A DNA stretch of 64,000 nt, taken from the NCBI GenBank assembly GCA_030648835.1, contig JAUSGT010000002.1, forward strand, positions 89,665 through 153,664, in the 5' to 3' direction. A program made the position numbers and the translations under genes. Below, in pieces: positions 1-64,000 of this stretch (its first letter is position 1; the number at the start of each line of letters is the position of its first letter). The stretch is from Candidatus Moraniibacteriota bacterium (GTDB taxonomy: Bacteria; Patescibacteriota; Minisyncoccia; Moranbacterales; UBA1568). A model generated the notes under the pieces. The model was given only the letters and a program-made list of their open reading frames with translations. It made no database searches and was not told the origin of the DNA.

Positions 1-312
1 AAAAAGAAGTATCAGACTTTGAGGCGGTAAGGGAGGAATCTGAGACGGAGATTTTGTAACTTTTTATAAAATGGATATTCAAGATCCCCTGAAAATTTTT
101 GTAATTTTTTTGAAAGTCGGTCTTAGTGGCCGACAGTTGAGTTGACGGTTATTTGATGTATTGGATGGCAAAGGTAGGAAGAACAAAAAGCAGCGCTATA
201 AAGCGTTTTTTGCTTATTTTTTCTGGAAAAAATAACAATTTGGCTGGCTTACTCAATATATTTTGGTACTTTGTTATTCTTAAGTGGAAGTTTTATTTTT
301 TAAAAAAGACAT

Positions 313-1164
313 ATGAAAAACACCACCAGATACAAGTTCCCATACTCAGACATTGAGTTGGCCGAGAAGATCAATAGCATATTGGAGGAATATGATGTTC
401 CTCTAACGTTGAGGCAGGTCTATTACCGGCTTGTGGCTCTTGGGCTGATGAATGCCCAGAAAGTGTACCAGAATCTCTCAGGGAAACTCTCGAGGCTTCG
501 AGAGCAGGGATTGGTTCTTTGGGAAAGGATTATTGACCTGAAGAGACAGCCTGAAAAGGAGCCATCGTGGACAAGTCCAGAGTCATTCTTTGAAACTGTC
601 AGCCAGTCGTACAAACGGGACTTACAGCAAGAACAGGCTAAGTATATTGAGGTTTGGTGCGAGAAAGCTGTCGCCATACGGCAGATCACTGATAAGTACG
701 ACGTGAGCCTACTGGCCGGAGGCGGCTATAGAAGCAGTTCAGCCCTCTACGAAGCCTCAAAACGCTTCAAGAATATTGGCAAGCCGATTGTCATACTATA
801 CCTAGGCGATTTTGATCCCTCTGGGTTGGATATTGAAAGAGACATAGAAACCCGTATGAGAGGAGTTTTTGACATCGAAGTAGATGTTCAAAGGGTCTTA
901 CTGGTTCTCCAGGACATAACTGACTACCAACTGTTGCCAAGCCCGGTAAAGCCTACGGATCCCAGGACAGCCGCGTATATAGCAAAATACGGCGTTACAG
1001 ATGTCTATGAGCTCGATGCCTTGCCGCCAAACGTTATAGCGGAGAAATTGGAAGAAGCTATTTGCAGAAATATGGACGTGGAGTTATACGAAACGCAATT
1101 GGCGAGACAGGAGCTGGACAATGCAGAAATCGACAAGTTCATAGAAAAAGGGAATATTTCTTAA
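313..1164 (+). CDS. Topo VI-A/Spo11-like 'Mini-A' protein (winged helix with putative catalytic Tyr + Toprim)
   Basis: 283-aa ORF. 'LRQVYYRLV' resembles the R-x-x-[FY]-Y catalytic-tyrosine motif of the Spo11/Topo VI-A 5Y-CAP domain. Downstream Toprim-like acidic motif 'LYLGDFDPSGLDIERD' (DxD). No fused or adjacent GHKL B-subunit. Confidence 0.55.
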   Translation: MKNTTRYKFPYSDIELAEKINSILEEYDVPLTLRQVYYRLVALGLMNAQKVYQNLSGKLSRLREQGLVLWERIIDLKRQPEKEPSWTSPESFFETVSQSYKRDLQQEQAKYIEVWCEKAVAIRQITDKYDVSLLAGGGYRSSSALYEASKRFKNIGKPIVILYLGDFDPSGLDIERDIETRMRGVFDIEVDVQRVLLVLQDITDYQLLPSPVKPTDPRTAAYIAKYGVTDVYELDALPPNVIAEKLEEAICRNMDVELYETQLARQELDNAEIDKFIEKGNIS

Positions 1165-1176
1165 AAAATCAATCTT

Positions 1177-1458
1177 ATGAAGCATTTTGAAATGTGTGAC
1201 GCGCCAATTTGTGCAGACAGAGAAGCGTACGAAAACAATCCCAACTGGCAGAAAACGGTGTCTTGGCATCCCGGTGAGGCGGTGTGCGGGATGAAGCCGT
1301 ATGCAAAATGGCAGAAACGACAAACAAAAATTAACCGTTGGCTGTTAGCTGGGAAGCTAAAATATCCCGAACTTTTCTTCACGGTGGAAACACTTTTACG
1401 AAAGAAATTGTTGTATCGAGGAATAAAGGGCGACAACCCGGATGCGGAGATAGGGTAA
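1177..1458 (+). CDS. small Cys-containing hypothetical protein
   Basis: 93-aa ORF 13 nt after the previous stop, same strand; several Cys/His (CDAPIC...C); no recognisable domain. Confidence 0.3.
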   Translation: MKHFEMCDAPICADREAYENNPNWQKTVSWHPGEAVCGMKPYAKWQKRQTKINRWLLAGKLKYPELFFTVETLLRKKLLYRGIKGDNPDAEIG

Positions 1459-1660
1459 TTTGAAGAAAAAGTGCCACAGATGGGGCTGTCACAGAAGATG
1501 TAATGAGTAAATGGTGCCAATCTATGCCAAGAAAATAAAAAGCCTCAAATAAGCCTTCGATAACTTTAGTAGGACTGAGCTATAGTGAAAGCATTCTGTT
1601 AAGAGTTTTTTTGGGGAAAATCCCGATTGGGAGACTTGATTATAGGAACACATAAAGTGA

Positions 1661-2488
1661 ATGTTAAAACGCACTGATACAAAAATAATTATCTCTGGCT
1701 CCATAGTTGAAGTCCATTCTTACGTGGGTGAGCCATTGTATTATGGCTTTACTGTTTTCCCCAATAGTAAAACAAGAAGAAAGATCGAGGTCATTGATGA
1801 AGAAAGCCTGCTCCGAAAATCAGAATCAAGGAAAAGATCAATGAGAAGAGCCGGGTCAAATATTAGAAAGCTTGTGAATTCCAATGCGTGGCGATGGAAA
1901 AATTCAATAGGGATACCATATGAACCAATATTTGTCACGCTTACATTTAAAGATGATGTTCGAGATGTAAGAAAAGCTAATGCAGAATTTACACATTTTA
2001 TACGTCGTTTGAACTATAAAGTCTCCGGCAAATCCAATAAGTTTATTTTTAAGTACATATCGGTAATTGAGTTTCAAGACCTCAACCGGGGTGGAGTAAT
2101 ACACTACCATACCGTCTTCTTTAATTTACCAACTGCTGTAGCAGATATTCTTTCACAGATTTGGGGGCATGGGTTTATTGATAAAAAGAAAATAGAAGAA
2201 ATTGACAATGTGGGTGCTTATATTTCCAAGAGCTTATCTTCAGCGCACGATGATAGCCGTTTGGATGGAAATAAGCATTATTTTTCAAGTAGTGGGTTGC
2301 TTCAGCCAATCGAAATAAGAGAACAGGGTAAAGCCCAGGCTATTAAAAAGCTTCTTTTAGGAGAAAATATTGCTAAAGTAGTAGATAATTCCGACAGATA
2401 TCAAGGAAGAGTGGAGCGTGTTTCCTACCAACTGAATAAAAGCGAGACATTATCTGATACTATCCCGGAAGTATATAACTTACCATGA
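1661..2488 (+). CDS. rolling-circle replication initiator (HUH endonuclease superfamily Rep)
   Basis: 275 aa; three Rep motifs in canonical order: motif I 'FVTLTF', motif II 'GGVIHYHTVFF' (H-u-H), motif III 'GAYISKS' (Y-x-x-K). Confidence 0.55.
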   Translation: MLKRTDTKIIISGSIVEVHSYVGEPLYYGFTVFPNSKTRRKIEVIDEESLLRKSESRKRSMRRAGSNIRKLVNSNAWRWKNSIGIPYEPIFVTLTFKDDVRDVRKANAEFTHFIRRLNYKVSGKSNKFIFKYISVIEFQDLNRGGVIHYHTVFFNLPTAVADILSQIWGHGFIDKKKIEEIDNVGAYISKSLSSAHDDSRLDGNKHYFSSSGLLQPIEIREQGKAQAIKKLLLGENIAKVVDNSDRYQGRVERVSYQLNKSETLSDTIPEVYNLP

Positions 2489-2510
2489 ACAATTTAATTT
2501 TTAGAAAATT

Positions 2511-3056
2511 ATGGGAAATAAATATCTAGTCGAAGAATGTTTCTTCTTAACGCCCAGAGATGTTGGGAGAAGGTTTGATCGTATTAGGAAGTTAGGAACC
2601 AATATTCTTGAAGGGCGGGATGATATTTCATACTGGTTTGATGATATGTCTGAGCCGACTTGTCTTTTTGTTAGCGTAGATGGTCACGAGCCACAGAAAT
2701 TTATTTGGGAGCCAGTTGAACTGACATTTGGTGAAGCAGCTTATTTTCATTGTGGATGCGGGTACAAAGCACGAAAGTTATACTTACTCCCAAGTGGTAA
2801 TGAATTCAAATGCCGAAAATGCCATAACTTACGTTACGCACTCTCAGTCCTGAATAGCAAATCTATTGCAGGCAGGGTCATCTATCGTGCGAACCGCCTC
2901 CATAAACTTGCAAACAGCCGAGCATGTATGGGTAGGATTTTTTATGATGGTAACTTTACAAAAAGGTTTGAGAGATTCCTTGGTCTTTGCGATAAAGCGG
3001 GTCTGGAGGACATAGTCAGGGGTGCAAACGCTTTAAAAGAGCTGGTTAGGGGGTAA
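2511..3056 (+). CDS. zinc-ribbon hypothetical protein
   Basis: 181 aa; 'CGCGYK...EFKCRKCHN' four-Cys ribbon; begins 23 nt after the Rep stop. Confidence 0.45.
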   Translation: MGNKYLVEECFFLTPRDVGRRFDRIRKLGTNILEGRDDISYWFDDMSEPTCLFVSVDGHEPQKFIWEPVELTFGEAAYFHCGCGYKARKLYLLPSGNEFKCRKCHNLRYALSVLNSKSIAGRVIYRANRLHKLANSRACMGRIFYDGNFTKRFERFLGLCDKAGLEDIVRGANALKELVRG

Positions 3057-3167
3057 GTATTTCAACGAAGTCAGAATATTTGCCTTCTCTATTTACAGAG
3101 GAAACGTCATAGCACAAAGTGTCTTGTAGGAGTAGTTTTATTTTAGTTGCTGCAGAAAAAGTTACTT

Positions 3168-3177
3168 TCTGTTATAA
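3168..3177 (+). promoter_or_regulatory. extended -10 promoter element (TGtTATAAT) upstream of MTase
   Basis: 'ctgTTATAAT' with TGn extension 9 nt upstream of ATG 3186; no good -35. Confidence 0.35.
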
Positions 3178-3185
3178 TACATCCT

Positions 3186-4220
3186 ATGGATTCAATATTG
3201 AGTACAATTGACCTCTTCGCTGGTATTGGCGGTATCCGCAAAGGCTTTGAAAGAGCTGGTTTTGAAACACTCTATGCGGCAGATATCGATGCGGGATGTA
3301 AGGTTACGTATGACTTAAACTATAAAAATACGCCACTCACTTTGCAGAGCGTGACGGATATTGTTCCGGAGACCCTTCCGAACTTTGGTGTATTGTTGGC
3401 TGGATTTCCCTGTCAATCCTTTTCTGTCGCTGGTGGCAAAGCAGGTTTTGCTGACAAAGGACGAGGGGATCTCTTTTTTGAAATAATGAAGGTGCTTGAA
3501 GTGAAAAAACCCGCTGCAGTATTTCTTGAGAATGTTAAACATTTAGCGAAACACGATCATGGTCGGACCTTCGTCATAATAAAGGAACTTCTTGAGCGCT
3601 GTGGCTACCATGTAAAATTTGCGATGATGAATAGTGCCGAATATGGCAATGTTCCACAAAATAGAGACCGCATATATATTGTGGGCTTTCGAGACATGAA
3701 TGTATCCAATGCATTTGAATTTCCATCAAAAAAGATTTTGGAGCATTCTATAACAGATTTGCTTGAGACTGATGTTCCAGAAAAATATTATTACAAAAAA
3801 GGTTGGCTTTATGACCGTATAAAAAGCTTGGGTATGAAGCGAGGGCTAATATATCAGTGGCGTAGAGTTTATCTGAGAGAAAATAAAAGTGGTGTTTGTT
3901 TCACCTTGACTGCAAACATGGGGATGGGTGGACACAACGTCCCACTTGTTCGAGATGCAAAAGGGTTGCGTCGCCTTACACCACGTGAGTGCGCTCATTT
4001 GCAAGGATTCCCTAAAGGTTTTAAATTGCCGACGTCTTTACCGGATTCTCGTTTATATAAACAGATTGGTAACTCTGTAACAATTTCTGTAGTGGAGCGT
4101 ATCGCTCGTAACATCCGTAAGGCATTGGAGACGCCTAAAAAATCATATCGAGTACGTGTTGAAAGGAGGGCATCCGTTGATCAACAGGTTACTAAATCAT
4201 TCGTTGAGCTGGTTACTTAG
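3186..4220 (+). CDS. DNA (cytosine-5)-methyltransferase
   Basis: Motif I 'DLFAGIGG', IV 'GFPCQSFSVAG', VI 'VFLENVKHL', VIII 'QNRDRIYIVG', X 'IGNSVTISV'. Start placed at ATG 3186 (MDSILSTIDLFAGIGG) because the longer ORF start at 3147 would include the promoter. Confidence 0.9.
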   Translation: MDSILSTIDLFAGIGGIRKGFERAGFETLYAADIDAGCKVTYDLNYKNTPLTLQSVTDIVPETLPNFGVLLAGFPCQSFSVAGGKAGFADKGRGDLFFEIMKVLEVKKPAAVFLENVKHLAKHDHGRTFVIIKELLERCGYHVKFAMMNSAEYGNVPQNRDRIYIVGFRDMNVSNAFEFPSKKILEHSITDLLETDVPEKYYYKKGWLYDRIKSLGMKRGLIYQWRRVYLRENKSGVCFTLTANMGMGGHNVPLVRDAKGLRRLTPRECAHLQGFPKGFKLPTSLPDSRLYKQIGNSVTISVVERIARNIRKALETPKKSYRVRVERRASVDQQVTKSFVELVT

Positions 4221-4286
4221 TTAAAATAGCGTAGCGCTCTATTACCTCTGATTCGGTGGTATTTTTTGTTTTTCAAAAAAGTAACT

Positions 4287-4321
4287 TGACAAAACGGTAG
4301 TAGGGGTATACTATTAGTAAT
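4287..4321 (+). promoter_or_regulatory. sigma70-like promoter for the GHKL operon
   Basis: 'TTGACAaaacggtagtaggggTATACT', -35/-10 with 15-16 nt spacer, ~10-40 nt upstream of the first ORF. Confidence 0.4.
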
Positions 4322-4327
4322 AGCGTT

Positions 4328-4579
4328 ATGCCCTTGCTAAGGGCGATATGTATAAAAATTATGAAGAACCAAAAACGTATTCGCTTTGAACGCCTAGCTG
4401 TATATCGTACTAACGAAGTCCTGAAGCGCCTTAAGGTGCTTGGAAACTGTGGTAATCGTAGTGCATACGAATACAGTGAAGAGGAAATAAATAAAATATT
4501 TGCTGAAATAGAACGGAATGTTAGAGATTCACGTGCGAAGTTCCATTTTCCGAAGGGTCGTAAAGAATTCCGTCTCTAA
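4328..4579 (+). CDS. small basic hypothetical protein (possible regulator); first gene of GHKL operon
   Basis: 83-aa ORF (alternative start MKNQK at 4361); stop is 2 nt before the next ATG. Confidence 0.4.
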   Translation: MPLLRAICIKIMKNQKRIRFERLAVYRTNEVLKRLKVLGNCGNRSAYEYSEEEINKIFAEIERNVRDSRAKFHFPKGRKEFRL

Positions 4580-4581
4580 AT

Positions 4582-6477
4582 ATGCTCAAAGCTCAAAAGA
4601 AAAAAAAGAGTGAAGTTGTATTAGGCTGGCACTTCCCAGCCCTTGATCATGCCGACACAGAGGGGCTAAATGATCCGCTTTTGGGATACTTTGGTGGCGA
4701 TTATAACCAATGTGTGGCAAGAGAAGTGATCCAGAACTCCATAGATGCACGGGACGACACGGAATGCCCAGTGTTTGTTAAATTTGAAAAATTAAAACTA
4801 CCCATAGCAGATGTCCCTGGTATTGCAGAATTGAAAGAGCATATAAAAATTTGTTTGGCTCAGGCCAAAAGCGAACACAACGACAAAGCGGAAAAGCACT
4901 ACAGGGATGCCCTAAAGATTGCCACGGCAACGTCCATTGATGTTCTCAGAGCTTCTGACTACAATACGTCAGGTTTGGACGGTGTCGACGACGATAAAAA
5001 AGGGAAATGGCACCGGCTTGTGAAGGCGGTTGGAGAGAATCAGCTTACAGGGGCGGGTGGTGGATCATACGGTATTGGAAAAGGAGCACCTTTTGTTGCT
5101 TCTATGATGAGAGCAGTCTATTACTCTACAAAAAACTCTTCTGGTGAGGTTATTTTTCAGGGAAAAGCACGGCTACTTAGCCATCAGTGGAAGGGTAGTG
5201 ATTATCGCGGAGTAGGGTCGTTTGGCATCGAGGGCTATAAGTCTGTAAGAGAGGAAGGTAAAATCCCAGAAATTTTTATACGAGACAAACAAGGAACGGA
5301 CATCAATATCATAGGGTACAATGTAACGCCGTCATGGAAGGACGAACTTGCAAAGTCAGTGCTGGATAATTTTTGGATGGCCATACATTCCAACGACCTG
5401 GAAGTTATCATAAGTGATGGGGCGGATGAAATCAGTATAAACCGAGCAACCCTACCAGAACTTTTAGAGAAACATAGCCGGGATGAGGGCCTCATATATT
5501 ACCGCACGGTTATCAATCCGACTCGTACGTTCAAGAAGCAACTTCCTTTGCTTGGAGCCTGCACTTTCTATGTGCGCATTGAGGAAAGATTTCCGAGGGA
5601 GACAATATATATGCGACGACCAAAAATGCGGGTGAGCAAATGGCGTTTTCCAAAGACCTTACATGAACCGCATGCCGGATTGTTCATTTGCGAGGATGTA
5701 GAGGGGAATAAACTACTACGAAACTTAGAGCCTCCTGAGCATGATGAATGGAAGGCTACTCTAGATCCTCTGCAGGGGAAAGAAATCATAGCAGCAGTAC
5801 GTTCATGGATTACGGGGAATTTGAAGGAGTTGGCGGCGGAGGAAAGCGACGACTCAGAAGAAGTCCCTGGATTGGAGAAGTTTCTGCCTTACGATGAAGA
5901 CTCTGAGAAGGAATCACTTGCCAACAAGAGCAGGAGCAAGCCGGCGGACTTCGCGGAATTAGAAGAAGGGCCGGTTGAAGTTGGAGCTGAACGTGAGGAA
6001 ACCGAGGACGAAGTTGAGGATCATGTAAGGAAACCTTCAAGCCTCACTCCATCGAGTGGCGATGATCCAAATTATCGTCATGGCAATGGGAGCAGGCGCC
6101 ACCGTAGAGGGGGAGGCGGAAACAACAACGTGGACCCTGATGGTGACGCCATTAAGCGCATTGATACGTCCGCAGTAAAATTCAGAATTATTCATACTGG
6201 GCGATCAGAGATGGGAAATGCTGAGTACTGTCTCGTTATTGAGCCTCTTGCCGATGTAGAAGGGGCTATAGATGTTGTAGCTCTTGGGAACGACTCTACA
6301 GTGTACCCGATTCCACTTGCATATGCCGAACCTTGGGATAAAGAATCGGGTTCCTTCAGTATCGAAAAATCTTATATCAATGGACTGAAGCTTAAGAAGG
6401 GGAAAGAACTACGCATCAAGATTGGTACAATGTCGAAGTCTAGGTATGCCCTTGGTATAGAAAATTATGAAAGCTAA
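4582..6477 (+). CDS. GHKL-superfamily (Bergerat-fold) ATPase with acidic disordered C-terminal region
   Basis: 631 aa. N-box 'REVIQNSIDA' (E-x3-N-x2-D). G2 box 'GGGSYGIGKGAPF' (Hsp90/MORC/TopoVI-B-like GxxGxG). Long D/E-rich low-complexity stretch before a C-terminal ~130-aa domain. Confidence 0.7.
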   Translation: MLKAQKKKKSEVVLGWHFPALDHADTEGLNDPLLGYFGGDYNQCVAREVIQNSIDARDDTECPVFVKFEKLKLPIADVPGIAELKEHIKICLAQAKSEHNDKAEKHYRDALKIATATSIDVLRASDYNTSGLDGVDDDKKGKWHRLVKAVGENQLTGAGGGSYGIGKGAPFVASMMRAVYYSTKNSSGEVIFQGKARLLSHQWKGSDYRGVGSFGIEGYKSVREEGKIPEIFIRDKQGTDINIIGYNVTPSWKDELAKSVLDNFWMAIHSNDLEVIISDGADEISINRATLPELLEKHSRDEGLIYYRTVINPTRTFKKQLPLLGACTFYVRIEERFPRETIYMRRPKMRVSKWRFPKTLHEPHAGLFICEDVEGNKLLRNLEPPEHDEWKATLDPLQGKEIIAAVRSWITGNLKELAAEESDDSEEVPGLEKFLPYDEDSEKESLANKSRSKPADFAELEEGPVEVGAEREETEDEVEDHVRKPSSLTPSSGDDPNYRHGNGSRRHRRGGGGNNNVDPDGDAIKRIDTSAVKFRIIHTGRSEMGNAEYCLVIEPLADVEGAIDVVALGNDSTVYPIPLAYAEPWDKESGSFSIEKSYINGLKLKKGKELRIKIGTMSKSRYALGIENYES

Positions 6478-7297
6478 AAATATATCATATCCATATCCCG
6501 TCCTTGGTAACGATGACGATGTAGAAGGCAAGTTCGATGCTTCTTTTAAGCATATGCTCAAAAGAGACAATATCATTCTCAAGTCTCGCTTTTCGCTGAA
6601 GAATAAAACGCTTGAAAGACTTATCAGGGAAAAGAAGGCTGTCTACACTGTAGAAGTAGAATGCCCGAGCACGTTTTATAGGAAGCTTTTTTCTACCATT
6701 GAAACGGAAGCAGATTTTGTTTTGTCTTCGACTGTGGTACGAGAGCATGTTTCCGTAGGCTTCTTTATCCGTGCGACAGAAACCTTAGCCGAATACGAGA
6801 TAACCGGGTGTCATGCTGATTATGAAGGCTTTAAATTCGATGTAGGGCCTGGGGATGTATTGGCGCTTGGTGGTTACACATCTTTCATTGCGGAAAAGGA
6901 TTTTGACCCGATGCAACCGGCTGTTTCGTCTCTTATTGCTATTAAACAGGGAAATAAGGATGTAGGGCCAATGGAAATCGACTATTCGCAAGACAAGATA
7001 TTCATCAAACTTTCCCGCAAAGATCATAAGAACTACTCGCAAATAAAAGGGCAAGTAACTATTGCTGGCGTACTTCATTCATCTATAGTGTTGCCGGTCC
7101 TGGCGGACGCCATCCAGCTTGTTTTGTCTGAAGACGAAGAAACGCAGGAGAGACATTGGTTTCGCCGGCTTGAAGTAATTTTGCGACATCAGGGTCTCGA
7201 GGGAGAGGATCCGCTAATTAGTGCCCAGAAAGTTTTGCACGGTCCAATCGAGCGTTGCTTGTCTGGGCTTGTGGAAACCGCTGAGGCAGATGAATAA
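6467..7297 (+). CDS. hypothetical protein (GHKL operon gene 3)
   Basis: 276-aa ORF overlapping the GHKL stop by 11 nt; no recognisable motif. Confidence 0.5.
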   Translation: MKAKNISYPYPVLGNDDDVEGKFDASFKHMLKRDNIILKSRFSLKNKTLERLIREKKAVYTVEVECPSTFYRKLFSTIETEADFVLSSTVVREHVSVGFFIRATETLAEYEITGCHADYEGFKFDVGPGDVLALGGYTSFIAEKDFDPMQPAVSSLIAIKQGNKDVGPMEIDYSQDKIFIKLSRKDHKNYSQIKGQVTIAGVLHSSIVLPVLADAIQLVLSEDEETQERHWFRRLEVILRHQGLEGEDPLISAQKVLHGPIERCLSGLVETAEADE

Positions 7298-7305
7298 AAA
7301 TTATT

Positions 7306-8109
7306 ATGAACCAAAACATTTTCAAGCGGATGTATGTAGCAGAACTCCGGGACAAAGTGCGTAGTGGCGAGTCACTGTGTGATTACCTCAAAAGGGAAGT
7401 CGAATATCCTACAGATGCAGTAATTGAATCTACAATTAAGATAGACTCTGAGAAACTCAAATTGAAGTATCGCGGTACGGGAGAATCAGCAAGCAATGAT
7501 CTAGAAAATGCTATTACTTTGTACGAGGCCTTTCCGGGGCTAACTGAAACGCAAGCTTCTGACTCGAGGCTTTGGACGTATCTTACTCATGTCACTCTAC
7601 GAGATTACGTTTTCGCTCGATGGCCACTTGAGGGTAGTTGCGAACAGATAAAGAATGATAGTAGGAAACAAGCAATTGTCGCTGATTTCATATTAAGTCA
7701 TTGGTTTGCTTCCGGTGGTAGTGATCGCCTACTTCGCCGCAATGCTGCCGCTCGCTTATGGTGGCCAGTACATCTTACGCACGCACCCTGGCTACGTGAA
7801 CCAGAATTCTTTGCAGACCTAGGAGCAAGTGACCCATACCGCTTTACGAAAATATTACTTTCCATGGAAAGCATATATGCGGAGGTGCTTGAGCGTGGAT
7901 TAGGTCGTGATAATCGTATACTCATAACCGTGTTGGAATTTCTTGAGGTAAACAAGGGTATCAAACGTGATCAAATTCGTAGTTTCATGAAAGAACTGAA
8001 CCTGTTTCTTTCCGTTAGAAACCTTTCCTTACTTTCGAGAAAGGGTATGAAAGAAGCAATTTTCAGTGTTGGCGGTGGAGCCATAGCTGAAATGGGACTT
8101 GATTTGTAG
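7306..8109 (+). CDS. hypothetical protein (GHKL operon gene 4)
   Basis: 267-aa ORF 8 nt after the previous stop; Trp-rich 'LWWPVHLTHAPW'; no recognisable domain. Confidence 0.5.
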   Translation: MNQNIFKRMYVAELRDKVRSGESLCDYLKREVEYPTDAVIESTIKIDSEKLKLKYRGTGESASNDLENAITLYEAFPGLTETQASDSRLWTYLTHVTLRDYVFARWPLEGSCEQIKNDSRKQAIVADFILSHWFASGGSDRLLRRNAAARLWWPVHLTHAPWLREPEFFADLGASDPYRFTKILLSMESIYAEVLERGLGRDNRILITVLEFLEVNKGIKRDQIRSFMKELNLFLSVRNLSLLSRKGMKEAIFSVGGGAIAEMGLDL

Positions 8110-8120
8110 GGGGGAGACCT

Positions 8121-8642
8121 ATGGATTTTATATCTATTTATGTATCAGTTTCAAAACAGATATTAAATGACTATCAGTGGCTGGTCGGCATATTTTTCAC
8201 GGCCGGACTGTCATTGTTGGTATATTTTAGACTTCTTAGAATAAATAACTTTCTTGCATATTCCCAAAAATATCACGAGAACCTCAAATCATTTTTATTT
8301 CTTGAGAAGATCAATTATAAAAATGGAGAAATGGTCTATAGGGATTCAGGAGAAGATGTGGAAGAGCAGGACGCCCTAAATTTAACAGTCCTATATAATT
8401 TATTGTCTGAAGTCGGCCTGCTTTATAGAAGAGGGTTAATTAATCGGGATCTTGTATACCAGCACTTTGGGAATGTAGTCTACTCACTTTATACGCAGCA
8501 CAGAGATATCATTAGCCATATTCAAAGCCATACAAAAACAGATAATATTGAATTTTTATTTGAAGCTTTTAGCAAGAGAGGTGTGCGGTGTGATCGGATG
8601 AAGAAGTTGAGAAATTTTTTCTTTGGGAGAAAATCCAAATAG
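8121..8642 (+). CDS. hypothetical membrane-anchored protein (GHKL operon gene 5)
   Basis: 173 aa; N-terminal hydrophobic helix 'WLVGIFFTAGLSLLVYF'; 11 nt after the previous stop. Confidence 0.45.
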   Translation: MDFISIYVSVSKQILNDYQWLVGIFFTAGLSLLVYFRLLRINNFLAYSQKYHENLKSFLFLEKINYKNGEMVYRDSGEDVEEQDALNLTVLYNLLSEVGLLYRRGLINRDLVYQHFGNVVYSLYTQHRDIISHIQSHTKTDNIEFLFEAFSKRGVRCDRMKKLRNFFFGRKSK

Positions 8643-8838
8643 CTCACTATTTGATGATGATACATATGCCGGATCATGAGAAAAGGGCGGAGAAGCTGAA
8701 AGTGACGCATAGTTGATAAGTAGGTGAAACTGTTATATCCAGTGACAATTTGCTAATATGTGAATAAGCGCAACAATTGAATAGGAAAGTAGCCTAAAGT
8801 TGCCGGAGTTTTCTCCGGTAACCATGGTGAAAAATAAG

Positions 8839-8883
8839 TCTCGTCAGAGTAAAAAAACCGATCATTAGGTTTTGCTCTGACGA
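8839..8883. repeat. perfect 10-bp inverted repeat hairpin (ctcgtcagag / ctctgacgag) in intergenic region
   Basis: Seen directly; ~25-nt loop; no T-tract; between the GHKL operon and the pAgo module. Confidence 0.3.
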
Positions 8884-8972
8884 GCCATATCTGGAAACGG
8901 ATGTGGAGAGTGCAAACTCTCACCTAGTGGTCGGCTTTTTGTATTTCAAGTGAGCAATTAATCAAAATCATT

Positions 8973-17570: not shown

Positions 17571-18518
17571 TCATTGTGCATTCATGAGCTCAATGAATTT
17601 CAGAGGATCTATCGAAAAACCACCTATACGGACCGAGAGATGGAGATGGGGACCGAGAGAATAGCCCGTATTGCCACTCAGAGCTATGAGATCGCCCTTT
17701 TTCGTGATCTCGCCCGATCTTACATTGATTTTAGAGAGATGCATATAAAGCGTCATTATGCCCAAGCCGTGATCAATGATGACGGTATTCCCATAGTTCC
17801 TAAAGCTTTTGGCAAAGGCAATTTTCCCGGAGTTCATGGCATAGACGGGCGTTTCTTCGGGCGCTCGAAAATCCGTGCCATTGTGACTGAGATTCACAGA
17901 GCCTGTTTTTCTGCTGTAACCGTAAACATCTGTAACAACGGGAGATCCGCCGAGGGGAAGTTGGAACTGTCCGTTCCAAAGCTTCTCTGGACTTATGGTG
18001 GCGGTAATAGAATTAAGAAGGGCTGTGTCTTGTGACAAGGTGCTGGTAAGTTCTTGTTCTGCCTGTGGGGTATTACCTCCAAGTTGTTCGGGAATATCGA
18101 ACTCAGCCGTAGCTACGGCTCTTTGTGTAACCTCAATTTTTTCTTTGATTACCCGACCATCCTTAAGAATGAGAACAATCGCATATAAACCAGGGTTTCG
18201 ATGCAGATCGATACCTACAAGCGCTGCAAGCTGCTCCTCGTCAACAAATGTGACAAGTGGTTTGTCATCAAGGGTGAAGGATTGAATTGCTGATGTAGAA
18301 ACAAGGCCGTCTACGGTAATCAGTGCGGGCTCTCCCTGGATGAGAGCGGTGGGGGAAACCGAAAGGGTGACGGGTTCTATCCTGGGTACGGCGGCGGTCT
18401 CTAGCGGTTGTATGGCTGGTACTTCAGATTCTCCCTTAGGCTGATTTTTTAGCCGTGGCACTGCAAAATAGGCGACGATGAATAATAATGGGAGAGCGAG
18501 CCAGGGAAGTATTTTCAT
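17571..18518 (-). CDS. M23 family metallopeptidase (LytM-like)
   Basis: 'HNGTDFRAPEETPVYA...GNTVIIDHG...GYSLGPHLHLSV' (HxxxD ... HxH). Start set to MKILPWLALPLLF signal at 18518. Confidence 0.8.
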   Translation of the reverse strand: MKILPWLALPLLFIVAYFAVPRLKNQPKGESEVPAIQPLETAAVPRIEPVTLSVSPTALIQGEPALITVDGLVSTSAIQSFTLDDKPLVTFVDEEQLAALVGIDLHRNPGLYAIVLILKDGRVIKEKIEVTQRAVATAEFDIPEQLGGNTPQAEQELTSTLSQDTALLNSITATISPEKLWNGQFQLPLGGSPVVTDVYGYSRKTGSVNLSHNGTDFRAPEETPVYAMNSGKIAFAKSFRNYGNTVIIDHGLGIMTLYMHLSKINVRSGEITKKGDLIALSGNTGYSLGPHLHLSVRIGGFSIDPLKFIELMNAQ

Positions 18519-18757
18519 GTTTACATTATACGGTTCCCTGTCGCTATTGAGAAGGAGGGAACATAATCCATACATAATAAGAAAAGAGCCCAAACAAGAA
18601 GTATTGATTTTCACCTTGGCGGATGGCGGAACCCTGTTTTTCGTTACCTAGAGCAGGAATCGGGTTCTAGAACACGGCATTGGTCATTAACAGCAAGAGG
18701 TGCTATGCTTTTCTCAAGATAGCGAGAGTTTGCCAATCAGGTGTAATTATTAGCTGA

Positions 18758-19585
18758 ATGAAAAGTATGAATAATATAATTGATTTGGATAAAATGGAAA
18801 TGCTTAATAAAATCAAAAAGAGCTTTTCGTTTTTCGCTAGTGTTCTTTTATTGACGATTGTTATTTTTGGATCTGTGGGAACCATCGGAGCCGGAGAGAG
18901 AGGCGTCCTCTTGCAATTTGGAGCAGTGAAGGACAAAGTGTTTGACGAAGGCCTTTACTTCAAAATACCCTTTGTCCAAAAAGTAGTGACGATGGATGTG
19001 AAAATTCAAAAAGATGAGGTGCCAGCGAGCGCTTCTTCCAAGGACCTGCAAATCATTACTTCCAAAGTTGCCATTAATTATCACCTTTCTCCTGACAAGG
19101 TAAATATTGTTTGGCAGAGCGTTGGGAAGGATTACAATAGCCGTATTATCGCGCCATCGATTCAGGAGGCGGTCAAGGCAGTCACCGCCAAATTTACTGC
19201 GGAAGAATTGATTATCAAAAGAGAGGACGTGAAAGATCAGATCAAAATCAACCTGGCTGAAAGGTTGATCAGAACTCATATTATAGTGGATGATATCAAT
19301 ATAACGTCTTTTGATTTCTCGCCAGCTTTTAATGAAGCGATTGAGGCCAAGGTGACAGCCGAACAGCTCAAGTTGAAAGCTGAAAGAGATTTGGAAAGAA
19401 TTAGAATAGAGGCGGACCAAAAAGTTATTGAGGCTGAAGGGAAGGCGAAGGCAATTAAAACTGAAGCGCAAGCGTTAACGGCTAATCCTCAGGTGGTGGA
19501 ATTGCGTTGGATAGAAAAGTGGGACGGAAAGACGCCGACGTATTGGGGAGGAGCGAGCCCATTTATCGGGATAAACAGGCAGTAA
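18758..19585 (+). CDS. SPFH/band-7 (prohibitin/HflC-like) membrane protein
   Basis: N-terminal TM then 'ERGVLLQFGAVKDKVFDEGLYFKIPFVQKVVTMDVKIQ' SPFH core; C-terminal coiled coil. Confidence 0.75.
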   Translation: MKSMNNIIDLDKMEMLNKIKKSFSFFASVLLLTIVIFGSVGTIGAGERGVLLQFGAVKDKVFDEGLYFKIPFVQKVVTMDVKIQKDEVPASASSKDLQIITSKVAINYHLSPDKVNIVWQSVGKDYNSRIIAPSIQEAVKAVTAKFTAEELIIKREDVKDQIKINLAERLIRTHIIVDDINITSFDFSPAFNEAIEAKVTAEQLKLKAERDLERIRIEADQKVIEAEGKAKAIKTEAQALTANPQVVELRWIEKWDGKTPTYWGGASPFIGINRQ

Positions 19586-19622
19586 GGTGAGCGCGGAGGT
19601 GTTTTTGTAATTCGAGCACTGA

Positions 19623-19652
19623 AAACAAGGCTGTAACAAGCCTTGTTTTTTA
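19623..19652 (+). terminator. intrinsic terminator (AACAAGGC-TGTAAC-GCCTTGTT + T6)
   Basis: Perfect 8-bp stem, T-tract. Confidence 0.65.
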
Positions 19653-19695
19653 TACCCTCAATGGGATAGTAGAATATGTGTGATAAAATTAGATA

Positions 19696-22422
19696 ATGGA
19701 AAGGATTTCTGAAAATTTCTACAATAAGGACTCATCGGAAGTTATTAAGTATTTCAATACGAGCGAGCACGGATTTGCTTCATCCGAAGCGAAGCGGAGA
19801 CTTACGGAATATGGGTCCAATGAATTGCCGGAAGCAAAGCGTGACAGCGTCTACGCCATCTTTTTTCGCCAGTTTAAGAGCCCGCTCATCTTCATTCTGC
19901 TTTCTGCGGGAATCATCATATTTTTCACAGGAGAAATTGTCGATGCCTCCGTTGTTTTCTTCGTCCTCATTTTTAACGCCATTGTCGGTACCGTTCAGGA
20001 AGGAAGAGCACAGAATACTTTTCTGGCGCTAAAGAAATTCATCAAAGGAAGAGCTTTCGTCTTGCGCGATCATGAAGAGACAATCGTTTCAGACAAGTAC
20101 ATTGTCCCGGGTGATATTATCGTCCTGCGGGAGGGGGAGAAGGTTCCGGCTGACGCCCGTGTTATCGCTTCCAATGCTCTCAAGATCAATGAATCTGCCT
20201 TGACAGGAGAGTCATTACCGAAACACAAAGATACGCGTCCGCTCACAGGAGAAAAAATCGTTCTTTCGGATCAAGGAAATATGGTTTTCAAAGGGACGGT
20301 GATCGTTTCCGGAAATGGCAAAGCTATCGTTGTTGCTACCGGCATTGAAACGTTTCTCGGAACGATAGCCAAGGAAACACTCGGGATTGATGCGGATTTT
20401 CCGCTGAAAAACGATATTCGAAAACTTTCCCGGTTCATCATTTCGTTTGTTCTCTCCATCGCGTTTATACTGCTTTCCCTTGGTATTTTGAATGGGCATC
20501 CATTGCGGGATATCTTCAAGACTATTGTTGCCATATCGGTTTCTATCATTCCAGAAGGCTTGCCGATTGTGATAACGCTCGTGCTCGCCAGCGGAGTATG
20601 GCGAATGAGCAAGAAGAATGTTCTCGTAAAGAAATTACAAGCCATTGAAGTTCTGGGAGAAACGAAAATTCTTGCCGTTGATAAAACAGGTACGGTGACA
20701 AAAAACGAGCTCTCGATAGAGAAAGTTTTTATAGATAATAATTTGTTTGACATTGGAGGAGGTGGATACTTGCCAGAAGGAGAGGTGAGTCTTCATGGGG
20801 ATATTGTTGATCCATTAAATCATCCGAATCTGCTTTTAGCGGGGAAGATAGCGGCTCTCAATAGTAGTGCCAGCCTCATCTTTCATAAAGGATCAAGGCA
20901 GTGGAAAGTGGCAGGTGATCCGACCGAAGGGGCAATGATGGTTTTTTCGAAGAAAATTGGTTTTAACCATGAAGATTTGCTTTCCGAGATACCGATGATC
21001 GATGAGCTTCCTTTTGATTATGAACGGAAGTTTCATGTGTCGCTCCATCGTACGAAACCGGAGAATTTTCTCGCGATAACCGGTTCCCCGGAAATGATTC
21101 TCTCTTTGTCTAGAAGAGAGCCGGGAATAGACGGCTTGAAAAAAATTACTGATGAAAGGAAAAAAGAGTTGGAGTTGGTGTTTGATACCTTGTCGCAGGA
21201 TGGGTTGCGAGTCATTGGGTTTGCCTACGGATTCACGACAGATGAAAATATTGATGAAGAGCGCTCAATGAAAAACCTGGTCTTCGGAGGGTTTTTCGGT
21301 ATCAAAGATACGTTGCGGACAGAGGTGAGGGATGCTGTACAACAAGTGGAGGCATCAGGCATAAAAGTGGTGATGATCACTGGGGACCATGCTGTGACAG
21401 CACGGGCGATTGCAACGGAATCTGGAATTTACAATGGCGGGGACATGGTACTCGATGGTGAAGAGATAGATCGATTAAGCGATGGAGAACTGGCAGAAAA
21501 AATACCGGATGTGAGTGTTTTTTCTCGGGTTACACCGAAGCATAAACTGAGAATTATTCAGGCATACCGGTCGAGCGGGTTGGTCGTCGCGATGACCGGA
21601 GACGGAGTGAATGATGCTCTCTCCCTTTCAGCAGCAGACATCGGTATTGGGATGGGAAAAATTGGGACGGATGTCGCCAAAGAAGCTTCTGATATTATCT
21701 TGCTCGACGATAACTTCGGCAGCATCGTCCATGGCGTTGAAGAAGGAAGAAATATCTTTGCGACTATCAAGAAGGTCATTCTCTATCTTTTTTCGACCAG
21801 TTTAGGTGAAGTGTTCGTTTTGCTCGGAGCTTTGCTTATTGGTTTTCCTCTCCCAATTCTCGCGGCTCAAATCTTGTGGTTGAATCTGGTAACGGACGGA
21901 TTCCTCGATGTGGCTCTCGCAATGGAGCCAAAAGAGCCAAAGAAGGTTTTTTTTGCGAAGACGGCACTAGTCGATACATTGATGATGAAGCGGATGTTTC
22001 TCATGGCGCTCCCGATGGCGATTGGGACACTCATTCTTTTCAGCCAGTACTATCAAGATGATATTGCGAAAGCGTGGACGATCTCACTGACGGTACTCGC
22101 TGTATTCCAGTGGTTCAATGCCTGGAATTGCCGGTCGGCAGAGAAATCGGTTTTTTCTATGAACCCGTTTTCCAATAAGTTTCTTTTGGGGGCGACTGGC
22201 ATTATTATTATGTTGCAAGTCACTGCCGTATATAGCCCGCTGTTTCAGAAAGTGCTCCGAACAGTACCGCTTGATCGAGATGACTGGCTTATGATTATTC
22301 CTGTAGCGTTTTCAATCGTTGTAGTGGAGGAAGTCAGGAAATACTTTTATAGGGTGTCTTTGCGCCGTATAGAAAGCGAGAAAGCGTCTTCTGCAGGTCT
22401 ACCCTATGGTAAGTCTGAGTAA
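19696..22422 (+). CDS. P-type cation-transporting ATPase (type II, Ca2+/Mg2+-type)
   Basis: 908 aa; 'TGES' actuator motif, 'DKTGTVT' phosphorylation site, 'MTGDGVNDALSLS' hinge, ~10 TM helices. Confidence 0.9.
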   Translation: MERISENFYNKDSSEVIKYFNTSEHGFASSEAKRRLTEYGSNELPEAKRDSVYAIFFRQFKSPLIFILLSAGIIIFFTGEIVDASVVFFVLIFNAIVGTVQEGRAQNTFLALKKFIKGRAFVLRDHEETIVSDKYIVPGDIIVLREGEKVPADARVIASNALKINESALTGESLPKHKDTRPLTGEKIVLSDQGNMVFKGTVIVSGNGKAIVVATGIETFLGTIAKETLGIDADFPLKNDIRKLSRFIISFVLSIAFILLSLGILNGHPLRDIFKTIVAISVSIIPEGLPIVITLVLASGVWRMSKKNVLVKKLQAIEVLGETKILAVDKTGTVTKNELSIEKVFIDNNLFDIGGGGYLPEGEVSLHGDIVDPLNHPNLLLAGKIAALNSSASLIFHKGSRQWKVAGDPTEGAMMVFSKKIGFNHEDLLSEIPMIDELPFDYERKFHVSLHRTKPENFLAITGSPEMILSLSRREPGIDGLKKITDERKKELELVFDTLSQDGLRVIGFAYGFTTDENIDEERSMKNLVFGGFFGIKDTLRTEVRDAVQQVEASGIKVVMITGDHAVTARAIATESGIYNGGDMVLDGEEIDRLSDGELAEKIPDVSVFSRVTPKHKLRIIQAYRSSGLVVAMTGDGVNDALSLSAADIGIGMGKIGTDVAKEASDIILLDDNFGSIVHGVEEGRNIFATIKKVILYLFSTSLGEVFVLLGALLIGFPLPILAAQILWLNLVTDGFLDVALAMEPKEPKKVFFAKTALVDTLMMKRMFLMALPMAIGTLILFSQYYQDDIAKAWTISLTVLAVFQWFNAWNCRSAEKSVFSMNPFSNKFLLGATGIIIMLQVTAVYSPLFQKVLRTVPLDRDDWLMIIPVAFSIVVVEEVRKYFYRVSLRRIESEKASSAGLPYGKSE

Positions 22423-22634
22423 TGATTGTATCTGGGCCAAAGATACTATCGGATCAGGGAAGGCCTGCTCCCACTGAAAGGTTCGGAAGCTGTCCCGCCA
22501 AGCGAGCAAAGAGTTGGTGCGGGATAAATACCGTGGGAAACTGTTAATCTCTTGGTTCCGCCAGTAGGCGGATAAACTCCGGTTCCCTGCCCGTCCGACA
22601 GGCGGGGAATCCCACCTCTGGAACATAAAGAAAA

Positions 22635-22668
22635 AACTGGCCTCATACGAGGTCGGTTTTTCTTTTCT
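22635..22668 (+). terminator. intrinsic terminator ~210 nt downstream of the ATPase stop
   Basis: CUGGCCUC-AUAC-GAGGUCGG (two G-U pairs, so plus-strand only), then UUUUUCUUUUCUC. Confidence 0.45.
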
Positions 22669-22720
22669 CATGGAGGGTTGGGTGAGGGCAGGAAAATCCA
22701 GAAAAAAAGCATTGGACATT

Positions 22721-23194
22721 TTACGGAGCAGGAGATGTTGAGGAATTTTTAAGAGTTTTGCCGGCAATGAAAGAGCCAATAAAACCGAACACAATAAAAA
22801 TAATGTATTGAACAACGACGCCAACCGCAAATCCCAGCAAAAGAGCGATAATGGCTACCAGACTTACGGCATTCAATCCCGTCAGCCCCCATCCATTTTT
22901 GAATATCATGAAGAGGTTAATGAAAAAGGAAACAGAAACAAAAGGTACAATGACAGCCAGGCTGCCGAGAGAAATCATTCTCAGACGCTCTCTCCAGACG
23001 GTAGTTTTTTCTGATCTTTTCGTCAAATAAAATCCCAGCAAAACCGCAAACAAAGGAACCAGGTAAGAAAACACGCTGAGAATTTTAGGTGAAAAAATTC
23101 CAGCCATACTCGACACGAAACCAAACACAATGGCTATGAACATGAGTGTTCTCACGTTTGGTACCGCACCAAATTTTGACAAAAAGCTACCCAT
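22721..23194 (-). CDS. polytopic membrane protein (hypothetical)
   Basis: 157 aa, ~5 hydrophobic helices. Confidence 0.45.
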   Translation of the reverse strand: MGSFLSKFGAVPNVRTLMFIAIVFGFVSSMAGIFSPKILSVFSYLVPLFAVLLGFYLTKRSEKTTVWRERLRMISLGSLAVIVPFVSVSFFINLFMIFKNGWGLTGLNAVSLVAIIALLLGFAVGVVVQYIIFIVFGFIGSFIAGKTLKNSSTSPAP

Positions 23195-23199
23195 AATTA

Positions 23200-24411
23200 C
23201 TAATTTTTATATTGGAAGTAGAATTTCAAAGAGCACCCATTATAACTCTCTACGGTCAGATAGCGCAGGCTTGTACATTGCTCGGTATGTTTTGTGATAT
23301 TTTGCCTGATGCCGACCGTAAAGTCATTCATAACCGCAGGCATGGCTTTGCAAGACACCTCTTTGGCATCCCAGATAATCTTTTTATCCTCGATACTGAG
23401 ACTCGGACGATCAACTCCGGCCGCATCAGCGACAGTTCTTCTTACTGCCTCTAAGCATCTGTCATCTCTTGTTTTGGTACAGCCATCACACTTATTGTTC
23501 GGGTCAGCCCATTCATACCCTTCTCTGCACTGGCAGCTCGCCCCCGCCGGAATCGAACTTATGGGACAGACAAATTGATTGTCAATCTTGACTTTGCCAG
23601 TACTCAAATCGCACTCTGCGTCTCCTGATTCGTCACGTTCGCCAGTTGTCGAACCGTCGCTTATCTCTCCTTTAGGAGCGGGACAGACCTTTCCAGTCTC
23701 CACGGCCTGAATACTGTAGAGAAGGTAGCCAACCTCTCGTTCTTCATTGGTGATGGAACCTCTCAATTGAGGCACTTTCGTGCCACAGGATGAGCTCTCA
23801 GTCTTATCCATGGTTCCAAGGTAATTTGAATTCGTGATAACTTGAGCCGCAGCGTATGCTTTTTGCTCCTCATCGCTCAAGTTGGTAACGATAACTTGCT
23901 CAGTCACCCAAGAAATTGCTTCGCCCAGCAAGTTTATCCCCATCCCTACTGGCCCGGCTGTCAAATAAGAGCCTCCGAGAGATACCCCTTTTTTGAAAAG
24001 ACCCCAGACCGTTGACTTTACTGGAGTATAATCTAAGACTCTCACGTTTGTATTGATTTCCTGGTCGCAAGAACACGTGGTGTGCGAATAGATTTCAATA
24101 GGCCCGTCAAAAACCACTTTCCCGCCGCTTCCTACCGATATGGGTTTATTAGTAAGCCCCCTTGTTTCGTCGTGTTTCGGGTTTGTGGGGTCAATGGTGT
24201 AGTGAAACAGAACATCCGCATCGCCAAAAAAATTTTGATCATTGTCTGTAAATATATTAGGATCTTTGCTTATCCCAATCTCATTTAACTGAACAGTAAT
24301 TTGGTATTCTTTGTCGTTTGCACTTTCACCGACATGAGAAAAAACCGTTGGTACAGAAAGACCAAGAAACAATAAGGAAACAATAGCCAAGTTTACTTTT
24401 TTCAAAGTCAT
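23200..24411 (-). CDS. secreted Cys-rich hypothetical protein
   Basis: 403 aa; signal peptide 'LAIVSLLFLGLSVPTVFS'; many Cys in C-terminal half; 5 nt upstream of the 22721 gene. Confidence 0.5.
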   Translation of the reverse strand: MTLKKVNLAIVSLLFLGLSVPTVFSHVGESANDKEYQITVQLNEIGISKDPNIFTDNDQNFFGDADVLFHYTIDPTNPKHDETRGLTNKPISVGSGGKVVFDGPIEIYSHTTCSCDQEINTNVRVLDYTPVKSTVWGLFKKGVSLGGSYLTAGPVGMGINLLGEAISWVTEQVIVTNLSDEEQKAYAAAQVITNSNYLGTMDKTESSSCGTKVPQLRGSITNEEREVGYLLYSIQAVETGKVCPAPKGEISDGSTTGERDESGDAECDLSTGKVKIDNQFVCPISSIPAGASCQCREGYEWADPNNKCDGCTKTRDDRCLEAVRRTVADAAGVDRPSLSIEDKKIIWDAKEVSCKAMPAVMNDFTVGIRQNITKHTEQCTSLRYLTVESYNGCSLKFYFQYKN

Positions 24412-24796
24412 ACATTCCTACGTCTGCCACTATAATAATACTTCAGCTATACTTGTGTCTATAGTCAGGTAAAAAAGCAAGAAGAAGCGAGGAAATGGGC
24501 GTTTTCTGTTTTGGGTGACGGCGAGAAGTGCCAAGGACGGAAACCCTATCGGGACGCAATCGTGCTATAATCGAGGTGAATTAAAATGAAAAATATGACT
24601 TCCTTCCTGAAACAGTCAGTCCTGCGTGATCTGCAAAAACTCCTTCAATAAGTTTTTTCAATGAGCATCAAGCGGATTCTAAAAGGATGCTAAAAGCCCC
24701 TTTTTAAACGGAGCAATTTCTGTTTTAAGGAGAGGAGGTGTTACAATAAAGTGAGAAAAAATTCCCTTCGGTGGATTGGCCATTAATATACGGAGG

Positions 24797-25888
24797 ATGA
24801 AATACGTAAAAATTTTTCTGATTGCGACCGCAGTGGTAGTAGGTATGAGCGTGTTTGCTTTCTACGGTGTTACTCGTCCAGACTCGGTTGCTAAACGCGG
24901 TCTGGGAAGTGGCGACTGTAATCCCGTGTCAGCGGATGTCGACTTTGGGCTACGTTATGACGGAAAGCTGATTGACACGCATATCCACATACCCGACGAT
25001 CAGCTTTCGTGGCTTTTGCCCCTTGGTGCCGATACCACTATCGGCAAGTACGCGTGCACGTTTAAAATAGAAGGAACAACTCAAGCTTTTGCATTCTTTC
25101 CCGTCCATAAGTGGTTTATGCCACAAACGGCTACAATTATTCGTGCGGCCCAAAAGACCTATCCAGGACTACTCGTGCCTTTTATCATGCCGCCAGATAA
25201 TGATGGCAGTCCAAGCGGCTTCCCTACCGTTTCAGCCGACGTACTTAGAGATATGCTGGAGGAAGCCCCTAGACTTTTTCAAGGCTATGGAGAAATAGGT
25301 CTTTACGAGCGTGGCGATCACGGCGGATCGAAGGGCGCGCCAGCTCTTCTGCCTGACTCTCCGCGCATGTCGGCAATTTATCCGGTAGTGCGTGAAAATT
25401 CCTTACTTGTTTACGTCCACCTCGGTGAAGGACAGCAGGATTCTTTCGAGCGCGTGGCCGCTGCTAATCGCGATATCAAGTTTATCTTTCACGGTGATCA
25501 GTTGGTAGTTTACAGAGACGGTGTGCAGGATCTTTCCACCATCGATGAGATCTTGAATCGAAATTCAAATGTGTCCTATGGTGTCGACGAACTCTATGGC
25601 GATGACTGGCTTTTAAAACCGGAAGTGACAAAGGAGCAATTTTTAGATCACTTCGACAATTACGAAGAGCTCTTGGATGAGGACGTGATTACCTGGAAGG
25701 CATTCATAGAAAGGCATCCTGACCAAGTGCTTTGGGGTACTGACCGCGGATGGTTTGGGGGTTGGGCGTTGGATCAGGAGGTCGGACTTTACCTCGCGCG
25801 GTACGCGCGCACTTTCATTAGCCGTCTCGATCTAGCAGTACAAGAAAAATTTGCTTACAAGAATGCTGAACGATTATTGGAAAGATAG
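24797..25888 (+). CDS. membrane-anchored TIM-barrel metal-dependent hydrolase (amidohydrolase-2-like)
   Basis: 'IDTHIHIPDD' HxH metal motif; 'LWGTDRGW'. RBS 'GGAGG' immediately before ATG 24797; N-terminal TM. Confidence 0.5.
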   Translation: MKYVKIFLIATAVVVGMSVFAFYGVTRPDSVAKRGLGSGDCNPVSADVDFGLRYDGKLIDTHIHIPDDQLSWLLPLGADTTIGKYACTFKIEGTTQAFAFFPVHKWFMPQTATIIRAAQKTYPGLLVPFIMPPDNDGSPSGFPTVSADVLRDMLEEAPRLFQGYGEIGLYERGDHGGSKGAPALLPDSPRMSAIYPVVRENSLLVYVHLGEGQQDSFERVAAANRDIKFIFHGDQLVVYRDGVQDLSTIDEILNRNSNVSYGVDELYGDDWLLKPEVTKEQFLDHFDNYEELLDEDVITWKAFIERHPDQVLWGTDRGWFGGWALDQEVGLYLARYARTFISRLDLAVQEKFAYKNAERLLER

Positions 25889-25984
25889 CAGGAATTTCTA
25901 TCGCTCTAGCAAGAGAGGATAGCGAGCGACGGAAACGGGCTCTTTTTGATGAAGTTTTTAATAGAAGGACAGGCTTTCAAATTG

Positions 25985-26107
25985 ATGGAAAAAATTCCCA
26001 AAATTTTTTTGTTGAGTATAGCGGTTTTACTTATGCTCCTTGCCGGTCTTTTTTATTTTTTCAACGAGACACAAATGATTGAGCAAAAAAATAATTCGGG
26101 AGTATAG
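25985..26107 (+). CDS. tiny single-TM protein (40 aa)
   Basis: MEKIPKIFLLSIAVLLMLLAGLFYFF...; below the ORF-track threshold; no other support. Confidence 0.2.
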   Translation: MEKIPKIFLLSIAVLLMLLAGLFYFFNETQMIEQKNNSGV

Positions 26108-26265
26108 GTATAAAATTAAGAAAGAAGCACAACTATGGCAATACCAGCAGGGCAAATAGACTCTTTGTTTTATTTAATAACTTGAAACAAAACTCAATAG
26201 CTGCAACTCCATTTCCATCTGCGGAATATTCAAGTGGCGCAACATATCCGTCAGGGGGAGCCACT

Positions 26266-26296
26266 AAAAACAAGGCTGTAACAAGCCTTGTTTTTA
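26266..26296 (+). terminator. intrinsic terminator (AACAAGGC-TGTAAC-AAGCCTTGTT + T5)
   Basis: Same family as 19623. Confidence 0.6.
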
Positions 26297-26411
26297 TACC
26301 CCGAAAGCCTGCCTGCCGGTAGGCAGGGATGTCAGAACTTGTGATAAGATTGAGATGAAAGCCCGAACCCGACGATAGTAACTAACGCAAAGGATTCGGA
26401 GTTCGATAAAT

Positions 26412-26747
26412 ATGGACATTTCAAGGACAAAATTCGTTATCTTCTTCCTCATTTCCGGGTTCGCTTTTCTTTTTATTACTACTTCGCTTTTGGGATCAAC
26501 AGGCCCCCGAGGCTTCCCTAAGCACCCCGACTCATTCCTTCGAACGGCGTCACCGAAGCCATGGAAGAGTACTGTATCCACAATTATAGTACCTATAAAA
26601 ATTGTTTTAATAGGACCTTTGTTGCTTTCTACTGATTTTTTGCGGGATGATCCGCCACCCCCATTTATTGCTATCTATCTCATTTTCTATTGGACGATTC
26701 TTGCCTCAATTATTCATTATCTCCTCGGTAAATTGAAACGCTCTTAA
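26412..26747 (+). CDS. small membrane protein, paralog B
   Basis: 111 aa; ~88% identical to the 16023..16361 product. Confidence 0.6.
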   Translation: MDISRTKFVIFFLISGFAFLFITTSLLGSTGPRGFPKHPDSFLRTASPKPWKSTVSTIIVPIKIVLIGPLLLSTDFLRDDPPPPFIAIYLIFYWTILASIIHYLLGKLKRS

Positions 26748-26847
26748 CGCATCATTCTTCTGATATAATGACTATATAATAAAAATTACGTCGGTGTATT
26801 GGAAACTAACCTTGATGGGAAAATCATAAAGTTTTTGTAAAATAAAT

Positions 26848-28110
26848 ATGGTAAATAAAAAATTATTAACCGGTAGCCTCGTTGTTGTAATTTTGATTTT
26901 AACTGTAGTGCTGATGACGGGTAAAAGAGAAATCAGCCCGGCACAAATTGGTCCTGCTATTTTGGATAGTGCCGGTCAAAATAATTATGGGAAAGCCGGG
27001 AAAGAGAGGGTAGATCTGCCGTCCTGCGGAAACAAAATGGACTTCTTTACGGTTTCTCCAATAAAGAGTGAGGATTATGGTGATTTGATACCTTTGGGCA
27101 GTTTGAACCCGACCGGACATGTTTTTCCAACCGACCATATATATTTGTTTTCCAAAAAAACACCAGGGAGGAATGGCGAAACAACGGAGGACTTTGCTAA
27201 GCCGTTTTATTCTCCTGGGGATATGTGGATTACCGAGGTTAGCACCAGTGAAGACCTCGTTACCCAAAAAACCGATTACGGGATAGTCTATCAGCCCTGT
27301 GCTGAGTTTGAAGGAAAGTTTGGCCATGTAGGCAGACTCTCTGCCAAACTCAAGGCTGAAATAGAAAAAATAACTGATAAAAAATGTAATGACTATACTA
27401 CCGGCGGATCGAAGTATCGCGCTTGCTGGTACGGGCAACTGAAAATATTCGTCAAGGCCGGTGAAGAACTCGGGACAGTTTTCAATGGTCGTTCGGCCGC
27501 TTTGGACATTTGGGCAACTGATTTTCGCAGTGAGAAATTGAAATTTGCCAATCCTACTCGTTGGCGTGAAGAAACTTTATATAATGTTTGTCCGGCAAAT
27601 TATTTCACCGCCAGTATCAAAAATGAAATGCTCAGCCGCTTTAGCGGCTATGGCAGAAATGAAAAAAGGACGGTTGAGCCGGTTTGTGGCACGATAGAAG
27701 CGGACATAAAAGGTACCGCCCGGGGTCATTGGTTTAGCCGCGATCATACGCAGTATTCACTCGAAGACAAAAATCTGGCACTGGCAAACGACAATAAAAA
27801 TCCACTGCAGCAAGCCTTTTCGATGGGGAATTCCGGAGAGAGCAAGGGTTACAAAAGCGGAGTAAATTACTTTATGCCTAAAAACAGCGGCAGTGTAAAC
27901 CGAGACTTCGCCGAAGTAAAGCCGGACGGCGGTGTCTACTGCTATGAAACTACGAACTCGCCAAATATAAAAACACATGGTGCAGGGCAAAAATCCGTTC
28001 TATATCTGAGTATGCTAAACGACGAAACAATCAGAGTGGAGAAGGCCAACGGTTTTGTCTGCGATCAAGGCCCATGGATTATGACGAATTATGTTGAGTT
28101 TGTACGGTGA
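26848..28110 (+). CDS. secreted/membrane-anchored hypothetical protein
   Basis: 420 aa; N-terminal TM/signal 'LLTGSLVVVILILTVVLM'; several Cys; no recognisable domain. Confidence 0.45.
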   Translation: MVNKKLLTGSLVVVILILTVVLMTGKREISPAQIGPAILDSAGQNNYGKAGKERVDLPSCGNKMDFFTVSPIKSEDYGDLIPLGSLNPTGHVFPTDHIYLFSKKTPGRNGETTEDFAKPFYSPGDMWITEVSTSEDLVTQKTDYGIVYQPCAEFEGKFGHVGRLSAKLKAEIEKITDKKCNDYTTGGSKYRACWYGQLKIFVKAGEELGTVFNGRSAALDIWATDFRSEKLKFANPTRWREETLYNVCPANYFTASIKNEMLSRFSGYGRNEKRTVEPVCGTIEADIKGTARGHWFSRDHTQYSLEDKNLALANDNKNPLQQAFSMGNSGESKGYKSGVNYFMPKNSGSVNRDFAEVKPDGGVYCYETTNSPNIKTHGAGQKSVLYLSMLNDETIRVEKANGFVCDQGPWIMTNYVEFVR

Positions 28111-28231
28111 GGGGATTGTTTTCTCAATATTTTTTCAATACTTCTCCAATCCAAAATTCCCCAGTAAGCCGTTTGAACATGTGCTATAATTGCTTTGTTT
28201 CAGAGTAAATTGTGTAAAGTGATGAAAATAT

Positions 28232-28444
28232 ATGGATTTTGAAATGGGGGCGAAGCGTGAAGCTGCAGCCTGGAACGTCGCGACTCACACGGTAGAAACC
28301 TACCTTAGCGTAGGGGAGATAGATAGGGCCAAGCAGTTTGCGAAGCAGGCGATAGAAAATTGGAAAGCGGATGAAAAAGTTGAAGTTGCAGCGCAATTTA
28401 AAGAGTGGTTGCGAGGCAAAGGGATAAATCTGGATACAAAATAG
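28232..28444 (+). CDS. small hypothetical protein
   Basis: 70-aa ORF followed by a terminator 20 nt downstream. Confidence 0.35.
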   Translation: MDFEMGAKREAAAWNVATHTVETYLSVGEIDRAKQFAKQAIENWKADEKVEVAAQFKEWLRGKGINLDTK

Positions 28445-28463
28445 GTATGGCACAGGCAATTGA

Positions 28464-28492
28464 AACAAGGCCATAATTGGCCTTGTTTTTGT
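28464..28492 (+). terminator. intrinsic terminator (AACAAGGCC-ATAATT-GGCCTTGTT + T5)
   Basis: 9-bp perfect stem, same family. Confidence 0.65.
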
Positions 28493-28592
28493 TGTCCGCT
28501 TTTGCGACTATACAGAAAGATCTAAACCTGATATATTCAAGGGCCTATTAAAGATTCATGGGAAAGCAATATCCTTGTTTGACGTCTCGAAT

Positions 28593-29144
28593 ATGAAGAA
28601 ATTACTCTTTGTTATCTGGCTATTCCCTCTTGTTGTCTACGGGGGGACAGGCCCAGCCGAATCCCCAACACAAAGTGCCTATATACGCTATACCTCTCCG
28701 CCGGATGGGTATGCCTATGGCATGGTGTGGGTCAATGTGACGCAAAAAAAATCGGGAGCTTTTGTTCAGGTGCGGAAACTGCAACTGGTTTGCTTTAGTG
28801 GTGGAAAGAAGAAAATCTTCGCGGATGGGATCGATACGACCTACGGTATGGGGTTGTATCCAAGAAGCCCCTGGTTCGGTAAAAATGACAAACATATAAC
28901 AATCCCCGTGAGTAACCCTGTAGAAATGCGTAAGGGCAAAGTTACTCATTTTTGGACAAAGAGGGTATATATCCCGAAAGAATACAAGAAGTGTCGTCCT
29001 GAGGCCGCGCTAACAGTGAAAAATGCGTATGTCCAGATAGGGTTGGATTACTGGCCGGGATTTGATTCTTATAAAGAGGGTAAAAAAATAAAAAATGTCG
29101 AGGCGATGGCTTCACGCTGGTATACGAAGACTTTTTCGTACTAA
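28593..29144 (+). CDS. secreted hypothetical protein
   Basis: Signal 'MKKLLFVIWLFPLVVYG'; ORF may start at 28575. Confidence 0.4.
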   Translation: MKKLLFVIWLFPLVVYGGTGPAESPTQSAYIRYTSPPDGYAYGMVWVNVTQKKSGAFVQVRKLQLVCFSGGKKKIFADGIDTTYGMGLYPRSPWFGKNDKHITIPVSNPVEMRKGKVTHFWTKRVYIPKEYKKCRPEAALTVKNAYVQIGLDYWPGFDSYKEGKKIKNVEAMASRWYTKTFSY

Positions 29145-29163
29145 TTTACAAAAATGTGACACC

Positions 29164-29200
29164 AAAAAACCACCCTTCGATTAACTCAGGGTGGTTTTTC
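29164..29200. terminator. bidirectional intrinsic terminator (AAAAACCACCC...GGGTGGTTTTT)
   Basis: 11-bp stem flanked by A- and T-tracts between convergent genes; near-identical stem at 41124..41158. Confidence 0.65.
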
Positions 29201-29208
29201 TGTAGAAA

Positions 29209-29484
29209 CTATTCTGCGTTTTTGCTCGGGCGATGAATAGAGGCGATAGCCAGTATCAACACGGACATCGATACGGTCAAGACTTCCAATTCATTCCCAC
29301 CAACGAGTGTAAAGTTTTGATTCACAAACCAACGCACATACGTTTGGAATCCGACCAAAAGAAGCACGACGATGAGTAACAATATGGCAGTAGCCACAGA
29401 AAAATAGAAAACAAATCGCTCTCTCTTTTCTTGAGTAGGGGTATTCATATCACGAAGAGTACCATAGTAAACCGCAGTTATCAA
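29209..29484 (-). CDS. small two-TM hypothetical protein
   Basis: 91 aa, hydrophobic. Confidence 0.35.
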   Translation of the reverse strand: MITAVYYGTLRDMNTPTQEKRERFVFYFSVATAILLLIVVLLLVGFQTYVRWFVNQNFTLVGGNELEVLTVSMSVLILAIASIHRPSKNAE

Positions 29485-29596
29485 TCTCTATTGTGCCGGC
29501 ATCATGGCTGATAGCATCAGGCAAAAGAGAAAAAGCGATAGTTCCCACGTCAGAGAGAGAATGATATACTGCGTCTAGCGATTTTTTCTTTTTCCT

Positions 29597-29938
29597 ATGA
29601 AAAATTTTATTGTCATCGTACTGGTCGTTATGGGGCTCACCTTTTTTGTGACTTCCAACACTGCGCCGGTCCCTCTCCATTTCTTCACTTTGACGAAAGA
29701 TGTCCCGCTTTCGTTTATCCTGATTCTCCCGATTAGTATCACACTGCTTGTTTTCGCGCTGTATAACCTGATTCAGAGAAGCAAGACAAACATCATCATT
29801 CGTGAATTGGAGGACAGCCTCGAGAGCGAGCAAAAAAAAGTATTGGAAGTAGCCAAACGTACCCACGAGCTTGAACTCGAAAATCGGAAACTCAAAATCC
29901 GTTTGGGTCATACCGATTTCGACGAAGATTCTTTATGA
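29597..29938 (+). CDS. DUF1049/LapA-like small membrane protein
   Basis: 113 aa; two TM helices then coiled coil 'ELELENRKLKIRL'. Confidence 0.45.
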   Translation: MKNFIVIVLVVMGLTFFVTSNTAPVPLHFFTLTKDVPLSFILILPISITLLVFALYNLIQRSKTNIIIRELEDSLESEQKKVLEVAKRTHELELENRKLKIRLGHTDFDEDSL

Positions 29939-30456
29939 AAAGTCTGTTGCTCGCTTTGTGGAGGAGGCTCAATTTTTCCAAGCATTTTCAACTGAATATC
30001 ATCCGGATGTTTCAGGATCAGTTTCTCGTCGGTGTGACCGGCCTTATTTTCAATGAAAAAAACGAAGTGTTGGTGTTCAAGCACACCTATCGGCAGAGGA
30101 GCTGGAGCTTGCCTGGAGGGTATATGAATGGCAAGGAACACCCCAAAGAAGCATTGGCCAGGGAAATCAAGGAAGAGTCCGGATTTACCGTCAGTATCGA
30201 TTGGAGAATGAAAGTGCGTACGGACAGGGAAACGGCGCGTCTGGATATTTCCTACATCGGAACCTACATTGGGGGAGAGTTTGTTCCGTCCAAAGAGGTG
30301 AGTGAAGCCAGATTTTGTTCACTCCAAAATCTTCCGCCTATTCGCAGAGACCAGCTGTTCCTTATCGAAAACGCGCTTGAGCAACGCGAACATTTCTTTT
30401 CGGAGAATTCTTACTCAGACCCTCTCTCCGAACAAAAACACATCGCGCATTTTTAA
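29935..30456 (+). CDS. Nudix hydrolase
   Basis: Nudix box 'GGYMNGKEHPKEALAREIKEESGF' (GX5EX7REUXEEXGU); ATGA overlap with the upstream gene. Confidence 0.75.
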   Translation: MKSLLLALWRRLNFSKHFQLNIIRMFQDQFLVGVTGLIFNEKNEVLVFKHTYRQRSWSLPGGYMNGKEHPKEALAREIKEESGFTVSIDWRMKVRTDRETARLDISYIGTYIGGEFVPSKEVSEARFCSLQNLPPIRRDQLFLIENALEQREHFFSENSYSDPLSEQKHIAHF

Positions 30457-30465
30457 GAAGAGAGC

Positions 30466-30891
30466 TTATACCCGACAAAGAAGATTCAAGCCGGTTTCTT
30501 TGTCAAAAACCCGATGGAGAGGCGAAGGCAGAACGGTCAGATGAATCTCGCAGGCACCCGATACCCGGAGTTTGAAAAGATGGCCTCCAAACACGGAGAG
30601 ATCGCGTTTTCCAAAGACTCCGTGGATATGGAGCATTTTTTCGTCTTTCAGTGTACCGAGATTTCCGTTCAAGGAAAGAATCTCCACGTCCTCGTTTATT
30701 TGGTGGCGTTCGTAAGTCTGGGTGGGGAGATGGTAGTAAGCGAGTTCCAGTTGATCTGCCGCCCCGAGTCCGGTGAGCGTCGCTCCGGCGACAGTATTTT
30801 CTCTGCACCAGGAAAGAAGGGTCTCAAAAAGCTCTTCACCACGGGCGAGATTGAAGACGAATTGATTTTCGTGGGAGGCTATCATTTGCAT
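30466..30891 (-). CDS. PPC/DUF296-domain protein
   Basis: 141 aa; 'ILSLNGNL...HIHGVFG' pattern typical of DUF296. Confidence 0.45.
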   Translation of the reverse strand: MQMIASHENQFVFNLARGEELFETLLSWCRENTVAGATLTGLGAADQLELAYYHLPTQTYERHQINEDVEILSLNGNLGTLKDEKMLHIHGVFGKRDLSVFGGHLFKLRVSGACEIHLTVLPSPLHRVFDKETGLNLLCRV

Positions 30892-31168
30892 ACCTGGTCA
30901 GTGAAACTTCAACAATTTTTTATAAACTGTAGAAGTGAAGTTAATTTTGTTTTTCCGCTTATGTTTGAACAGCAATAACATTTACTAATACTCAGTCGAA
31001 GTTCTACTGCCGGGCATAGTGGTTTCAGTTTAGCATATCTGTCCAAAGAGGTTGAGGTCTCTTTTTATGATCATAGCCATTTGAAGGTGAAAACTTCCGG
31101 TGTGGGCAGCTGATGATGTTATAATAAGTCTTGCCTCTCTTTTTGGAAATCTTTTCCTGAAAGCAAAT

Positions 31169-32407
31169 ATGAGCGATATTGAGTATCCACAACCAGCCAA
31201 AACAAAGAAAAGCCTGATGAAGATTGGCGTTCTTTTTTTGCTTCTTGGCATCTCGGTGGTTGTTTCATTGAAAAAAGATGATGTCAGCATCCAAAACATT
31301 GGCGATTATATTGGTGGTTCGCTCCAAAACGAGATTGTCCCAGCCGAAAAAAGTCTTCCTGCCCCGGAGGGAGAAAAATCAGTGTCGTTCAATTGGGAGT
31401 ACAAAGGCAGAAAGTATTCTCTCGATGAGAATCTGTACGATTCTTATTACCAGTTTTACAAAACTCTTCCGACCGCTATACTTTTGAACGGGGAATCACA
31501 AATTGAGCGGGAAACGATAAGTAATGAAAAGTTTATTACCGGAGTAGTCGGAGATGATACCGTACAGGTTTTGGCAGAGAAGCTTCGCACCATGGGGGAA
31601 GAGCGCAAGCTGAACGAAAGCCAGATGGTGGAATTTGTAGCGACTTTCGTCCAAACCATTCCCTATGATCAGAAAAAGCTTGAGAGACGGAATAGCGGTC
31701 TCAGCGGTATAACGGAGAAGATCACCTACCCCTATGAAGTTTTGTACGAGAACACGGGAGTTTGCCAGGACAAGAGCTACCTCGCTTATGCTTTGTTGAA
31801 AAAGCTTGGCTACGGCGTCGCCATCTTTCTTTTCCCCGATCCAGAGGATAATCATATGGCGATAGGAGTGAAGTGCCCGCTCCAGTATTCGAATTATGCG
31901 TCCGGTTATTGTTTTGTCGAAACTACCAGTCTCGGGAACAAAATCGGTATGATACCCGATCTCATTCCAAAGAGCCGTATCGCTACCTCCGATATACAGA
32001 TAAGCACGGTTGGAAACAACCAGGTCGGAGATGATGAATATCAGTCGCTCGGTAACGTCGAAGTTCTCAATACAATCGACGGCAAGGAATATACCGGAAT
32101 CATCGATACTATCAGCACGCAAAAAGAACTCGAGCGTTTGCGGAAATTAATTGAGGGGTACAAGCGGGAGCTCCAGGCGTTGGGGGCAGAAATTGAAAAG
32201 CAGGAAAATGACCTTGATCGAATGCAAAAGAAATTGAAGAGTCTGAAAAAAGATGAGCAGTATGATGATTACAACGATTTGGTGAGTAAATACAACAAAC
32301 TTCTTTCTGCAGTGAAAAAAGATATAAAGGAATACAATAAAAAGGCGGGGGTAAACAATGATGCCATTTCGCGATACCGCGCCCTGGCCAAGGATTTTTA
32401 CCGTTAG
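31169..32407 (+). CDS. membrane-anchored protein with putative transglutaminase-like Cys-protease core and C-terminal coiled coil
   Basis: N-terminal TM; 'GVCQDKSYLAYALLKKLGYGV...EDNHMAIGV' (C..H..D/E spacing); long KE-rich coiled coil at C-terminus. Confidence 0.4.
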   Translation: MSDIEYPQPAKTKKSLMKIGVLFLLLGISVVVSLKKDDVSIQNIGDYIGGSLQNEIVPAEKSLPAPEGEKSVSFNWEYKGRKYSLDENLYDSYYQFYKTLPTAILLNGESQIERETISNEKFITGVVGDDTVQVLAEKLRTMGEERKLNESQMVEFVATFVQTIPYDQKKLERRNSGLSGITEKITYPYEVLYENTGVCQDKSYLAYALLKKLGYGVAIFLFPDPEDNHMAIGVKCPLQYSNYASGYCFVETTSLGNKIGMIPDLIPKSRIATSDIQISTVGNNQVGDDEYQSLGNVEVLNTIDGKEYTGIIDTISTQKELERLRKLIEGYKRELQALGAEIEKQENDLDRMQKKLKSLKKDEQYDDYNDLVSKYNKLLSAVKKDIKEYNKKAGVNNDAISRYRALAKDFYR

Positions 32408-32523
32408 TGGGTGTAAAACGAAAAAATTCAAAAATATTGCGGAAATAAGCCTTTTCTGCTACGCTCTACTATTGGTTCTTTTACATCTTTACATATCCCA
32501 ACAACCTCAACGAGGAGAATCAT

Positions 32524-33228
32524 ATGCCCCTGAATCTGCTTGTTGTCGGTGATCCAGCTCGCGTCAATCCGCTTGTAGTCTTGCTTAAGAATAGCGGCGT
32601 GAATGCTGTTCCAGTTTTGTCACGGAATACCATAGATATATTGGAGAGCATAAGGCCTTACCAAGCCAAGAAAACTCTGGTGGTATTTGGCGACGCCTTG
32701 GAAGATAAACCGGGCTTTCTTCGTCTTCTCCAACGGGTCCAGCGAGAAACCAGTATGGTAATTATTTCTGGTGAGCATCAAAACTCTCCGACACCCTATG
32801 ATAGCCGTCAATTAGTAGAGGAGATTGAAAAAGCGACTGTATGTAAAATTCGCTACTTTTCATACAAGGAAGGAAATCACCTTGTTCTCGCGCAAAAAAG
32901 TCTTGCAGCGGAAACGCCAGCCAAGCAAAATGATGAAAGAAAATCAAGTGAGCGTTTGATCAACGGGCGAACAGTTTATTTGGAAGGGCGATCTGCCGAG
33001 ATGTTTGATATGATTACCCAATCCGCAGGAATGTTTGTCCCATGGCATGTGCTTCGTCAGCGTTTTGAAAGTCGAGGGACTATGTATGGAGCTATCGCCC
33101 GTCTGCGTCAGGAGCTGAAGAAACAATTTCCGGGAGCGGAAAAAGCTGTTACGACGCATAAATACGAGGGAATCGCATTTGATCCGACTTTACTTCCTGC
33201 AGAGAAAATTACCGCTAAGCCTTCTTGA
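32524..33228 (+). CDS. OmpR/PhoB-type winged-helix regulator with atypical receiver-like N-domain
   Basis: C-terminal 'RLINGRTVYLEGRSAEMFDMI...VLRQRFESRGTMYGAIARLRQEL' (trans_reg_C-like); N-domain 'LLVVGD...TLVVFGDALED'. Confidence 0.55.
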   Translation: MPLNLLVVGDPARVNPLVVLLKNSGVNAVPVLSRNTIDILESIRPYQAKKTLVVFGDALEDKPGFLRLLQRVQRETSMVIISGEHQNSPTPYDSRQLVEEIEKATVCKIRYFSYKEGNHLVLAQKSLAAETPAKQNDERKSSERLINGRTVYLEGRSAEMFDMITQSAGMFVPWHVLRQRFESRGTMYGAIARLRQELKKQFPGAEKAVTTHKYEGIAFDPTLLPAEKITAKPS

Positions 33229-33412
33229 TGCCGAGCGTGTCCATCCGGACTCTCCTCGGCATTTTTTTATTCAGATGAAGAAGAAATAAGAAAATTAACA
33301 GAAGCAAAGGTGGGGTTGACTTGGTGTATATATTCCTCTAGGCTTGATGATAAGAGGGAGAACAAACCCTCTTTTCCTTTACAATGTGGTTCTTACAGAG
33401 AGGGGCTACACC

Positions 33413-34153
33413 ATGCCAATTGCGCTTATTAGTGTATCTGACAAGACGGGGATTGAACTCTTTGCTCGGGGAATCATTACCCTAGGGTACAAGATCCTTT
33501 CCACTTCCAATACCGCGAAGGCTCTAGAAGCCGACCATACTCCGGTTATCCAAGTATCCGATCACACGGGTTTTCCGGAGATGCTCGGCGGTCGGGTCAA
33601 GACTCTGCACCCGAAAATTCATGGCGGTATTCTCGCTCGGCGCGATGTACCGGCACATATGTCTGCGATCGCAGAAGTCGGCATCGAGCCAATCGATCTT
33701 GTCGTGGTCAATCTGTATCCGTTCGAGCAGACGGTAGCAAAACCGGACTGCACGCCGGAGCAGGCAATCGAAAACATCGACATTGGCGGGCCTGCCATGG
33801 TGCGCTCTGCGGCCAAGAATTATGCAAGCGTGATCGTCACTGTCAATCCGGCCGATTACTCCGGCATACTGGCCAGGCTGCGTGCCGGTACGGTCGACAT
33901 GGAATTCCGCCACGTGCTGGCGCAAAAAGCTTTCGCGCACACTGCGGCGTATGACGCGGCCATCGCGAAATACCTCGACAACGCAGATGACGTGCACGGG
34001 TTGCGGTATGGGCACGCCCTCTGCGGATTTTCGAGCGAGCCGCCCAAAGGCTGGCCAGAAGGGCAAAAAGGAGTCAGGTTTGATGAAGTGGACAAGATTA
34101 CCTGTCGGGATTGCAAGGTTATTGCCGAGCATTTCCAACGGCACCGCGATTGA
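33413..34153 (+). CDS. MGS-like domain protein = PurH N-terminal (IMP cyclohydrolase) domain only; possibly truncated/remnant
   Basis: '[10 protein letters not shown]...[10 protein letters not shown]...[15 protein letters not shown]' matches the PurH IMPCH domain. ORF ends after ~247 aa with an unrelated Cys-containing tail; no AICAR-transformylase domain downstream. Confidence 0.55.
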
Positions 34154-34294
34154 CCGACAGTCGCACTCGCGTATAAACCCCCGCGATTATAAATAGGGGT
34201 TTTTCTTTTTGTCTCAAAGATCATTGCTCCCCAGGCATTTATAGGCTACTATGTATGAGGTGTTAGATAAATTAATTATTTTAATATATTTCGT

Positions 34295-34711
34295 ATGGGA
34301 AAAATAATTGTCGGGGTTATCGTTGTTGTTGCCATCGCCGGTTTCTTTCTGATGAAGGATAACAATGATGCGGTTGTGACCAAGAGCGATAGCAATAAAC
34401 CGGCAGTAACGATGCCGGCAGGAGAGGTGAAGGAGTTTTCCATGACTTCCTATTATGATGATGCAGGGAAGTGGTTCTCGCTCAAAGAAATAAACGTCAA
34501 AAAGGGAGATGTTGTTCGCATCAAGGTAACCAATATCAAAGGATCACACGATTTCAATATCGATGAGTATGGGGTCAAGAAAGCAACCCCTCTCAACCAG
34601 GAAGCTATCATTGAATTTACGGCCGACAAGGTTGGTGAATTTACGTATTACTGTTCTATGCCGGGTCATCGCCAGGCCGGGCAGTTTGGTAAGCTGATTG
34701 TAAAGGAGTAG
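34295..34711 (+). CDS. secreted cupredoxin (type-1 blue copper-like) protein
   Basis: Signal/TM; 'GSHDFN' (His ligand); C-terminal 'YYCSMPGHRQAGQFG' (C-x4-H, with Gln where the axial Met usually sits). Confidence 0.55.
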   Translation: MGKIIVGVIVVVAIAGFFLMKDNNDAVVTKSDSNKPAVTMPAGEVKEFSMTSYYDDAGKWFSLKEINVKKGDVVRIKVTNIKGSHDFNIDEYGVKKATPLNQEAIIEFTADKVGEFTYYCSMPGHRQAGQFGKLIVKE

Positions 34712-34775
34712 ACTGTGTGAAACTCACAGGCAAATCAAGAAGCCGTCCGCTGAGGGACGGCTTTCTTTTTCTACT

Positions 34776-35426
34776 TTGCTCCAATGCTATACTGAAAGTA
34801 TGTTCGGACTAACCAAAAAAGAATTAGCGATATTACGTAAACTTTCCACACCTGGAAAAATTCAGGATTTTTTGGACACATTGCCGATCAATCACCTCAA
34901 AAATGGCGCTACGTGTTTTTCCCCACGGCAAGTATTGCGGGAGAAAAAAGCTCACTGCATCGAGGGGGCGCTCTTGGCCGCTACCGCTCTGTGGCTGCAT
35001 GGAGAGTCGCCACTTCTCCTTGATTTGAAAGCGACGAGGGATGACTATGACCACGTGGTAGCCTTGTATAAACAGAATGGGTACTGGGGCGCGCTCAGTA
35101 AAACGAATTATCCAGCTCTCCGTTTTCGCGATCCCGTCTATCGGACTATCCGTGAATTGGCCCTCTCTTATTTCCATGAGTACACTCTCATCAAGACAGG
35201 AGAGAAGACGCTCCTTTCATATTCGCGACCCTTTTCTCTCAAAAAGTTTGGCACAGACTGGATAACGGCCGAAGAAGACCTCTGGGATATCGCTTGTGCA
35301 CTCGATGATTTCCAACATTTCGCGCTGGTACCGAAGAAAAACAAGCGGTTTCTTCGCAAGACTTCCCCCTTTGAACGCAAGGTCGGGGATCTGACCGAGT
35401 GGAGCAAAAAAGACCCGCGAACGTAA
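34776..35426 (+). CDS. transglutaminase-like (Cys-His-Asp) domain protein
   Basis: 'KKAHCIEGALLAATAL...DYDHVVALYKQNGYWGAL'. Confidence 0.35.
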   Translation: MLQCYTESMFGLTKKELAILRKLSTPGKIQDFLDTLPINHLKNGATCFSPRQVLREKKAHCIEGALLAATALWLHGESPLLLDLKATRDDYDHVVALYKQNGYWGALSKTNYPALRFRDPVYRTIRELALSYFHEYTLIKTGEKTLLSYSRPFSLKKFGTDWITAEEDLWDIACALDDFQHFALVPKKNKRFLRKTSPFERKVGDLTEWSKKDPRT

Positions 35427-35460
35427 AGAGTGTATAATAGAACGATAAAGTAAAAACGCT

Positions 35461-36567
35461 ATGCAAGTTATCTTTTTTCTTTTTTTATTTCTGACGGCAT
35501 TGCTCGGGTCGCACGCTATCGTGTATGTTTCGCTTGTTCATTTTTTCTCGATCACCGTTAGCGCTCACAAGTATATTCTTGTCTGTATCCTTATCTTTCT
35601 GGCGGTGAGTTTTTTCCTTTCCTCGGCCATCGCGCATTTTTTCGAGAATGGTTTCACGCGCGCCTATTATTTTCTCTCCGGATTCTGGCTCGGTTTTTTG
35701 GTGAATATCATTATGGCTTTGGCCATCGCGTGGCTGACACTCTGGGTGAGCCAGTATCTCCATATTGATCTCAATAAAAGCAGTATAGGCGCATTTTTTC
35801 TCGGGCTGGCATTGCTTCTCTCGTTGTACGGAGTGTGGCACGCCCTGCGCCCGGTCGTAAAAAATATTTCTGTGCGTATCCCGAACCTTCCGGAACAGTG
35901 GAAAGGGGAAACCATCGTGCATCTTTCCGATATCCACTTGGGGCATGTGTATCAAGCCAGCTATCTTGAGGGGGTTGTGGAAAAAGTGAATGCCCTCCAC
36001 CCGAAGATGGTTGTCATCACCGGGGACTTGTTTGATGGTATGGACGGCTATCTCGGTTCTCTCGTTCAGCCATTCAACGGGATACAGTCGGACAATGGCA
36101 TATTTTTTGTGACGGGCAATCATGAGACGTATCTGGGTATCGAAAAAGCTTTTTCCGCTTTGCAGGATACGAAAGTGGTGATTCTAAAAGATGAGGTGAG
36201 AGATGTCGATGGTTTGCAACTGATCGGTATTAGTTTCCCCAAGCGCGGTGAGAAGAAAGATCTCATCGCCACCCTCGAGTCTTTGCGGGATCGATTCTCG
36301 GGGCAACCCAGTGTACTTCTCTATCATGCTCCGGCCAGAGTTGGAGAAGTCGCCGCGAGCGGCGTGAACCTCATGCTTTCCGGCCATACACACCGAGGCC
36401 AGCAATTTCCTTTCCGCTATATCACCCATCTGGTACACGCGGGCTATGATTATGGGCTCTATCGGAAGGGGGACTTTTCTCTGTACACCACGAGCGGAGT
36501 CGGGACATGGGGGCCGACAATGAGGATAGGCACGCAGTCCGAGATTGTGGCGATTACTCTTGAATAG
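35461..36567 (+). CDS. membrane-anchored calcineurin-like metallophosphoesterase
   Basis: 4-5 N-terminal TM helices; 'VVITGDLFDG' and 'FFVTGNHETY' MPP motifs; 'LSGHTHRGQ'. Confidence 0.7.
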   Translation: MQVIFFLFLFLTALLGSHAIVYVSLVHFFSITVSAHKYILVCILIFLAVSFFLSSAIAHFFENGFTRAYYFLSGFWLGFLVNIIMALAIAWLTLWVSQYLHIDLNKSSIGAFFLGLALLLSLYGVWHALRPVVKNISVRIPNLPEQWKGETIVHLSDIHLGHVYQASYLEGVVEKVNALHPKMVVITGDLFDGMDGYLGSLVQPFNGIQSDNGIFFVTGNHETYLGIEKAFSALQDTKVVILKDEVRDVDGLQLIGISFPKRGEKKDLIATLESLRDRFSGQPSVLLYHAPARVGEVAASGVNLMLSGHTHRGQQFPFRYITHLVHAGYDYGLYRKGDFSLYTTSGVGTWGPTMRIGTQSEIVAITLE

Positions 36568-36712
36568 ATTTTTTGAACCGTTATCACTGGCGATTGAAAG
36601 ATTGTTCATTTTGAGACGTCTCAGTATGTAGTGAGATGGGATATTTTCTGGTGATTTTTTCGAAAAATCCCTGTTTAAAGGGAAAGTACGGTATAATTTC
36701 ACTCATATAATA

Positions 36713-37171
36713 GTGGGGAAAACCCGTAAGAAACAAAATATTATGAACAAAACAGGTCTCCGCGTTATCTTAGTCTCTTTTTTCATCGTCCTTTTTGGGG
36801 GATCGTTTTTTTCCGTTTTGGCTGTGGAAGAAAACAATCGTCTTGCCAAAAGCAAGGCGAATCAAGAACAATTCTTGAGCGATGTGCAGGCGCTCGATCG
36901 GGCGCGCCAAGCGTATCTCGAGAGCGTTCTCGAGAGTCGTACTGCTTCGAAGGAGGGCATGGCGGTGGCCAAGGCACAGTACGAGGCTCTCCTCAAAAAT
37001 CAGCCTACCCTTATAGCGCAGAACCAAAAACAGACGACGACGACTGTCAAACAGCAGGTTCCGGTGGCGAGTTCCGGCAATAGTAAGAGTACGAAATCAT
37101 CAGGCTCCAGCAGTGTCAAAAGTACACAGGCATCCAAGCCCGCCGCTACGCGTACGACTAAAACTTCTTAA
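36713..37171 (+). CDS. secreted low-complexity hypothetical protein
   Basis: 152 aa; signal peptide; Ser/Thr/Lys-rich tail. Confidence 0.4.
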   Translation: MGKTRKKQNIMNKTGLRVILVSFFIVLFGGSFFSVLAVEENNRLAKSKANQEQFLSDVQALDRARQAYLESVLESRTASKEGMAVAKAQYEALLKNQPTLIAQNQKQTTTTVKQQVPVASSGNSKSTKSSGSSSVKSTQASKPAATRTTKTS

Positions 37172-37180
37172 AAAACTTCT

Positions 37181-37696
37181 ATGAAAAAGATCTTCCAAAA
37201 AAAGAAAATCTGGTTTGTAGTTCTGTTTTTCTCCGGGGTAGCAATCATCAGTTGGAATTCTGTTTTGCATCAGGCATTGCGAGGAGAGACGTTTGTTGCT
37301 GTCGCACACGCGGAAGATGATGAAGATGAATATGAAGATGAAAATGAGAACGATGATAACTATTCTTCAGATACCCAGTCTCCTGTGACGTCATCCTCGA
37401 CAAAAACGACGAAAGTGAAAAGCGTGCCTACCTATAAGACGGTACTGGTGACGAAAGTGGTTACGACGCTCGACCCGCAATTTACAACCGATCGAGATGG
37501 AGATAGGATCGTCGATGGGCTCGACCCACATCCGAGTGTGCATGAACGCGAGTATTTTACGGACGTCGATGACGACGGCATCGCCGATGCTTTTGATGAA
37601 CATTCGGGTGAAGATGACTTCGCTTATTATGAACAAGAAAACGATGAAAATCAAAACGGCATCCTTGACTCCTATGAGCTCATGGCAAGTCGCTGA
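37181..37696 (+). CDS. secreted acidic protein with Asp-rich Ca-binding-like repeats
   Basis: 'DRDGDRIVDGLDPHP', 'DVDDDGIADAFDE' (TSP3/EF-like DxDxDG); signal/TM. Confidence 0.4.
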   Translation: MKKIFQKKKIWFVVLFFSGVAIISWNSVLHQALRGETFVAVAHAEDDEDEYEDENENDDNYSSDTQSPVTSSSTKTTKVKSVPTYKTVLVTKVVTTLDPQFTTDRDGDRIVDGLDPHPSVHEREYFTDVDDDGIADAFDEHSGEDDFAYYEQENDENQNGILDSYELMASR

Positions 37697-37718
37697 GCAT
37701 GAAGAGAAGGGGACGATT

Positions 37719-38597
37719 ATGAAGACGGACGTTTTTATCCGGCTCACTTCGGACGCCTATTCGCGGCATGAAATGGTGCGCGATATCGATCGTGGTTTCC
37801 AAATGTTTCGCGCTTTCGCAAAACGTTTCAGTCGCTTTGAGAAAGAGAGTGAGCTCTCGCGCTTCAACGCGTCGGAAGGTGGAAAAGTATCGGCGGAACT
37901 TTTCTCATTACTCAAAGAGTGCGCGCGATTTTGCACACTGACAGACAGCATCTTCGATCCCGGCATACTGCCTGTTCTGGAAAAGATCGGGTATAGAGGA
38001 ACCACTGTGTCGGAGGCGTCCACGACGAGAGAGTCGTTCACACAGTTGATTTTTGACGAAGGAAGCCAAACCATCCATAAGCCAAAAAATCTGCTTATCG
38101 ATCTCGGCGGTATCGGCAAGGGCTATATCGTCGATCAGGTGGCCGACGAACTCTCCAAAAAGTACGTGCATGGTATAGTGGACGCGGGAGGCGATATGCG
38201 TATTTTGGGGAGGAATCGAGAACAGAATCTCGATTATTGGGCTATTGATGTGGAAAATCCTTTTGATGCTTCTCAACCGCTCGCGGTGCTCCTCCTTTCG
38301 GAGTGCGCGGTGGCGACATCGGGTACCAATCGGAGAAAGTGGCGGCATGCAGGACGGGAGTATCACCACCTGATCGACCCGAAGCGAGAGACGAGTGCAC
38401 AGATGGGGGTTGTGCAGGTGACGGTTATTACGAAGCGCGCGGTGGAAGCCGATGTTTTTGCCAAGACGCTCCTTATTTTGGGACTGGAGCGTGGACAGCG
38501 ATTTGCAGAAGAGAAAAACATTCCGGCTCTCTTTGTGACCGACGACAAGCGGATCATTCGAAACGCTTTATTTCAAAAGTATGAATGGAAAGCATAA
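37719..38597 (+). CDS. apbE: FAD:protein FMN transferase (ApbE family)
   Basis: 'LIDLGGIGKGYIVDQVADEL', 'GIVDAGGDM' ApbE motifs. Start set to ATG 37719 (RBS 'GAAGAGAAGGGG'); the longer ORF from 37497 overlaps the upstream gene. Confidence 0.75.
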   Translation: MKTDVFIRLTSDAYSRHEMVRDIDRGFQMFRAFAKRFSRFEKESELSRFNASEGGKVSAELFSLLKECARFCTLTDSIFDPGILPVLEKIGYRGTTVSEASTTRESFTQLIFDEGSQTIHKPKNLLIDLGGIGKGYIVDQVADELSKKYVHGIVDAGGDMRILGRNREQNLDYWAIDVENPFDASQPLAVLLLSECAVATSGTNRRKWRHAGREYHHLIDPKRETSAQMGVVQVTVITKRAVEADVFAKTLLILGLERGQRFAEEKNIPALFVTDDKRIIRNALFQKYEWKA

Positions 38598-39474
38598 AAT
38601 CATTACTCTCGTTCTTGTGGCATTTTTTGCGTTGAGTTTCAATACTCATTTTGCGCACGCGCTTGTCAAAGATTCTGACGTGGACGGGTTGAGTGATGAT
38701 GCCGAAATACGCCAGTACCGTACAAATCCACAGATATTTGATACCGATGGCGATGGGCGGGGCGATGGTGATGAAATTTTGGATAGGACGGACCCGCTTG
38801 ATAGAGAGAGTTCCTACATAGCAACCCTGATTCGGCAGGACCCGGGAATATTTGGGAATCCGAACCAGTGGGCGTGGTATTTGGGGCGGGCGAGCGGTAT
38901 TCTCGCGCTCATCCTTTTGACGAGCGTTGTGTCTTTCGGCCTCGTCGTTAGTTCTCGCGCGTTTTTCAAAATAGTTCCGGGAGCTACTGCTTATGAAGTG
39001 CATCGTTTTGTGGCCTGGCTCGCTTTGGGAGCGGTTGTTTTCCATTTTTCCACGTTTTTCTTTGATGGTTTTATCAAGATGACAGTCGCGGAAGCGCTGA
39101 TCCCATTTGCCTTATTTCGTGAGTTGAAGACAGTAACCGGTTTCAGTTTTGGAACGGCTGTCGCGTTTGGTACCATTGCCTTTTATGGACTTCTTGTTCT
39201 TGTTTTCACTTCACAGTGGCGCTCGAAAATGTCTCCAAAACTATGGCGCGTTGTCCACTCCATAGCTTTTGTCACATACCTTCTTTTCATCTTGCATGGA
39301 TTTATGGCTGGGACGGACTCGGAGGTATGGTGGATGAGAGTTCTTTACAGTTTGTCACTAGGCCTTGTGACTTTTCTTGTTTTTGTGCGAATTATTTCTC
39401 GCAATGTAATGCCAACGTGGCGGGCCTGGCGGAAAAGAGAAAATGAAGGTACCGAAATGCCTCGCGAGGGCTGA
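38581..39474 (+). CDS. ferric-reductase-like (b-type di-heme) transmembrane protein with N-terminal TSP3-like Asp repeats
   Basis: Signal; 'DSDVDGLSDDAE...DTDGDGRGDGDE'; two H-x13-H pairs on TM helices ('HRFVAWLALGAVVFH', 'HSIAFVTYLLFILH'). Confidence 0.5.
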   Translation: MNGKHKIITLVLVAFFALSFNTHFAHALVKDSDVDGLSDDAEIRQYRTNPQIFDTDGDGRGDGDEILDRTDPLDRESSYIATLIRQDPGIFGNPNQWAWYLGRASGILALILLTSVVSFGLVVSSRAFFKIVPGATAYEVHRFVAWLALGAVVFHFSTFFFDGFIKMTVAEALIPFALFRELKTVTGFSFGTAVAFGTIAFYGLLVLVFTSQWRSKMSPKLWRVVHSIAFVTYLLFILHGFMAGTDSEVWWMRVLYSLSLGLVTFLVFVRIISRNVMPTWRAWRKRENEGTEMPREG

Positions 39475-39648
39475 TCCCGCACTAACTTTGCTTTGTGTTA
39501 ATGAATAATCCTTCTTGTTTGCGGTTTACTTTGTATAAAAGGCTTTCATTTTTTCTCATCGTACTTTCAAGATAAGTTAAGCAAAGTTAGTGCGGGATTG
39601 ACCTCTCACTAAAACCCTGTCATACTCTTTAGATTACTTGAGAATACT

Positions 39649-40374
39649 ATGTCAGAAGAAATCACATATCCTCTTCGTATCAATCGCTATCTCGCTTTGC
39701 GGGGGTTGGCAACTCGGCGTGGTGCGGATGAGCTCATCGCTTTGGGTCTCGTGAAATTGAATGGCAAGAAAGCCAAGTTGGGAGACCGTATAGAAAGCAC
39801 GGACGTCGTAGAAGTTGTGAAAGACAAAAAGCATAAACCCAAGGACTTTTCTTACATTGTCTATTACAAACCGCGCGGCATCATCACCCATTCTCCACAG
39901 GGAGAGGAACAGTCTATCGGGGACATTTCCGGTTTCCCGGGGCTTTTTCCTCTGGGGCGTCTCGATAAGGCTTCCGAGGGGCTCATCTTGCTTACGGATG
40001 ACGGGAGGGTGACCGATCGGTTGCTTCATCCGCGCTTCGCTCATGAGAAAGAATACCTGGTGACGGTGCGGGAAAAGATTCCTTCTCATGCGAAAATGAT
40101 TCTTTTGAGCGGAGTCGAGAATGAAGAAGAAATGTTGACCGCCAAGAGAATCCAAATTTTGAGTCCCTATACATTGGTTATGGTTTTGACTGAAGGCAAG
40201 CGCCACCAGATCCGGCGGATGCTCGACGCGGTGCATCTGACGGTAGAGAAACTGGTGCGCACGCGGGTTATGGGAGTGCACCTGGGGGCGCTCAAGCCGG
40301 GGCAATCACGAATATTGAAAGGCGCCGCGCGCGCGTCTTTCTTGAAGAGTATCGATCTCAAGGAGAATATTTAA
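39649..40374 (+). CDS. RsuA/RluB-family pseudouridine synthase
   Basis: S4-like N-terminus 'RINRYLALRGLATRRGADELI'; catalytic 'LGRLDKASEGLILLTDDG'. Confidence 0.85.
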   Translation: MSEEITYPLRINRYLALRGLATRRGADELIALGLVKLNGKKAKLGDRIESTDVVEVVKDKKHKPKDFSYIVYYKPRGIITHSPQGEEQSIGDISGFPGLFPLGRLDKASEGLILLTDDGRVTDRLLHPRFAHEKEYLVTVREKIPSHAKMILLSGVENEEEMLTAKRIQILSPYTLVMVLTEGKRHQIRRMLDAVHLTVEKLVRTRVMGVHLGALKPGQSRILKGAARASFLKSIDLKENI

Positions 40375-40486
40375 TCCTGGGGGTTGATTTTTTCTTAAAA
40401 CCGTGCTATAATGGATGTAGAACTAAAGAAACGGGTGCCGGATGGGTGCCCGTTTTTTCTTTTATCTAAAGCTTTTTATCGGATGT

Positions 40487-41110
40487 ATGGCAAAAAAAAT
40501 ATCCAAAATTGCACTGTTGAAACTGGTCAATCCACCTCCAAATCTGGTGGCTTTGCAGCTGTCTTCTCGCGTTTTTTTTGGGACGTTTCTGACACTGTCG
40601 CTTCTCGTCACCGGGCTTCTCTATGGCGCCGCTTTCCGTGTCAGTCATATGGCTATTGTGTCGCCGGTGGCTATAAATCCTCATGCCAAGCTGGAAAGAA
40701 ATGTGCGCAAAGTAGTGGATGGGTATCCGATCGAGAAAATGATACCGTATATTGCCGGACACAAAAAAATAACCGCTGCTTTTCTTGTGGGCATTGCCAA
40801 AAAAGAAAGCAATTGGGGCAAACGTATCCCGCGGAGTGAGGATGGCGCGGATTGTTTCAATTATTGGGGGTACAAAGGGGCGGGGAGTCGCGGCGTGGCT
40901 ATGGGACACGGTTGTTTCGGCAGTCCTGAGGAAGCCATCGAAGTTGTCGGCAATCGGATCGACGCGTTGGTAGATGAATACAAGTTTACTACTCCCGAAG
41001 AACTCATCGTGTGGAAGTGTGGTTGGAACTGCGATGGCCACAGCCCCCAGAGTGTGAAGAAGTGGATCAGCGACGTGAAGTTCTATTTCAACAAAGTCAA
41101 CAGAACCTAA
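40487..41110 (+). CDS. membrane-anchored lysozyme-like (SLT/Rpf-type transglycosylase-like) protein
   Basis: TM; 'VGIAKKESNWGKR...NYWGYKGAG' resembles the E-S...Y-G pattern of lytic transglycosylase/Rpf domains; weak. Confidence 0.35.
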   Translation: MAKKISKIALLKLVNPPPNLVALQLSSRVFFGTFLTLSLLVTGLLYGAAFRVSHMAIVSPVAINPHAKLERNVRKVVDGYPIEKMIPYIAGHKKITAAFLVGIAKKESNWGKRIPRSEDGADCFNYWGYKGAGSRGVAMGHGCFGSPEEAIEVVGNRIDALVDEYKFTTPEELIVWKCGWNCDGHSPQSVKKWISDVKFYFNKVNRT

Positions 41111-41123
41111 CATTAAAATAACA

Positions 41124-41158
41124 AAAACCACCCAACGACTTGCTCAGGGTGGTTTTTT
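41124..41158. terminator. bidirectional intrinsic terminator (AAAAACCACCC-N-GGGTGGTTTTTT)
   Basis: Between the 40487 gene (+) and tRNA-Leu (-). Confidence 0.65.
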
Positions 41159-41162
41159 GTTT

Positions 41163-41248
41163 TGGTGCCGAGAGAGAGACTTGAACTCTCATGCTCTTGC
41201 GAGCGCTGGGTCCTAAACCCAGTGTGTCTACCATTCCACCATCTCGGC
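41163..41248 (-). tRNA. tRNA-Leu (anticodon UAG), CCA encoded
   Basis: Reverse complement is GCCGAGATGGTGGAATGGTAGACAC-ACTGGG-TTTAGGA-CCCAG-...-GAGAG-TTCAAGT-CTCTC-TCTCGGC-A-CCA. 7-bp acceptor, long variable arm, U33, G37. Confidence 0.85.
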
Positions 41249-41253
41249 ATTTC

Positions 41254-41634
41254 CTAAACTACCTTGGCTTTTCCTCCGAATAGCCCGAGAAGGCGGGTGA
41301 CTTCTTCCTTGACCGGGCCATCATTTGCATATTCCCCGTGATGACGTGTCCCTTCTCCGTAGGTGTGTTTTTTCTGATCCAAATGGAGGCTGAGTGAGAG
41401 GGAAGTGCCTTTCAAAAGAGTATAGCAGTGGAAGCGAGGATAGCCGGCGCTCGCCAGGACGCGCACGAAGCTCATTTCGCCTCCGCCCGCGACACGCTGC
41501 GCGGCGTTCTTATCAGGTGCTTCCGCATGCTGAAAAGCGTAACCGGCGCCTCGCATAAGCGAAACAGGATTTTCCGTAATGGCTTCAATAAGAATTTTCA
41601 TATATTGGCTATGGTTTTTTCCATTTACCTGCAA
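41254..41634 (-). CDS. T-fold protein, dihydroneopterin-aldolase (FolB)-like
   Basis: 'KILIEAITENPVSLMRGAGYAFQHAE' resembles the FolB N-terminus (IEQLSVITTIGVYDWEQ); probable start MKIL at ~41601; weak. Confidence 0.3.
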   Translation of the reverse strand: MQVNGKNHSQYMKILIEAITENPVSLMRGAGYAFQHAEAPDKNAAQRVAGGGEMSFVRVLASAGYPRFHCYTLLKGTSLSLSLHLDQKKHTYGEGTRHHGEYANDGPVKEEVTRLLGLFGGKAKVV

Positions 41635-41938
41635 TCAAATTCATTTTCTTTTGTTTTACCCAACCCTTAATTTGTTTCTCTCGTCTGCGTGTTGTGATAA
41701 GGGACTCGTGAGGTTCATAATATACTAATTTTACTGGACGGCGCATCTTTGTCCATAAAGCTGCTTCACCAGAGTTATGTTCTTTTACGCGGTTTCGTAA
41801 ATCAGCTGTTGAACCACAATAGATACTGGTGTCTTTACAGACGAGTAAATAAACAAAGAATGTCCCTTCGACAGGCTCAGGGCACTCGACTTCTTGTATA
41901 TTATTGATGAACTTAGCCATATCTTGGTCGCAGACCAT
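41609..41938 (-). CDS. GIY-YIG domain protein (YhbQ/UPF0213-like)
   Basis: 'FFVYLLVCKDTSIYCGSTADLRNRVKEHNSG' GIY-YIG core; lies between tRNA-Pro and tRNA-Leu. Confidence 0.6.
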   Translation of the reverse strand: MVCDQDMAKFINNIQEVECPEPVEGTFFVYLLVCKDTSIYCGSTADLRNRVKEHNSGEAALWTKMRRPVKLVYYEPHESLITTRRREKQIKGWVKQKKMNLIAGKWKKP

Positions 41939-41972
41939 GAGCGAACCTGAACCTAAGTGAAGGTGAGTCGAA

Positions 41973-42046
41973 TGGTCGGAGTGCCGGGAATTGAACCCGG
42001 ATTACACGAACCCGAATCGTGCGTAATACCGTTATACCACACTCCG
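41973..42046 (-). tRNA. tRNA-Pro (anticodon CGG), CCA encoded
   Basis: Reverse complement is CGGAGTG...CACGA-TTCGGGT-TCGTG...CCGGG-TTCAATT-CCCGG-CACTCCG-A-CCA; G37. Confidence 0.8.
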
Positions 42047-42140
42047 TTTTTAACTGAATAACGAATTAAGAATTATGAATCAAAAACTTTCCTTCTTATT
42101 TTTCTCGCGATTCCTAATTCATGATTCTTGATTCATTTGT

Positions 42141-43640
42141 CTACTCTACCCAATGTCTTTTTTTGATCTGCTCCACGTCCTCGGTTCGTTTTTCTTCGAT
42201 TTTTTCTTTGGCGAGTTCCCGCAGAGTTTCGATGGGACTTTCTTTCAGTTCAGCGGCCCTTTTGAGGAGAGTTTCTTTCGTGTTGAGTTTGGAATTTTCG
42301 ATGACTTCAGCGAGGAGTACATCAAGCAGGGCGCCGATGGTTGGTCCAGCCGGGATGCCCAGTTTTTCTATGAGGTCGGTGCCTTTGACTTTGAGCATCT
42401 TTACGGAAACAGCATCCTTCGAAACCTTCTCGATCATATATTCGAGGTGGCGCAACTTGTACGGTTTGCCTTTGGGTACGCCGGAACCCAGTCTATCACC
42501 GATGCGCACCGCCATCAAGTCATCCATATTTTCGAGGCCGACTCGCTTGATAAGGCGCCTGACGGAAGCCTCGGTCACCTCATCGACATTGTAATAGAAG
42601 AGATGGTTGTCGACGAGTAGTGTCGCCTTTTTCACGACTGCCTTGGAAAAACGCAGGCGGGTAAGTATTTTTTCCGTTATACGGGCGCCGATATGATCAT
42701 GGTTGTAGAAAGTGGAATTGTAGCCTTCTCCCTTTTTGGCTTGGGGTTTGCCAACATCATGAAGGAGCGCGGCGAGACGTGTCTCGAGCTTTGTGGATGG
42801 GCAGGTCGCGAGAGCGCGCAGATTGTGTTCCCAAACCGTGTAAATATGGTGGAGGTTTTGAGTGACGCCGATACCCAGTTCCAGTTCGGGCAAGATGAAA
42901 TGGAGGAGTCCGGTTGTCTCAAGCATCTCGATGCCTTCTTTTGGGCTGGCGGAGAGAATGATTTTGGAAAGTTCATCGCGGATGCGTTCTTGGGAAATAT
43001 GAGCGAGATTGCCCGCCAGTTTTTGGATTGTCACAAAGGTTTTCTCCTCGATATGCCAGCTGTGGGTCGGCTTGGTGACCTTCGGATCGCGCAGTTCGGC
43101 GAAGAAGCGCACGGCGCGCATCAGTCGCAAGGCATCTTCTTCAAAACGCTCTTCCGGATCACCGACGGTACGGATGATTTTTTTCTCGACGTCTTCTACC
43201 CCGTCAAACGGATCGACGAGCTCCCACTGAGTAGTTTTTTTCGGACCATACGCGATGGCATTGATGGTAAAATCACGTCGGGCCAGATCTTCCTCAAGCG
43301 ACTTTGTGAACAGGACTTTTTTGGGACGACGTTTGTCCGTGTATTCGGATTCGATGCGGTAGGTAGTGACTTCGATAATATCATTCTCGTGAGTGGGATC
43401 GGTGGTTGCGCTAAAGCGCGGCACTTTTACGCCGACGGTGCCAAAATCATTTTCGTAAAAACTGTCGGGAAAGAGTTTGAGAACTTTCTCCGGGGTGGCA
43501 TCGGTAGTGATATCCCAGTCTTTGGGCTCACGTTCCAGAATGAGGTCGCGCACGCACCCGCCCACCACAAATGCCTCAAATTGAGCCTTATTCAAGGTTT
43601 CGATGATATCCTGAACCGGTTGTGGAATCTTCTTGATCAT
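42141..43640 (-). CDS. cca: CCA-adding tRNA nucleotidyltransferase with HD domain
   Basis: 'FVVGGCVRDLIL' Pol-beta-like head; 'LLHDVGKP' HD motif; 499 aa. Confidence 0.85.
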   Translation of the reverse strand: MIKKIPQPVQDIIETLNKAQFEAFVVGGCVRDLILEREPKDWDITTDATPEKVLKLFPDSFYENDFGTVGVKVPRFSATTDPTHENDIIEVTTYRIESEYTDKRRPKKVLFTKSLEEDLARRDFTINAIAYGPKKTTQWELVDPFDGVEDVEKKIIRTVGDPEERFEEDALRLMRAVRFFAELRDPKVTKPTHSWHIEEKTFVTIQKLAGNLAHISQERIRDELSKIILSASPKEGIEMLETTGLLHFILPELELGIGVTQNLHHIYTVWEHNLRALATCPSTKLETRLAALLHDVGKPQAKKGEGYNSTFYNHDHIGARITEKILTRLRFSKAVVKKATLLVDNHLFYYNVDEVTEASVRRLIKRVGLENMDDLMAVRIGDRLGSGVPKGKPYKLRHLEYMIEKVSKDAVSVKMLKVKGTDLIEKLGIPAGPTIGALLDVLLAEVIENSKLNTKETLLKRAAELKESPIETLRELAKEKIEEKRTEDVEQIKKRHWVE

Positions 43641-43735
43641 AGTGCTTTAAGCATAGCGACAAATTGTCGTTTTGCCTATAGATGTAACTAAAACAGCGGT
43701 TGAACCGCTGTTTTTCATAATTCACAATTCATTTC

Positions 43736-45526
43736 TTAGAGGCTGCGTTTTTTGGCTTCTTCTTTGTAGCAGATGAGGGTGTCGCCGACGACGATTTTGA
43801 AAGCGCCTTCGAAGACGACACCGCATTCGTTGCCCTGGCCGACTTCATCGGCATTGGCTTTGTTGCGTTGGAGGTTCTGCATTTTTCCCGCTCCCACGAT
43901 CTCATCGCCGCGTTTGATTTCCAGCATCGAGCCGCGGAGCATCTTGCCTTCGGCGACACGTCCGCCGACGATCATATCGTGCTTACCGGTTTTGAAGATG
44001 GCCAAGACCGAAAGCCGGCCATAATCCGTGCGGACGATTTCCGGCGCGAGCATGGCAGTCAATTTTTCTTTGACGGCTTCGACGAGTTTGTAAATGATAT
44101 TGTAGGTCTCGATAACAACACCGCTCTTGTCGGCCATACGTTTGGCGACCGGAGTAGGGGTGCTATTGAAACCGAGAACAAGAGCCCCGGCACTTTCCGC
44201 GATTTTGATATCCGATTCGGTAATGGCGCCGACACCTGAGGAAATAATATTGAGCGCGACTTCGTCGGACTGGATAGTGAAGAGAATTTGCTCGATGGCT
44301 TCAAGCGATCCTTGGACGTCAGCCTTCAGGATGATCTCCAGTTTTTTCTTCTCGCTGTCTTCGTCTTGAATCTTGGTCAGTTTTTTTGCCACCGCTTCTT
44401 TGGATTTTGTACGAGCGAGACTTTTTCCACTGACTACTTGGACAATGTCATTTACCTGAGGCGCAACATTGAATCCGTATATCGTGGCGGGGACGGACGG
44501 CTCGGCATGTTCAATATTTTTCCCGCTCCAATCTTCGATACGGCGGATACGGCCGAAAGCGGTCCCGGCCACGATGTCTTGACCGACTTTGAGGGTGCCG
44601 GTACGCACCAACGCAGTCGCCACCGGACCTTTTTGCGGGTCGAGGTGGGATTCGAGGATAATGGCAAACCCATCGCGTTTGTTATCGGCACGAAAATCTT
44701 CCACTTCGGCGATGAGGAGGATACTATCGAGGAGTTTATCGATATTGATATTTCCTTTGGCGCTGATTTCATTGCACATGGTGTCGCCGCCCCATTCTTC
44801 GAAAAGAATACCGTGTTCGGCAAGTTCCTGTTTTACGCGTTCCGGTTTGGCATCGGGCTTGTCGATTTTGTTGATGGCCACGATGACCGGAAGTTTGTAT
44901 TCTTTCAAATATTCGATGACTTCTTTCGTCTGAGGGCGCACTCCATCATCGGCGGCCACGACCAGGATGGCGATGTCGGCGATCGAAAGCCCGCGTTTGC
45001 GCATCGCGGCAAAAGCTTCATGTCCCGGTGTATCGACGAAGGTGATGAGTTGCTTGTGCTTCTTTACCTGGTAGGCGCTGATATGCTGGGTGATGCCACC
45101 CGCTTCGCCCGCGGCCACATTGGTCTTGCGTATCGTATCGAGAAGCGTTGTCTTGCCATGATCGACATGACCAAGGATGGTGACGATGGGCGGACGGGGC
45201 GAAAGGTTCTTCCCGGAATTTTTTTCTTCAGCCAGGAGTTTGCCTAAACTTTCTATGGTGAATTGTCCGGCGGCGACAGCTTCTTCGGCAGGCGCGGTCT
45301 CGAAGCCGAGGTCCTGGGCGATGATGCTCGCGGTATCAAAATCAATTTCTTCGTTGATGGTGGCGAGGATATTGTTTTTCATCAGTTCGGTGATGATAGC
45401 TGCGACCGGCAAGCGCAAAATCTCGCTCAATTTTTTGACCGTGACGGAAGAGGGGAGAGAGACCTGTTTCGCGGGTTCTTTGGGGACCTCTTTGGGAGTT
45501 TCAATTACGGGTTCGATTGGGGACAT
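43736..45526 (-). CDS. infB: translation initiation factor IF-2 (short form)
   Basis: G domain '[12 protein letters not shown]', 'DTPGHEAF', 'NKID'; 596 aa. Confidence 0.9.
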   Translation of the reverse strand: MSPIEPVIETPKEVPKEPAKQVSLPSSVTVKKLSEILRLPVAAIITELMKNNILATINEEIDFDTASIIAQDLGFETAPAEEAVAAGQFTIESLGKLLAEEKNSGKNLSPRPPIVTILGHVDHGKTTLLDTIRKTNVAAGEAGGITQHISAYQVKKHKQLITFVDTPGHEAFAAMRKRGLSIADIAILVVAADDGVRPQTKEVIEYLKEYKLPVIVAINKIDKPDAKPERVKQELAEHGILFEEWGGDTMCNEISAKGNINIDKLLDSILLIAEVEDFRADNKRDGFAIILESHLDPQKGPVATALVRTGTLKVGQDIVAGTAFGRIRRIEDWSGKNIEHAEPSVPATIYGFNVAPQVNDIVQVVSGKSLARTKSKEAVAKKLTKIQDEDSEKKKLEIILKADVQGSLEAIEQILFTIQSDEVALNIISSGVGAITESDIKIAESAGALVLGFNSTPTPVAKRMADKSGVVIETYNIIYKLVEAVKEKLTAMLAPEIVRTDYGRLSVLAIFKTGKHDMIVGGRVAEGKMLRGSMLEIKRGDEIVGAGKMQNLQRNKANADEVGQGNECGVVFEGAFKIVVGDTLICYKEEAKKRSL

Positions 45527-45529
45527 AGT

Positions 45530-46048
45530 TTATACGGTAGGGGGTTTTCCTTGAATGGCTTGAGTGATGGTGGTTTTTTCTTCTTCGGTAAGAGGAAAAT
45601 TGTTTTCCTGTCCGAGGACTACCGGTTTGGAGTAGACACGTGTGCCTTCACGGGTGTGGAGGGAGGTAATCACTACTCCGGAATTTTTCCCGTCGAGGAG
45701 TGCGACACAGAAACTCTGATTGCCACCGACCTCTTTGAATGGGTTGAAGCGCATAACGGCTGTTTTGTGAATGCTCTTCATCCCGAGTTCGCGCAGACGA
45801 TTGGAAATTTCAAAGAGTTCCTGGATTTCTTGATCCAATTCTTTGGTTTCCTGCAATTGGTCGAGAAGAACTTTTTCCAAATCCTTGGCCTCTTTGCCGG
45901 AAAAAAAAGTGTGTAATTTCTTTTTCAAGCGCCTGTTTTGTATCCACAGGAGAATGACGACGAAGAGCAGAATGATCTCACCGCCAAGGAGGGCAGCCAG
46001 GCTTCCGTACACGAAAAGCGGAGAAATGGCTTGGATAAAACCAAACAT
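45530..46048 (-). CDS. membrane-anchored hypothetical protein upstream of infB
   Basis: 172 aa; N-terminal TM, coiled coil; stop is 3 nt before the infB start. Confidence 0.45.
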   Translation of the reverse strand: MFGFIQAISPLFVYGSLAALLGGEIILLFVVILLWIQNRRLKKKLHTFFSGKEAKDLEKVLLDQLQETKELDQEIQELFEISNRLRELGMKSIHKTAVMRFNPFKEVGGNQSFCVALLDGKNSGVVITSLHTREGTRVYSKPVVLGQENNFPLTEEEKTTITQAIQGKPPTV

Positions 46049-46159
46049 ACGACCGAATAATTAGTCTTCTCGCTTACGGTATCACGATTTTGGCTCGGTG
46101 TAAACTCTGAATGCCTATTATGGGATGAAGCAATCGTTTCTTCGTTTGGCGTACGATCT

Positions 46160-46498
46160 TCAGGCAGATCGGGAGAGGATTATCAAAGAGATTATGGCAA
46201 GGGTGATGCCAAATATCTCCAGAGAGTTTATTTTTTCTTGAAAGTAAAATACCCCTACTAAAGTTAAAACGATTATGCAGCTAACGCCATAGAGAACACC
46301 GAGAGTTGAAAGCTTTACGCTTCTCATCACAAAGAACCAGCCAAATGCAGTCATCCCGTAGATTATAGCGCCGAGCACAAGTGTTTTCCAGCCTGAAAAG
46401 GCACTTTGCAACGAAGCGTGCTTTATGAGAGCGTCGGCAAAAACGGTGATGATGCTGAGTCCTATGCCGATTAGAAAAGCAACCAATATGGGGTTCAT
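46160..46498 (-). CDS. small multidrug-resistance (SMR/EamA-like) 4-TM transporter
   Basis: 113 aa starting MNPILVAF (ATG 46498); four hydrophobic helices. The longer ORF would overlap the tRNA-Ser gene. Confidence 0.55.
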   Translation of the reverse strand: MNPILVAFLIGIGLSIITVFADALIKHASLQSAFSGWKTLVLGAIIYGMTAFGWFFVMRSVKLSTLGVLYGVSCIIVLTLVGVFYFQEKINSLEIFGITLAIISLIILSRSA

Positions 46499-46554
46499 GA
46501 CGAATGCGTTTAATAAGAGATTTTCTTGGTTCGGAAATCCTTTTCGAAAAATTG

Positions 46555-46641
46555 CGGAGATGGGAGGATTCGAACCTCCGATACGGTTTCCCGTATGGCA
46601 GTTTTCGAAACTGCTGCCTTCAACCACTCGGCCACATCTCC
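46555..46641 (-). tRNA. tRNA-Ser (anticodon CGA), CCA not encoded
   Basis: GGAGATG-TG-GCC-GAGTGGTTGAA-GGC-A-GCAGT-TTCGAAA-ACTGC-[long variable arm ATACGG/CCGTAT]-GGAGG-TTCGAAT-CCTCC-CATCTCC-G, followed by CAA. Confidence 0.85.
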
Positions 46642-46645
46642 GTAA

Positions 46646-46909
46646 CTACTCAGTACTTTTTCTAAGAATGCCCTTCAGTAACCATTGTATTCGTTCACGA
46701 CCCTTTCCGCTTTTCAAAAACTTTTCTTCTCTGGTTGCATCTTCTTTATTTGAAAATGCTTCATAATATACCAACTTCCATGGAATCAAGTTTTTTGTAA
46801 ACGGAACCGCCCCACTGTTATGTTCTTTCAGCCTTCTTTTTAAATCATTTGTTACACCTTTGTACAATCTCTCATTCTTTTTACTTTGCAAAATATAAAC
46901 GTAATGCAT
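46646..46909 (-). CDS. GIY-YIG domain protein (YhbQ-like)
   Basis: 'HYVYILQSKKNERLYKGVTNDLKRRLKEHNSG'; stop is 4 nt before the tRNA-Ser 5' end. Confidence 0.6.
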   Translation of the reverse strand: MHYVYILQSKKNERLYKGVTNDLKRRLKEHNSGAVPFTKNLIPWKLVYYEAFSNKEDATREEKFLKSGKGRERIQWLLKGILRKSTE

Positions 46910-46921
46910 ATGGTTTTATAA

Positions 46922-46970
46922 ACCACTCTCCGCCCAAGGCGGACCAGCCTCGGGCTGGGGCCACATCTCC
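46922..46970 (-). repeat. partial copy of tRNA-Ser 5' segment (GGAGATGTGGCC...GAGTGGTT) with 28-nt hairpin insertion
   Basis: 12-nt exact direct repeat of tRNA nt 1-12 plus 'GAGTGGTT' (D-loop) flanking the GIY-YIG ORF. Confidence 0.5.
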
Positions 46971-47098
46971 TTTGTTCCTCGTTCTTCAGTTGTACAGGAA
47001 AATACCGGTTGAATCAACCCTGCCAGCTTTTATTTCGAGTCTTTTTGGTGTACAATGAGAGCGTAGTCAAAGCAAAAGAAAAATTAAATTTTCATACT

Positions 47099-47644
47099 AT
47101 GAGTACACCGCTCGCGCTCACTTTCGCCGATCCGTCCGCTATCGTGAATCAGCTTGAGATTGAACCGGGAAGCAAAGTCGCCGATTTCGGTTGTGGTTCG
47201 GGGTTCTTTTCCTTTGAATTTGCAAAACAAGTCGGTGCGGAAGGAACAGTCTACGCTCTCGACGTGTTGCCTTCGGCCTTGGAGGCGGTCGCCAGTCGCG
47301 CCAAAATTCTTAACCTCTCGAATATTGTTACCAAGCAGGTCAACCTTGAGCGGGAGAATGGATCTTCACTTGCTCCGCAAAGCATAGATTGGGTAGTGAT
47401 CAAAGACATCCTTTTTCAGAACAAAAGCAAAGATGTGATATTGCGTGAAGTATCGCGCGTTTTGAAGCAGGGCGGGCACGCTATTCTTATGGAATGGAGT
47501 CCCACGGAAACGCTGGTTGGGCCGGATAAGAAACTCCGCATAAGTCCGGAGCAATTGCGCATGTTGGTAGAGGCGGCTCACTTGGCCGTAGAGAAGGAGC
47601 TCAATGTCGGGGGATTTCATTATGCTTTTTTGGTGAAGAAATAG
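47099..47644 (+). CDS. class I SAM-dependent methyltransferase
   Basis: Motif I 'VADFGCGSGFFS'; ~180 aa; start at MSTPLALTF (47099). Confidence 0.65.
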   Translation: MSTPLALTFADPSAIVNQLEIEPGSKVADFGCGSGFFSFEFAKQVGAEGTVYALDVLPSALEAVASRAKILNLSNIVTKQVNLERENGSSLAPQSIDWVVIKDILFQNKSKDVILREVSRVLKQGGHAILMEWSPTETLVGPDKKLRISPEQLRMLVEAAHLAVEKELNVGGFHYAFLVKK

Positions 47645-47645
47645 T

Positions 47646-49043
47646 ATGCGATTTTTTTCAAAAAAGAAATTTTTTTCTTTGGCGGCCATTATGCTCAGCG
47701 GGCTGCTTTTTTCCGGCTGTGGTTTCAAGAGTACCCCAACTGAAGTCTATAGAGTCAAACTGGAAGTGTGGGGAATCCTCGACAGTGACGCCTATACGGG
47801 ATTATTTGCTGAATACCGAAAAATCAATCCGTATGTCGGTGAAATCAATTATCGCAAGCTTCCGATAGAAACATACAAAGAGGATCTTTTGAACGCTCTG
47901 GCGGCAGGCAATGGGCCGGATATTTTTATGCTCCGCAATGCCTGGCGAGGCGCGTTTGAGGACAAGATTGTCCCTATGCCAAATTCCGCAGGGACTGAAA
48001 AACTCTATCGAGATTCATTCGTCGATGTGGTGGCATCGGATTTTATCAAGGACGGCAAGATATATGCCGCACCGCTCTCCGTTGATTCGTTGGCGTTGTA
48101 TTACAATAAGGATCTTTTCAATGCGGCAGGAATCGCGAATCCTCCAGCTACCTGGGAAGAGCTTTTGGGTGATGTCCGTAAACTCAATCGTATCAATCAG
48201 TTTGGGGTTATCGATCAATCCGCTATTGCGTTGGGGACATCAAAAAATATCAACCGTTCCACAGACGTTCTGACGGTACTTATGTTTCAGATGGGCTCTG
48301 ATATGAATCAGACGCAGGGGTCGGCGAGAATTGCCGATGAGAATAGCCGCAAGGCTTTGGAGTTTTACACGCAGTTTGCGAATATCAGTTCCGGTTTCTA
48401 CTCTTGGAATCCACGGTTACACTATTCTATCGACGCGTTCTATGAAAATACGCTCGGAATGATGATAAATTATTCTTGGAAATACGCGGAAATCAAGCAG
48501 AAAAATGCCAAACTGAATTTTGGTACGGCGCCACTGCCGCAATTTTCCGGTACCACGCCGGTCAATTTCCCCAATTACTGGGGTTTTGCGGTTGCCGAAA
48601 ACAAGATGACGGAGGTGGATCCTTCTGCCCCAGCTGGGGTACCAGCACCAGACCTCAAAAAACAGAATTATTTGCGTGTTCATGAAGCTTGGCAACTTAT
48701 CAATTATATGACTCTCCCTCATCCGGATAAAACGATAACGTTGCAAAATGGTATTACCGGTATGACCAAGAGTTTTTCTTTGAGCTTCGATCCGGCGAAG
48801 AAATATTTGGAAACAACAAACCAGCCAGCAGCGCGCCGGGATCTTATCGAGTGGCAGAAAAACAATGTGATTTTGGCGCCTTTTGCGACGGGCAATCTTA
48901 TCGCGAAGAATTGGTATCAGGGCAACCCGGAAGCGGTGGAAACTATATTTTCCGAGATGATTGATTCCGTGAATAACAAACAACAAGGCGCCTATGAGGC
49001 TTTAAACGCCGCGGCCAATCGTGTCAATTTGGTGGGGTACTAG
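47646..49043 (+). CDS. ABC transporter substrate-binding lipoprotein (family 1, sugar-type)
   Basis: Lipobox 'LLFSGCGF'; 'GNGPDIFML', 'DGKIYAAPLSVDSLALYYNKDLF' typical of MalE-like SBPs. Confidence 0.75.
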   Translation: MRFFSKKKFFSLAAIMLSGLLFSGCGFKSTPTEVYRVKLEVWGILDSDAYTGLFAEYRKINPYVGEINYRKLPIETYKEDLLNALAAGNGPDIFMLRNAWRGAFEDKIVPMPNSAGTEKLYRDSFVDVVASDFIKDGKIYAAPLSVDSLALYYNKDLFNAAGIANPPATWEELLGDVRKLNRINQFGVIDQSAIALGTSKNINRSTDVLTVLMFQMGSDMNQTQGSARIADENSRKALEFYTQFANISSGFYSWNPRLHYSIDAFYENTLGMMINYSWKYAEIKQKNAKLNFGTAPLPQFSGTTPVNFPNYWGFAVAENKMTEVDPSAPAGVPAPDLKKQNYLRVHEAWQLINYMTLPHPDKTITLQNGITGMTKSFSLSFDPAKKYLETTNQPAARRDLIEWQKNNVILAPFATGNLIAKNWYQGNPEAVETIFSEMIDSVNNKQQGAYEALNAAANRVNLVGY

Positions 49044-49314
49044 TCCGATTTTCCCGTGAGACTGGACAGAAGTTGGATAATAGGTTACAATTTCTTAATG
49101 TTTCTCAGGGCCTGTCTAAAAAGTCTCTTTCGTTGCGAAAATTCGAAATTCCGAGCGAAAAATGTACAGATTGAGGAAGGCTATATGGAATATAACCTGA
49201 CGAGATATGGACGTTTTGCAGCCGGAATTTCGTATTTGTAGCAGAATATGGACTTTTTGGACAGGCTCTAGGTGCTTTCGAGCCTTTTTTCAGTGGGATT
49301 CATCTTTTTAATTT

Positions 49315-51102
49315 ATGGAGATTCGAAATATTGCCATCATCGCGCACGTGGACCACGGGAAGACTACTCTGACTGATGCTTTGATGCGTCAAACGGGAAT
49401 GGTAACTGACGCGAGCGTGACAATGGATTCCAACGCGCTTGAGCAGGAGCGGGGGATCACGATCTACGCCAAGAATGCCGCGCTTTTTTGGAAAAACACG
49501 AAAATCAACATCGTCGATACACCGGGACACGCTGATTTCGGTTCTGAAGTGGAACGAGTACTGCGTTCGATCGACAGTGTTGTCTTGGTGGTGGATGCGC
49601 AAGAGGGACCGATGCCTCAGACACGCTTCGTCTTGAAGAAGTCACTGGAATTGGGCCTCAAGCCGATTGTTGTCTTGAACAAGATCGATAAGCCGGCCGC
49701 TCGTCCGGAAATAGCGAGTGAGATGGTGTATGAGTTGTTTCTTGATCTGGGAGCCAGTGATGAACAGCTTGATTTCAAAGTAGTGTATGCCATCGCCCGG
49801 CAAGGAATAGCCAAGCTTTCACTTTTGGAAGAGGGGAAAGATCTTTCTCCACTGCTTGATACGATTCTCGAAAGAGTACCGGCCGCCAAAACCGATACCG
49901 AAAGTCCGCTCCGCGTTCAACCGTTCAATTTGGGCTATGATAATTTTGTTGGGCGTCTGGCCATCGCTCGTGTGTACGAGGGGAAACTTCGGGTGAATGA
50001 TTCCATAATCATGAGGAACAAGGAGGGGAAGAATGAGGCGGGGCGTATCGTGAAACTTTTCACTTTTCGCGGTCTGGAGCGAGTGGAGGCAACCTTCGTT
50101 GAGGCCGGTGATATCGTGATGATTGCCGGGTTGGCAAATGTCGAGATTGGTGACACAATTTGCGTTTCTTCCGAGCAGGAGCTTTTGCCGGCGATTGCGA
50201 TTGACGAACCGACGATTTCTCTTAACTTTGTCGTGAACGATTCTCCTTTTGCCGGACGGGAGGGAAAGTATGTCACCAACAAACAATTGCGTGAGCGGCT
50301 CAAGAAAGAATTGGAAATCAATGTCGGTCTGCGCATCGATTTTTCCGACGATCATTACAAGGTGTACGGACGCGGCGAATTGCATGTGGCGATTCTTTTG
50401 GAAAATATGCGACGGGAGGGCTATGAAGTGCAGGTATCGCAGCCCCAGGTCATTATCAAGGAAGTAGACGGTGTGAAGTCGGAGCCGTTTGAAGAGGTGA
50501 CGGTGGAGTGCCCCGCGGAAGTATCCGGCACGGTAATCGAGAAAATGGGCAAGCGCAAGGGGATCATGATGGAAATGAAAGAGGGGAGCGGCGGATACAC
50601 ACGACTTATTTTCGAGGTGCCGACCCGCGGACTTTTGGGGTATCGCGGGGAGTTCATGGTGGATACGCGCGGCGAGGGGACTCTCTACACCCGTGTTTTG
50701 GGATTCCGGCCGTTTGTGGGCGAGATCAGAAAGCGCGATGCGGGGTCGATGGTATCTATGGCGACGGGAAAGGCGCTGGCCTTCTCTCTCAACAATCTTC
50801 AGGCGCGCGGTACACTCTATATTGGCCCCGGGACGGAAGTCTACGAAGGTATGGTAGTCGGCAATGTGACCAAAGGCACCGATATGGCCGTCAACCCGAT
50901 CAAAGGCAAGGCAATGAGCAATATGCGTTCTTCCGGCGCTGATGAAGCCATCAAACTGACGCCGCCGATCGAAATATCGATTGAGCGAGGGTTGGAAATT
51001 ATGCTTGAGGATGAGTATTTGGAAATCACGCCGCACAATGTCCGTCTGCGTAAACAATTTTTGACGGAAACGGAGAGAACGCGGGCCGGCAGAAAAAAAT
51101 AA
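49315..51102 (+). CDS. typA: ribosome-associated GTPase TypA/BipA
   Basis: '[19 protein letters not shown]', 'DTPGHADF', 'NKIDKP'; 595 aa. Confidence 0.9.
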
Positions 51103-51209
51103 TTTTAAAAAAAGACCTCTCTTGGGGGTCTTTTTTCTTAGAGTGTTTTTGTGCTATGATAGGGGCGAATCAAAGGGAGTGCTTTTGAGAAAACAAAACA
51201 ACTATTTTT

Positions 51210-51683
51210 ATGACTTTTCGTTTTGCGCGCTTTTTTCTTTTGGGATTTTTCTTTTTTTCTCTTGCCGTGACAGCTATACCGTCACCTACTTTGGCTGCCG
51301 GTCTCATTCCTTGTGGGCGTTCCACCGACGATCCATCCACCACTACGATCAATGAGACAGATAAATGTACCATTTGCCATATTATCGTCGGTGGTCAAGG
51401 GATAATGGACTGGGGGTTGAAAGTTATGACTTTTGTGGCTATCGCGGTAATCGTCGCGATGGCTGTCCTCTATATTGTTTCTGCCGGCAACGATGGGATG
51501 ATGACGACGGCCAAGGGCGGTATCAAAGCGGCCTTTATCGGTTTTGCAGTGATGCTCGGGGCCTGGCTGATTATAAGTACAACGATCCGGATTTTTTCAG
51601 CGACTATCCCCGGTCTTGATATCACGAGCAATGGTTTCAGTTTTTCTTGTAATACGACATCGAGTGCCGGTTCGGTGAAGTAA
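51210..51683 (+). CDS. T4SS-pilin-like (TrbC/VirB2-type) membrane protein, paralog 1
   Basis: Signal, then hydrophobic hairpin 'VMTFVAIAVIVAMAVLYIVSAGNDGMMTTAKGGIKAAFIGFAVMLGAWLII'. Confidence 0.5.
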   Translation: MTFRFARFFLLGFFFFSLAVTAIPSPTLAAGLIPCGRSTDDPSTTTINETDKCTICHIIVGGQGIMDWGLKVMTFVAIAVIVAMAVLYIVSAGNDGMMTTAKGGIKAAFIGFAVMLGAWLIISTTIRIFSATIPGLDITSNGFSFSCNTTSSAGSVK

Positions 51684-51689
51684 CAGTCT

Positions 51690-51950
51690 ATGCAAAACTT
51701 TTTTCATATTGATGTGGCGTACGCCGGAGTAATTACGGATGCTCCGCCAGTTACCTCCATACTGTTCAATACACTCACTTTCTTGTTGTCAATCGTCGGC
51801 GTTCTTGGTATAATCGGATTAGTGGTTTCCGGGATACTTTACTTATCCGCGGCAGGAGATGAAGAACGGATGCGGCTGGCCAAGCGGGCGGCTTTCGCGT
51901 CAGTAGGTGGTATCCTGACAGCGCTCATAGCACGGATACGGTGGTTTTGA
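51690..51950 (+). CDS. T4SS-pilin-like protein, paralog 2 (short)
   Basis: 'LLSIVGVLGIIGLVVSGILYLSAAGDEERMRLAKRAAFASVGGILTALI'. Confidence 0.45.
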   Translation: MQNFFHIDVAYAGVITDAPPVTSILFNTLTFLLSIVGVLGIIGLVVSGILYLSAAGDEERMRLAKRAAFASVGGILTALIARIRWF

Positions 51951-52015
51951 ACCAGGAGGGGTACTTTTTTCAAATGAAAAAAATAAAAAATAAAAACAGA
52001 AAGGAGGTGAGAAGT

Positions 52016-52408
52016 ATGAATAAAATTAAACAAGCCTTGTACGCAGCGACCGCGACAGCTCTCACAGCCACGCCATTTTTGGCGGGAGCTCAAAGCACTG
52101 GCGGCCCAGTTAGCACCGGGTTTGATCAGACTGCGACTGGTGCTCAGGGGCTTACTGGTACGCCAATTTTCGATCTCATCAGCACATTCATGAACTGGCT
52201 TTTGGGACTCGTCGGCGTGCTGGCGGTCATTGCCTTTGTGATTTCCGGTATCCTCTATCTCACCGCCGCCGGTAACGAGGAGCAAATTGAGAAAGCAAAG
52301 TCTACCATGATGTATGCTATCATCGGTCTCGTTGTGGCTCTCGTTGGTCTGGTGATCGTCAACGCCGTTTCCGGTTTGACAAATGCTGGTGTCAATACTG
52401 GTTTCTAG
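52016..52408 (+). CDS. T4SS-pilin-like protein, paralog 3
   Basis: RBS AAGGAGGTGA before ATG 52016; 'FMNWLLGLVGVLAVIAFVISGILYLTAAGNEEQIEKAKSTMMYAIIGLVVALVGLVIVNAV'. Confidence 0.55.
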   Translation: MNKIKQALYAATATALTATPFLAGAQSTGGPVSTGFDQTATGAQGLTGTPIFDLISTFMNWLLGLVGVLAVIAFVISGILYLTAAGNEEQIEKAKSTMMYAIIGLVVALVGLVIVNAVSGLTNAGVNTGF

Positions 52409-52447
52409 TTTCTTTTCTACAACGAGGTTGATGCGACCTTGTGAAAG

Positions 52448-52475
52448 CCATCCTGCTTCGGTAGGATGGTTTTTG
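52448..52475 (+). terminator. intrinsic terminator (CCATCCTGC-TTCG-GTAGGATGG + T5)
   Basis: 9-bp stem (one G-U pair), T-tract. Confidence 0.6.
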
Positions 52476-52611
52476 TTAGCACCAGTCATCTATCGGTCAG
52501 CCCAGACGTTGAAGCCGGCTTGGATTTGATAAGTAAGATAGCATCCTCGTATAGAGGTGGCGGAGTGAATTGTTTTTTTGTCTAAAAAAGAGTAGAATAG
52601 AAGAAAGCATA

Positions 52612-52697
52612 TTGTCATTCTGAGCAAAGCGAAGAATCCCGTTATAAAAAGCACCATTCCTTCCTTTTGAGATCCTTCACTGCGTTCAGGATGACAG
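52612..52697. repeat. ~85-nt element with imperfect terminal inverted repeats (TGTCATTCTGAGC / GTTCAGGATGACA)
   Basis: Seen directly; antisense translation yields an 'HPERSEGS'-type peptide characteristic of a widespread small repeat. Confidence 0.35.
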
Positions 52698-52739
52698 TAA
52701 AAAACCAAATAAAAATATAAATATAACGCAACGAGAAGT

Positions 52740-53159
52740 ATGAAAAATATTAAACAAGCTCTCTACGCAGTGACTGCGACAGTTCTCGTTGCCGCACCGT
52801 TTATGGTAGGCGCCCAAACTGGCATCCCTGCCGCTGGCACAATTGCTACTCCGGATAGTACCGGGTTCAACGTTTCGAAAGCCACTACCTCCACTACCGG
52901 TCTTGCGAATAAGTCAGTCTATTCGATCATCGGCACATTCATGAATTGGCTTTTGGGACTCGTCGGCGTGCTGGCGGTCATTGCCTTTGTGATTTCCGGT
53001 ATCCTCTATCTCACCGCCGCCGGTAACGAGGAGCAAGTTGAGAAAGCCAAAGGTATTATGACGTACGCTATTATTGGTCTCGTCGTGGCACTTCTGGGTC
53101 TGGTGATCGTCAACGCCGTTGCCGGGCTGACTAGCGCGGGTGGGGCTACCAGCTTCTAA
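52740..53159 (+). CDS. T4SS-pilin-like protein, paralog 4
   Basis: 'FMNWLLGLVGVLAVIAFVISGILYLTAAGNEEQVEKAKGIMTYAIIGLVVALLGLVIVNAV' (DNA nearly identical to paralog 3 over this segment). Confidence 0.55.
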   Translation: MKNIKQALYAVTATVLVAAPFMVGAQTGIPAAGTIATPDSTGFNVSKATTSTTGLANKSVYSIIGTFMNWLLGLVGVLAVIAFVISGILYLTAAGNEEQVEKAKGIMTYAIIGLVVALLGLVIVNAVAGLTSAGGATSF

Positions 53160-53209
53160 CTTATAATAAATAATTTCAAGAGAAAAATTGGAGTGATTTC
53201 GTAAAAACC

Positions 53210-53620
53210 ATGAGTAAAAGAAATATATTTTTTGCAATTTTTCTTTTTTTCGGGATAGGTATTCTTTCTGTCCCTGTGGCGGATCTTTTCGCCATTACCA
53301 CTTGTCCAGCCAACTTTACTCCGCAATTCGGAGTCTGTTTTCCGGATGCAGACAAGATAGGCCTGGGGAGCCTCACTGTTTTGGATCTTTTACAGAGATT
53401 TATGAATTGGCTTTTGGGGATTGTCGGCGTGTTGGCGGTCATCGCTTTTATCATTTCGGGGGTGCAATATCTTGTTTCGTCCGGTGACGAAGAAGTGACG
53501 GAAACCGCCAAGCGCAATATGAAATACGCCATCATCGGGTTGGTGATAGCGCTTTCCGGACTGATCGTGGTCAATGCTGTTGCCGGGCTGACGGGCGCGA
53601 CCGGAGCCACGGCGTACTAA
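53210..53620 (+). CDS. T4SS-pilin-like protein, paralog 5
   Basis: 'FMNWLLGIVGVLAVIAFIISGVQYLVSSGDEEVTETAKRNMKYAIIGLVIALSGLIVVNAV'. Confidence 0.55.
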   Translation: MSKRNIFFAIFLFFGIGILSVPVADLFAITTCPANFTPQFGVCFPDADKIGLGSLTVLDLLQRFMNWLLGIVGVLAVIAFIISGVQYLVSSGDEEVTETAKRNMKYAIIGLVIALSGLIVVNAVAGLTGATGATAY

Positions 53621-53639
53621 ATTTCCCAAAAATAATTTT

Positions 53640-54734
53640 TTGTCTATGCTGTTTTTTCGAAGAATAACTTCTCATTTCTTCACTACTCTGGTGTTTGTTT
53701 CTTTTTCGTTTGTATTGTCTGCGTTTGTTTTTCAACAAACGGCCCTTGCCGTAACGAAAGCTCAATGTGAATTAATAGCTCCTGGCAGCGTTTGTAAACC
53801 AAGCCCCCCTGGTTGCGCCAGCGTGGGGGCAAGCCCTACCGAGGGTGATAGAGGTATATGTAGTGATGTAGGGGGTGTTGTAGGGAGTTTCGCTTGTTGT
53901 GAAAATTTAAAACCACCGGCAGATACGAATATACTGGATGCTACATGTAGAAATTTTAGTGGGGCGGATTGTTTTTCTTCCTCATGTGATTCGACGACAA
54001 AGAATTTTTTGGCACGCTGTGTTACCCCGGGCGCAGGGTATAGCAGCAATAGCTACTGTTGTCAAGATAAAGCGGCGGCAACTCCTCCCGCTGGTGGTGT
54101 TCCGGCATCATCCCCAACTCCTGGCGGTGTTCCCGCCCCTACTGGTTCACAATCTATTTCTTTTACCAATCCGCTTCTTTTCAATACCGTAGAAGGACTG
54201 CTGGGCAGTCTTCTTGGTACGCTGCAGGGGATTATCGTCGTTTTGGCGCTGGTTTTTATTGTCATTGGTGCGGTGCTATATGTGACGTCAGCTGGCAACG
54301 AAGGACAGATGACATTGGCAAAGGGGGCTATCACGGCTGCGATGATCGGTCTCGCCCTCGGTATCGCGGCCCCATCGTTTTTGAAAGAAATCAGCGGGAT
54401 TCTCGGCTGGACCCCTGCTATTACGTGTCCCACTGCTGTGAGCGCTACTGTGACTGCTGACGATATAGCAAAGTGTACTGCTGCTCAAGCAACTCTTGCA
54501 GCGGGGAAGCCCCTTTCGGAAATCGCACTGAATGTTCTCAATTTTCTGCTTTCTATTGTGGGCGTACTGACAGTCATTATGATGGTAGTGGGCGGAGTCA
54601 TATACCTCACGGCCGCCGGGAATGAAGATCAAATTGACACCGGGAAAAAAATCGTGAATTACGCAACCATTGGCATTCTTGTTTCCTTGGCTTCTCTCAT
54701 CTTGGTGCGGCAGATTGCCAGTTTCTTTGGGTAA
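53640..54734 (+). CDS. T4SS-pilin-like protein with Cys-rich N-domain, Pro/Gly linker and two tandem pilin motifs
   Basis: 364 aa; two copies of the motif: 'LALVFIVIGAVLYVTSAGNEGQMTLAKGAITAAMIGLALGI' and 'LLSIVGVLTVIMMVVGGVIYLTAAGNEDQIDTGKKIVNYATIGILVSL'. Confidence 0.55.
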   Translation: MSMLFFRRITSHFFTTLVFVSFSFVLSAFVFQQTALAVTKAQCELIAPGSVCKPSPPGCASVGASPTEGDRGICSDVGGVVGSFACCENLKPPADTNILDATCRNFSGADCFSSSCDSTTKNFLARCVTPGAGYSSNSYCCQDKAAATPPAGGVPASSPTPGGVPAPTGSQSISFTNPLLFNTVEGLLGSLLGTLQGIIVVLALVFIVIGAVLYVTSAGNEGQMTLAKGAITAAMIGLALGIAAPSFLKEISGILGWTPAITCPTAVSATVTADDIAKCTAAQATLAAGKPLSEIALNVLNFLLSIVGVLTVIMMVVGGVIYLTAAGNEDQIDTGKKIVNYATIGILVSLASLILVRQIASFFG

Positions 54735-54807
54735 AATTTTTGATAAAAAGAAAACGGGCAGCGTATATGTTACGCGCTGCCCGCTTCTGCCAAGAAAGGA
54801 CCTTGTC

Positions 54808-55377
54808 CTACTTGACGAGTTTCTCGATGTTCACTTGGAGTTCCGCCTGGGTGAGTTTGTAGTAGGCTTCTTTAGGCGGTAGGTTGATGCCGATCGACAG
54901 GGCATCTCCGGATTCCAGGATAACTTTTTCCTGTTGGAAGGGGTCTATGATTACATTCCCCTTTTTCACGAGCAGGGCTCCGACCATCAAATTGTGGCCA
55001 GCCGGTGCAGTCCTTCGGAATTCATCGTTGAAGGGTGAGTTTGCCCAGTTATCGATGAGACTGACTCCTTTGGGCGGAATCGGAAGCGATTGGCCGTTGT
55101 CCAAACCCATTTGCCACACGGTGTACAGCGGAGTGATGCGATATGTCCCGGGAGGAACATCGATTTTACACCACCCTTGCTGAGCGTTCCACCGAATAGG
55201 GCACGTTACGTTTTTGTAGATCTGCCATTCGTTGCCCCAACTCCCCCCACCACTACCGAAGAGGTTGTAGATTATGGTAATGCCGATGATCCCGGCAGCC
55301 AGTAAACCGAGTCTTTTCAACCACTTATTGGTTCCGGCCTGAAGACTGGGAGCTTGTTGCGGTTGTGCTGTAGTCAT
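54808..55377 (-). CDS. membrane-anchored hypothetical protein
   Basis: 189 aa; single TM 'LGLLAAGIIGITIIYNLF'. Confidence 0.45.
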   Translation of the reverse strand: MTTAQPQQAPSLQAGTNKWLKRLGLLAAGIIGITIIYNLFGSGGGSWGNEWQIYKNVTCPIRWNAQQGWCKIDVPPGTYRITPLYTVWQMGLDNGQSLPIPPKGVSLIDNWANSPFNDEFRRTAPAGHNLMVGALLVKKGNVIIDPFQQEKVILESGDALSIGINLPPKEAYYKLTQAELQVNIEKLVK

Positions 55378-55389
55378 GAAGCACTCCTT

Positions 55390-56529
55390 TCACTTGTTTC
55401 TTCTGCGCTGGCTTTTGGCTTCAGGGTCAGCAGCAGAGGGTTGAGATGGTTTTTGTGCACCAGCTTGGTTGAGGATCCCGCCAACAAATGCACCGGCATT
55501 TTCTATTGGTGATGCCGTGCTGTCAAAGATAATACGTGTTGCTTTCCCACGCTCAGTTTGCACAAGGTTGGCGGCCGCTTGTGGAAGCAATCCAGCCTCT
55601 ACATAGAGTTTGATTTGACTGGCAACAGCTCTTGCCTCAGTCATTTCGGCAATGGCTTGCTGGGTCTCCTTCGCCTGATTGGCTACTTGGACTTGCACTT
55701 CTGACCTCGCATCCTCGATTTTTTTTGGTAGGCGGATGTGCGTTATCCGTACTTGGGAAACCTTGATTCCCCAAAGCTGTTCGGACTCGGCCAATCCCTT
55801 GAGAATAAGTCCTTCGAGAGGACTTGGGTCAGTACCAGGAACTGGAGCGGGCCCCCTGCCACTTGTTAGGACGTCTACGATAACTTGTTTTTCTTGTGCG
55901 ACAGCGCTTGATTGCAACTTCATCACAATAGAACGGAGATCGCTCTCGGCTGCATTTTTTAACGACTCCTCTGGTTTATCTGCACTGAGATTCTTGTTTA
56001 TGTCCGTGATTTTTAGTTGAAGCGCCACATCGATTTCAATGGGTACATTGTCTGCCGTCAGAACTTCTGTGAGAGGGAGGTTAAGTGGTTTGTCGCGCCC
56101 GTCCTTGATTTCCAAATCGCCTATCGGTTTTGGCCAGTTCCATACCACTCCTTCGGGATATTTTCTCCCTTCAACTCTTTTCCCCAGCCAAAGTTTCATA
56201 GCTATAAAACCGACAGGAATTGTTCGTAATCCCTTTATGCCGAAGTACAGAATGCATGCCACAAGCGTAATGAGTGCCAGTAGCGTTCCGGCGATTGGGT
56301 GCAGTAGCCAAGACCCAAAAAATTTCACGAGAAGCGATGCGACTATCCCGATGCCGAGCGTAACCACAACTCCTTCTGCATAACCGCGTGAATCATTCAT
56401 GCTGATCTCCTTTGCCTTTTCGAGTGATCGTGCGCTTATGTCGCGTACGAATGGTTTCATGGCAACCCATGCTTGACGCATGAGCACTAACGACCTGTCA
56501 ATATGAGGTCGTACTTGTGACCAATCCAT
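55390..56529 (-). CDS. SPFH/band-7 (stomatin/flotillin-like) membrane protein
   Basis: Two N-terminal TM helices; SPFH core 'LTEVLTADNVPIEIDVALQLKITD'; C-terminal coiled coil. Confidence 0.7.
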   Translation of the reverse strand: MDWSQVRPHIDRSLVLMRQAWVAMKPFVRDISARSLEKAKEISMNDSRGYAEGVVVTLGIGIVASLLVKFFGSWLLHPIAGTLLALITLVACILYFGIKGLRTIPVGFIAMKLWLGKRVEGRKYPEGVVWNWPKPIGDLEIKDGRDKPLNLPLTEVLTADNVPIEIDVALQLKITDINKNLSADKPEESLKNAAESDLRSIVMKLQSSAVAQEKQVIVDVLTSGRGPAPVPGTDPSPLEGLILKGLAESEQLWGIKVSQVRITHIRLPKKIEDARSEVQVQVANQAKETQQAIAEMTEARAVASQIKLYVEAGLLPQAAANLVQTERGKATRIIFDSTASPIENAGAFVGGILNQAGAQKPSQPSAADPEAKSQRRRNK

Positions 56530-56812
56530 AATGGACTCCTGTTTTTAAGGTGCTCAGTTACAGCACCAGAGGTTGAATTTCAAGAGAAAAACAAACTTGA
56601 TTTTGTAACCGTCTATTATAGCATAAAAAAAGACAAAAGTCAATGGTTTTGGTCCGACACCTAGGGATAAGGAATAGTGGCTTATTTATGGGGGTAAATG
56701 GTGAGTGATACATGATGCAGGATGAGTGATAAGAGATGAAGCAGGAAATGGAACTAAGAATCAGGAATCATAAATAACCATCTCCTTTGCAGAGGGGGGA
56801 AAAGAATTAAAT

Positions 56813-56841
56813 TTGACAAAGAGCTTTTTATTGAGTATCAT
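56813..56841 (+). promoter_or_regulatory. sigma70-like promoter (TTGACA-17-TATCAT) upstream of nusA
   Basis: Near-consensus hexamers ~135 nt upstream of the nusA ATG. Confidence 0.5.
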
Positions 56842-56975
56842 ACTGTATGAAAGTAGGGTTGGTATGAAAGTTCGCTTGATGCGGGCTTTTTTCTTTAAGT
56901 AAACAGAAAGCTAATGAGTAACAGAAAACAGATTTTTTAATACGTTATACATAATACGTAATACATCATATAACT

Positions 56976-58397
56976 ATGGCAAGAAAAAAACGTGTAGTAG
57001 AGGAAACAGAAGAAACAGAGGAAAAGGGCGCATCTGAGGAAGGCAGTCTCTCCGGACGCTTGGGCGAATTCGGGAGCGCAGTGATGCAGATCGCCGAAGA
57101 GAAGGGCATTTCCAAAGAGCGGGTGCTCGAAGTTGTGGAAGCCGCGCTGGCGGCCGCCTACAAGAAAGACTACGGCAAGAAAGGTCAAGTCATTCGTTCC
57201 GAGTTTGACGAAATGAAAAAAGATGCCAAATTTTTTCTGGTGAAAGAGGTAGTTGATGAAACAACTCGCGAGTTTGTCACGGAAGAAGCTGACGAGGAGA
57301 TAAACGACCAACGACCAACGACTCACAACGAAGAAAAAGAAAAAAAAGCTAAAGAAACGGATGAAATCAAAGAAGCGAATGTTGCTGATGAGGAGCGCTT
57401 GCCACGTTTCAACCCGGAGCGGGACATGCTTCTCGGAGAGGCGAAGAAACTGAAAAAGGGCATCAAGGTTGGCGAGACGATCGAACTTCCCCTCGAAACG
57501 CACGATGAGTTTGGCCGGGTGGCCGCTCAGACTGCCAAACAGGTGATTATCCAACGTATCCGCGAAGCGGAGCGTGAAGCGATGTTTGAAGAGTACAAAG
57601 AGAAGGAGGGCCAAGTGGTCAGCGGTATCGTCCAGCGCGTGGAGGGGCGGAATGTATTTGTTGATCTCGGAAAATCCGTCGGCATCCTGTTTCCTTCGGA
57701 ACAGATTGAAGGGGAAAATTATCGTGTTGGTCAGCATCTGAAAGTGTATCTTGTGCGAGTAGAGTCAGATACCAAAGGACCGGGGTTGCTTCTGTCACGT
57801 ACTCATCCCGAAATGGTGCGTCACCTTTTCTCACTGGAAGTCCCGGAAATTTTTACCGGAACTGTCGAAATCAAGGCCATTGCTCGGGAAGCCGGTTCAC
57901 GTACAAAAATTGCCGTTTTTTCGGCGGAAGAAGGTGTTGATCCGATTGGTTCTTGTGTTGGGCAGAAGGGGACCCGTGTACAGGCCATTATCGATGAGTT
58001 GGGCGGTGAGAAAATAGACATTATCGGATGGAATGAAAATGTGGAAAAATTTATCGCTGCCGCTTTGTCGCCGGCCAAAGTACTTTCGGCCAAACTTTTT
58101 GAGGCGGAAAGACGCGCCTTGGTCAAGGTTCCCAGCGATCAGTTGTCACTGGCGATCGGGAAGCGCGGACAAAATGTTCGTTTGGCTGCCAAGCTGACCG
58201 GATGGAAAATCGATGTGATGAGTGATGATCTGCCACCGGCTGAAAAACCAGCGGCGGAAACGGAAGAAGTCGCGTCTGAAGAAGTCGTGTCTCAAGAAAG
58301 CGCTCCGGAAGCCCCAGCTGGAGAAGAGAGTCAGGAATCAGGAATAGAGAATCAAGAAGAAGAAAGTAAAAAAGTTGCAGAGAAAAAAGAATCATGA
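56976..58397 (+). CDS. nusA: transcription termination/antitermination factor NusA with acidic C-terminal tail
   Basis: S1 domain then two KH domains ('VDPIGSCVGQKGTRVQAII', 'QLSLAIGKRGQNVRLAAKLTGWKIDV'); 473 aa. Confidence 0.9.
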   Translation: MARKKRVVEETEETEEKGASEEGSLSGRLGEFGSAVMQIAEEKGISKERVLEVVEAALAAAYKKDYGKKGQVIRSEFDEMKKDAKFFLVKEVVDETTREFVTEEADEEINDQRPTTHNEEKEKKAKETDEIKEANVADEERLPRFNPERDMLLGEAKKLKKGIKVGETIELPLETHDEFGRVAAQTAKQVIIQRIREAEREAMFEEYKEKEGQVVSGIVQRVEGRNVFVDLGKSVGILFPSEQIEGENYRVGQHLKVYLVRVESDTKGPGLLLSRTHPEMVRHLFSLEVPEIFTGTVEIKAIAREAGSRTKIAVFSAEEGVDPIGSCVGQKGTRVQAIIDELGGEKIDIIGWNENVEKFIAAALSPAKVLSAKLFEAERRALVKVPSDQLSLAIGKRGQNVRLAAKLTGWKIDVMSDDLPPAEKPAAETEEVASEEVVSQESAPEAPAGEESQESGIENQEEESKKVAEKKES

Positions 58398-58493
58398 TTC
58401 ATAATTCTTGATTCGCTATTCTTCGTTTGTTAAGAAAATCCTTTGAGAAAAATTCTAGTGTGATTTCAAAAATAATTTTTTAAAAAAACGAAT

Positions 58494-59024
58494 ATGAACT
58501 TGTGGCATGAAATTTCGGCGGGGGATGCGGTTCCGAACATCATTAATGTGATTATTGAGATTCCGAAAGGGTCGCACAATAAATACGAAATTGATAAGGA
58601 AACCGGGCTTATCAAGCTTGATCGCGCGATGAAAAGTTCGCAAGACTATCCTTTTGATTATGGTTTTGTCCCACAATCTCTCTGGGAAGATGGAGACGCT
58701 CTCGATGTGATTCTCCTCGCCACGTATCCTCTCTATCCCGGAATTCTCGTAGAGGCACGGCCGGTGGCTGTGATGCGCATGATTGATGGCGGCGAAGGAG
58801 ATGACAAAATAATCGCTGTGCCAAAAAGTGATTCGCGTTGGGAAGATGTACAGGATCTTGCTGATATCAATAAACATACTATCAAAGAGATTCAACACTT
58901 TCTTGAAACATATAAGTCCATCGAAGGAAAGAGTGTTGTGATCAGTGGCGTTGAGGGGCGTGAGCAAGCCTTGGAAGCAGTGAAGAAAGGACTTCAAATG
59001 TATCAGGACAAGTATAGCAAGTAA
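58494..59024 (+). CDS. ppa: inorganic pyrophosphatase (family I)
   Basis: 'NVIIEIPKGSHNKYEIDKETG', 'DGDALDVIL'. Confidence 0.9.
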   Translation: MNLWHEISAGDAVPNIINVIIEIPKGSHNKYEIDKETGLIKLDRAMKSSQDYPFDYGFVPQSLWEDGDALDVILLATYPLYPGILVEARPVAVMRMIDGGEGDDKIIAVPKSDSRWEDVQDLADINKHTIKEIQHFLETYKSIEGKSVVISGVEGREQALEAVKKGLQMYQDKYSK

Positions 59025-59043
59025 CTCTTTATCAGATGTACGT

Positions 59044-60333
59044 ATGGAAGTAACCGTTAAGAAATTACCTGAATCAAAAGTGGAGATGAAGATTACCCTT
59101 CCGTGGGAAGAGTGGCAGGGGGAAAGAGAGCATGCCGTAGAACATCTCGGGAAAGAAGTGAAGATAGCAGGATTCCGTCCGGGCAAAGTGCCGCGGGATG
59201 TGATAGAAAAACGTTTTGGTAAAGAAGCGCTTTTGATCGAAGCGGCTGAGCATGCTGTTTCACACGCATACCCCAAGGCTCTTGCGGAGAAAAAAATAGA
59301 AGCCATCGGTCGCCCAGAAGTGAAATTGGAAAAAGCGGTGTTCGGTGAATCACTCGAGTTCTCCGTAGTGACGGCAGTGATGCCGGAAGCGACACTCGGA
59401 TCTTGGCGGGATGCGGTAAAAAAAGTGAATAAGCTTTTTGCCAAACAATCCGACGCTTTGGATGAAAAAGAAGTTGTTGCGGAACTCGAGAGGCTCTCCG
59501 AGATGCGGGCGAAACTGGTGACGGTGAATCGAGAAGCGCGCCTTGGGGACAATGTTTTGGTTAATTTTTCCGTTTTACAGAATGGTGTGCTGATCGAAAA
59601 CGGTAAGAGTGAAAAGCACCCGCTTGTTTTGGGGAAAGGAGTATTCATCCCCGGTTTTGAAGAGCAGTTGGTGGGGATGAAGGAGGGAGAGGAAAAAACA
59701 TTCGAGTTGAATTTTCCGAAGGAATATCATGCCAAACATCTGGCGGGAAAACCGGCGACATTTCAAGTGAAGTTGGGGGTGGTGCAGGAACGGGAAATCC
59801 CAACCATCGACGATGCTTTTGCCCAAGGGTTGGGGAAATTCGAATCGTTGGAAAAACTGAAAGAAAATCTGAGACACGGGATGCTTGAAGAACAGAAAGC
59901 CAAGCGGAAAGCCGAGCATCGTACAGAGATTCTCGACGCGCTCGTAGCGCATGCCGATATCGAATATCCGGGAGTTCTCGTAGAGGAAGAGGCGAATCGG
60001 ATGGTGCGTGAATTCGAAATGCAAATCCAGTCGATGGGGCTCAGTTTTTCCGGTTATCTTACCCAGATGAAAAAGACAGAGGAAGAGTTGAAAAAAGACT
60101 GGGTACCGCAGACCAAAAAGCGTTTGGCCGCGCATATCATCCTCGACGCTCTCGCGGATGAAGAAGGTATTGAAATCGATAGCACGGATGTCGAGGCGGA
60201 AATGAATAAAACTCTGCAACACTATAAAAATACCAAAGATATCGAAAAAAACATCGATATGGAACGTCTCTACAGTGCCGCGCGCGGCCAATTGCGGAGT
60301 GAAAAAACCCTCGTTTGGTTAGAGAGTCTTTAA
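59044..60333 (+). CDS. tig: trigger factor
   Basis: 429 aa; N-terminal ribosome-binding domain, central PPIase-like 'GFEEQLVGMKEGEEKTFELNFPKEYHAKHLAGKPATFQVKL'; followed by clpP. Confidence 0.9.
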   Translation: MEVTVKKLPESKVEMKITLPWEEWQGEREHAVEHLGKEVKIAGFRPGKVPRDVIEKRFGKEALLIEAAEHAVSHAYPKALAEKKIEAIGRPEVKLEKAVFGESLEFSVVTAVMPEATLGSWRDAVKKVNKLFAKQSDALDEKEVVAELERLSEMRAKLVTVNREARLGDNVLVNFSVLQNGVLIENGKSEKHPLVLGKGVFIPGFEEQLVGMKEGEEKTFELNFPKEYHAKHLAGKPATFQVKLGVVQEREIPTIDDAFAQGLGKFESLEKLKENLRHGMLEEQKAKRKAEHRTEILDALVAHADIEYPGVLVEEEANRMVREFEMQIQSMGLSFSGYLTQMKKTEEELKKDWVPQTKKRLAAHIILDALADEEGIEIDSTDVEAEMNKTLQHYKNTKDIEKNIDMERLYSAARGQLRSEKTLVWLESL

Positions 60334-60384
60334 AAAGTTTTCTCGTTAAGAAGCTACAAGCTAATCAGCTAAGAAGCTAAACAT

Positions 60385-60969
60385 ATGAAGAATCAATACC
60401 TCATTCCCATGGTGGTGGAGAAAACAAATTTTGGTGAGCGCGCCTACGACATTTATTCGCGTCTTCTGAAGGACCGTATCATCTTTATCGGCGCGCCGAT
60501 TGATGATGGTGTCGCCAACGTGGTCATCGCGCAGCTTTTGTTTCTCGAATCGCAGAATGCCAAGGAGGATATCAAGATGTATATCAATTCTCCCGGAGGC
60601 GCCGTCACATCGGCGCTCGCCATCTATGATACGATGCAGTATGTGAAGCCGGAAGTGCAGACTATCTGCATCGGTATGGCGGCTTCGGCGGCGGCGCTCT
60701 TGCTTGCGGCCGGGAAAAAGGGCAAGCGCATGGCGCTCCCCAATAGCGAGGTGCTCATTCATCAGGTGTTGGGCGGTACTCAGGGTCAGGCCACAGACGT
60801 GGATATTCACGCCCGCCATATTCTAAAGACCCGCGATCGTCTGAACAAAATTCTGGCCAAACATACCGGACAAAAGTTGCAGAAGATCGAGCAAGACACC
60901 GAGCGTGATTATTTTATGAGTGCGGAAGAAGCCCTCAAATACGGCATCGTGGATAAGGTAATCCAGTAG
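60385..60969 (+). CDS. clpP: ATP-dependent Clp protease proteolytic subunit
   Basis: '[11 protein letters not shown]', '[19 protein letters not shown]', catalytic Ser in '[11 protein letters not shown]'. Confidence 0.92.
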
Positions 60970-60984
60970 TAGTTTTTAGTGATA

Positions 60985-61020
60985 GAAAAAATCTGCTTTT
61001 GGGCAGATTTTTTGTTTTTT
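60985..61020 (+). terminator. intrinsic terminator after clpP (AAAAATCTGC-TTTTGG-GCAGATTTTTT)
   Basis: 10-bp stem, long T-tract. Confidence 0.7.
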
Positions 61021-61110
61021 CTCTTGCAAGCAACCTCCCCGGGAGCCATTTCGTTTGTCCAACGACGAACTCCACTTATGAACTTTTTTTGATCTGCCGA
61101 AACGGCAGCA

Positions 61111-61132
61111 CCCTGCCTACCGGCAGGCAGGC
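61111..61132. repeat. 22-nt hairpin repeat (inverted copy of GCCTGCCTGCCGGTAGGCAGGG found at 15918..15939 and 26307..26328)
   Basis: Exact 22/22 match in three places, one in opposite orientation. Confidence 0.7.
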
Positions 61133-61212
61133 ATGCTCAAAAAAACTTCAACTCTCCCGGGAAGATTCTTGCGGCGAGAAATCTTTTTTGTGTCAAACAC
61201 AATTTTCAAATA

Positions 61213-62778
61213 CTACTTCAGCGTTGAAAGGAGACTGGCACCGTTCATTTCGACGGGCTTTTCTATTTCCATAATATCGAGGACGGTGGGAGCAATATCG
61301 GAGAGCAACCCGTTGACTTCATTCTGTTCACGCATCATCTGTTCGGCGCTTTTTTCGCGGTGGTTGTCGGGAGTGATATACCAGAGTGGAATCGGGTTGG
61401 TAGAGTGTTCGGTGTCGATTTCTCCGGTGGAAGCTCTCTTCAATTCTTCAACGTTGCCGTGGTCGGATGTGACAATCATCGCTCCGCCGACCTTAAGAAC
61501 AGCCGGGACGACAATAGAGAGACTCTTGTCGGTAGCTTCGACGGCTTTGATGGAGGCTTCTTCGTTGCCGGTATGACCGACCATATCTGGGCTAGCATAA
61601 TTGACGAGAATGAAATCGTATTCTTTCTTTTCCAGCGCGGCGATGAGCGCCTCGGTGATTTGCGGCGAGCTCATTTCCGGAACCTCATCAAAGTGTGAGA
61701 CGGTCGGAGAGGGGATAAGGAGACGGTCCTCTCCCGGGAAAGCTTTTTCCTTGCCACCGTTGAAAAAGTAGGTGACGTGAGCGTATTTTTCCGTTTCGGC
61801 GATACGGAGCTGTTTTTTATTGTGGAGACTCAAAATTTCGCCGAGGCCGTGTTCCACATCTTCGGGTGGAAATGCGACGTGCGCCGGCAATCCGCGTTCA
61901 TGCTCCGTGAAGGTGGCGAAATAGATGTCCATGAGTTTTCGTTTGAAGCCGTCAAAATCCGGCAGAGTGAATGCTCTGGTCAATTCGCGCGCGCGGTCTT
62001 CACGGAAGTTGAAAAAAATGACCGCGTCTTTGTTCTCTATGAGAGCGATAGGCTTGTCTTTCTCAACCATAACAATAGGCTCGATGTATTCGTCGGTGAT
62101 ATTTTTGATATAGGACTGCTCGAGGACCATAAGCGGATCGGTGGCTGTTTTTTCCGTTCCCTCGGTCAACATCCGATAGGTTTTTTCGATACGATCCCAG
62201 TTGTTGTTGCGATCCATAGAGAAATTGCGACCGGAAAGGCTGGCAACTTTTCCGATGCCGACAAGGCGCATTTCACGCATCAAGTCTTTAACTTGTTGGA
62301 TTCCCGCCGTCGGGGCCGAATCGCGTCCATCGGTAAAAATATGGACATACACTTCACTCAGGCCTTCGCTTTTGGCGAGACGCAGAAGCGCAAGCAAGTG
62401 ATCCCGGTGCGAGTGGACCGAACCGGAACTGACAAGTCCCATCAGATGCAACTTGCTCTGGTTTTTCTTGACGGTATGTACGGTCTCCAGGAGAATTTCG
62501 TTTTTAAAAAAACTGCCGTCTTGGATAGAAAGCGAGATGCGAGGCATATTCTGATAGATGACACGTCCGGCGCCCATTGTCATATGGCCGACCTCGCTGT
62601 TCCCCGCGGTGTTCCACGGCAAGCCAACGGAAATCCCCGAGGCCTGCAGGGTGGTCATCGGGTAGAAACGATTCAGTTTTTCAAAAGTTGGCGTGGTGGC
62701 CTCTCGGATGGGGTTGCCCTGGATATTGTTCGAGATACCCCAGCCGTCGAGAACGACAAGAATAAGAGGTTTATACAT
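61213..62778 (-). CDS. gpmI: 2,3-bisphosphoglycerate-independent phosphoglycerate mutase
   Basis: 'MYKPLILVVLDGWGIS' N-terminus (start set to ATG 62778); iPGM metal-binding motifs 'SDHGN', 'GHTG'. Confidence 0.88.
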   Translation of the reverse strand: MYKPLILVVLDGWGISNNIQGNPIREATTPTFEKLNRFYPMTTLQASGISVGLPWNTAGNSEVGHMTMGAGRVIYQNMPRISLSIQDGSFFKNEILLETVHTVKKNQSKLHLMGLVSSGSVHSHRDHLLALLRLAKSEGLSEVYVHIFTDGRDSAPTAGIQQVKDLMREMRLVGIGKVASLSGRNFSMDRNNNWDRIEKTYRMLTEGTEKTATDPLMVLEQSYIKNITDEYIEPIVMVEKDKPIALIENKDAVIFFNFREDRARELTRAFTLPDFDGFKRKLMDIYFATFTEHERGLPAHVAFPPEDVEHGLGEILSLHNKKQLRIAETEKYAHVTYFFNGGKEKAFPGEDRLLIPSPTVSHFDEVPEMSSPQITEALIAALEKKEYDFILVNYASPDMVGHTGNEEASIKAVEATDKSLSIVVPAVLKVGGAMIVTSDHGNVEELKRASTGEIDTEHSTNPIPLWYITPDNHREKSAEQMMREQNEVNGLLSDIAPTVLDIMEIEKPVEMNGASLLSTLK

Positions 62779-63051
62779 GGTGGATTTTTTTTCTTTAGTT
62801 CTTGCTCTATGATAACATCCTTCTTCCTTTGACAAAAGGCGCCTACACGACTATGATGGACATACAGTATTAAATAGTTGATTTCTGCCCCTAGTCTGAT
62901 AGCGAGGTTTTGGAAGAGTGTAAAAGCGTTTTAGGCATTATGTCACAGAACTTTTTGGCACATCGTGCATTTGAGAATAGAACAACTCCTTCCGTAAGGG
63001 GCGGTGTTCTGGCGCTCTCTTCTCCCTATCGTCTCTGCGCAGCGCATATAT

Positions 63052-64000
63052 ATGACATTCAGTCTGATGTATTTTCTTCTTTCCGTCGTGCTTCTTATAG
63101 CCGGCGTGGTGTTGGGGTATCTTGTTAGACAAAATCTCGCCAAGAGACAGCTTTCTACTGCTGAAGGCCAGGTGGCGAAGATGATCGAGGAAGCCGATAT
63201 GAAGGCAAAAGAGATGATGATCGAGGCCAAGAACAAGGCTGTCGATATTCTTGAAGATGCCAAGAAAAACGAACAGGCGCGGGAGGGGAAACTTCTCATT
63301 CAGGAAGAGCGGCTCGAGAAACGTGAAGCACAGACAGAGAAAGGGATTCAGGATATCGATACGGAAAAACGGCGTTTGCTTCAAAAAGCCGAGGAGATCA
63401 AGGCTATTCGGGAAGAAACGGAAAAATTGCGCCAGGAAGAACTGACGCGTTTAGAAGTGTTGTCAAAGCTTTCCAAAGACGAAGCCCAGGCAAAAATCTT
63501 TTCTTTGGTTGAAGAAGAAAGCAAAGAGGCTTTGGTGAAGCGCATGTCGAAACTTGAGAACGAAAGTCACGAGGAACTGGAAAAGCGTTCACTCAATATC
63601 ATGGCGACGATCATTCAAAAATACTCCCGCTCCCATGTTTCTGAATTTACGACCACGACGGTGGCTATCCCCTCTGATGAGGTAAAAGGAAAAATTATCG
63701 GCAAAGAAGGACGGAATATTCGGGCGCTGGAAAAAGAAACCGGCGTGGAACTTATCGTTGACGATACGCCGGAGACGGTGATTATTTCCGGTTTTGATCC
63801 GGTGCGGCGCGAAATCGCCCGTATCGCCTTGGAAAAACTCGTGGCTGACGGGCGTATTCATCCGGCGCGTATCGAAGAGGCAGTCGAGGAAGCCAAGAAA
63901 GAACTGGATACGAAGATCAAGGAAGCCGGTGAAGCGGCAGCCTATGACGCCGGGATTGCCGGACTGCATCCCAAACTCCTCTATATTTTGGGACGTTTGC
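63052..64000 (+). CDS. rny: ribonuclease Y, 5' partial (runs off window)
   Basis: N-terminal TM '[18 protein letters not shown]', long KE-rich coiled coil, KH motif '[15 protein letters not shown]'; no stop before the window end. Confidence 0.8.

What the first reader, a model, noticed from the sequence alone, without database searches (positions are those of the whole stretch)
313..1164. Mini-A-type Topo VI-A/Spo11-like protein with no B subunit, in a mobile-element context
A 283-aa ORF combines an R-x-x-Y-Y putative catalytic-Tyr winged helix with a DxD Toprim motif. No GHKL B subunit is adjacent; the GHKL gene 3.4 kb away is in a different operon. To my knowledge, small standalone Topo VI-A homologs ('Mini-A') have been noted on plasmids and integrated elements of bacteria and archaea, with unknown function. 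Here it sits next to an HUH Rep, which fits that MGE association.
Basis: partly seen in the sequence, partly recalled or inferred. Interest (0 to 1): 0.6.

Follow-up and report, generated by a model that had tools for sequence, protein, structure and literature searches.

The report
Mini-A topoisomerase-like gene, integrated element
The 283-residue gene is a real, intact member of the already described 'Mini-A' family (small stand-alone relatives of the DNA-cutting subunit of topoisomerase VI carried by phages and integrated elements), here in a roughly 18 kb element in a Candidatus Moranbacteria genome; what the family does is still unknown, and this copy is a typical member.

Summary
The ORF at 313..1164 (+) is real. 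It is 100% identical to a 'hypothetical protein' of a Candidatus Moranbacteria MAG.

It meets every sequence feature that defines the Mini-A subfamily of type IIB topoisomerase A subunits (Takahashi et al. 2020):
- about 300 aa;
- R34-Q-V-Y-Y38;
- Toprim E117 and D166-F-D-P-S-G171;
- a C-terminal box Y232-ELDAL (family signature xWELDAL);
- no B subunit.

These residues are invariant or nearly so in 47 diverse homologues. It matches phrog_6247 'DNA topoisomerase' over its full length (E 4e-56). A confident AlphaFold model (pLDDT 91.6) has Topo VI-A structures as its best solved-structure matches.

The family is large: about 14,000 clusters at 50% identity, 78 isolated phage records and at least 574 genome loci.

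The GHKL-like gene 3.4 kb downstream is a GHKL ATPase by fold. It belongs to a separate cassette (Dcm, an 83-aa protein, PDC-M33A/B/C) that occurs elsewhere without Mini-A.

The gene lies in an integrated element with a large serine integrase, an HUH Rep, defence cargo and a phage-type head-maturation protease. Related Patescibacteria elements keep Mini-A beside the integrase but carry different replication genes, or none that were recognised, and no Rep relative was found in any other fetched locus.

This is a new member of a known kind, with function still untested and moderate-to-low interest.

The parts
313..1164 (+). Mini-A gene (283 aa): truncated 5Y-CAP/winged-helix domain (about residues 1-100) plus a Toprim domain (about 105-210) plus a C-terminal box and helices
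   Evidence: ORF. phrog_6247 'DNA topoisomerase' E 3.9e-56, residues 8-280. AF2 pLDDT 91.6. Foldseek top hits are Topo VI-A 1d3y and 2zbk_A. 100% identical to Q7S04_01415.
412..426 (+). R34-Q-V-Y-Y38: RxxY/FY motif with the putative catalytic tyrosine Y38
   Evidence: R34, Q35 and Y38 are invariant in 47 diverse homologues. A relaxed R-x-x-hydrophobic-Y pattern is present in 145 of 148 cluster representatives. It aligns to TLREAYY of M. jannaschii Topo VI-A, but that stretch of the alignment is sub-threshold. Coordinates checked.
661..663 (+). E117, the Toprim acidic residue after the first Toprim strand (W-C-E-K)
   Evidence: E113, W115, E117 and K118 are invariant. Strand E111-116 in the model.
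808..825 (+). D166-F-D168-P-S-G171: Toprim DxDxxG metal-binding motif
   Evidence: D166, D168, P169 and G171 are invariant. Present in 146 of 148 representatives. Aligns to DGDPYG of 1d3y_A.
1006..1023 (+). Y232-E-L-D-A-L237: the box Takahashi et al. call the T2BI-box (Mini-A signature xWELDAL, here with Y for W)
   Evidence: D235 and L237 invariant; E233 and A236 at 90% or more. WELDAL, WEVDAL, VELDAL and YEVDAL variants occur in 141 of 148 representatives. Signature defined in PMC7671362.
1177..1458 (+). 93-aa protein with three invariant cysteines, 12 nt downstream. It is a frequent but not obligatory neighbour of Mini-A in the Patescibacteria clade.
   Evidence: Homologues are adjacent to Mini-A in L002/L012, L006-8, L004/5 (upstream there), L096 and L103-105, L107. 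It also occurs without Mini-A in L100, L102 and L101.
1661..2488 (+). HUH rolling-circle Rep (sequence shows FVTLTF, HYH and GAYISK motifs)
   Evidence: PF23343 E 1.7e-16. phrog_3584 and phrog_3419. No tblastn match in any other locus held at that point.
2511..3056 (+). 181-aa Cys-rich protein shared with sister Patescibacteria elements
   Evidence: Cluster 9 in L001, L006, L012 and L013. 35-41% identity by tblastn, also in L096.
3147..8109 (+). Independent defence-type cassette: Dcm C5-methylase (3147-4220), 83-aa protein (4328-4579), PDC-M33A GHKL ATPase (4582-6477), PDC-M33B (6467-7297), PDC-M33C/DUF6339 (7306-8109). Cargo of the element, not a Mini-A partner.
   Evidence: PADLOC PDC-M33A E 1.2e-120, B 2.2e-63, C 5.2e-34. 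Dcm PF00145. The same five genes occur in L097/98 at 60-73% identity, and A-B-C plus Dcm plus Vsr in L099, both without Mini-A. The model's best PDB matches are GRP94, SMCHD1, GyrB ATPase and MORC4.
13334..14185 (+). S49/ClpP-like peptidase of the phage head-maturation protease type, shared with sister elements
   Evidence: PF01343 E 1.5e-29. phrog_53 'head maturation protease' E 3.7e-40; the L006 counterpart scores 4e-42.

Best explanation
The gene encodes a Mini-A protein. This is a stand-alone, shortened homologue of the A (DNA-cleaving) subunit of type IIB topoisomerases, carried by a roughly 18 kb integrated element (serine integrase, HUH Rep, methylase/defence cargo, phage-type protease) in a Candidatus Moranbacteria genome.

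Shown here:
- family membership;
- the CAP + Toprim fold;
- invariance of R34, Y38, E117, D166, D168 and the ELDAL box;
- absence of any conserved GHKL partner;
- location in the early/replication/lysogeny regions of phages and integrated elements.

Inferred, by analogy with Topo VI-A/Spo11: the protein acts as a homodimer. Y38 of one protomer attacks DNA, assisted by Mg2+ held by E117/D166/D168, and forms a 5'-phosphotyrosyl intermediate that can be resealed. This needs no ATP, since there is no ATPase gate. Its substrate is most likely the element's own episomal DNA after excision or during replication (nicking/relaxation, unlinking or end processing). It is unlikely to be the sole replication initiator, because it co-occurs with unrelated replication modules.
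For: Identity and size.

Family: phrog_6247 full-length, E 3.9e-56. 78 phage records carry homologues at 30-37% identity, several annotated 'DNA topoisomerase'.

Motifs: all features listed in PMC7671362 are present and conserved.

Fold: pLDDT 91.6. Topo VI-A 1d3y/2zbk_A are the best PDB matches over the full length, followed by small Toprim proteins. The profile-to-PDB sequence search hits only 1d3y_A, aligned at the DxD motif.

No partner:
- Clustering of ORFs within 6 kb in 81 loci gives no cluster present in more than 22 loci; the top clusters are Tyr integrases (22), Ser recombinases (11), primase-helicases (9), methylases (8) and XRE repressors (7).
- Immediate neighbours are heterogeneous by Pfam, with no GHKL family among the 25 most frequent families listed for each side.
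- A Bergerat-motif screen of 1,115 long ORF segments in 83 loci finds only the window's PDC-M33A and one ORF in L051; the window's PDC-M33A had no BLAST relative near any other Mini-A gene (singleton cluster), so the two are evidently unrelated.

Context:
- The integrase is 1.3 kb upstream.
- In seven sister Patescibacteria loci Mini-A sits directly next to, or up to three called genes from, an integrase at the element edge. The replication genes differ: HUH Rep here, Prim-Pol in L004/5, none recognised elsewhere.
- In Listeria phage LWP01 it overlaps the excisionase gene, upstream of the DNA polymerase.
- GC is 41.2% in the element against 46.7% in the rest of the window.
Against: No Mini-A has been characterised biochemically in the literature I could search; reviews from 2021-2024 and a 2026 preprint still call the function unknown or hypothetical.

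Dimerisation, cleavage chemistry and substrate are all inferred.

Pfam Topo VI-A/Spo11 models do not match at E<=0.1. Global TM-scores to 1d3y are low (0.35, rmsd about 17 A), presumably because the domains are oriented differently.

The element's right border and its att sites were not found, and no terminase or capsid gene was recognised. 'Prophage' versus 'integrative plasmid-like element' therefore stays open.
Confidence: 0.65

Rival explanations
1. Mini-A is the element's replication initiator. It nicks or cleaves the origin, stays covalently attached through Y38 and primes rolling-circle-like replication, as proposed for skuldviruses of Asgard archaea.
For: Medvedeva et al. (bioRxiv 10.1101/2021.07.29.453957) and a 2026 preprint put forward this idea for viruses with no other replication gene. 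In sister elements L002/L012, L006 and L096, no replication protein other than Mini-A was recognised between the integrase and the structural-type genes.
Against: This element has its own HUH rolling-circle Rep 0.5 kb downstream. Other Mini-A loci carry Prim-Pol/D5-type primase-helicases, Toprim primases, DNA polymerase or RecD-like helicases. WyrdV4 also has both an HUH Rep and Mini-A. A protein that co-occurs with many complete replication modules is unlikely to be the initiator in all of them.
Confidence: 0.2
2. Mini-A is a hydrolytic Toprim nuclease, like JetD/MksG of Wadjet or OLD-family enzymes. The element would use it against host DNA, competing elements or host defences, not as a cleave-and-reseal enzyme.
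For: There are weak sub-threshold matches to DUF2399 (E 0.012, 15.8 bits against a cutoff of 23.4) and to JetD models (E 0.035-0.06). The element carries defence cargo. There is no ATPase subunit to drive strand passage.
Against: The R-x-x-Y-Y tyrosine and arginine are invariant across the family. This is expected for covalent catalysis and would be unnecessary for a hydrolase. No JetABC/SMC-like genes lie nearby. The best fold and sequence matches are Topo VI-A, not JetD.
Confidence: 0.1
3. Mini-A pairs in trans with the GHKL ATPase 3.4 kb downstream (PDC-M33A) to form a split Topo VI-like enzyme.
For: PDC-M33A has Bergerat motifs (E48xxxN52xxD55 and G160-G-S-x-G-I-G-K167, both conserved). 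Its GHKL + transducer-like fold matches GRP94, SMCHD1, GyrB and MORC4. It is on the same strand of the same element.
Against: PDC-M33A is a singleton among 81 Mini-A neighbourhoods. It travels as a conserved Dcm-83aa-A-B-C cassette in genomes with no Mini-A nearby. Mini-A lacks the N-terminal CAP segment that binds the B subunit (Tyr at residue 38, against 103 in M. jannaschii Top6A by my own knowledge of that numbering; PMC7671362). Top6B is not among the six matches at E<=0.001 for the PDC-M33A model.
Confidence: 0.02

Closest known systems
Mini-A subfamily of type IIB topoisomerase A subunits (Takahashi et al. 2020, NAR Genom Bioinform, PMC7671362; phrog_6247)
   Same: Length about 300 aa. 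Truncated 5Y-CAP plus Toprim. RxxY/FY, E, DxDxxG and a C-terminal xWELDAL-type box. No B subunit. Carried by phages or integrated elements. 30-37% identity to copies in Listeria, Flavobacterium, Xylella, Pseudomonas and Roseobacter phages.
   Different: The box reads YELDAL instead of WELDAL in this Patescibacteria clade. The host phylum (Patescibacteria/CPR) was not mentioned among Mini-A hosts in the passages of the paper I read. The element has an HUH Rep and no recognisable capsid or terminase genes, so a viral nature is not shown.
Topoisomerase VI subunit A / Spo11 (PDB 1d3y, 2zbk)
   Same: Same two-domain fold. Same catalytic constellation (Arg + Tyr in the CAP, Glu + DxD in the Toprim). 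Best solved-structure matches.
   Different: About 100 residues shorter. Lacks the N-terminal CAP part that binds Top6B. No Top6B gene. Pfam Topo VI-A/Spo11 models do not match. Only about 16% identity in the structural alignment.
Topoisomerase VIII (plasmid-borne fused B-A type IIB enzymes)
   Same: Confined to mobile elements. Shares the truncated CAP and the Toprim domain.
   Different: Topo VIII has an N-terminal GHKL/transducer moiety and an RVELNAM box. Neither is present here.
JetD / MksG nuclease subunit of Wadjet (DUF2399 Toprim)
   Same: Toprim domain distantly similar to Topo VI-A; weak sub-threshold profile hits.
   Different: To my knowledge JetD works with JetABC and lacks the catalytic tyrosine. 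Here the tyrosine is invariant and there are no SMC-like neighbours.

Membership tests
Mini-A (type IIB topoisomerase A-like, stand-alone) | [quoted passage not shown] | tested here: met
   283 aa. Putative catalytic Tyr at residue 38. The model shows a three-helix CAP remnant followed by a Toprim domain. Criterion from PMC7671362.
Mini-A (type IIB topoisomerase A-like, stand-alone) | RxxY/FY motif with conserved Arg and catalytic Tyr | tested here: met
   R34-Q-V-Y-Y38. R34, Q35 and Y38 are invariant in 47 homologues. A relaxed version of the motif is present in 145 of 148 diverse representatives.
Mini-A (type IIB topoisomerase A-like, stand-alone) | Toprim metal ligands: E followed by DxDxxG | tested here: met
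   E117 and D166-F-D-P-S-G171, all invariant. Present in 146 of 148 representatives.
Mini-A (type IIB topoisomerase A-like, stand-alone) | C-terminal T2BI-box with the Mini-A signature xWELDAL (against RVELNAM in Topo VIII) | tested here: met
   V-Y232-E-L-D-A-L237, a conservative W-to-Y change shared by the Patescibacteria clade. E233, D235, A236 and L237 are conserved. WELDAL is the commonest form family-wide.
Mini-A (type IIB topoisomerase A-like, stand-alone) | No Bergerat-fold (GHKL) B subunit encoded with it | tested here: met
   No conserved neighbour cluster in 81 loci. The motif screen finds GHKL-like ORFs in 2 of 83 loci; the window's PDC-M33A had no BLAST relative near any other Mini-A gene, so the two are evidently unrelated. 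The window's GHKL gene belongs to the Dcm/PDC-M33 cassette, which is found elsewhere without Mini-A.
Mini-A (type IIB topoisomerase A-like, stand-alone) | Encoded by a virus or integrated provirus | tested here: inconclusive
   An integrated element is supported: serine integrase phrog_95 (E 6e-41), lower GC, and a phage-type head-maturation protease hit. No terminase, portal or capsid gene was recognised in the element. Homologues do lie in bona fide phages.
Mini-A (type IIB topoisomerase A-like, stand-alone) | Significant sequence similarity to recognised members | tested here: met
   phrog_6247, E 3.9e-56, residues 8-280 of 283. tblastn finds 78 phage records, including Listeria, Pseudomonas and Salmonella phages, the genera named in the paper.
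Mini-A (type IIB topoisomerase A-like, stand-alone) | Mg2+-dependent DNA cleavage through a phosphotyrosyl intermediate | not testable with these tools
   Needs biochemistry. No published assay for any Mini-A was found.
Topoisomerase VI-A / Spo11 proper | Match to the curated Topo VI-A/Spo11 Pfam models, and the full 5Y-CAP with its B-binding N-terminal part | tested here: not met
   No Topo VI-A/Spo11 Pfam family at E<=0.1. The profile matches 1d3y_A only at E 0.38. The N-terminal segment is absent.
Topoisomerase VI-A / Spo11 proper | Adjacent Top6B gene (GHKL-H2TH-transducer) | tested here: not met
   The adjacent genes are a 93-aa Cys protein and an HUH Rep.
Topoisomerase VI-A / Spo11 proper | CAP + Toprim fold | tested here: met
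   Foldseek 1d3y_B E 4.9e-5, prob 1.00, 314 aligned columns; 2zbk_A E 5.7e-3.
Topoisomerase VIII | Fused or split GHKL/transducer moiety and an RVELNAM box | tested here: not met
   No N-terminal ATPase region (283 aa in total). The box is YELDAL.
JetD / MksG (Wadjet nuclease) | DUF2399/DUF3322 architecture above threshold, with JetABC neighbours | tested here: not met
   DUF2399 scores 15.8 bits against a cutoff of 23.4. JetD models score E 0.035-0.06 over about 25 residues. No SMC-like neighbours.

The most novel reading that the evidence does not exclude
In a clade of small integrated elements of Patescibacteria, Mini-A is the conserved core DNA enzyme. It is often paired with an adjacent 76-93 aa three-cysteine protein. 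It sits beside the integrase whatever replication module is present. It would be a stand-alone, ATP-independent type IIB cleave-and-reseal enzyme that processes the excised circle, either by initiating or terminating its replication or by unlinking it. That would give the Mini-A family its first defined role and define a new element family in the CPR.
Probability: 0.12. Interest if true: 0.6.

Novelty: new member of a known kind. Interest (0 to 1): 0.3.

Why it matters
Mini-A is a very large family (about 14,000 clusters at 50% identity) of topoisomerase-like proteins in phages and integrated elements of bacteria and archaea. It is uncharacterised, and it bears on how type IIB topoisomerases and Spo11 originated. 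This copy does not change that picture.

It adds three things:
- a well-conserved Patescibacteria clade;
- comparative evidence that Mini-A has no conserved GHKL partner, and keeps company with integrases and varied replication or partition modules;
- a case, like the archaeal virus WyrdV4, where it coexists with an HUH Rep, which argues against Mini-A being a universal replication initiator.

The practical value is in annotation: 'hypothetical protein' should read 'Mini-A / Topo VI-A-like protein'.

Tried and rejected
- Single-sequence phmmer against PDB gave only noise.
- NCBIfam has no model for the protein.
- Promoter and terminator scans were not above shuffled expectation, so operon boundaries could not be set.
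- The repeat search gave no convincing att repeats, only short chance-level pairs. The right border of the element is therefore only bracketed, between about 15.0 and 16.4 kb, by gene content and GC.
- The window's own genome is not a GTDB species representative, so more than 3.1 kb of upstream sequence could not be fetched.
- The supplementary tables of the Mini-A paper are not held, so I could not check accession by accession.
- I considered the 93-aa three-cysteine protein as an obligate partner and rejected this. It is adjacent to Mini-A in about nine loci but also occurs without it in L100, L102 and L101.
- I considered the HUH Rep as a conserved partner and rejected this, because no relative was found in any other fetched locus.
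- I considered PDC-M33A as a 'Mini-B' and rejected this.
- The literature search for the LOOT RNA returned only an author's surname.
Full report
**1. Observation**

The window has an ATG-initiated ORF at 313..1164 on the + strand, encoding 283 aa. R34-Q-V-Y-Y38 is encoded at nt 412-426, E117 at 661-663, D166-F-D-P-S-G171 at 808-825 and Y232-E-L-D-A-L237 at 1006-1023.

The protein is 100% identical to 'hypothetical protein Q7S04_01415' of a Candidatus Moranbacteria MAG, on a 635,596-bp contig. It has 1,109 homologues at E<=1e-3 in the word-indexed search, the closest (66-79% identity) from other Patescibacteria. A profile of 47 diverse homologues finds 14,181 cluster representatives at E<=1e-3, 9,594 at <=1e-10 and 3,917 at <=1e-30 among 1.84 billion. 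The ORF is therefore a real, conserved gene.

**2. What it is**

Family libraries:
- PHROGs gives a full-length match to phrog_6247 'DNA topoisomerase' (E 3.9e-56, residues 8-280).
- Pfam gives only a sub-threshold DUF2399 hit, the Toprim part of JetD-like proteins.
- NCBIfam gives nothing.
- PADLOC gives only faint JetD hits.

In an alignment of 47 homologues down to 36% identity, the invariant columns include R34, Q35, Y38, E113, W115, E117, K118, D166, D168, P169, G171, D235 and L237. Among 148 further representatives, each at most 50% identical to the others, a relaxed R-x-x-hydrophobic-Y pattern is present in 145, DxDxxG in 146 and an E-[LV]-D-A-L type box in 141. WELDAL is the commonest form of that box.

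An AlphaFold2 model built on the alignment is confident (mean pLDDT 91.6, pTM 0.83). It shows an N-terminal helical domain carrying Y38 and then a Toprim alpha/beta domain, with E117 after the first Toprim strand and the DxD after a later one.

Foldseek against the PDB puts the Topo VI A subunit of M. jannaschii first (1d3y_B E 4.9e-5 and 1d3y_A 1.1e-4, probability 1.00, 311-314 aligned columns). The A chain of the intact Topo VI (2zbk_A) comes next, followed by small Toprim proteins. Global TM-scores are low (0.35), presumably because the two domains are oriented differently. The family profile's only hit among PDB sequences is again 1d3y_A. That hit is aligned at the DxD motif, with a sub-threshold stretch placing TLRQ-YY on TLREAYY.

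**3. Comparison with the literature**

Takahashi et al. 2020 (PMC7671362, read) defined 'Mini-A' by these features:
- about 300-residue stand-alone homologues of the type IIB A subunit;
- no N-terminal, B-binding part of the 5Y-CAP;
- RxxY/FY, E and DxDxxG retained;
- a subfamily-specific C-terminal box, xWELDAL;
- no Bergerat-fold partner;
- encoded by viruses and proviruses of bacteria and archaea, including phages of Listeria, Pseudomonas and Salmonella.

The window protein meets each sequence criterion, with YELDAL for WELDAL. It is 30-37% identical over at least 86% of its length to genes in 78 isolated-phage records, several annotated 'DNA topoisomerase'. These include Listeria LWP01, Flavobacterium FPSV, Xylella Salvo/Sano, Pseudomonas JG054 and Roseobacter RDJL Phi 1.

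It is therefore a member of Mini-A. It is not a canonical Topo VI-A/Spo11, not a Topo VIII and not a JetD (see the membership table).

**4. The 'no B subunit' claim and the GHKL gene**

The 631-aa product of 4582..6477 matches PADLOC model PDC-M33A (E 1.2e-120). The next two genes match PDC-M33B and PDC-M33C/DUF6339.

The protein has conserved Bergerat-type motifs: E48xxxN52xxD55 and G160-G-S-x-G-I-G-K167. Its model's best PDB matches are GRP94/Hsp90, the SMCHD1 ATPase module, the GyrB ATPase region and MORC4.

It is still not a Mini-A partner, for three reasons:
- Dcm, the 83-aa protein, A, B and C recur as a five-gene cassette at 60-73% amino-acid identity in another Patescibacteria genome (L097/98). 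A-B-C plus Dcm plus Vsr recur in a Ferruginibacter genome (L099). Neither region has Mini-A.
- In 81 Mini-A neighbourhoods (within 6 kb), PDC-M33A is a singleton and no neighbour cluster occurs in more than 22 loci.
- A Bergerat-motif screen of 1,115 long ORF segments in 83 loci finds only this gene and one ORF in L051. Because the window's PDC-M33A had no BLAST relative near any other Mini-A gene, the two are evidently unrelated.

Pfam scans of the immediately upstream (84) and downstream (81) ORFs are heterogeneous. They include integrases, AbrB/MazE-like proteins, actin-like ParM, ParB, primases and helicases. No GHKL family is among the 25 most frequent families listed for either side.

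**5. Mobile-element context**

A Logan contig extends 3.1 kb upstream of the window. From left to right it carries:
- the 3' end of a P-type cation ATPase gene;
- a 580-aa large serine recombinase on the minus strand (PF00239; phrog_95 'integrase', E 6e-41);
- three small minus-strand genes, one of them SymE/AbrB-like;
- the Mini-A gene.

Downstream, all on the plus strand, come:
- a 93-aa three-cysteine protein;
- an HUH Rep;
- a 181-aa Cys-rich protein;
- the Dcm/PDC-M33 cassette;
- a DUF4760 protein;
- two unknown proteins;
- a trypsin-like protease;
- an S49 peptidase matching phage head-maturation proteases (phrog_53, E 3.7e-40);
- small ORFs up to about 15.0 kb.

From 16.4 kb on, the genes look chromosomal: S9 and M23 peptidases, a Band 7 protein and a full P-type ATPase. 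The ATPase is 68% identical, over its C-terminal 81 residues, to the partial ATPase gene on the left flank. GC is 41.2% for 1-15,030 and 46.7% for 16,400-64,000.

I could not identify att sites. No terminase or capsid gene was recognised. The element is clearly integrated and mobile in type, but its viral nature is unproven.

**6. Sister elements**

Seven Patescibacteria loci with 70-79% identical Mini-A genes place the gene directly next to, or up to three called genes from, a serine or tyrosine integrase. This is at the element's edge, next to housekeeping genes (ychF, secA, prfB-like). Several of them (L002/L012, L006, L013, L096) share the 181-aa Cys-rich protein, and L006 and L096 also an S49 peptidase.

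The replication genes differ: HUH Rep only here, Prim-Pol plus an 850-aa protein in L004/5, and none recognised in the others.

The 93-aa Cys protein is adjacent to Mini-A in about nine loci but also occurs without it. It is a frequent neighbour, not an obligate partner.

More distant homologues lie in bona fide phage contigs (terminase, packaging genes) and in phage early or replication regions. In Listeria LWP01 the gene overlaps the excisionase gene upstream of the DNA polymerase. In Xylella Salvo it ends the early operon.

**7. How it most likely works**

Shown: fold, catalytic-residue conservation, lack of an ATPase partner, and location in the lysogeny/replication modules of mobile elements.

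Inferred from Topo VI-A/Spo11 chemistry (established knowledge): a homodimer in which Y38 attacks the DNA backbone, with Mg2+ bound by E117/D166/D168, giving a resealable 5'-phosphotyrosyl link without ATP.

Because Mini-A coexists with unrelated, complete replication modules, I consider a universal initiator role less likely than an accessory DNA-processing role on the element's episomal form (nicking/relaxation, unlinking or end processing). The replication modules in question are the HUH Rep here and in the archaeal virus WyrdV4, and primase-helicases, polymerases and ParM/ParB partition genes elsewhere. The initiator hypothesis stays alive for elements with no other replication gene. A JetD-like hydrolytic nuclease role is disfavoured by the invariant Arg/Tyr.

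No biochemical data exist in the searchable literature.

**8. Verdict**

The gene is a new, typical member of a known family of unknown function, in a phylum that the passages I read of the describing paper did not mention.

Nothing about this copy is surprising to a specialist, and it does not by itself make the open question of Mini-A function more testable. Interest is 0.3.

The most novel reading not excluded is that Mini-A, perhaps with the small Cys protein, is the core circle-processing enzyme of a new family of Patescibacteria integrated elements. I put that at about 0.12.

Noticed in passing
window 3147-8109: A five-gene cassette: Dcm C5-methylase, an 83-aa protein, then PDC-M33A (GHKL ATPase), PDC-M33B and PDC-M33C (DUF6339). 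It is conserved as a unit in another Patescibacteria genome (L097/98, 60-73% aa identity), and as A-B-C + Dcm + Vsr in Ferruginibacter (L099). The PDC-M33A model matches Hsp90/GRP94, SMCHD1, GyrB ATPase and MORC4. It looks like a methylase-linked, restriction-like candidate defence system whose link to Dcm may be worth describing.
   Followed up: partly
window 8791-8921 (+): Rfam LOOT RNA (RF03000) match at 82 bits (gathering score 46.4, E 6e-14). It lies in the 330-nt gap between the DUF4760 gene and the next gene of the element. I do not know its function.
   Followed up: no
window 1177-1458 (+): A 93-aa protein with three invariant cysteines (C7, C12, C37) and a conserved W-x-P-G-E-x-V-C ... 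K-P-[YF]-x-K-[FW]-Q-K motif. It is adjacent to Mini-A in about nine Patescibacteria loci but also occurs without Mini-A (L100, L101, L102). No family match.
   Followed up: partly
window 2511-3056 (+): A 181-aa Cys-rich protein (C-x-C ... C-x-x-C) shared at 35-41% identity by the sister integrated elements (L002/L012, L006, L013, L096). No Pfam or PHROG match.
   Followed up: partly
L001 2-286 (upstream of the window) and window 19696-22422: Two paralogous P-type cation ATPase genes flank the island. The C-terminal 81 residues are 68% identical. The element may have inserted next to, or between, tandem paralogues.
   Followed up: partly
L002 9537-11964; L096 10037-12638; L013 11159-13889: In three different Patescibacteria species, the related element ends with a serine recombinase gene whose 3' end overlaps the start of ychF. 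This suggests a shared integration site at the 5' end of ychF.
   Followed up: no
window 15030-16020: About 1 kb with no ORF of 110 aa or more in the ORF listing, between the last element-like small ORF and the first chromosomal-looking genes. It probably contains the right junction of the element. No Rfam family matched above threshold.
   Followed up: no
proteins P0146, P0161, P0212 and others: Some Mini-A homologues are 450-660 aa long, and their match to the profile is split into two stretches. This would fit inteins or domain insertions/fusions in the family.
   Followed up: no
L001 2592-2771 (-); L002 7397-7639 and C-terminus of 6703-7377; L006 7393-7635 and C-terminus of 6797-7375: A short acidic motif (roughly Q-x-x-x-L-x-x-L-I-x-x-x-I-x-D-x-x-E-R-E-x-x-L) recurs in several small proteins and at the C-termini of about 200-aa proteins of the sister elements. 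Function unknown.
   Followed up: no
window 11658-14185: A 559-aa protein with a trypsin-like domain is immediately followed by, and overlaps by 4 nt, the S49 head-maturation-type peptidase. It is an unusual pair of proteases in an element with no recognisable capsid gene.
   Followed up: no

What the first reader, a model, noticed from the sequence alone, without database searches (positions are those of the whole stretch)
4287..8642. Five-gene operon headed by a GHKL (Bergerat-fold) ATPase immediately downstream of an orphan C5-MTase
The 631-aa protein has a clear N-box (E-x3-N-x2-D) and an Hsp90/MORC-like G2 box (GxxGxGxxxxF), plus an acidic disordered region. It is translationally coupled to three uncharacterised ORFs (276, 267, 173 aa; overlapping or short gaps) and preceded by a small basic ORF and a sigma70-like promoter. 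GHKL/MORC-type ATPases occur in restriction-modification-like conflict systems. An adjacent Dcm without an obvious restriction endonuclease suggests the unknown ORFs may supply the nuclease or sensor functions. I do not recognise this gene set as a named defence system.
Basis: partly seen in the sequence, partly recalled or inferred. Interest (0 to 1): 0.75.

Follow-up and report, generated by a model that had tools for sequence, protein, structure and literature searches.

The report
Methylase-linked MORC-like ATPase defence cassette
This is a real, widely conserved gene cassette: a cytosine methylase, a small basic protein, a MORC-like ATPase and two partner proteins of unknown fold, already listed as the untested defence candidate "PDC-M33" and carried here on a mobile element in a Moranbacteria genome; how it works is unknown because no nuclease can be recognised in it.

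Summary

A, the 276-aa protein (B) and the 267-aa protein (C, Pfam DUF6339) match PADLOC's candidate system PDC-M33 over their full lengths (E 1e-120, 2e-63, 5e-34). The set is therefore catalogued, but I found no paper that tests it.

- **Conserved core:** A-B-C is collinear in about 75 of 80 loci from many phyla.
- **Methylase:** a Dcm-type methylase is within 8 kb in 44 of 55 loci with full flanks, usually just upstream. Vsr is present in 20 of 80.
- **Small basic ORF:** conserved in 30 of 80 loci.
- **173-aa ORF:** found in 0 of 80 loci, so it is a local passenger.

No nuclease is detectable. B has no conserved acidic cluster. C is a confident all-helical model with no match to a solved fold, and a HEPN reading was not supported.

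The best explanation is a methylation-gated, ATP-driven, restriction-like anti-mobile-element system, related to the paraMORC restriction-modification systems of Iyer et al. 2008. This is a new member of a known candidate kind.

The parts
3186..4220 (+). C5 cytosine DNA methyltransferase (Dcm type). It is the modification partner of the cassette. The mechanical ORF starts at TTG 3147.
   Evidence: Pfam PF00145 2.6e-80. TIGR00675 1.2e-88. PADLOC MTase_II 1.6e-107. Gene call of 344 aa. Dcm is found next to A-B-C in 44 of 55 loci with full flanks.
4286..4314 (+). Sigma-70-like promoter candidate (TTGACA-17-TACTAT) in the Dcm/small-ORF spacer.
   Evidence: 10 of 12 matches, but the number of such sites in the region equals the chance expectation. 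Weak evidence.
4361..4579 (+). Small basic helical protein (72 aa from ATG 4361, or 83 aa from ATG 4328). It is a conserved accessory gene directly upstream of A. Its stop is 2 nt before the A start.
   Evidence: Homologues lie directly upstream of A in 30 of 80 loci. F9, A13, R16, N32 and Y36 are invariant. pI 10.2. No family or PDB match.
4582..6477 (+). PDC-M33A: a MORC-like (paraMORC-type) GHKL+S5 ATPase, followed by an acidic disordered linker (436-522) and a C-terminal beta-sandwich (about 532-626).
6467..7297 (+). PDC-M33B: a 276-aa partner of unknown fold with the N-terminal signature S-Y-P-x-P-V-L-G-N-x-D-D. It overlaps the end of A by 11 nt.
   Evidence: PADLOC PDLC04583 2.2e-63. Present in 77 of 80 loci. 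3022 cluster representatives in the 1.84-billion-protein library; the 150 best that are listed are all stand-alone proteins of about 230-290 aa. No Pfam, NCBIfam, PHROG or PDB match. Only D18 is a near-invariant acidic residue across 79 diverse members.
7306..8109 (+). PDC-M33C: a DUF6339 protein, all-helical, with invariant D86, R88, W90, Y92, H95, Y101, R105, W106, R150, W152, W153, T158, E196 and R197.
8121..8642 (+). 173-aa ORF with one N-terminal hydrophobic helix. It is probably co-transcribed but is not a conserved component.
   Evidence: 0 of 80 related loci contain a homologue. Only a weak sub-threshold DUF4760 hit, 1.4e-4. Hydrophobic window at residues 20-40.

Best explanation
The locus is a member of the candidate anti-mobile-element system PADLOC PDC-M33, in its commonest form: C5 methylase, small basic protein, A, B, C.

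**Shown**
- A is a MORC-like GHKL+S5 ATPase with all ATP-binding motifs intact.
- A, B and C form an invariant collinear gene trio with conserved overlaps.
- The trio is usually preceded by a Dcm and often accompanied by Vsr.
- The cassette moves horizontally and sits among other defence genes.

**Inferred mechanism**
- Dcm marks host DNA at its target sites.
- A dimerises on ATP binding, as MORC, MutL and topoisomerase ATPase modules do, and clamps or loops DNA.
- B and C bind A. C, with its invariant Arg/Trp/Tyr/His/Asp/Glu surface and winged-helix-like tail, is the more likely DNA reader or catalytic subunit. B, with few conserved polar residues, is the more likely adaptor.
- Unmethylated incoming DNA is then inactivated, by cleavage at a site not yet recognisable as a nuclease or by recruitment of another nuclease.
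- The small basic protein probably regulates or nucleates the complex.

My confidence differs by claim: about 0.95 that this is a PDC-M33 family member, about 0.75 that the family is an anti-mobile-element defence system, and about 0.45 that it works by methylation-gated restriction. The single figure given is for the statement as a whole.
For: - **Family membership:** PADLOC hits to all three PDC-M33 models over their full lengths.
- **Conserved trio:** A-B-C is on the same strand and collinear in about 75 of 80 loci from Patescibacteria, Bacteroidota, Bacillota, Proteobacteria, PVC, Chloroflexi and others. The same order is recovered when anchoring on C.
- **Methylase link:** Dcm is within 8 kb in 44 of 55 loci with full flanks. 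29 are upstream on the same strand within 700 bp, and 16 abut A within 100 bp. Vsr is present in 20 of 80 loci, always together with Dcm.
- **Co-inheritance:** Mantel correlations are A-B 0.56, A-C 0.71 and A-Dcm 0.44, all p=0.001.
- **Mobile and defence context:**
  - A Lactococcus conjugative plasmid carries it next to AbiGI/GII and an AlwI restriction-modification system.
  - A temperate phage carries it next to its integrase.
  - In this window it lies between a serine-recombinase/rolling-circle Rep element and a short pAgo.
- **Precedent:** paraMORC GHKL ATPases occur in restriction-modification operons with Dcm and Vsr. The paraMORC2 hallmark, ExxxH in the C-terminal part of the S5 domain, matches the invariant E383-x3-H387.
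Against: - No nuclease or other effector domain is recognisable in A, B, C or the small protein.
- B has too few conserved acidic residues for a metal-dependent nuclease.
- One Bacillota-dominated clade of A lacks any Dcm within 8 kb (11 of 55 loci with full flanks). In that clade the trio either works without an adjacent methylase or uses one encoded elsewhere.
- No experimental test of PDC-M33 or DUF6339 was found.
- Co-inheritance with Dcm could partly reflect shared residence in defence islands.
Confidence: 0.5

Rival explanations
1. Nuclease-free epigenetic silencing. The MORC-like ATPase, with B and C, topologically entraps and compacts unmethylated foreign DNA. This blocks its replication or transcription without cutting it, much as eukaryotic MORC and SMCHD1 silence DNA.
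For: The best structural matches are MORC3, SMCHD1 and MORC2. No nuclease domain is detectable in any component. The system is tightly linked to a cytosine methylase.
Against: Absence of a recognisable nuclease is negative evidence only. C has an invariant Asp/His/Glu/Arg set that could be a new active site. Related paraMORC operons normally include nucleases or helicases. In the Bacillus/Geobacillus clade the trio sits next to PLD-helicase restriction enzymes.
Confidence: 0.13
2. Abortive-infection or toxin-type system. A-B-C senses a phage product or a DNA state and arrests or kills the cell, for example through an RNase activity of C. The neighbouring Dcm is only a frequent island companion.
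For: C carries an invariant R88-x6-H95 on one helix, which resembles the HEPN Rx4-6H motif. GHKL-HEPN combinations are known: paraMORC-Ymh fusions and sacsin. Dcm-less loci exist. On Lactococcus pS127 the trio sits beside AbiG without a Dcm.
Confidence: 0.15
3. Not defence but DNA maintenance. A MutL-like ATPase module assists Vsr or Dcm in very-short-patch repair of T:G mismatches from 5-methylcytosine deamination, or controls the methylase.
Against: The distribution is patchy and horizontally transferred, on plasmids, prophages and integrative elements and inside defence islands. A whole clade lacks both Dcm and Vsr. This window has no Vsr at all. Decayed copies are common.
Confidence: 0.08

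Closest known systems
PADLOC-DB candidate system PDC-M33 (A, B, C)
   Same: All three profile models are matched over their full lengths, in the same order and on the same strand.
   Different: The PADLOC hits returned here cover only models A, B and C. The data here show that a Dcm, a small basic protein and often Vsr belong to most instances. The candidate is described in the literature only as an unpublished PADLOC candidate, and no functional test was found.
paraMORC GHKL ATPases of restriction-modification operons, especially paraMORC2 (Iyer, Abhiman & Aravind 2008, PMC2292703)
   Same: A GHKL+S5 module. A strongly conserved ExxxH in the C-terminal part of S5 (E383/H387 are invariant here). 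Neighbourhoods with cytosine methylases and Vsr. Frequent in Gram-positive bacteria. Patchy, mobile distribution.
   Different: The operons described in 2008 centre on SF-II helicases and restriction-endonuclease-fold nucleases, which are absent from this window. B and C (DUF6339) are not mentioned in the sections of that paper that were read.
C5 methylase + HEF_HK (GHKL) + Response_reg_2 (+ Vsr) 'two-component-like' loci (Bellieny-Rabelo et al. 2021, PMC8011034)
   Same: An upstream Dcm-type methylase, a paraMORC-related GHKL protein, a conserved small partner and often a downstream Vsr.
   Different: A, B and C do not hit PF19191, PF19192 or HATPase_c_3. These are different protein families, and this system has two partners rather than one.
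Eukaryotic MORC2/3/4 and SMCHD1 ATPase modules
   Different: Sequence identity is only 10-12%. There are no CW, coiled-coil or hinge domains. Instead there is an acidic linker and a beta-sandwich tail. A works with two dedicated bacterial partners.
[not shown]
   Same: A GHKL ATPase linked to cytosine methylation. In six related loci the trio is adjacent to a roughly 900-aa protein, and the one scanned gave a weak MzaA hit.
MutL-Vsr very-short-patch repair
   Different: No MutL C-terminal dimerisation or endonuclease domain, no MutS, a mobile context, and no Vsr in this window.

Membership tests
PADLOC PDC-M33 | Protein matching the PDC-M33A profile | tested here: met
   PDLC04582: E 1.2e-120, residues 15-630 against profile positions 4-625 of 627.
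PADLOC PDC-M33 | Protein matching the PDC-M33B profile | tested here: met
   PDLC04583: E 2.2e-63, residues 1-272 against profile positions 1-283 of 289.
PADLOC PDC-M33 | Protein matching a PDC-M33C profile, with the three genes adjacent | tested here: met
   PDLC04586: E 5.2e-34. The genes are contiguous, with an 11-nt overlap and an 8-nt gap.
PADLOC PDC-M33 | Demonstrated anti-phage activity | not testable with these tools
   No paper mentions PDC-M33 or DUF6339. PDC systems are described as unpublished candidates.
GHKL (Bergerat-fold) ATPase superfamily | Motifs I-IV: N-box ExxxNxxD, G1 DxGxG-like, G2 GxxGxG lid, and GT motif IV | tested here: met
   E48/N52/D55, D126/T129/G131, G161/G164/G166 and G238/T239 are invariant or nearly so in 30 homologues.
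GHKL (Bergerat-fold) ATPase superfamily | Bergerat fold plus S5-like transducer domain | tested here: met
   [not shown]
GHKL (Bergerat-fold) ATPase superfamily | ATP binding and hydrolysis | not testable with these tools
   Inferred only from the intact motifs.
MORC family proper | Sequence membership (Pfam HATPase_c_3 / MORC-specific motif) | tested here: not met
   No Pfam hit for A. HATPase_c_3 appears in 1 of 30 homologues, at E 0.17. The MORC similarity is structural only.
paraMORC2 (Iyer et al. 2008) | [quoted passage not shown] | tested here: met
   E383 and H387 are invariant (consensus EPPxHDxW). The motif lies at the end of the S5-like region of the model. The motif is described.
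paraMORC2 (Iyer et al. 2008) | Neighbourhood with DNA methylases and Vsr; mobile, patchy distribution | tested here: met
   Dcm in 44 of 55 loci with full flanks; Vsr in 20 of 80; many phyla.
paraMORC2 (Iyer et al. 2008) | Sequence similarity to reference paraMORC2 members | not testable with these tools
   The supplementary alignment is not held.
Classical Type II restriction-modification system | Cognate methyltransferase | tested here: met
   Dcm at 3186-4220.
Classical Type II restriction-modification system | Recognisable restriction endonuclease (PD-(D/E)xK, HNH, GIY-YIG or PLD) | tested here: not met
   No such hit for A, B, C, the small ORF or the 173-aa ORF in Pfam, NCBIfam, PADLOC, PHROGs or PDB.
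HEPN RNase (considered for C) | Rx4-6H motif | tested here: met
   R88-x6-H95, both invariant.
HEPN RNase (considered for C) | HEPN four-helix fold, or a hit to a HEPN family profile | tested here: not met
   [not shown]
HEF_HK / Response_reg_2 system | PF19191 and PF19192 domains | tested here: not met
   No hits, even at E up to 1.

The most novel reading that the evidence does not exclude
Dcm, paraMORC, B and DUF6339 form a methylation-guided immune system with no conventional nuclease. The MORC-like clamp, loaded by B and C, would entrap and silence unmethylated foreign DNA, or would use a wholly new catalytic fold in DUF6339. That would make it the bacterial counterpart, and possibly the ancestor, of eukaryotic MORC/SMCHD1 epigenetic silencing.
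Probability: 0.13. Interest if true: 0.85.

Novelty: new member of a known kind. Interest (0 to 1): 0.5.

Why it matters
MORC-type ATPases silence transposons in plants and animals. They were predicted in 2008 to descend from bacterial restriction-modification components, yet no bacterial MORC-like system of this type has a published mechanism in the literature I could search.

This cassette is compact, widespread (at least 281 of 185,579 species genomes, and 3022 cluster representatives of B) and available in culturable hosts (Paenibacillus, Geobacillus, Lactococcus plasmids). It therefore offers a tractable way to ask how a GHKL clamp reads DNA methylation and what it does to unmarked DNA.

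Two of its three core proteins have no known fold relative, so a new nuclease or DNA-reader fold may be hidden here.

It also shows that the very small genomes of candidate-phyla-radiation bacteria carry stacked defence cargo on integrative elements. Here that cargo is this system plus a divergent short pAgo.

Tried and rejected

2. **B as a divergent PD-(D/E)xK or other metal-dependent nuclease.** No profile hit was found in Pfam, NCBIfam, PHROGs or PDB, even with a 79-sequence profile. Only one acidic residue (D18) is near-invariant.

3. **The 173-aa ORF as a component.** Rejected: 0 of 80 loci contain a homologue.

4. **Sequence-level assignment of A to Hsp90, MutL, GyrB or MORC.** Nothing came from Pfam, NCBIfam or PDB by sequence or profile. 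Only structure comparison worked.

5. **Literature on an experimentally characterised equivalent.** The searches used PDC-M33, DUF6339, GHKL with anti-phage, paraMORC, MADS and bacterial MORC. They found only VcSduA (a GHKL-Shedu fusion), MANTIS/Gao_RL, SLFN-pAgo-GHKL and HEF_HK, and none is this system.

6. **The small basic protein.** No structural or family assignment could be made.

7. **AFDB Foldseek search for C.** That library was not available.

8. **The promoter.** The consensus match is no better than chance density.
Full report
**Observation**

- 83 aa at 4328-4579.
- 631 aa at 4582-6477.
- 276 aa at 6467-7297, with an 11-nt overlap.
- 267 aa at 7306-8109, after an 8-nt gap.
- 173 aa at 8121-8642, after an 11-nt gap and behind a GGGGGAGA ribosome-binding stretch.

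A Dcm-type methylase lies upstream. The mechanical ORF is 3147-4220, and the gene call on the source contig is 3186-4220.

The protein database identifies the source as a 635,596-bp contig of a Candidatus Moranbacteria genome assembled from a metagenome.

- N-box E48-x3-N52-x2-D55.
- G2 box G161-x2-G164-x-G166-KGAPF.
- An acidic disordered stretch at 436-522, pI 4.6.
- A basic small ORF, pI 10.2.

The TTGACA-17-TACTAT site at 4286-4314 is real. Such matches are no more frequent in this region than in shuffled sequence (12 found, 12.7 expected).

**What the proteins are**

*A (631 aa).* Pfam, NCBIfam and PDB sequence or profile searches find nothing. An AlphaFold model built on 30 homologues has pLDDT 77.
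- Foldseek matches it to GRP94, topoisomerase VI-B, GyrB and MORC4, with E between 1.8e-7 and 4e-4.
- The aligned length covers both the Bergerat fold and the S5-like transducer.
- All four GHKL motifs are invariant. So are R345 and an E383-x3-H387 motif (consensus EPPxHDxW) at the end of the S5 region.
- After the acidic linker comes a beta-sandwich (about 532-626) with no informative match.

*B (276 aa).* It has no match in any family library or in the PDB, even with a 79-sequence profile.
- Its family has 3022 cluster representatives in the 1.84-billion-protein library. The 150 best that are listed are all stand-alone proteins of about 230-290 aa.
- Its hallmark is the N-terminal S-Y-P-x-P-V-L-G-N-x-D-D.
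- Across diverse members only one acidic residue, D18, is near-invariant. This argues against a metal-dependent nuclease.

*C (267 aa).* It is Pfam DUF6339 (8.9e-39).
- Its model is confident (pLDDT 91) and is helical apart from two short N-terminal strands.
- It carries a dense invariant set: D86, R88, W90, Y92, H95, Y101, R105, W106, R150, W152, W153, T158, E196 and R197.

*Small ORF.* It belongs to a conserved family of about 72 aa, which implies a start at ATG 4361. It has no assignable fold.

**It is a catalogued candidate**

PADLOC-DB v2 profiles PDC-M33A, PDC-M33B and PDC-M33C match A, B and C over their full lengths, with E 1.2e-120, 2.2e-63 and 5.2e-34. PDC systems are unpublished PADLOC candidates. 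A few other PDC systems have been tested. I found no paper that mentions PDC-M33 or DUF6339.

**Conservation of the neighbourhood**

A scan of one genome per species (185,579 species) found at least 281 loci encoding a relative of A. I kept 80, from Patescibacteria, Bacteroidota, Bacillota, Proteobacteria, PVC, Chloroflexi, Acidobacteriota and others. Iterated profile searches of their ORFs gave these results:

| Gene | Loci with a homologue (of 80) |
|---|---|
| B | 77 |
| C | 75 |
| Dcm-type methylase | 58 |
| Small basic ORF, always immediately upstream of A | 30 |
| 173-aa ORF, the 362-aa and 505-aa downstream genes, Rep, and the 283-aa and 181-aa upstream genes | 0 |

B and C are always downstream of A on the same strand. 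The loci that lack them are mostly truncated contigs.

Further points on the methylase and its companions:
- Of the 55 loci with at least 4 kb on both sides, 44 have a Dcm.
- Of the 56 loci with a full-length Dcm, 29 have it upstream on the same strand within 700 bp, and 16 have it within 100 bp.
- A Vsr gene is present in 20 loci, always together with Dcm.
- Pairwise distances of A correlate with those of C (0.71), B (0.56) and the nearest Dcm (0.44), all with Mantel p=0.001.
- Anchoring on C instead of A in viral contigs recovers the same order, including a complete Dcm, small ORF, A, B, C, Vsr locus.

**A Dcm-less clade**

A neighbour-joining tree of A shows that the Dcm-less loci fall in one Bacillota-dominated clade. 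In that clade the trio often sits beside one of two partners:
- a PLD plus SF-II helicase protein that matches Type IV restriction profiles (1.7e-89), in Bacillus, Geobacillus and relatives;
- a roughly 900-aa helix-turn-helix protein with a weak MzaA hit.

**Mobility and company**

- The trio is on 21 plasmids. On the conjugative Lactococcus lactis plasmid pS127 it lies between an AlwI-family restriction-modification system and AbiGI/AbiGII.
- It is also in the temperate Clostridium innocuum phage NatCom_9291, directly after the integrase and with a Dcm downstream.
- It is rare in viral contigs: 2 loci in 2.9 million contigs.
- In this genome a 580-aa serine recombinase lies about 3 kb upstream of the window start. 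It is followed by a phage-type topoisomerase-like gene (phrog_6247, 3.9e-56), a rolling-circle Rep and a zinc-ribbon protein. Then come Dcm, the small ORF, A, B, C, the 173-aa ORF, a two-helix membrane protein and a divergent short pAgo (PADLOC pAgo 8.7e-22).

The cassette is therefore cargo of an integrated mobile element and part of a small defence island. This refutes the housekeeping-paralogue alternative, and for B and C it refutes the idea that partners vary freely.

**Mechanism**

What is shown: an intact MORC-like ATPase, two obligate partners, and a usual link to cytosine methylation and its repair enzyme, all in a mobile, defence-rich context.

What is inferred:
- Dcm marks self DNA.
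- The GHKL+S5 module dimerises on ATP and clamps or loops DNA, as MutL, topoisomerase and MORC modules do (for the argument).
- B and C supply DNA reading and inactivation.

This fits the paraMORC restriction-modification systems of Iyer et al. 2008. [quoted passage not shown]

The weak point is the effector, because no nuclease is recognisable. I tested the idea that C is a HEPN RNase, since R88-x6-H95 resembles Rx4-6H and GHKL-HEPN fusions are known. Neither the fold search nor the profile scans supported it.

Three rivals remain:
- nuclease-free MORC-style silencing;
- abortive infection;
- a very-short-patch repair or methylase-control role.

The last is disfavoured by the mobile context, by the clade that lacks Dcm and Vsr, and by the absence of Vsr from this window.

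**Comparison and novelty**

This locus is a member of PADLOC PDC-M33; every defining profile was tested and met. It works like, and probably belongs to, the paraMORC restriction-modification radiation. The motif and context criteria are met, but similarity to reference sequences could not be tested.

It is not any of the following:
- a sequence-level member of the MORC family;
- a member of the HEF_HK/Response_reg_2 system;
- a member of the Mza system;
- a classical Type II restriction-modification system, because no endonuclease is recognisable.

The locus is a new, candidate-phyla-radiation-borne member of a known but uncharacterised candidate kind.

The analysis adds four things: the fuller gene content of the cassette, the structural placement of A next to MORC and SMCHD1, the finding that neither B nor C has a recognisable fold or nuclease signature, and the existence of a Dcm-less clade with alternative partners.

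**Verdict**

Interest is moderate (0.5). The system is real, conserved and mechanistically opaque, but it is already catalogued and was anticipated by comparative genomics.

Noticed in passing
window 8973-11584 (+): The 505-aa protein at 10067-11584 is a divergent short pAgo/PIWI (PADLOC pAgo 8.7e-22, PprPIWI 1.4e-21) with no Pfam hit. It starts 6 nt after the stop of a 362-aa protein (8973-10061) that has two hydrophobic helices and no family. This may be a pAgo with a membrane effector, in a Moranbacteria genome.
   Followed up: partly
window 313-3056 (+) and L083 408-2150 (-): Mobile-element backbone upstream of the cassette. It comprises a 580-aa serine recombinase (just outside the window), a phage-type topoisomerase-like protein (313-1164; phrog_6247 3.9e-56; weak Toprim/JetD-like hits), a rolling-circle Rep (1661-2488; REP_ORF2-G2P 1.7e-16) and a Cys-rich 181-aa zinc-ribbon protein (2511-3056) with no family.
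   Followed up: partly
window 8121-8642 (+): The 173-aa ORF appended to the operon has one N-terminal hydrophobic helix and a sub-threshold DUF4760 hit (1.4e-4). It is absent from all 80 related loci, so it is a lineage-specific passenger of unknown role.
   Followed up: partly
L056, L062, L064, L080, L023, L008, L009 (for example L023 4340-6790): In seven related loci the A-B-C trio lies near a PLD + SF-II helicase protein that matches Type IV methyl-directed restriction profiles (1.7e-89). In the Bacillus/Geobacillus clade three of the four such loci have no Dcm within 8 kb. This may be an alternative partner module.
   Followed up: partly
L027 9661-12864, L042 5336-7999, L055 5386-8175, L079 3074-5818: A protein of about 900-1070 aa abuts the trio (median distance 16 bp) in six Bacillota loci. 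It has RNA-polymerase-alpha-CTD and sigma-70 region-4 helix-turn-helix hits and a weak MzaA hit. Its function is unknown.
   Followed up: partly
L082 (phage NatCom_9291, 1907-8274): A temperate Clostridium innocuum phage carries the full cassette (small ORF, A, B, C, then a Dcm-type methylase) immediately after its integrase. This is a typical prophage defence-cargo position.
   Followed up: partly
L081 (L. lactis plasmid pS127, 6953-10578): A-B-C sits on a conjugative dairy Lactococcus plasmid between an AlwI-family restriction-modification system and AbiGI/AbiGII, with no Dcm within 7 kb. This is a culturable, phage-rich setting in which the system could be tested.
   Followed up: partly
L020, L041, L051, L054, L076, L077: Several related loci carry decayed copies: A or B split into fragments, or B interrupted by an insertion of about 1.2 kb. 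This is consistent with the turnover typical of defence genes.
   Followed up: no

What the first reader, a model, noticed from the sequence alone, without database searches (positions are those of the whole stretch)
41609..46970. GIY-YIG mini-ORFs abutting tRNA genes; one bracketed by a direct repeat of the tRNA-Ser 5' end
Two YhbQ-like GIY-YIG ORFs (109 and 87 aa) each sit within a few nt of a tRNA gene: tRNA-Pro/tRNA-Leu and tRNA-Ser. Upstream of the second, nt 1-12 of tRNA-Ser (GGAGATGTGGCC) plus the D-loop segment GAGTGGTT are repeated, separated by a 28-nt hairpin insert. The ~315-bp GIY-YIG cassette is therefore flanked by direct repeats of tRNA sequence. This is the signature expected for a tiny tRNA-targeting mobile cassette (homing-endonuclease-like) or a remnant of integration at a tRNA gene.
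Basis: seen in the sequence. Interest (0 to 1): 0.55.

Follow-up and report, generated by a model that had tools for sequence, protein, structure and literature searches.

The report
Tiny nuclease cassettes that split tRNA genes
Two very small nuclease genes in this Moranbacteria genome belong to mobile cassettes that insert at or inside tRNA genes, here leaving the first 20 bases of tRNA-Ser upstream of the cassette and an intact tRNA-Ser downstream, a widespread arrangement I could not find described.

Summary
On the minus strand, nt 1-12 of tRNA-Ser(CGA), a 30-nt two-hairpin module and tRNA nt 13-20 precede an 87-aa GIY-YIG ORF. That ORF stops 4 nt before the intact tRNA.

Comparative data support the mobile-cassette reading:
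- Among syntenic relatives, the tRNA-Ser site is occupied in 4 (GIY proteins only 44-84% identical to the window's) and empty in 6.
- The tRNA-Pro cassette occurs only in the window and one other genome, and is absent from 12 syntenic loci.
- The tRNA promoter sits upstream of the remnant, so cassette 2 lies inside the ancestral tRNA gene.
- In 82 related loci, 57 have a same-strand tRNA within 150 nt. Remnants match their own tRNA (0.43 versus 3.84 mismatches).
- The hairpin module shows perfect covariation.
- Three related loci show a tRNA split by a hairpin-bounded insert that carries the nuclease gene plus an intact tRNA, often of a different allele.

The proteins are single-domain GIY-YIG nucleases. 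Their nearest relatives are UPF0213 and the recently described Ssn ssDNA nucleases, which recognise flanking hairpins. The tRNA targeting and the carried replacement tRNA appear undescribed. The insertion mechanism (homing or ssDNA transposition) is inferred, not shown.

The parts
46989..47017 (-). Inferred tRNA-Ser promoter (TTGATT, 17-nt spacer, TACAAC). In the window it now drives remnant, cassette and tRNA.
   Evidence: The same motif lies 8-50 nt upstream of the intact tRNA in empty relatives and upstream of the remnant in occupied ones. It is inferred from conservation only and was not picked up by the generic consensus scan.
46959..46970 (-). 5' remnant: a copy of tRNA-Ser nt 1-12 (GGAGATGTGGCC)
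   Evidence: Exact 12/12 match to 46630-46641; only two copies in the window. In relatives the remnant co-varies with the local tRNA.
46929..46958 (-). Hairpin module H: CCAGCC-CGA-GGCTGG followed by TCCGCC-TTG-GGCGGA
   Evidence: Folds as two hairpins with z = -4.2. It is the only copy in the window. Across 25 distinct versions, 300/300 cells are paired and 5 pairs show compensatory change, with 0/500 shuffles reaching this. The alternative long helix shows no covariation.
46921..46928 (-). Delta segment: a copy of tRNA-Ser nt 13-20 (GAGTGGTT) directly after H
   Evidence: In all architecture classes, 5-12 nt of tRNA continue after H.
46646..46909 (-). GIY2: 87-aa single-domain GIY-YIG nuclease gene (Ssn/UPF0213-like)
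   Evidence: Pfam 2.5e-17. 100% identical to a Cand. Moranbacteria MAG protein. AF2 pLDDT 90; best structural matches are UPF0213 1zg2, Slx1 and the I-TevI catalytic domain. pN 0.07-0.12 with saturated pS.
46554..46641 (-). Intact tRNA-Ser(cga), starting 4 nt after the GIY2 stop codon
   Evidence: ARAGORN and Rfam, 60.8 bits.
41973..42046 (-). tRNA-Pro(cgg), the attachment site of cassette 1
   Evidence: GIY1-family genes follow tRNA-Pro(cgg) in 5/5 loci with different genomic contexts.
41864..41972 (-). Cassette 1 leader. The conserved linker TTCGACT..., a variable hairpin, TTCGCTCATGGTCTGCGACCA (repeating the CGACCA of the tRNA 3' end), the start codon at 41920, and an inverted-repeat arm GAAGTCGAGTGCCCTGAGCCTGTCGAAGGG inside codons 10-19.
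   Evidence: Alignment and consensus fold of 5 loci: a 13-bp helix between the tRNA 3' end plus linker and the N-terminal codons. It is highly conserved but shows little covariation. The window copy folded alone is not significant.
41609..41920 (-). GIY1: 103-aa GIY-YIG nuclease gene (109 aa if started at 41938)
   Evidence: Pfam 6.5e-15. 46% identical to GIY2. 100% identical to annotated protein P0121. Absent from 12 syntenic relatives.
41254..41601 (-). Conserved 115-aa gene of unknown function between the cassette 1 site and tRNA-Leu. It is a neighbour, not part of the cassette.
   Evidence: Present in all syntenic loci at 48-78% identity. No Pfam or NCBIfam hit.

Best explanation
Both ORFs are the nuclease genes of small selfish insertion cassettes that target tRNA genes.

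Cassette 2 lies inside what used to be the tRNA-Ser(CGA) gene. The tRNA's own promoter is followed by tRNA nt 1-12, a 30-nt two-hairpin end module (H), tRNA nt 13-20, a short linker, the 87-aa GIY-YIG gene and, 4 nt later, a complete tRNA-Ser. The host therefore keeps a working tRNA. Nuclease and tRNA are most likely transcribed together from the tRNA promoter.

Related loci show the full form. There a tRNA is split in a loop into a 5' and a 3' remnant by an H-bounded insert that carries the nuclease gene and an intact tRNA. In the window the right end and 3' remnant are absent, presumably lost by recombination between the tRNA repeats.

Cassette 1 is a second family. It attaches directly after the 3' end of tRNA-Pro(CGG) and does not disrupt the tRNA.

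By homology with Ssn nucleases, the tiny protein probably recognises its hairpin module as single-stranded DNA and nicks beside it, at the tRNA/element junction. Spread then follows one of two routes. One is homing-type recombination that uses the tRNA halves as homology arms. The other is IS200/IS605-like single-strand transposition into tRNA loops.

Shown: the anatomy, the insertion polymorphism, the generality, the hairpin covariation and the protein family. Inferred: co-transcription, the nuclease substrate and the route of insertion.
For: - Presence/absence. The tRNA-Ser(cga) site is occupied in the window, L002, L083 and L086. It is empty in L088, L089, L092, L093, L095 and L097. The tRNA-Pro site is occupied only in the window and L105, and empty in 12 syntenic loci.
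- Discordance. GIY at the same site is 52% and 44% identical in L083 and L086, where IF-2 is 92-94% identical. It is 84% identical in L002, where IF-2 is 69%. An 88%-identical gene sits at tRNA-Ser(gga) in L001.
- The promoter is conserved upstream of the remnant in occupied sites and upstream of the tRNA in empty sites.
- Generality. 49 of 82 family loci have a same-strand tRNA starting within 150 nt downstream: 39 Ser of all four isoacceptors, 3 Tyr, 3 Leu and 4 others. Eight more have a tRNA ending within 140 nt upstream.
- Remnants match their own tRNA.
- H is inserted in the D, anticodon or T loop, always followed by 5-12 nt of tRNA.
- H covariation is perfect: 300/300 cells paired, 5 compensatory pairs, and only one G-U pair, which hints at a DNA-level structure.
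- Split-tRNA architecture with both remnants occurs in L037, L061 and L086.
- The intact tRNA is a different allele from the remnants in L083, L086, L022, L011 and L037. tRNA-Ser alleles are discordant with the host tree.
- ORF-less and stacked versions exist in L011, L003, L020 and L041.
- Protein. Single GIY-YIG domain with conserved catalytic residues; nearest to UPF0213 and Slx1; 43% identical to an Azospirillum homolog flanked on both sides by hairpin repeats that resemble the dRS3/NTS core (ATTCCC...GGGAAT) as I recall it.
- Ssn biochemistry and its IS-like architecture are described in PMC11893778.
- Strong purifying selection on the nuclease gene.
Against: - No cleavage or mobility experiment exists for this family.
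- The window's cassette 2 has no right-end hairpin module and no 3' remnant. For this locus a carried tRNA is therefore only inferred from relatives.
- In classical homing the nuclease cuts the empty allele, which lacks H. The intact tRNA inside the element should also be a target. Immunity is unexplained.
- One tRNA allele (type B) is linked to three different cassette types and also sits in one empty site (L092). It could therefore be the ancestral allele rather than cargo.
- Synonymous sites between cassette copies are saturated. These are old lineages, not recent transfers.
- 22 of 82 family loci have no tRNA within the +/-3 kb flank that was fetched.
- Membership of the Ssn clade (cd10448) could not be tested.
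Confidence: 0.72

Rival explanations
1. Domesticated host function. The small GIY-YIG proteins are host ssDNA nucleases that were recruited next to tRNA genes for strong co-expression, for example to control incoming transforming DNA as proposed for Neisseria SsnA. On this view the remnants and hairpins are relics or recognition sites with no present mobility.
For: Strong purifying selection with saturated synonymous divergence. The family is very large, with 5,199 clusters at E<=1e-10. SsnA in Neisseria modulates transformation (PMC11893778).
Against: Both window cassettes are missing from close syntenic relatives. The same site holds unrelated variants. Remnants stay identical to the local tRNA although the genes are anciently diverged. 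Stacked, ORF-less and split-tRNA forms indicate repeated insertion.
Confidence: 0.12
2. In-situ target-site duplication. The element consists only of H, delta and the GIY gene. It integrates through staggered cuts at tRNA position +1 and at a loop position x, so that tRNA nt 1..x is duplicated. This resembles the long duplications made at CRISPR repeats or by casposons. No tRNA is carried.
For: In about 22 loci the remnant is identical to the downstream tRNA, across four Ser isoacceptors plus Tyr and Leu. The duplication starts exactly at tRNA position 1. D-loop-class loci, including the window, show no matching 3' remnant.
Against: Loci L037, L061 and L086 have both 5' and 3' remnants, which abut without duplication around an insert that contains an intact tRNA. 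The remnant and the intact tRNA are different alleles, with compensatory stem changes, in L083, L086, L022 and L011. No integrase is encoded.
Confidence: 0.12
3. RNA-level element. The remnant, hairpins and delta segment form a functional 5' leader of the nuclease mRNA, acting in stability, translation control or pre-tRNA processing. The match to the tRNA is then maintained for an RNA function.
For: The leader lies between the promoter and the ORF and would be transcribed. The hairpins are highly conserved. In the GIY1 family a long helix encloses the start codon.
Against: Only 1 G-U pair occurs in 300 stem cells. The module reads the same on both strands, with a CAA-type loop first and a TTG-type loop second, as expected for a DNA site. 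H also occurs downstream of tRNAs and without any ORF. Ssn enzymes act on ssDNA and not on RNA (PMC11893778). No Rfam family matches.
Confidence: 0.04

Closest known systems
Ssn family of site-specific ssDNA endonucleases (SsnA/NTS; CDD cd10448; Chenal et al. 2025, PMC11893778)
   Same: A protein of about 90 aa with a single GIY-YIG domain and the same catalytic Tyr/Tyr/Glu spacing. The gene is accompanied by short hairpin-forming inverted repeats, and the authors noted an IS-like 'hairpin-gene-hairpin' layout. GIY2 is 43% identical to an Azospirillum homolog flanked on both sides by hairpin repeats resembling the dRS3/NTS core.
   Different: The hairpin module here has a different sequence and is a pair of 6-bp hairpins. 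It sits inside tRNA gene loops. The element is associated with tRNA remnants and an intact tRNA copy. Insertion polymorphism is documented here. The Ssn paper never mentions tRNA or Patescibacteria. Clade membership and ssDNA activity are untested here.
UPF0213 / YhbQ / YazA small GIY-YIG proteins and the Slx1 nuclease domain
   Same: These are the best sequence and structure matches: 1zg2 at 7e-11 with 40% identity, 1ywl, and Slx1 7cq2 with TMq 0.66.
   Different: As far as I know, those proteins are not known to be linked to tRNA genes or hairpin modules. Slx1 needs Slx4 and has a RING domain.
Free-standing GIY-YIG homing endonucleases of T4-like phages, especially SegB in the T4 tRNA gene cluster (PMC2330249)
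   Same: A GIY-YIG nuclease gene lodged among tRNA genes, inherited preferentially together with flanking tRNA sequence. Presence/absence between relatives.
   Different: From my own knowledge, Seg and I-TevI enzymes carry a separate DNA-binding domain and cut dsDNA. They show no tRNA remnants, no hairpin end modules and no replacement tRNA.
IS200/IS605 transposons and REP/RAYT systems
   Same: A small nuclease plus subterminal hairpins recognised as ssDNA. No target duplication: in L037 the remnants abut at nt 36/37. Non-autonomous hairpin-only derivatives exist.
   Different: The catalytic protein is GIY-YIG, not an HUH Y1 transposase. The target is a tRNA loop, and the element brings a replacement tRNA.
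tRNA-targeting integrative elements (phage, ICE, casposon) that restore the tRNA with a carried partial copy
   Same: The insertion disrupts a tRNA gene yet leaves a functional tRNA and a displaced tRNA fragment as a direct repeat.
   Different: Those elements use tyrosine or serine integrases or Cas1. They target the 3' part of the tRNA and are kilobases long. Here the element is about 0.35-0.5 kb, encodes no integrase, usually displaces the 5' part, and the break lies in the D, anticodon or T loop.

Membership tests
Ssn nucleases (cd10448) | Single-domain GIY-YIG protein of about 90-100 aa with conserved catalytic Tyr, Tyr and Glu | tested here: met
   Pfam GIY-YIG is the only domain. Y, Y/G, R, H and E columns are invariant or near-invariant in A1. 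The AF2 model has the GIY-YIG fold.
Ssn nucleases (cd10448) | Gene flanked by hairpin-forming inverted repeats (SRM), typically on both sides | tested here: inconclusive
   A covarying hairpin module lies upstream of GIY2 in the window and in more than 30 relatives. It lies on both sides of the element in L037 and L086. Its sequence is unlike the dRS3/NTS core (ATTCCC...GGGAAT) as I recall it, and the window copy has a module on one side only.
Ssn nucleases (cd10448) | Placement in the cd10448 clade of the GIY-YIG tree | not testable with these tools
   No CDD models or SsnA sequence were available. Indirectly, GIY2 and GIY1 are 43% and 33% identical to an Azospirillum homolog flanked by SRM-like hairpins. 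That homolog also best-hits UPF0213 in the PDB.
Ssn nucleases (cd10448) | Binds its hairpin only as ssDNA and cuts a few nt upstream; no activity on dsDNA or RNA | not testable with these tools
   This needs biochemistry. The near absence of G-U pairs and the two-strand symmetry of H fit a DNA-level site.
Homing endonuclease genes (free-standing GIY-YIG, Seg / I-TevI type) | Presence/absence polymorphism at a fixed site, and phylogeny discordant with the host | tested here: met
Homing endonuclease genes (free-standing GIY-YIG, Seg / I-TevI type) | Nuclease domain joined to a sequence-specific DNA-binding domain | tested here: not met
   The proteins are 87 and 103 aa and consist of the catalytic domain only.
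Homing endonuclease genes (free-standing GIY-YIG, Seg / I-TevI type) | The enzyme cleaves the cassette-free allele | not testable with these tools
   Requires cleavage assays on the uninterrupted tRNA-Ser and tRNA-Pro genes.
IS200/IS605-type ssDNA transposons | HUH (Y1) transposase | tested here: not met
   The only ORF in the cassette is a GIY-YIG protein.
IS200/IS605-type ssDNA transposons | Subterminal hairpins at both ends and insertion without target duplication | tested here: met
   L037: 5' remnant nt 1-36 | H ... H | 3' remnant nt 37-end. L086 is similar. This is not seen in the window copy, where the right end is absent.
Group I intron in a tRNA gene with an intron-encoded endonuclease | A ribozyme core, and a tRNA that is complete only after splicing | tested here: not met
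   No intron family matched in Rfam at gathering or E<=5 thresholds. The downstream tRNA is complete and uninterrupted.
Integrase-mediated tRNA-targeting islands | A tyrosine or serine integrase (or Cas1) encoded at the element end | tested here: not met
   No such ORF lies between the repeats. The neighbours are the methyltransferase, an EamA-like gene, DUF4446 and IF-2.

The most novel reading that the evidence does not exclude
The transcribed or single-stranded leader (tRNA nt 1..x, hairpin scaffold, tRNA nt x+1..x+8) acts as a built-in guide. The hairpins bind the 87-aa nuclease, and the two flanking tRNA-identical arms align it on the complementary strand of an uninterrupted tRNA gene at position x. 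Because each insertion places the element behind the target's own 5' part, the guide would rewrite itself for every new tRNA. The element would then be a self-reprogramming, nucleic-acid-guided homing system built on the smallest known nuclease domain. SsnA is already known to cut when its hairpin is assembled from two separate strands.
Probability: 0.1. Interest if true: 0.92.

Novelty: new variant of a known kind. Interest (0 to 1): 0.72.

Why it matters
- It would give the newly described Ssn-type mini-nucleases a concrete natural role as the engine of a mobile element with a defined target, the loops of tRNA genes.
- It shows a third way for a selfish insert to live inside an essential gene. 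Introns and inteins splice themselves out. These elements appear instead to bring a replacement copy of the gene and to take over its promoter.
- It would explain why tRNA genes in Patescibacteria are surrounded by 5' and 3' tRNA fragments, and why tRNA alleles disagree with the host tree. That matters for annotation, for phylogeny and for recognising tRNA gene replacement.
- Nuclease/hairpin pairs with different specificities are candidates for ssDNA tools.

Tried and rejected
- Chance repeat: rejected.
- Promoter element: rejected, because the promoter is upstream of the remnant.
- Long-range 9-bp pairing between the two hairpin cores: rejected, with no covariation and a mismatched centre.
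- Group I intron or any known RNA family for H or the GIY1 leader: none found.
- Circle integration that leaves a chimeric tRNA (element nt 1..x plus native x+1..end): rejected. In L083 the 3' part of the intact tRNA pairs with its own 5' part, not with the remnant. In ectopic sites the remnant equals the intact 5' end.
- P-nucleotide-like palindromes generated from the local flanks: rejected, because the H sequence is conserved across loci and unrelated to the flanks.
- Phage origin: only distant phage hits, at most 43% identity.
- Larger island downstream of tRNA-Ser in L083 and L086: ordinary cargo genes and no integrase.
- Internal promoter for the tRNA inside the GIY ORF: none found by eye or by scan.
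- Ssn sequence for a direct comparison: the paper's supplements are not held.
- Literature searches found no description of tRNA-splitting GIY-YIG cassettes.

Full report
**What is in the window**

All relevant features are on the minus strand. ARAGORN and Rfam find tRNA-Leu(tag) at 41163-41248, tRNA-Pro(cgg) at 41973-42046 and tRNA-Ser(cga) at 46554-46641. Two ORFs hit Pfam GIY-YIG: 46646-46909 (87 aa, 2.5e-17; called GIY2 here) and 41609-41938 (6.5e-15; called GIY1 here, whose annotated start at 41920 gives 103 aa). They are the only GIY-YIG ORFs in the 64 kb and are 46% identical to each other.

Reading 5' to 3' on the minus strand, the GIY2 region runs as follows:
- a TTGATT-N17-TACAAC motif (47017-46989);
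- 18 nt of leader;
- GGAGATGTGGCC (46970-46959), equal to tRNA-Ser nt 1-12;
- CCAGCCCGAGGCTGG and TCCGCCTTGGGCGGA (46958-46929), two 6-bp hairpins;
- GAGTGGTT (46928-46921), equal to tRNA nt 13-20;
- 11 nt, then the ATG at 46909;
- the ORF, then 4 nt, then the intact tRNA.

The 12-mer occurs exactly twice in the window against 0.2 expected. The hairpin stretch folds as two hairpins with z = -4.2. The insert is 30 nt, not 28. GIY1 is 34-52 nt downstream of tRNA-Pro and is separated from tRNA-Leu by a conserved 115-aa gene.

**Organism and protein family**

GIY2 is identical to a protein of a Candidatus Moranbacteria MAG. It has 322 word-index hits at 60-88% identity across many Patescibacteria classes. 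A full profile scan finds 21,874 clusters at 50% identity with E<=1e-3 and 5,199 with E<=1e-10, almost all 77-130 aa long. The catalytic Tyr, Tyr/Gly, Arg, His and Glu columns are invariant or nearly so.

The nearest solved structures by sequence are the UPF0213 proteins BH0048 (7e-11) and EF2693, followed by Slx1. An AlphaFold model (pLDDT 90) matches the same proteins and the I-TevI catalytic domain. The protein is thus a bare GIY-YIG catalytic domain with no DNA-binding domain.

**Are the cassettes mobile?**

A metagenome scan with the neighbouring DUF4446 protein recovered 22 syntenic loci. I mapped them with tblastn and ARAGORN.

*The tRNA-Ser(cga) site*, between the methyltransferase and DUF4446:
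- It is occupied in the window, in L002 (GIY 84% identical to the window's, IF-2 69%), in L083 (GIY 52%, IF-2 92%) and in L086 (GIY 44%, IF-2 94%).
- It is empty in L088, L089, L092, L093, L095 and L097, where the intergenic stretch is only 91-248 nt.

*The tRNA-Pro site* holds GIY1 only in the window and in L105 (89% identical, syntenic). It is empty in twelve syntenic loci.

A GIY2 homolog that is 88% identical sits in a different genomic place, 3 nt upstream of a different tRNA-Ser (gga) (L001). Nuclease phylogeny, site occupancy and host phylogeny therefore disagree, as expected for an element that comes and goes.

**The cassette lies inside the old tRNA gene**

In empty sites the conserved promoter motif is followed after 8-50 nt by the tRNA. 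In occupied sites the same motif is followed by the remnant. The remnant therefore marks where the ancestral tRNA gene began. With only 4 nt between the GIY2 stop and the tRNA, and no promoter-like site in between, the tRNA is most probably transcribed through the cassette. This is an inference.

**Generality**

A scan of one genome per species returned 80 loci of the GIY2 family. Counting L001 and L002 as well:
- 49 of 82 have a same-strand tRNA starting within 150 nt downstream: 39 Ser of all four isoacceptors, 3 Tyr, 3 Leu and 4 others.
- 8 have a same-strand tRNA ending within 140 nt upstream.
- 22 have none within the flank that was fetched.

Ser, Tyr and Leu are the bacterial class II tRNAs with a long variable arm; this is from general knowledge.

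Upstream of the ORF, most loci carry a copy of the 5' part of their own downstream tRNA. Among 14 distinct D-loop-type loci, the 12-mer differs from its own tRNA at 0.43 positions on average, against 3.84 for the tRNA-Ser of other loci (0 of 20000 permutations).

The remnant is always interrupted by a hairpin module, and 5-12 further tRNA nucleotides follow it. The module lies in the D loop (x = 12-13, as in the window, or 16-21), in the anticodon loop (x = 34-37) or in the T loop (x = 69 in sequence numbering).

A third architecture has an intact tRNA (Gln, Gly or Asn), then a hairpin, then the ORF, then a 14-nt repeat of the tRNA 3' end.

The GIY1 family follows tRNA-Pro(cgg) in five of five loci with different neighbours. 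Its leader is conserved and repeats the CGACCA of the tRNA 3' end. An inverted repeat pairs the tRNA 3' end plus linker with codons 10-19 of the ORF, the conserved 'EVECPEPVEG' stretch.

**The hairpin module**

The canonical module is [NNNGCC-CRA-GGCNNN][NNNGCC-TYG-GGCNNN]. It occurs once in the window and mostly 39-70 nt upstream of the start codon elsewhere.

Across 25 distinct versions, all 300 stem cells are paired and five pairs show compensatory changes (42 cells). No shuffle of 500 reaches this. The alternative helix between the two 9-mer cores shows no covariation.

Only one G-U pair occurs in 300 cells. The module also reads the same on either strand, with a CAA-type loop first and a TTG-type loop second. 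Both points fit a structure used at the DNA level on both strands better than an RNA element, but this is only a hint.

Other subfamilies have two hairpins of quite different sequence at the same place. The constant feature is therefore the architecture rather than the sequence.

**Complete elements and the intact tRNA**

L037 shows the full layout: 5' remnant nt 1-36 | H | nt 37-41, linker, GIY ORF, intact tRNA-Ser(tga), linker, TCTTG | H | 3' remnant nt 37-end. The two remnants together make one tRNA, with acceptor strands GGAGGGG and CCCCTCC. It is split in the anticodon loop without any target duplication. The intact tRNA between them differs from it in the D loop, anticodon stem and T stem.

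L086 has a 5' remnant starting GGAGATG, interrupted by two modules. Downstream of its intact tRNA lies ...CTCG | H | AATCCTCTCATCTCCGCCA, whose CATCTCC pairs with that 5' remnant. L061 has nt 1-69 upstream and nt 70-end downstream.

In L083, L086, L022 and L011 the remnant and the intact tRNA are different alleles of the same isoacceptor, with compensatory stem differences.

Across the syntenic set, the tRNA-Ser(cga) alleles disagree with the host tree. The window differs from its closest relatives L086 and L083 at 19-20 of 88 positions. L086, L083, L092 and L002 differ from each other at only 1-3 positions, although their IF-2 identity to the window ranges from 94% down to 69%.

ORF-less versions (remnant-H-delta-linker-tRNA, in L011) and stacked versions (L003, L020, and two tandem GIY cassettes in L041) also occur. 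3' remnants are common downstream of tRNAs.

The simplest reading has four parts:
- The element is bounded by hairpin modules and carries the nuclease gene plus a replacement tRNA.
- It splits the resident tRNA in a loop.
- Recombination between the tRNA repeats later removes the right end, giving the window's form.
- The same kind of recombination can remove the whole cassette. This is a possible origin of the 'type B' allele in the empty site of L092.

A caveat applies. Type B is linked to three different cassette types, so it may instead be the ancestral allele. For the window itself, a carried tRNA is inferred only from relatives.

**Selection**

Between the window copy and L001, L002 and L003, synonymous sites are saturated (pS 0.72-0.99) while pN is 0.07-0.12. 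The nuclease has therefore been kept functional over long times. The hairpin module, and the identity of the remnant to the local tRNA, persist over the same span. This means either direct constraint or repeated resetting by new insertion events.

**Closest known system**

The literature held here has no description of GIY-YIG cassettes in tRNA genes. The nearest described system is the Ssn family (Chenal et al. 2025, PMC11893778):
- They are single-domain GIY-YIG proteins of 94 aa (CDD cd10448).
- They bind a hairpin repeat only as ssDNA and cut a few nucleotides upstream, with no activity on dsDNA or RNA.
- 71% of homologs have such repeats nearby and 42% have them on both sides.
- The authors note that 'NTS-ssnA-NTS' looks like an insertion sequence, and they compare it with IS200/IS605 and REP/RAYT.
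- The paper never mentions tRNA.

GIY2 and GIY1 are 43% and 33% identical to an Azospirillum protein that lies between sufB and sufC. That protein is flanked on both sides by paired GTCATCCCCGCGAAGGCGGGGATC hairpins, which resemble the dRS3/NTS core (ATTCCC...GGGAAT) as I recall it, and its best PDB match is also UPF0213. The window proteins therefore belong to the same broad group of minimal GIY-YIG nucleases with partner hairpins. Strict cd10448 membership and ssDNA activity could not be tested.

**How it most likely works**

Shown:
- the anatomy;
- the insertion polymorphism;
- the tRNA specificity;
- covariation of the end module;
- the presence of an intact tRNA inside complete elements;
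- purifying selection on the nuclease.

Inferred from Ssn biochemistry: the nuclease recognises the hairpin module in single-stranded DNA and nicks 5' of it. Because the module is two-fold symmetric, this would fall at both outer junctions with the tRNA halves.

Not resolved: whether spread is by homing or by IS200/IS605-like ssDNA transposition into tRNA loops. Homing means a break in a naive tRNA gene, repaired from an occupied allele with the tRNA halves as homology arms. This fits native remnants combined with foreign intact tRNAs. For the window's D-loop class, an in-situ duplication of nt 1..x by staggered cuts also remains possible. A weak point of every homing version is that the intact tRNA inside the element should itself be a target.

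**Verdict**

The feature is a member of a widespread, apparently undescribed class of tRNA-gene-splitting mini-elements built on Ssn/UPF0213-like nucleases. I rate it a new variant of a known kind.

Noticed in passing
window 8791-8921 (+): Full-length match to Rfam LOOT RNA (RF03000): 82 bits against a gathering score of 46.4.
   Followed up: no
window 41254-41601 (-): A conserved 115-aa gene lies between tRNA-Pro and tRNA-Leu in every syntenic relative (48-78% identity) and contains a ...PRFHCY...TRHHGEYA... motif. It has no Pfam or NCBIfam hit. Its fixed position between two tRNA genes is unexplained.
   Followed up: partly
L039 2896-5772, ORF at 3001-3258: A GIY2-family ORF (62% identical) lies inside a 2.9-kb 16S rRNA gene about 70 nt from its 5' end. 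A group II intron domain hit lies just downstream at 6034-6111. The family may therefore also target rRNA genes.
   Followed up: partly
L095 10996-11165 and L086 11251-11370: ORF-less insertions of about 100 nt lie after tRNA-Pro. They consist of hairpins placed in the T loop of a duplicated tRNA 3' part. In L095 there is also a second copy of the 46-nt downstream flank.
   Followed up: partly
L041 521-1240; L003 3259-3412; L020 3247-3446: Stacked events. L041 has two tandem GIY cassettes. L003 and L020 have a GIY cassette followed by a second remnant-hairpin unit before the tRNA. The order suggests that the newest insertion lies nearest the tRNA.
   Followed up: partly
L083 3054-5354; L086 3898-7000; L088 and L089 downstream of tRNA-Ser: The stretch between tRNA-Ser and DUF4446 varies from about 0.05 to 3 kb among close relatives. 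It holds accessory genes such as an aminotransferase, a metallophosphoesterase and a pentapeptide-repeat protein, with no integrase.
   Followed up: partly
L044, L048, L049, L053, L060, upstream of the GIY ORF: More distant family members with no nearby tRNA share a different upstream motif (TTAACCCGCCAAAATTT) in place of the two-hairpin module.
   Followed up: no
P0243, P0248, P0264, P0270: A few representatives have two GIY-YIG stretches in one 157-214-aa protein. These may be fused tandem cassettes or gene-calling read-through.
   Followed up: no
L002 1363-3887: A cluster of five T4SS_pilin (PF18895) genes lies next to the syntenic block in the Moranbacteria relative. It is absent from the corresponding side of the window.
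   Followed up: no
L095 6664-6720: A (GTAA)n microsatellite lies directly downstream of tRNA-Ser(cga).
   Followed up: no

What the first reader, a model, noticed from the sequence alone, without database searches (positions are those of the whole stretch)
51210..54734. Tandem array of six paralogous T4SS-pilin-like (TrbC/VirB2-type) genes with variable N-termini; the last has an internal duplication
All six share a C-terminal hydrophobic hairpin around '...W/FLLGLVGVLAVIAFVISGILYLTAAGNEEQ(I/V)EKAK..AIIGLVVAL.GLVIVNAV'. Their N-terminal secreted domains are divergent (Cys-rich, Thr-rich, Pro/Gly-rich). Paralogs 3 and 4 are nearly identical at DNA level across the conserved part, which suggests recent gene conversion. 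The 364-aa member carries two copies of the motif. No VirB4/VirD4 is in the window. In CPR-type genomes such arrays may form surface or attachment structures for episymbiosis, or a variable pilin repertoire.
Basis: partly seen in the sequence, partly recalled or inferred. Interest (0 to 1): 0.6.

Follow-up and report, generated by a model that had tools for sequence, protein, structure and literature searches.

The report
Six-gene VirB2-like pilin array
A tiny Patescibacteria (Candidatus Moranbacteria) genome carries six adjacent genes for small membrane proteins related to the pilus subunits of conjugation-type (type IV) secretion machines; such arrays are already documented in this group, so this is a real but ordinary example.

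Summary
Six same-strand genes at 51210-54734 encode seven copies of one two-helix membrane hairpin. All match Pfam PF18895 (T4SS_pilin); g1 falls just below the cut-off. No other copy occurs in the 64-kb window.

The proteins are GenBank MDO8565881-86 of a Candidatus Moranbacteria MAG, and NCBI already names three of them "pilin". Tandem arrays of 2-11 VirB2-like pilin genes are published for Patescibacteria: 441 arrays, including an essential six-pilin array in Ca. Southlakia. The kind is therefore known.

New details from this analysis:
- The array sits in a conserved housekeeping neighbourhood (SBP/TypA ... NusA/trigger factor).
- No VirB4 lies in the window, nor within 10 kb of the array in the related long loci.
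- Its members fall into five conserved classes in a fixed order: 1-2-3(x1-3)-5-6.
- The two-domain last gene is an old, widespread architecture, not a recent duplication.
- g3 and g4 share a 90-nt identical tract with a significant lack of synonymous differences, which fits gene conversion.
- g2 looks degenerate.

Whether this genome has a T4SS ATPase could not be tested; most Moranbacteria rows read in a published table do. Interest is low to moderate.

The parts
51108..51136 (+). Hairpin plus U-run after the upstream TypA/BipA gene (49315-51102). It is a likely terminator that separates the array from TypA.
   Evidence: RNA fold -14.5 kcal/mol, z -2.7; sequence read. The weak Rfam 'Thr_leader' hit here (E 0.95) is just this hairpin.
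51210..51683 (+). g1, class-1 pilin-like protein (157 aa; MDO8565881.1, 'hypothetical'). It has a signal peptide and an exposed N-segment with the motif LIPCG...CTICH, then two TM helices and a C-tail with FSFSC.
   Evidence: PF18895 24.4 bits, E 3e-5, just below GA. BLASTP to g4 gives E 8e-8. Hydropathy shows a leader plus 2 TM, with Cys at 35, 53, 56 and 147. The orthologue in L002 is 55% identical. The 3+1 Cys signature is conserved in about 30 related sequences.
51690..51950 (+). g2, class-2 short pilin-like protein (86 aa; MDO8565882.1). It has no hydrophobic leader, and its second helix is weakened and cut short by a TGA stop, so it may be decaying.
   Evidence: PF18895 28.5 bits. Only one strong TM segment. 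tblastn with the L002 orthologue aligns through the stop...ARIRWF*TRRGTFF against ...AYILI--TQIASFF.
52016..52408 (+). g3, class-3 pilin (130 aa; MDO8565883.1, named 'pilin' by NCBI). It has a signal peptide ending AGA|QS, a variable 25-aa segment and a helical hairpin.
   Evidence: PF18895 59.3 bits, PF04956 27.7 bits and NF045849 46.0 bits. Exact NCBI match P0121. The AlphaFold model has helices 51-83 and 88-121, with block-mean pLDDT about 80-94 over the hairpin.
52196..52285 (+). 90-nt tract in g3 that is identical to 52947-53036 in g4 (a candidate gene-conversion tract covering TM1 and the loop motif).
   Evidence: One synonymous difference in 35 aa-identical codons in the first half against 13 in 30 in the second: Fisher p 1.1e-4, permutation p 2e-4. 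The same tract is only 70% identical between g3 and g5.
52443..52474 (+). Strong hairpin followed by U-run directly after g3. It is a likely intrinsic terminator that splits the array into g1-g3 and g4-g6 units.
   Evidence: RNA fold -20.6 kcal/mol, z -5.2, 0 of 200 shuffles as stable. It was not listed by the simple scan.
52610..52699 (.). Long imperfect palindrome (TGTCATTCTGAGCAAAGCGAAGAATC ... GATCCTTCACTGCGTTCAGGATGACA) in the g3-g4 spacer. It is a single copy in the window and its role is unknown.
   Evidence: RNA fold -29.5 kcal/mol, z -4.7. One match in the window. No Rfam family.
52740..53159 (+). g4, second class-3 pilin (139 aa; MDO8565884.1, 'pilin'). It is a lineage-specific duplicate of g3.
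   Evidence: PF18895 53.2 bits. It is 87% identical to g3 in the core and 65-70% over the full length. Both g3 and g4 hit the same single L002 gene best.
52947..53036 (+). Partner of the 90-nt identical tract, in g4.
53210..53620 (+). g5, class-5 pilin (136 aa; MDO8565885.1, 'pilin'). It has a signal peptide, a Cys32/Cys43 loop and the hairpin with loop SSGDEEVTETAKRNMKY.
   Evidence: PF18895 52.3 bits, PF04956 23.6 bits and NF045849 45.8 bits. The orthologue in L002 is 54% identical.
53646..54734 (+). g6, class-6 tandem pilin (362 aa from the ATG; a TTG at 53640 is possible). Its layout is: signal peptide; two 6-Cys modules each ending in CC (C41-C85, C101-C139); a Pro/Gly-rich linker; hairpin a (about 178-253); a linker with C261/C277; hairpin b (about 285-362). 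NCBI calls only the C-terminal 241 aa (MDO8565886.1).
   Evidence: PF18895 62.8 bits with two stretches. The 362-aa form is called on Logan contig L001. Full-length homologues P0004, P0012 and P0029 cover 99-100% of the query. The AlphaFold model has four long helices and a small beta region at 100-145.
54755..54783 (.). GC-rich hairpin between convergent g6 and the minus-strand gene 54808-55377. It is a likely bidirectional terminator that ends the array.
   Evidence: RNA fold -21.8 kcal/mol, z -4.4.

Best explanation
This is a chromosomal array of VirB2/TrbC-like pilin genes of the Patescibacteria type (Pfam PF18895), in a Candidatus Moranbacteria genome.

Shown:
- Six genes, probably in two transcription units (g1-g3 and g4-g6).
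- They encode seven copies of a helix-loop-helix membrane hairpin with the loop motif Y-[ILV]-x(1-2)-[AS]-[AS]-G-[ND]-[DE] followed by a conserved ...AK.
- Five of the six have an N-terminal leader.
- Their exposed segments differ.

Inferred:
- Each protein is inserted by Sec and its leader is cut at an AxA site.
- The hairpin then sits in the membrane with both ends outside and the conserved loop at the cytoplasmic face. This fits all extra cysteines lying in the predicted outside parts.
- A VirB4-driven type IV secretion apparatus encoded elsewhere in the genome extracts the subunits. It polymerises them into a surface filament or conduit that contacts a host cell.

The five classes recur in the same order in related genomes. 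I therefore read them as parts of one heteromeric structure:
- Class 3 (g3/g4) varies in copy number and is homogenised by gene conversion. It is the likely major subunit.
- Class 1 has a conserved 3+1 cysteine pattern that could tie its N- and C-tails together.
- Class 5 and the tandem class 6, with its Cys-rich head, are likely accessory or tip/adhesive subunits.
- The fast-evolving exposed parts would set host or surface specificity.
For: Family assignment: PF18895 hits on all six genes, PF04956 TrbC at 27.7 bits for g3 covering model positions 5-96 of 98, and NF045849 above its cut-off for g3 and g5.

Link to canonical VirB2: profile-profile alignment to six VirB2/TrbC proteins of MPF_T plasmids gives probability 67% and E 5e-5, over the segment before TM1 plus TM1. 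Both families carry an A-x-A-Q site before the mature N-terminus (consensus lines).

Hairpin structure: hydropathy and AlphaFold models with block-mean pLDDT about 80-94 over the hairpin. The best PDB Foldseek hit of g6 is the Aeropyrum pernix conjugation pilus 8dfu (prob 0.85, but E 1.1).

Fixed class order 1-2-3(x1-3)-5-6: seen across the loci of at least 8 kb analysed, with positional orthologues 48-63% identical where TypA is 91% and NusA 77%.

Gene conversion between g3 and g4.

Literature: 441 VirB2 arrays of 2-11 genes in Patescibacteria (PMC12102498). Essential pilins lie inside the essential T4SS cluster of Ca. Southlakia epibionticum (PMC10633639). [quoted passage not shown]

VirB4 in relatives: it is listed as present in the closest named relative (GCA_001784695.1, the genome of L002) and in 17 of the 19 Moranbacteria rows I read in Table S1 of PMC12102498.
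Against: No T4SS ATPase, VirB3, VirB6 or coupling protein is recognisable in the 64-kb window. None lies within 10 kb of the array in the related long loci either. Of the four large Walker-A ORFs there, three are one ABC transporter and one has no Pfam hit. Genetic linkage, the usual support for a pilin call, is therefore missing.

Homology to canonical VirB2 is remote. TrbC is 0.2 bits under its threshold. hhalign covers only 34 columns. PDB sequence-profile searches find no pilin. Foldseek E-values are not significant, because a helical hairpin is a generic fold. tblastn of g3 against 72,556 plasmids finds nothing.

g2 lacks a leader and is truncated. None of the papers read here reports an imaged T4SS pilus in any Patescibacterium; PMC12857230 speaks only of a 'potential to elaborate conjugative pili'. 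The assignment of major and minor roles is inference only.
Confidence: 0.6

Rival explanations
1. These are T4SS-independent surface or membrane proteins. The two-helix hairpin is only a membrane anchor (or a small oligomeric membrane module). It displays variable ectodomains after Sec export, and no pilus is built.
For: The array is never next to VirB4 in this lineage and sits among housekeeping genes. PMC12102498 notes that the TM7x array was earlier called a 'Sec secreted array'. Class 1 and class 6 carry sizeable extra Cys-rich domains, and some relatives fuse up to 8 hairpins in one polypeptide (P0243). That is awkward for a helical pilus lattice.
Against: The most conserved part is the hairpin and its loop (72% column conservation against 33% in the exposed segment). 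This is the pattern expected of a polymerising or machine-docked module, not of a passive anchor. There is homology, although remote, to VirB2/TrbC and to a Mycoplasma ICE pilin-like transfer protein. In Ca. Southlakia the homologous pilins are inside the T4SS cluster and are essential.
Confidence: 0.25
2. The array is a variable pilin repertoire for antigenic or host-range variation. The paralogs are interchangeable alternatives, diversified and reshuffled by recombination, and one or a few are used at a time.
For: Exposed segments diverge much faster than housekeeping genes: 48-63% against 77-91% identity to L002. There is a gene-conversion tract between g3 and g4. Class-3 copy number varies from 1 to 3 between loci. 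PMC12102498 draws the analogy with Bartonella and Anaplasma VirB2 paralogs.
Against: The members are five distinct, anciently diverged classes with positional orthologues kept in the same order across loci whose housekeeping proteins are only 45-70% identical. I saw no promoterless cassettes or other switch elements between the genes, although I did not search systematically for an invertible promoter. Conversion is seen only within class 3. All but g2 look intact and are co-oriented in operon-like units with terminators.
Confidence: 0.1
3. These are small two-TM proteins of another kind, such as holins, toxin/immunity or bacteriocin-related membrane peptides, that only mimic pilin profiles through hydrophobic composition.
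For: Hydrophobic hairpins give weak hits to many unrelated membrane families (Cyt_bd_oxida_II, Erv26, DUFs). Some sources name homologues as a cytochrome bd subunit or an MnhB subunit.
Against: No PHROG family matches any of the six. The PF18895 scores are far above the noise hits (59 against 25 bits or less). The proteins have signal peptides, exposed variable domains and a non-hydrophobic conserved loop motif. They lie in a conserved chromosomal locus with no phage or toxin genes adjacent.
Confidence: 0.03

Closest known systems
VirB2-like pilin arrays of Patescibacteria (Quinonero-Coronel et al. 2025, PMC12102498), including the essential six-pilin array in the T4SS cluster of Ca. Southlakia epibionticum ML1 (Wang et al. 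2023, PMC10633639)
   Same: Same Pfam family (PF18895 was one of the profiles used to define them). Both are tandem same-strand arrays, here of six genes, with sequence-divergent members that share a conserved hairpin, in a host-dependent ultrasmall bacterium.
   Different: Here the array is not in or near a T4SS cluster. It is embedded between SBP/TypA and NusA/trigger factor. It is in class Paceibacteria (Moranbacteria), whereas arrays were reported as most abundant in Microgenomatia and Saccharimonadia. The g3/g4 pair (65-70% full-length identity) exceeds the reported within-array maximum of 54%. There is no functional data for this lineage.
Canonical VirB2/TrbC pilins of MPF_T conjugative and effector T4SS (Agrobacterium VirB2 and relatives; Pfam PF04956)
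   Same: Both are small proteins with a long leader, an A-x-A|Q processing site, two hydrophobic helices and a short polar loop. There is a near-threshold PF04956 hit and a partial profile-profile match.
   Different: The canonical gene is single-copy and lies directly between virB1 and virB3/virB4, in diderm hosts. Here there are six paralogs with no neighbouring machinery, in a presumed monoderm. The loop is acidic or mixed (NEEQIEKAK). Cyclisation and lipid binding, known for VirB2/TrbC from my own background knowledge, were not testable.
Mbov_0395 family pilin-like conjugal transfer protein of Mycoplasma ICEs (NCBIfam NF045849)
   Same: g3 (46.0 bits) and g5 (45.8 bits) pass the family cut-off of 40 across the whole 80-residue model. 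It is also from wall-less or monoderm bacteria with reduced genomes.
   Different: That family is defined as an equivalog within integrative conjugative elements. The present genes are chromosomal core genes, in six copies, with added leaders and ectodomains. g1, g2, g4 and g6 score below the cut-off.
Tandem VirB2 paralogs in Bartonella and Anaplasma T4SS loci
   Same: Multiple divergent pilin paralogs lie side by side, and a role in surface variation is proposed (as cited in PMC12102498).
   Different: Those are within or attached to virB loci of intracellular Proteobacteria. Here the paralogs are fixed classes in conserved order rather than a variable set.
Archaeal Ced/Ted conjugation-like pilus subunit (Aeropyrum pernix pilus, PDB 8dfu)
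   Same: It is the best structural neighbour of the g6 model in the PDB: 76 aligned columns, TM-score 0.59 on the target and 21% identity. It is also a VirB2-like hairpin.
   Different: The match is not statistically significant (E 1.1), and there is no sequence-profile hit.

Membership tests
Pfam PF18895 T4SS_pilin | Whole-protein HMM score at or above the gathering threshold (26.6 bits) | tested here: met
   g2 28.5, g3 59.3, g4 53.2, g5 52.3, g6 62.8 (two domains). g1 scores 24.4, just below. g1 is tied to the family by BLASTP to g4 (E 8e-8) and by orthologues.
Pfam PF18895 T4SS_pilin | Two hydrophobic helices joined by a short conserved polar loop, preceded by a leader | tested here: met
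   Hydropathy gives a leader plus 2 TM in g1 and g3-g5, 4 TM in g6, and no leader with a weak TM2 in g2. AlphaFold gives a helical hairpin with block-mean pLDDT about 80-94. Y, G and G are invariant and K nearly invariant across 27 domains.
TrbC/VirB2 pilin (Pfam PF04956) | HMM score at or above the gathering threshold (27.9 bits) | tested here: inconclusive
   g3 scores 27.7 bits (E 3.3e-6, model 5-96 of 98) and g5 23.6 bits; the others have no hit. The database's precomputed annotation lists PF04956 for the exact g3 protein.
TrbC/VirB2 pilin (Pfam PF04956) | Profile-profile or structural similarity to experimentally defined VirB2-type pilins | tested here: inconclusive
TrbC/VirB2 pilin (Pfam PF04956) | Gene lies in a T4SS locus next to virB3/virB4 | tested here: not met
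   Canonical genes sit between virB1 and virB3. Here there is no T4SS gene in the 64-kb window, nor within 10 kb in the related long loci.
TrbC/VirB2 pilin (Pfam PF04956) | Assembles into an extracellular pilus; leader processing and cyclisation | not testable with these tools
   Only AxA-type cleavage sites can be read from the sequence.
Patescibacteria VirB2 pilin array (sensu PMC12102498) | Two or more pilin genes in tandem or separated by one non-pilin gene | tested here: met
   Six consecutive pilin genes, with the largest gap 331 bp and no intervening gene.
Patescibacteria VirB2 pilin array (sensu PMC12102498) | Genome also encodes the Patescibacteria-type VirB4 and associated T4SS components | not testable with these tools
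   Only 64 kb of a 635,596-bp contig is available. The NCBI contig is not retrievable and the genome is not in the GTDB representative set searched. Indirect support: VirB4 is 'Yes' for the closest named relative and for 17 of 19 Moranbacteria rows read.
Patescibacteria VirB2 pilin array (sensu PMC12102498) | High divergence among members (reported mean 25%, maximum 54% identity) | tested here: inconclusive
   Most pairs are 24-47% identical, but g3/g4 are 65-70% over the full length and 87% in the core. The metric may differ from the paper's.
NCBIfam NF045849 Mbov_0395 family pilin-like conjugal transfer protein | Score at or above the cut-off of 40 bits (equivalog model) | tested here: inconclusive
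   g3 46.0 and g5 45.8 pass. g4 37.2, g6 27.7, g2 15.5 and g1 9.5 do not. The ICE context that defines the equivalog is absent.
Phage holins / PHROG families | Match to any phage protein family | tested here: not met
   No PHROG hit at E <= 0.01 for any of the six proteins.

The most novel reading that the evidence does not exclude
In Moranbacteria the pilin array is not a loose set of variants. It is a vertically inherited operon of five classes in fixed order (1-2-3n-5-6), kept in a housekeeping neighbourhood and unlinked to any T4SS ATPase. It would build a heteromeric surface filament with several parts. The major subunit is class 3. Class 1 has N- and C-tails joined by a disulfide, which would be a redox analogue of VirB2/TrbC cyclisation. 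A tandem-hairpin subunit with a double 6-Cys head would serve as tip or adhesin. The filament might be assembled without a canonical VirB4 machine.
Probability: 0.2. Interest if true: 0.55.

Novelty: new member of a known kind. Interest (0 to 1): 0.25.

Why it matters
Patescibacteria make up a large share of bacterial diversity and appear to live attached to host cells. In the one genetically tractable member, the T4SS and its pilin array are essential for that lifestyle. This locus adds a well-checked example from a different class, Paceibacteria/Moranbacteria.

It also gives three practical leads:
- A conserved five-class gene order that can guide the choice of subunits for structural modelling or antibody and proteomic work.
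- A conserved chromosomal address (SBP/TypA ... NusA) that makes the array easy to find and compare between strains.
- Evidence that the exposed parts evolve fast while class-3 copies are homogenised by gene conversion.

It does not change the current picture of these systems.

Tried and rejected
- PDB sequence-profile searches with the hairpin alignment (A3) and the class-3 alignment (A4) gave only spurious hits: designed 'Pizza' proteins, EcfT and Flp pilin at E > 0.3.
- Foldseek of the g3 model against the PDB gave only generic helical hairpins such as ATP synthase subunit c, all with E > 0.9. This fold is too simple for fold search to discriminate.
- tblastn of g3 against all PLSDB plasmids found no match.
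- A PHROGs scan of all six proteins found nothing, so the holin idea is dropped.
- An Rfam scan of 50800-55500 found nothing significant.
- Retrieving the source contig failed. g6 with the TTG start, g4 and the NCBI 241-aa form are not on record. Only an 8-kb Logan contig was found, and it breaks inside g4.
- The genome-contig scan returned only three related loci and not the source genome.
- The diverse hairpin alignment A3 was too variable to seed a metagenome scan. A closer class-3 alignment worked.
- Looking for the source genome in Table S1 of PMC12102498 by locus-tag prefix or contig size gave no hit.
- I considered using the last homologue search to fish for this genome's VirB4. I had no Patescibacteria VirB4 sequence to seed it, and none of the 84 fetched loci contains one.
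- A frameshift explanation for the short g2 was checked. The orthologous C-terminus is recognisable after an in-frame TGA, so a premature stop is more likely than a frameshift.

Full report
**What is there**

- g1 51210-51683
- g2 51690-51950
- g3 (longest ORF from 51941; real start 52016)
- g4 52740-53159
- g5 53210-53620
- g6 53640/53646-54734

Every one hits Pfam PF18895 (T4SS_pilin). Scores are 24.4 bits for g1 (threshold 26.6), 28.5 for g2, 59.3, 53.2 and 52.3 for g3-g5, and 62.8 with two matched stretches for g6. g3 and g5 also score 27.7 and 23.6 bits on TrbC/VirB2 (PF04956, threshold 27.9). Both pass the cut-off of NCBIfam NF045849, the 'Mbov_0395 family pilin-like conjugal transfer protein' (46.0 and 45.8 against 40). 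An HMM built from the seven hairpins finds no further copy anywhere in the 64-kb window.

**Anatomy**

Each hairpin carries the loop motif Y-[ILV]-x(1-2)-[AS]-[AS]-G-[ND]-[DE]. Across 27 related domains, a Tyr and two Gly are invariant and a Lys nearly so.

Hydropathy shows an N-terminal leader plus two TM helices in g1, g3, g4 and g5, and a leader plus four helices in g6. g2 has a single strong helix and no leader.

The AlphaFold model of g3 (80-sequence alignment) has a leader helix, a disordered segment at residues 24-50, and a hairpin (helices 51-83 and 88-121) with block-mean pLDDT about 80-94. The g6 model has four long helices and a small beta region at 100-145.

All extra cysteines lie in parts predicted to be outside the membrane:
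- g6 has 12 Cys arranged as two 6-Cys modules, each ending in CC, plus two Cys in the linker between hairpins.
- g1 has four Cys, three before TM1 and one after TM2.
- g5 has two.

In the class-3 family the leader ends in a nearly invariant AP..A.AQ. Canonical VirB2/TrbC proteins from six MPF_T plasmids have an invariant A.AQ at the equivalent place.

Stable hairpins followed by U-runs sit after TypA, after g3 and after g6 (z-scores -2.7, -5.2 and -4.4). The array therefore probably forms two transcription units, g1-g3 and g4-g6. The 331-bp g3-g4 spacer also holds a 90-nt palindromic element of unknown role.

**Relationships among the six**

Core identities range from 23 to 68%, except g3/g4 at 87%. 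Full-length g3/g4 identity is 65-70%.

At the DNA level g3 and g4 share a perfect 90-nt run (52196-52285 = 52947-53036) within a 237-nt core that is 84% identical. Among codons that encode the same amino acid, there is one synonymous difference in the first 35 and 13 in the remaining 30. This gives Fisher p = 1.1e-4 and permutation p = 2e-4 for the longest difference-free run. The same tract is only 70% identical between g3 and g5, so it is not constrained at the nucleotide level. A recent gene-conversion tract is the simplest reading. An 8-kb short-read Logan contig of the same organism starts inside g4, as expected if assembly breaks at this repeat.

The two hairpins of g6 are only 33% identical. 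Hundreds of homologues match across both hairpin domains, and several (P0004, P0012, P0029) also cover the Cys-rich N-terminus. The 'internal duplication' is therefore an ancient domain architecture. It also means the NCBI call of 241 aa is too short.

g2 ends nine codons early. The orthologous C-terminus is still recognisable after its in-frame TGA, and its second helix has acquired arginines. It may be decaying.

**Organism and context**

The six proteins are GenBank MDO8565881.1-MDO8565886.1 (locus tags Q7S04_01695-01720) of a Candidatus Moranbacteria MAG, on a 635,596-bp contig. NCBI already names g3, g4 and g5 'pilin'.

The window around them is housekeeping:
- CCA-adding enzyme, IF-2, DUF4446, a methyltransferase, an ABC solute-binding protein and TypA upstream.
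- Band-7 protein, NusA, pyrophosphatase, trigger factor, ClpP and iPGM downstream.

I scanned the 50 or so ORFs of at least 150 aa that look like real genes against Pfam, and ten that gave no Pfam hit also against NCBIfam. About twenty ORFs that overlap other genes on the opposite strand or in another frame were not scanned. No VirB4, VirD4, VirB6 or other T4SS component appeared.

Three genome loci and 80 metagenome loci containing relatives were fetched. Of the 32 loci of at least 8 kb (one of them the same-organism Logan contig L001), 31 carry three to nine same-strand pilin genes. The flanks repeat the same synteny: IF-2, DUF4446, methyltransferase, SBP, sometimes TypA, then the array, then NusA, PPase, trigger factor, ClpP and iPGM. 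This holds even where housekeeping proteins are only 45-70% identical.

None of these loci has a VirB4-like gene within 10 kb. Of the four large Walker-A ORFs there, three are one ABC transporter and one has no Pfam hit.

**Five classes in a fixed order**

I classified each hairpin by its best match to the window's types. This shows a recurring order: class 1, class 2 (or a 6b-like short form), one to three class-3 genes, class 5, then the tandem class 6. The window's 1-2-3-3-5-6 is identical to locus L046.

Positional orthologues between the window and the closest named relative (L002, Moranbacteria RIFCSPHIGHO2_01_FULL_54_31) are 48-63% identical, whereas TypA is 91%, NusA 77% and SBP 72%. 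The pilins therefore evolve fast but keep class and order.

In the class-3 alignment, the hairpin has 72% column conservation and the exposed mature N-segment 33%. Class 1 has a conserved signature in about 30 sequences: (L/I)(V/I)PCG, then C-[TS]-x-C-[HD] before TM1, and [FY]-x-F-x-C about 20 residues after TM2. In the minimal forms this is three Cys on the N-side and one on the C-side, so at least one disulfide should join the two tails. This last step is inference.

**How common, and what is known**

A profile of class 3 finds 53,964 cluster representatives at E <= 0.001 among 1.84 billion proteins. They include polypeptides with up to eight hairpins.

The literature already describes this kind:
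- Quinonero-Coronel et al. 2025 used PF18895 and PF04956 and found VirB2-like pilins in 1,948 Patescibacteria assemblies that contain VirB4. The pilins were near virB4 in 1,135 of them. They also found 441 arrays of 2-11 pilin genes, with mean 25% and maximum 54% identity within arrays (PMC12102498).
- Wang et al. 2023 showed that a series of predicted pilins inside the T4SS cluster of Ca. Southlakia epibionticum is essential for epibiotic growth. They noted that Gram-positive-type T4SSs normally lack a pilus (PMC10633639).

Table S1 of the first paper lists VirB4 as present in the genome of L002 and in 17 of the 19 Moranbacteria rows I read.

**How strong is the link to true VirB2 pilins**

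The link is remote but consistent:
- The TrbC Pfam score is 0.2 bits short of its threshold.
- Profile-profile comparison with six plasmid VirB2/TrbC proteins, each annotated between virB1 and virB3, gives probability 67% and E 5e-5 over 34 columns that cover the pre-TM1 segment and TM1.
- The best PDB structural neighbour of g6 is the Aeropyrum pernix conjugation pilus (8dfu), but at a non-significant E of 1.1.
- g3 alone returns only generic hairpins.
- PDB sequence-profile searches and a plasmid-wide tblastn found nothing.
- No phage family matches.

**Most likely mechanism**

Shown: six co-oriented genes for leader-bearing two-helix hairpin proteins of the T4SS_pilin family, in five conserved classes, with fast-evolving exposed parts.

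Inferred:
- Sec insertion and leader cleavage at AxA sites.
- A hairpin topology with both ends outside.
- Extraction and polymerisation by a VirB4-type machine encoded elsewhere in the genome.
- The product is a surface filament or conduit used in host contact. Class 3 would be the major subunit, and classes 1, 5 and 6 accessory or adhesive subunits.

I put this at about 0.6. The main rival (0.25) is that the hairpin is a T4SS-independent membrane module that displays ectodomains. This is favoured by the complete lack of linkage to T4SS genes in this lineage. A repertoire for antigenic variation (0.1) fits the conversion tract and the fast-evolving exposed parts, but not the fixed classes and order. 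Holin-like or other small membrane proteins are very unlikely (0.03).

**Verdict**

The kind is already published and partly annotated in GenBank, so this is a new member of a known kind.

The added observations are incremental: the conserved address away from VirB4, the five-class order, the ancient tandem-hairpin subunit, the class-1 cysteine signature, g3/g4 conversion and g2 decay.

The key open point is whether this genome has a T4SS ATPase. It could not be tested because only 64 kb of the contig is accessible. Interest 0.25.

Noticed in passing
window 10067-11584 (+), with 8973-10061 (+) upstream: The 505-aa ORF has a weak match to NCBIfam 'protein argonaute' (NF048006, E 5.9e-12, 44.9 bits, residues 278-489 against model 419-622 of 633, the PIWI-end region). 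This is far below the family cut-off. It could be a short prokaryotic Argonaute, with the upstream 362-aa ORF (no Pfam hit) as its partner.
   Followed up: no
window 1-14200: A lower-GC (0.36-0.44) same-strand block looks like an integrated element or defence island rather than core genome. It contains a rolling-circle Rep-like protein (1661-2488, PF23343), a C5 cytosine methylase (3147-4220), DUF6339 (7306-8109), a trypsin-like peptidase and a Peptidase_S49, plus several ORFs with no family hit, including a 631-aa ORF at 4582-6477.
   Followed up: partly
window 52610-52699: A 90-nt imperfect palindrome (TGTCATTCTGAGCAAAGCGAAGAATC ... GATCCTTCACTGCGTTCAGGATGACA) sits in the g3-g4 spacer. It folds at -29.5 kcal/mol (z -4.7), is a single copy in the window, and matches no Rfam family. 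A spurious minus-strand ORF (52490-52708) translates it.
   Followed up: partly
window 53646-54734 (g6): The GenBank gene model (MDO8565886.1, 241 aa) omits the signal peptide and the double 6-Cys N-terminal domain. The 362-aa form is called on a Logan contig, and homologues P0004, P0012 and P0029 cover 99-100% of it.
   Followed up: yes
L001 (Logan SRR13727527_159023, 8086 bp): The short-read contig of the same organism begins inside g4. The assembly breaks at the g3/g4 repeat, so copy number of class-3 pilins is probably under-counted in short-read MAGs.
   Followed up: no
L003 (CAZQWS010000019.1) and L004 (CAZGWO010000002.1): Contigs labelled 'uncultured Bdellovibrionales' and 'Pseudobdellovibrionaceae' carry the Moranbacteria-type pilin array and synteny. 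In L003, NusA is 74% and ClpP 81% identical to the window's. They are probably mis-binned or mislabelled Patescibacteria contigs.
   Followed up: partly
P0241-P0245, P0326, P0330 (protein representatives): Some family members are 'poly-pilins' with 6-8 hairpin domains in one polypeptide of 500-820 aa (for example P0243, 820 aa with 8 stretches). It is unclear how such chains could fit a pilus lattice.
   Followed up: no
L002 3931-7525 (minus strand): In the closest relative, two genes (a GH28 glycosyl hydrolase and a PMT_2 glycosyltransferase) are inserted between TypA and the array. They are absent from the window, so the upstream junction of the array is a site of gene gain or loss.
   Followed up: no
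window 54808-55377 (-) and 55390-56529 (-): The two genes immediately downstream of the array are a 189-aa protein with no family hit and a Band-7/SPFH protein. They have no counterpart next to the arrays in L002-L004 at the threshold used (tblastn E <= 1e-5), so they are not conserved partners of the array.
   Followed up: partly
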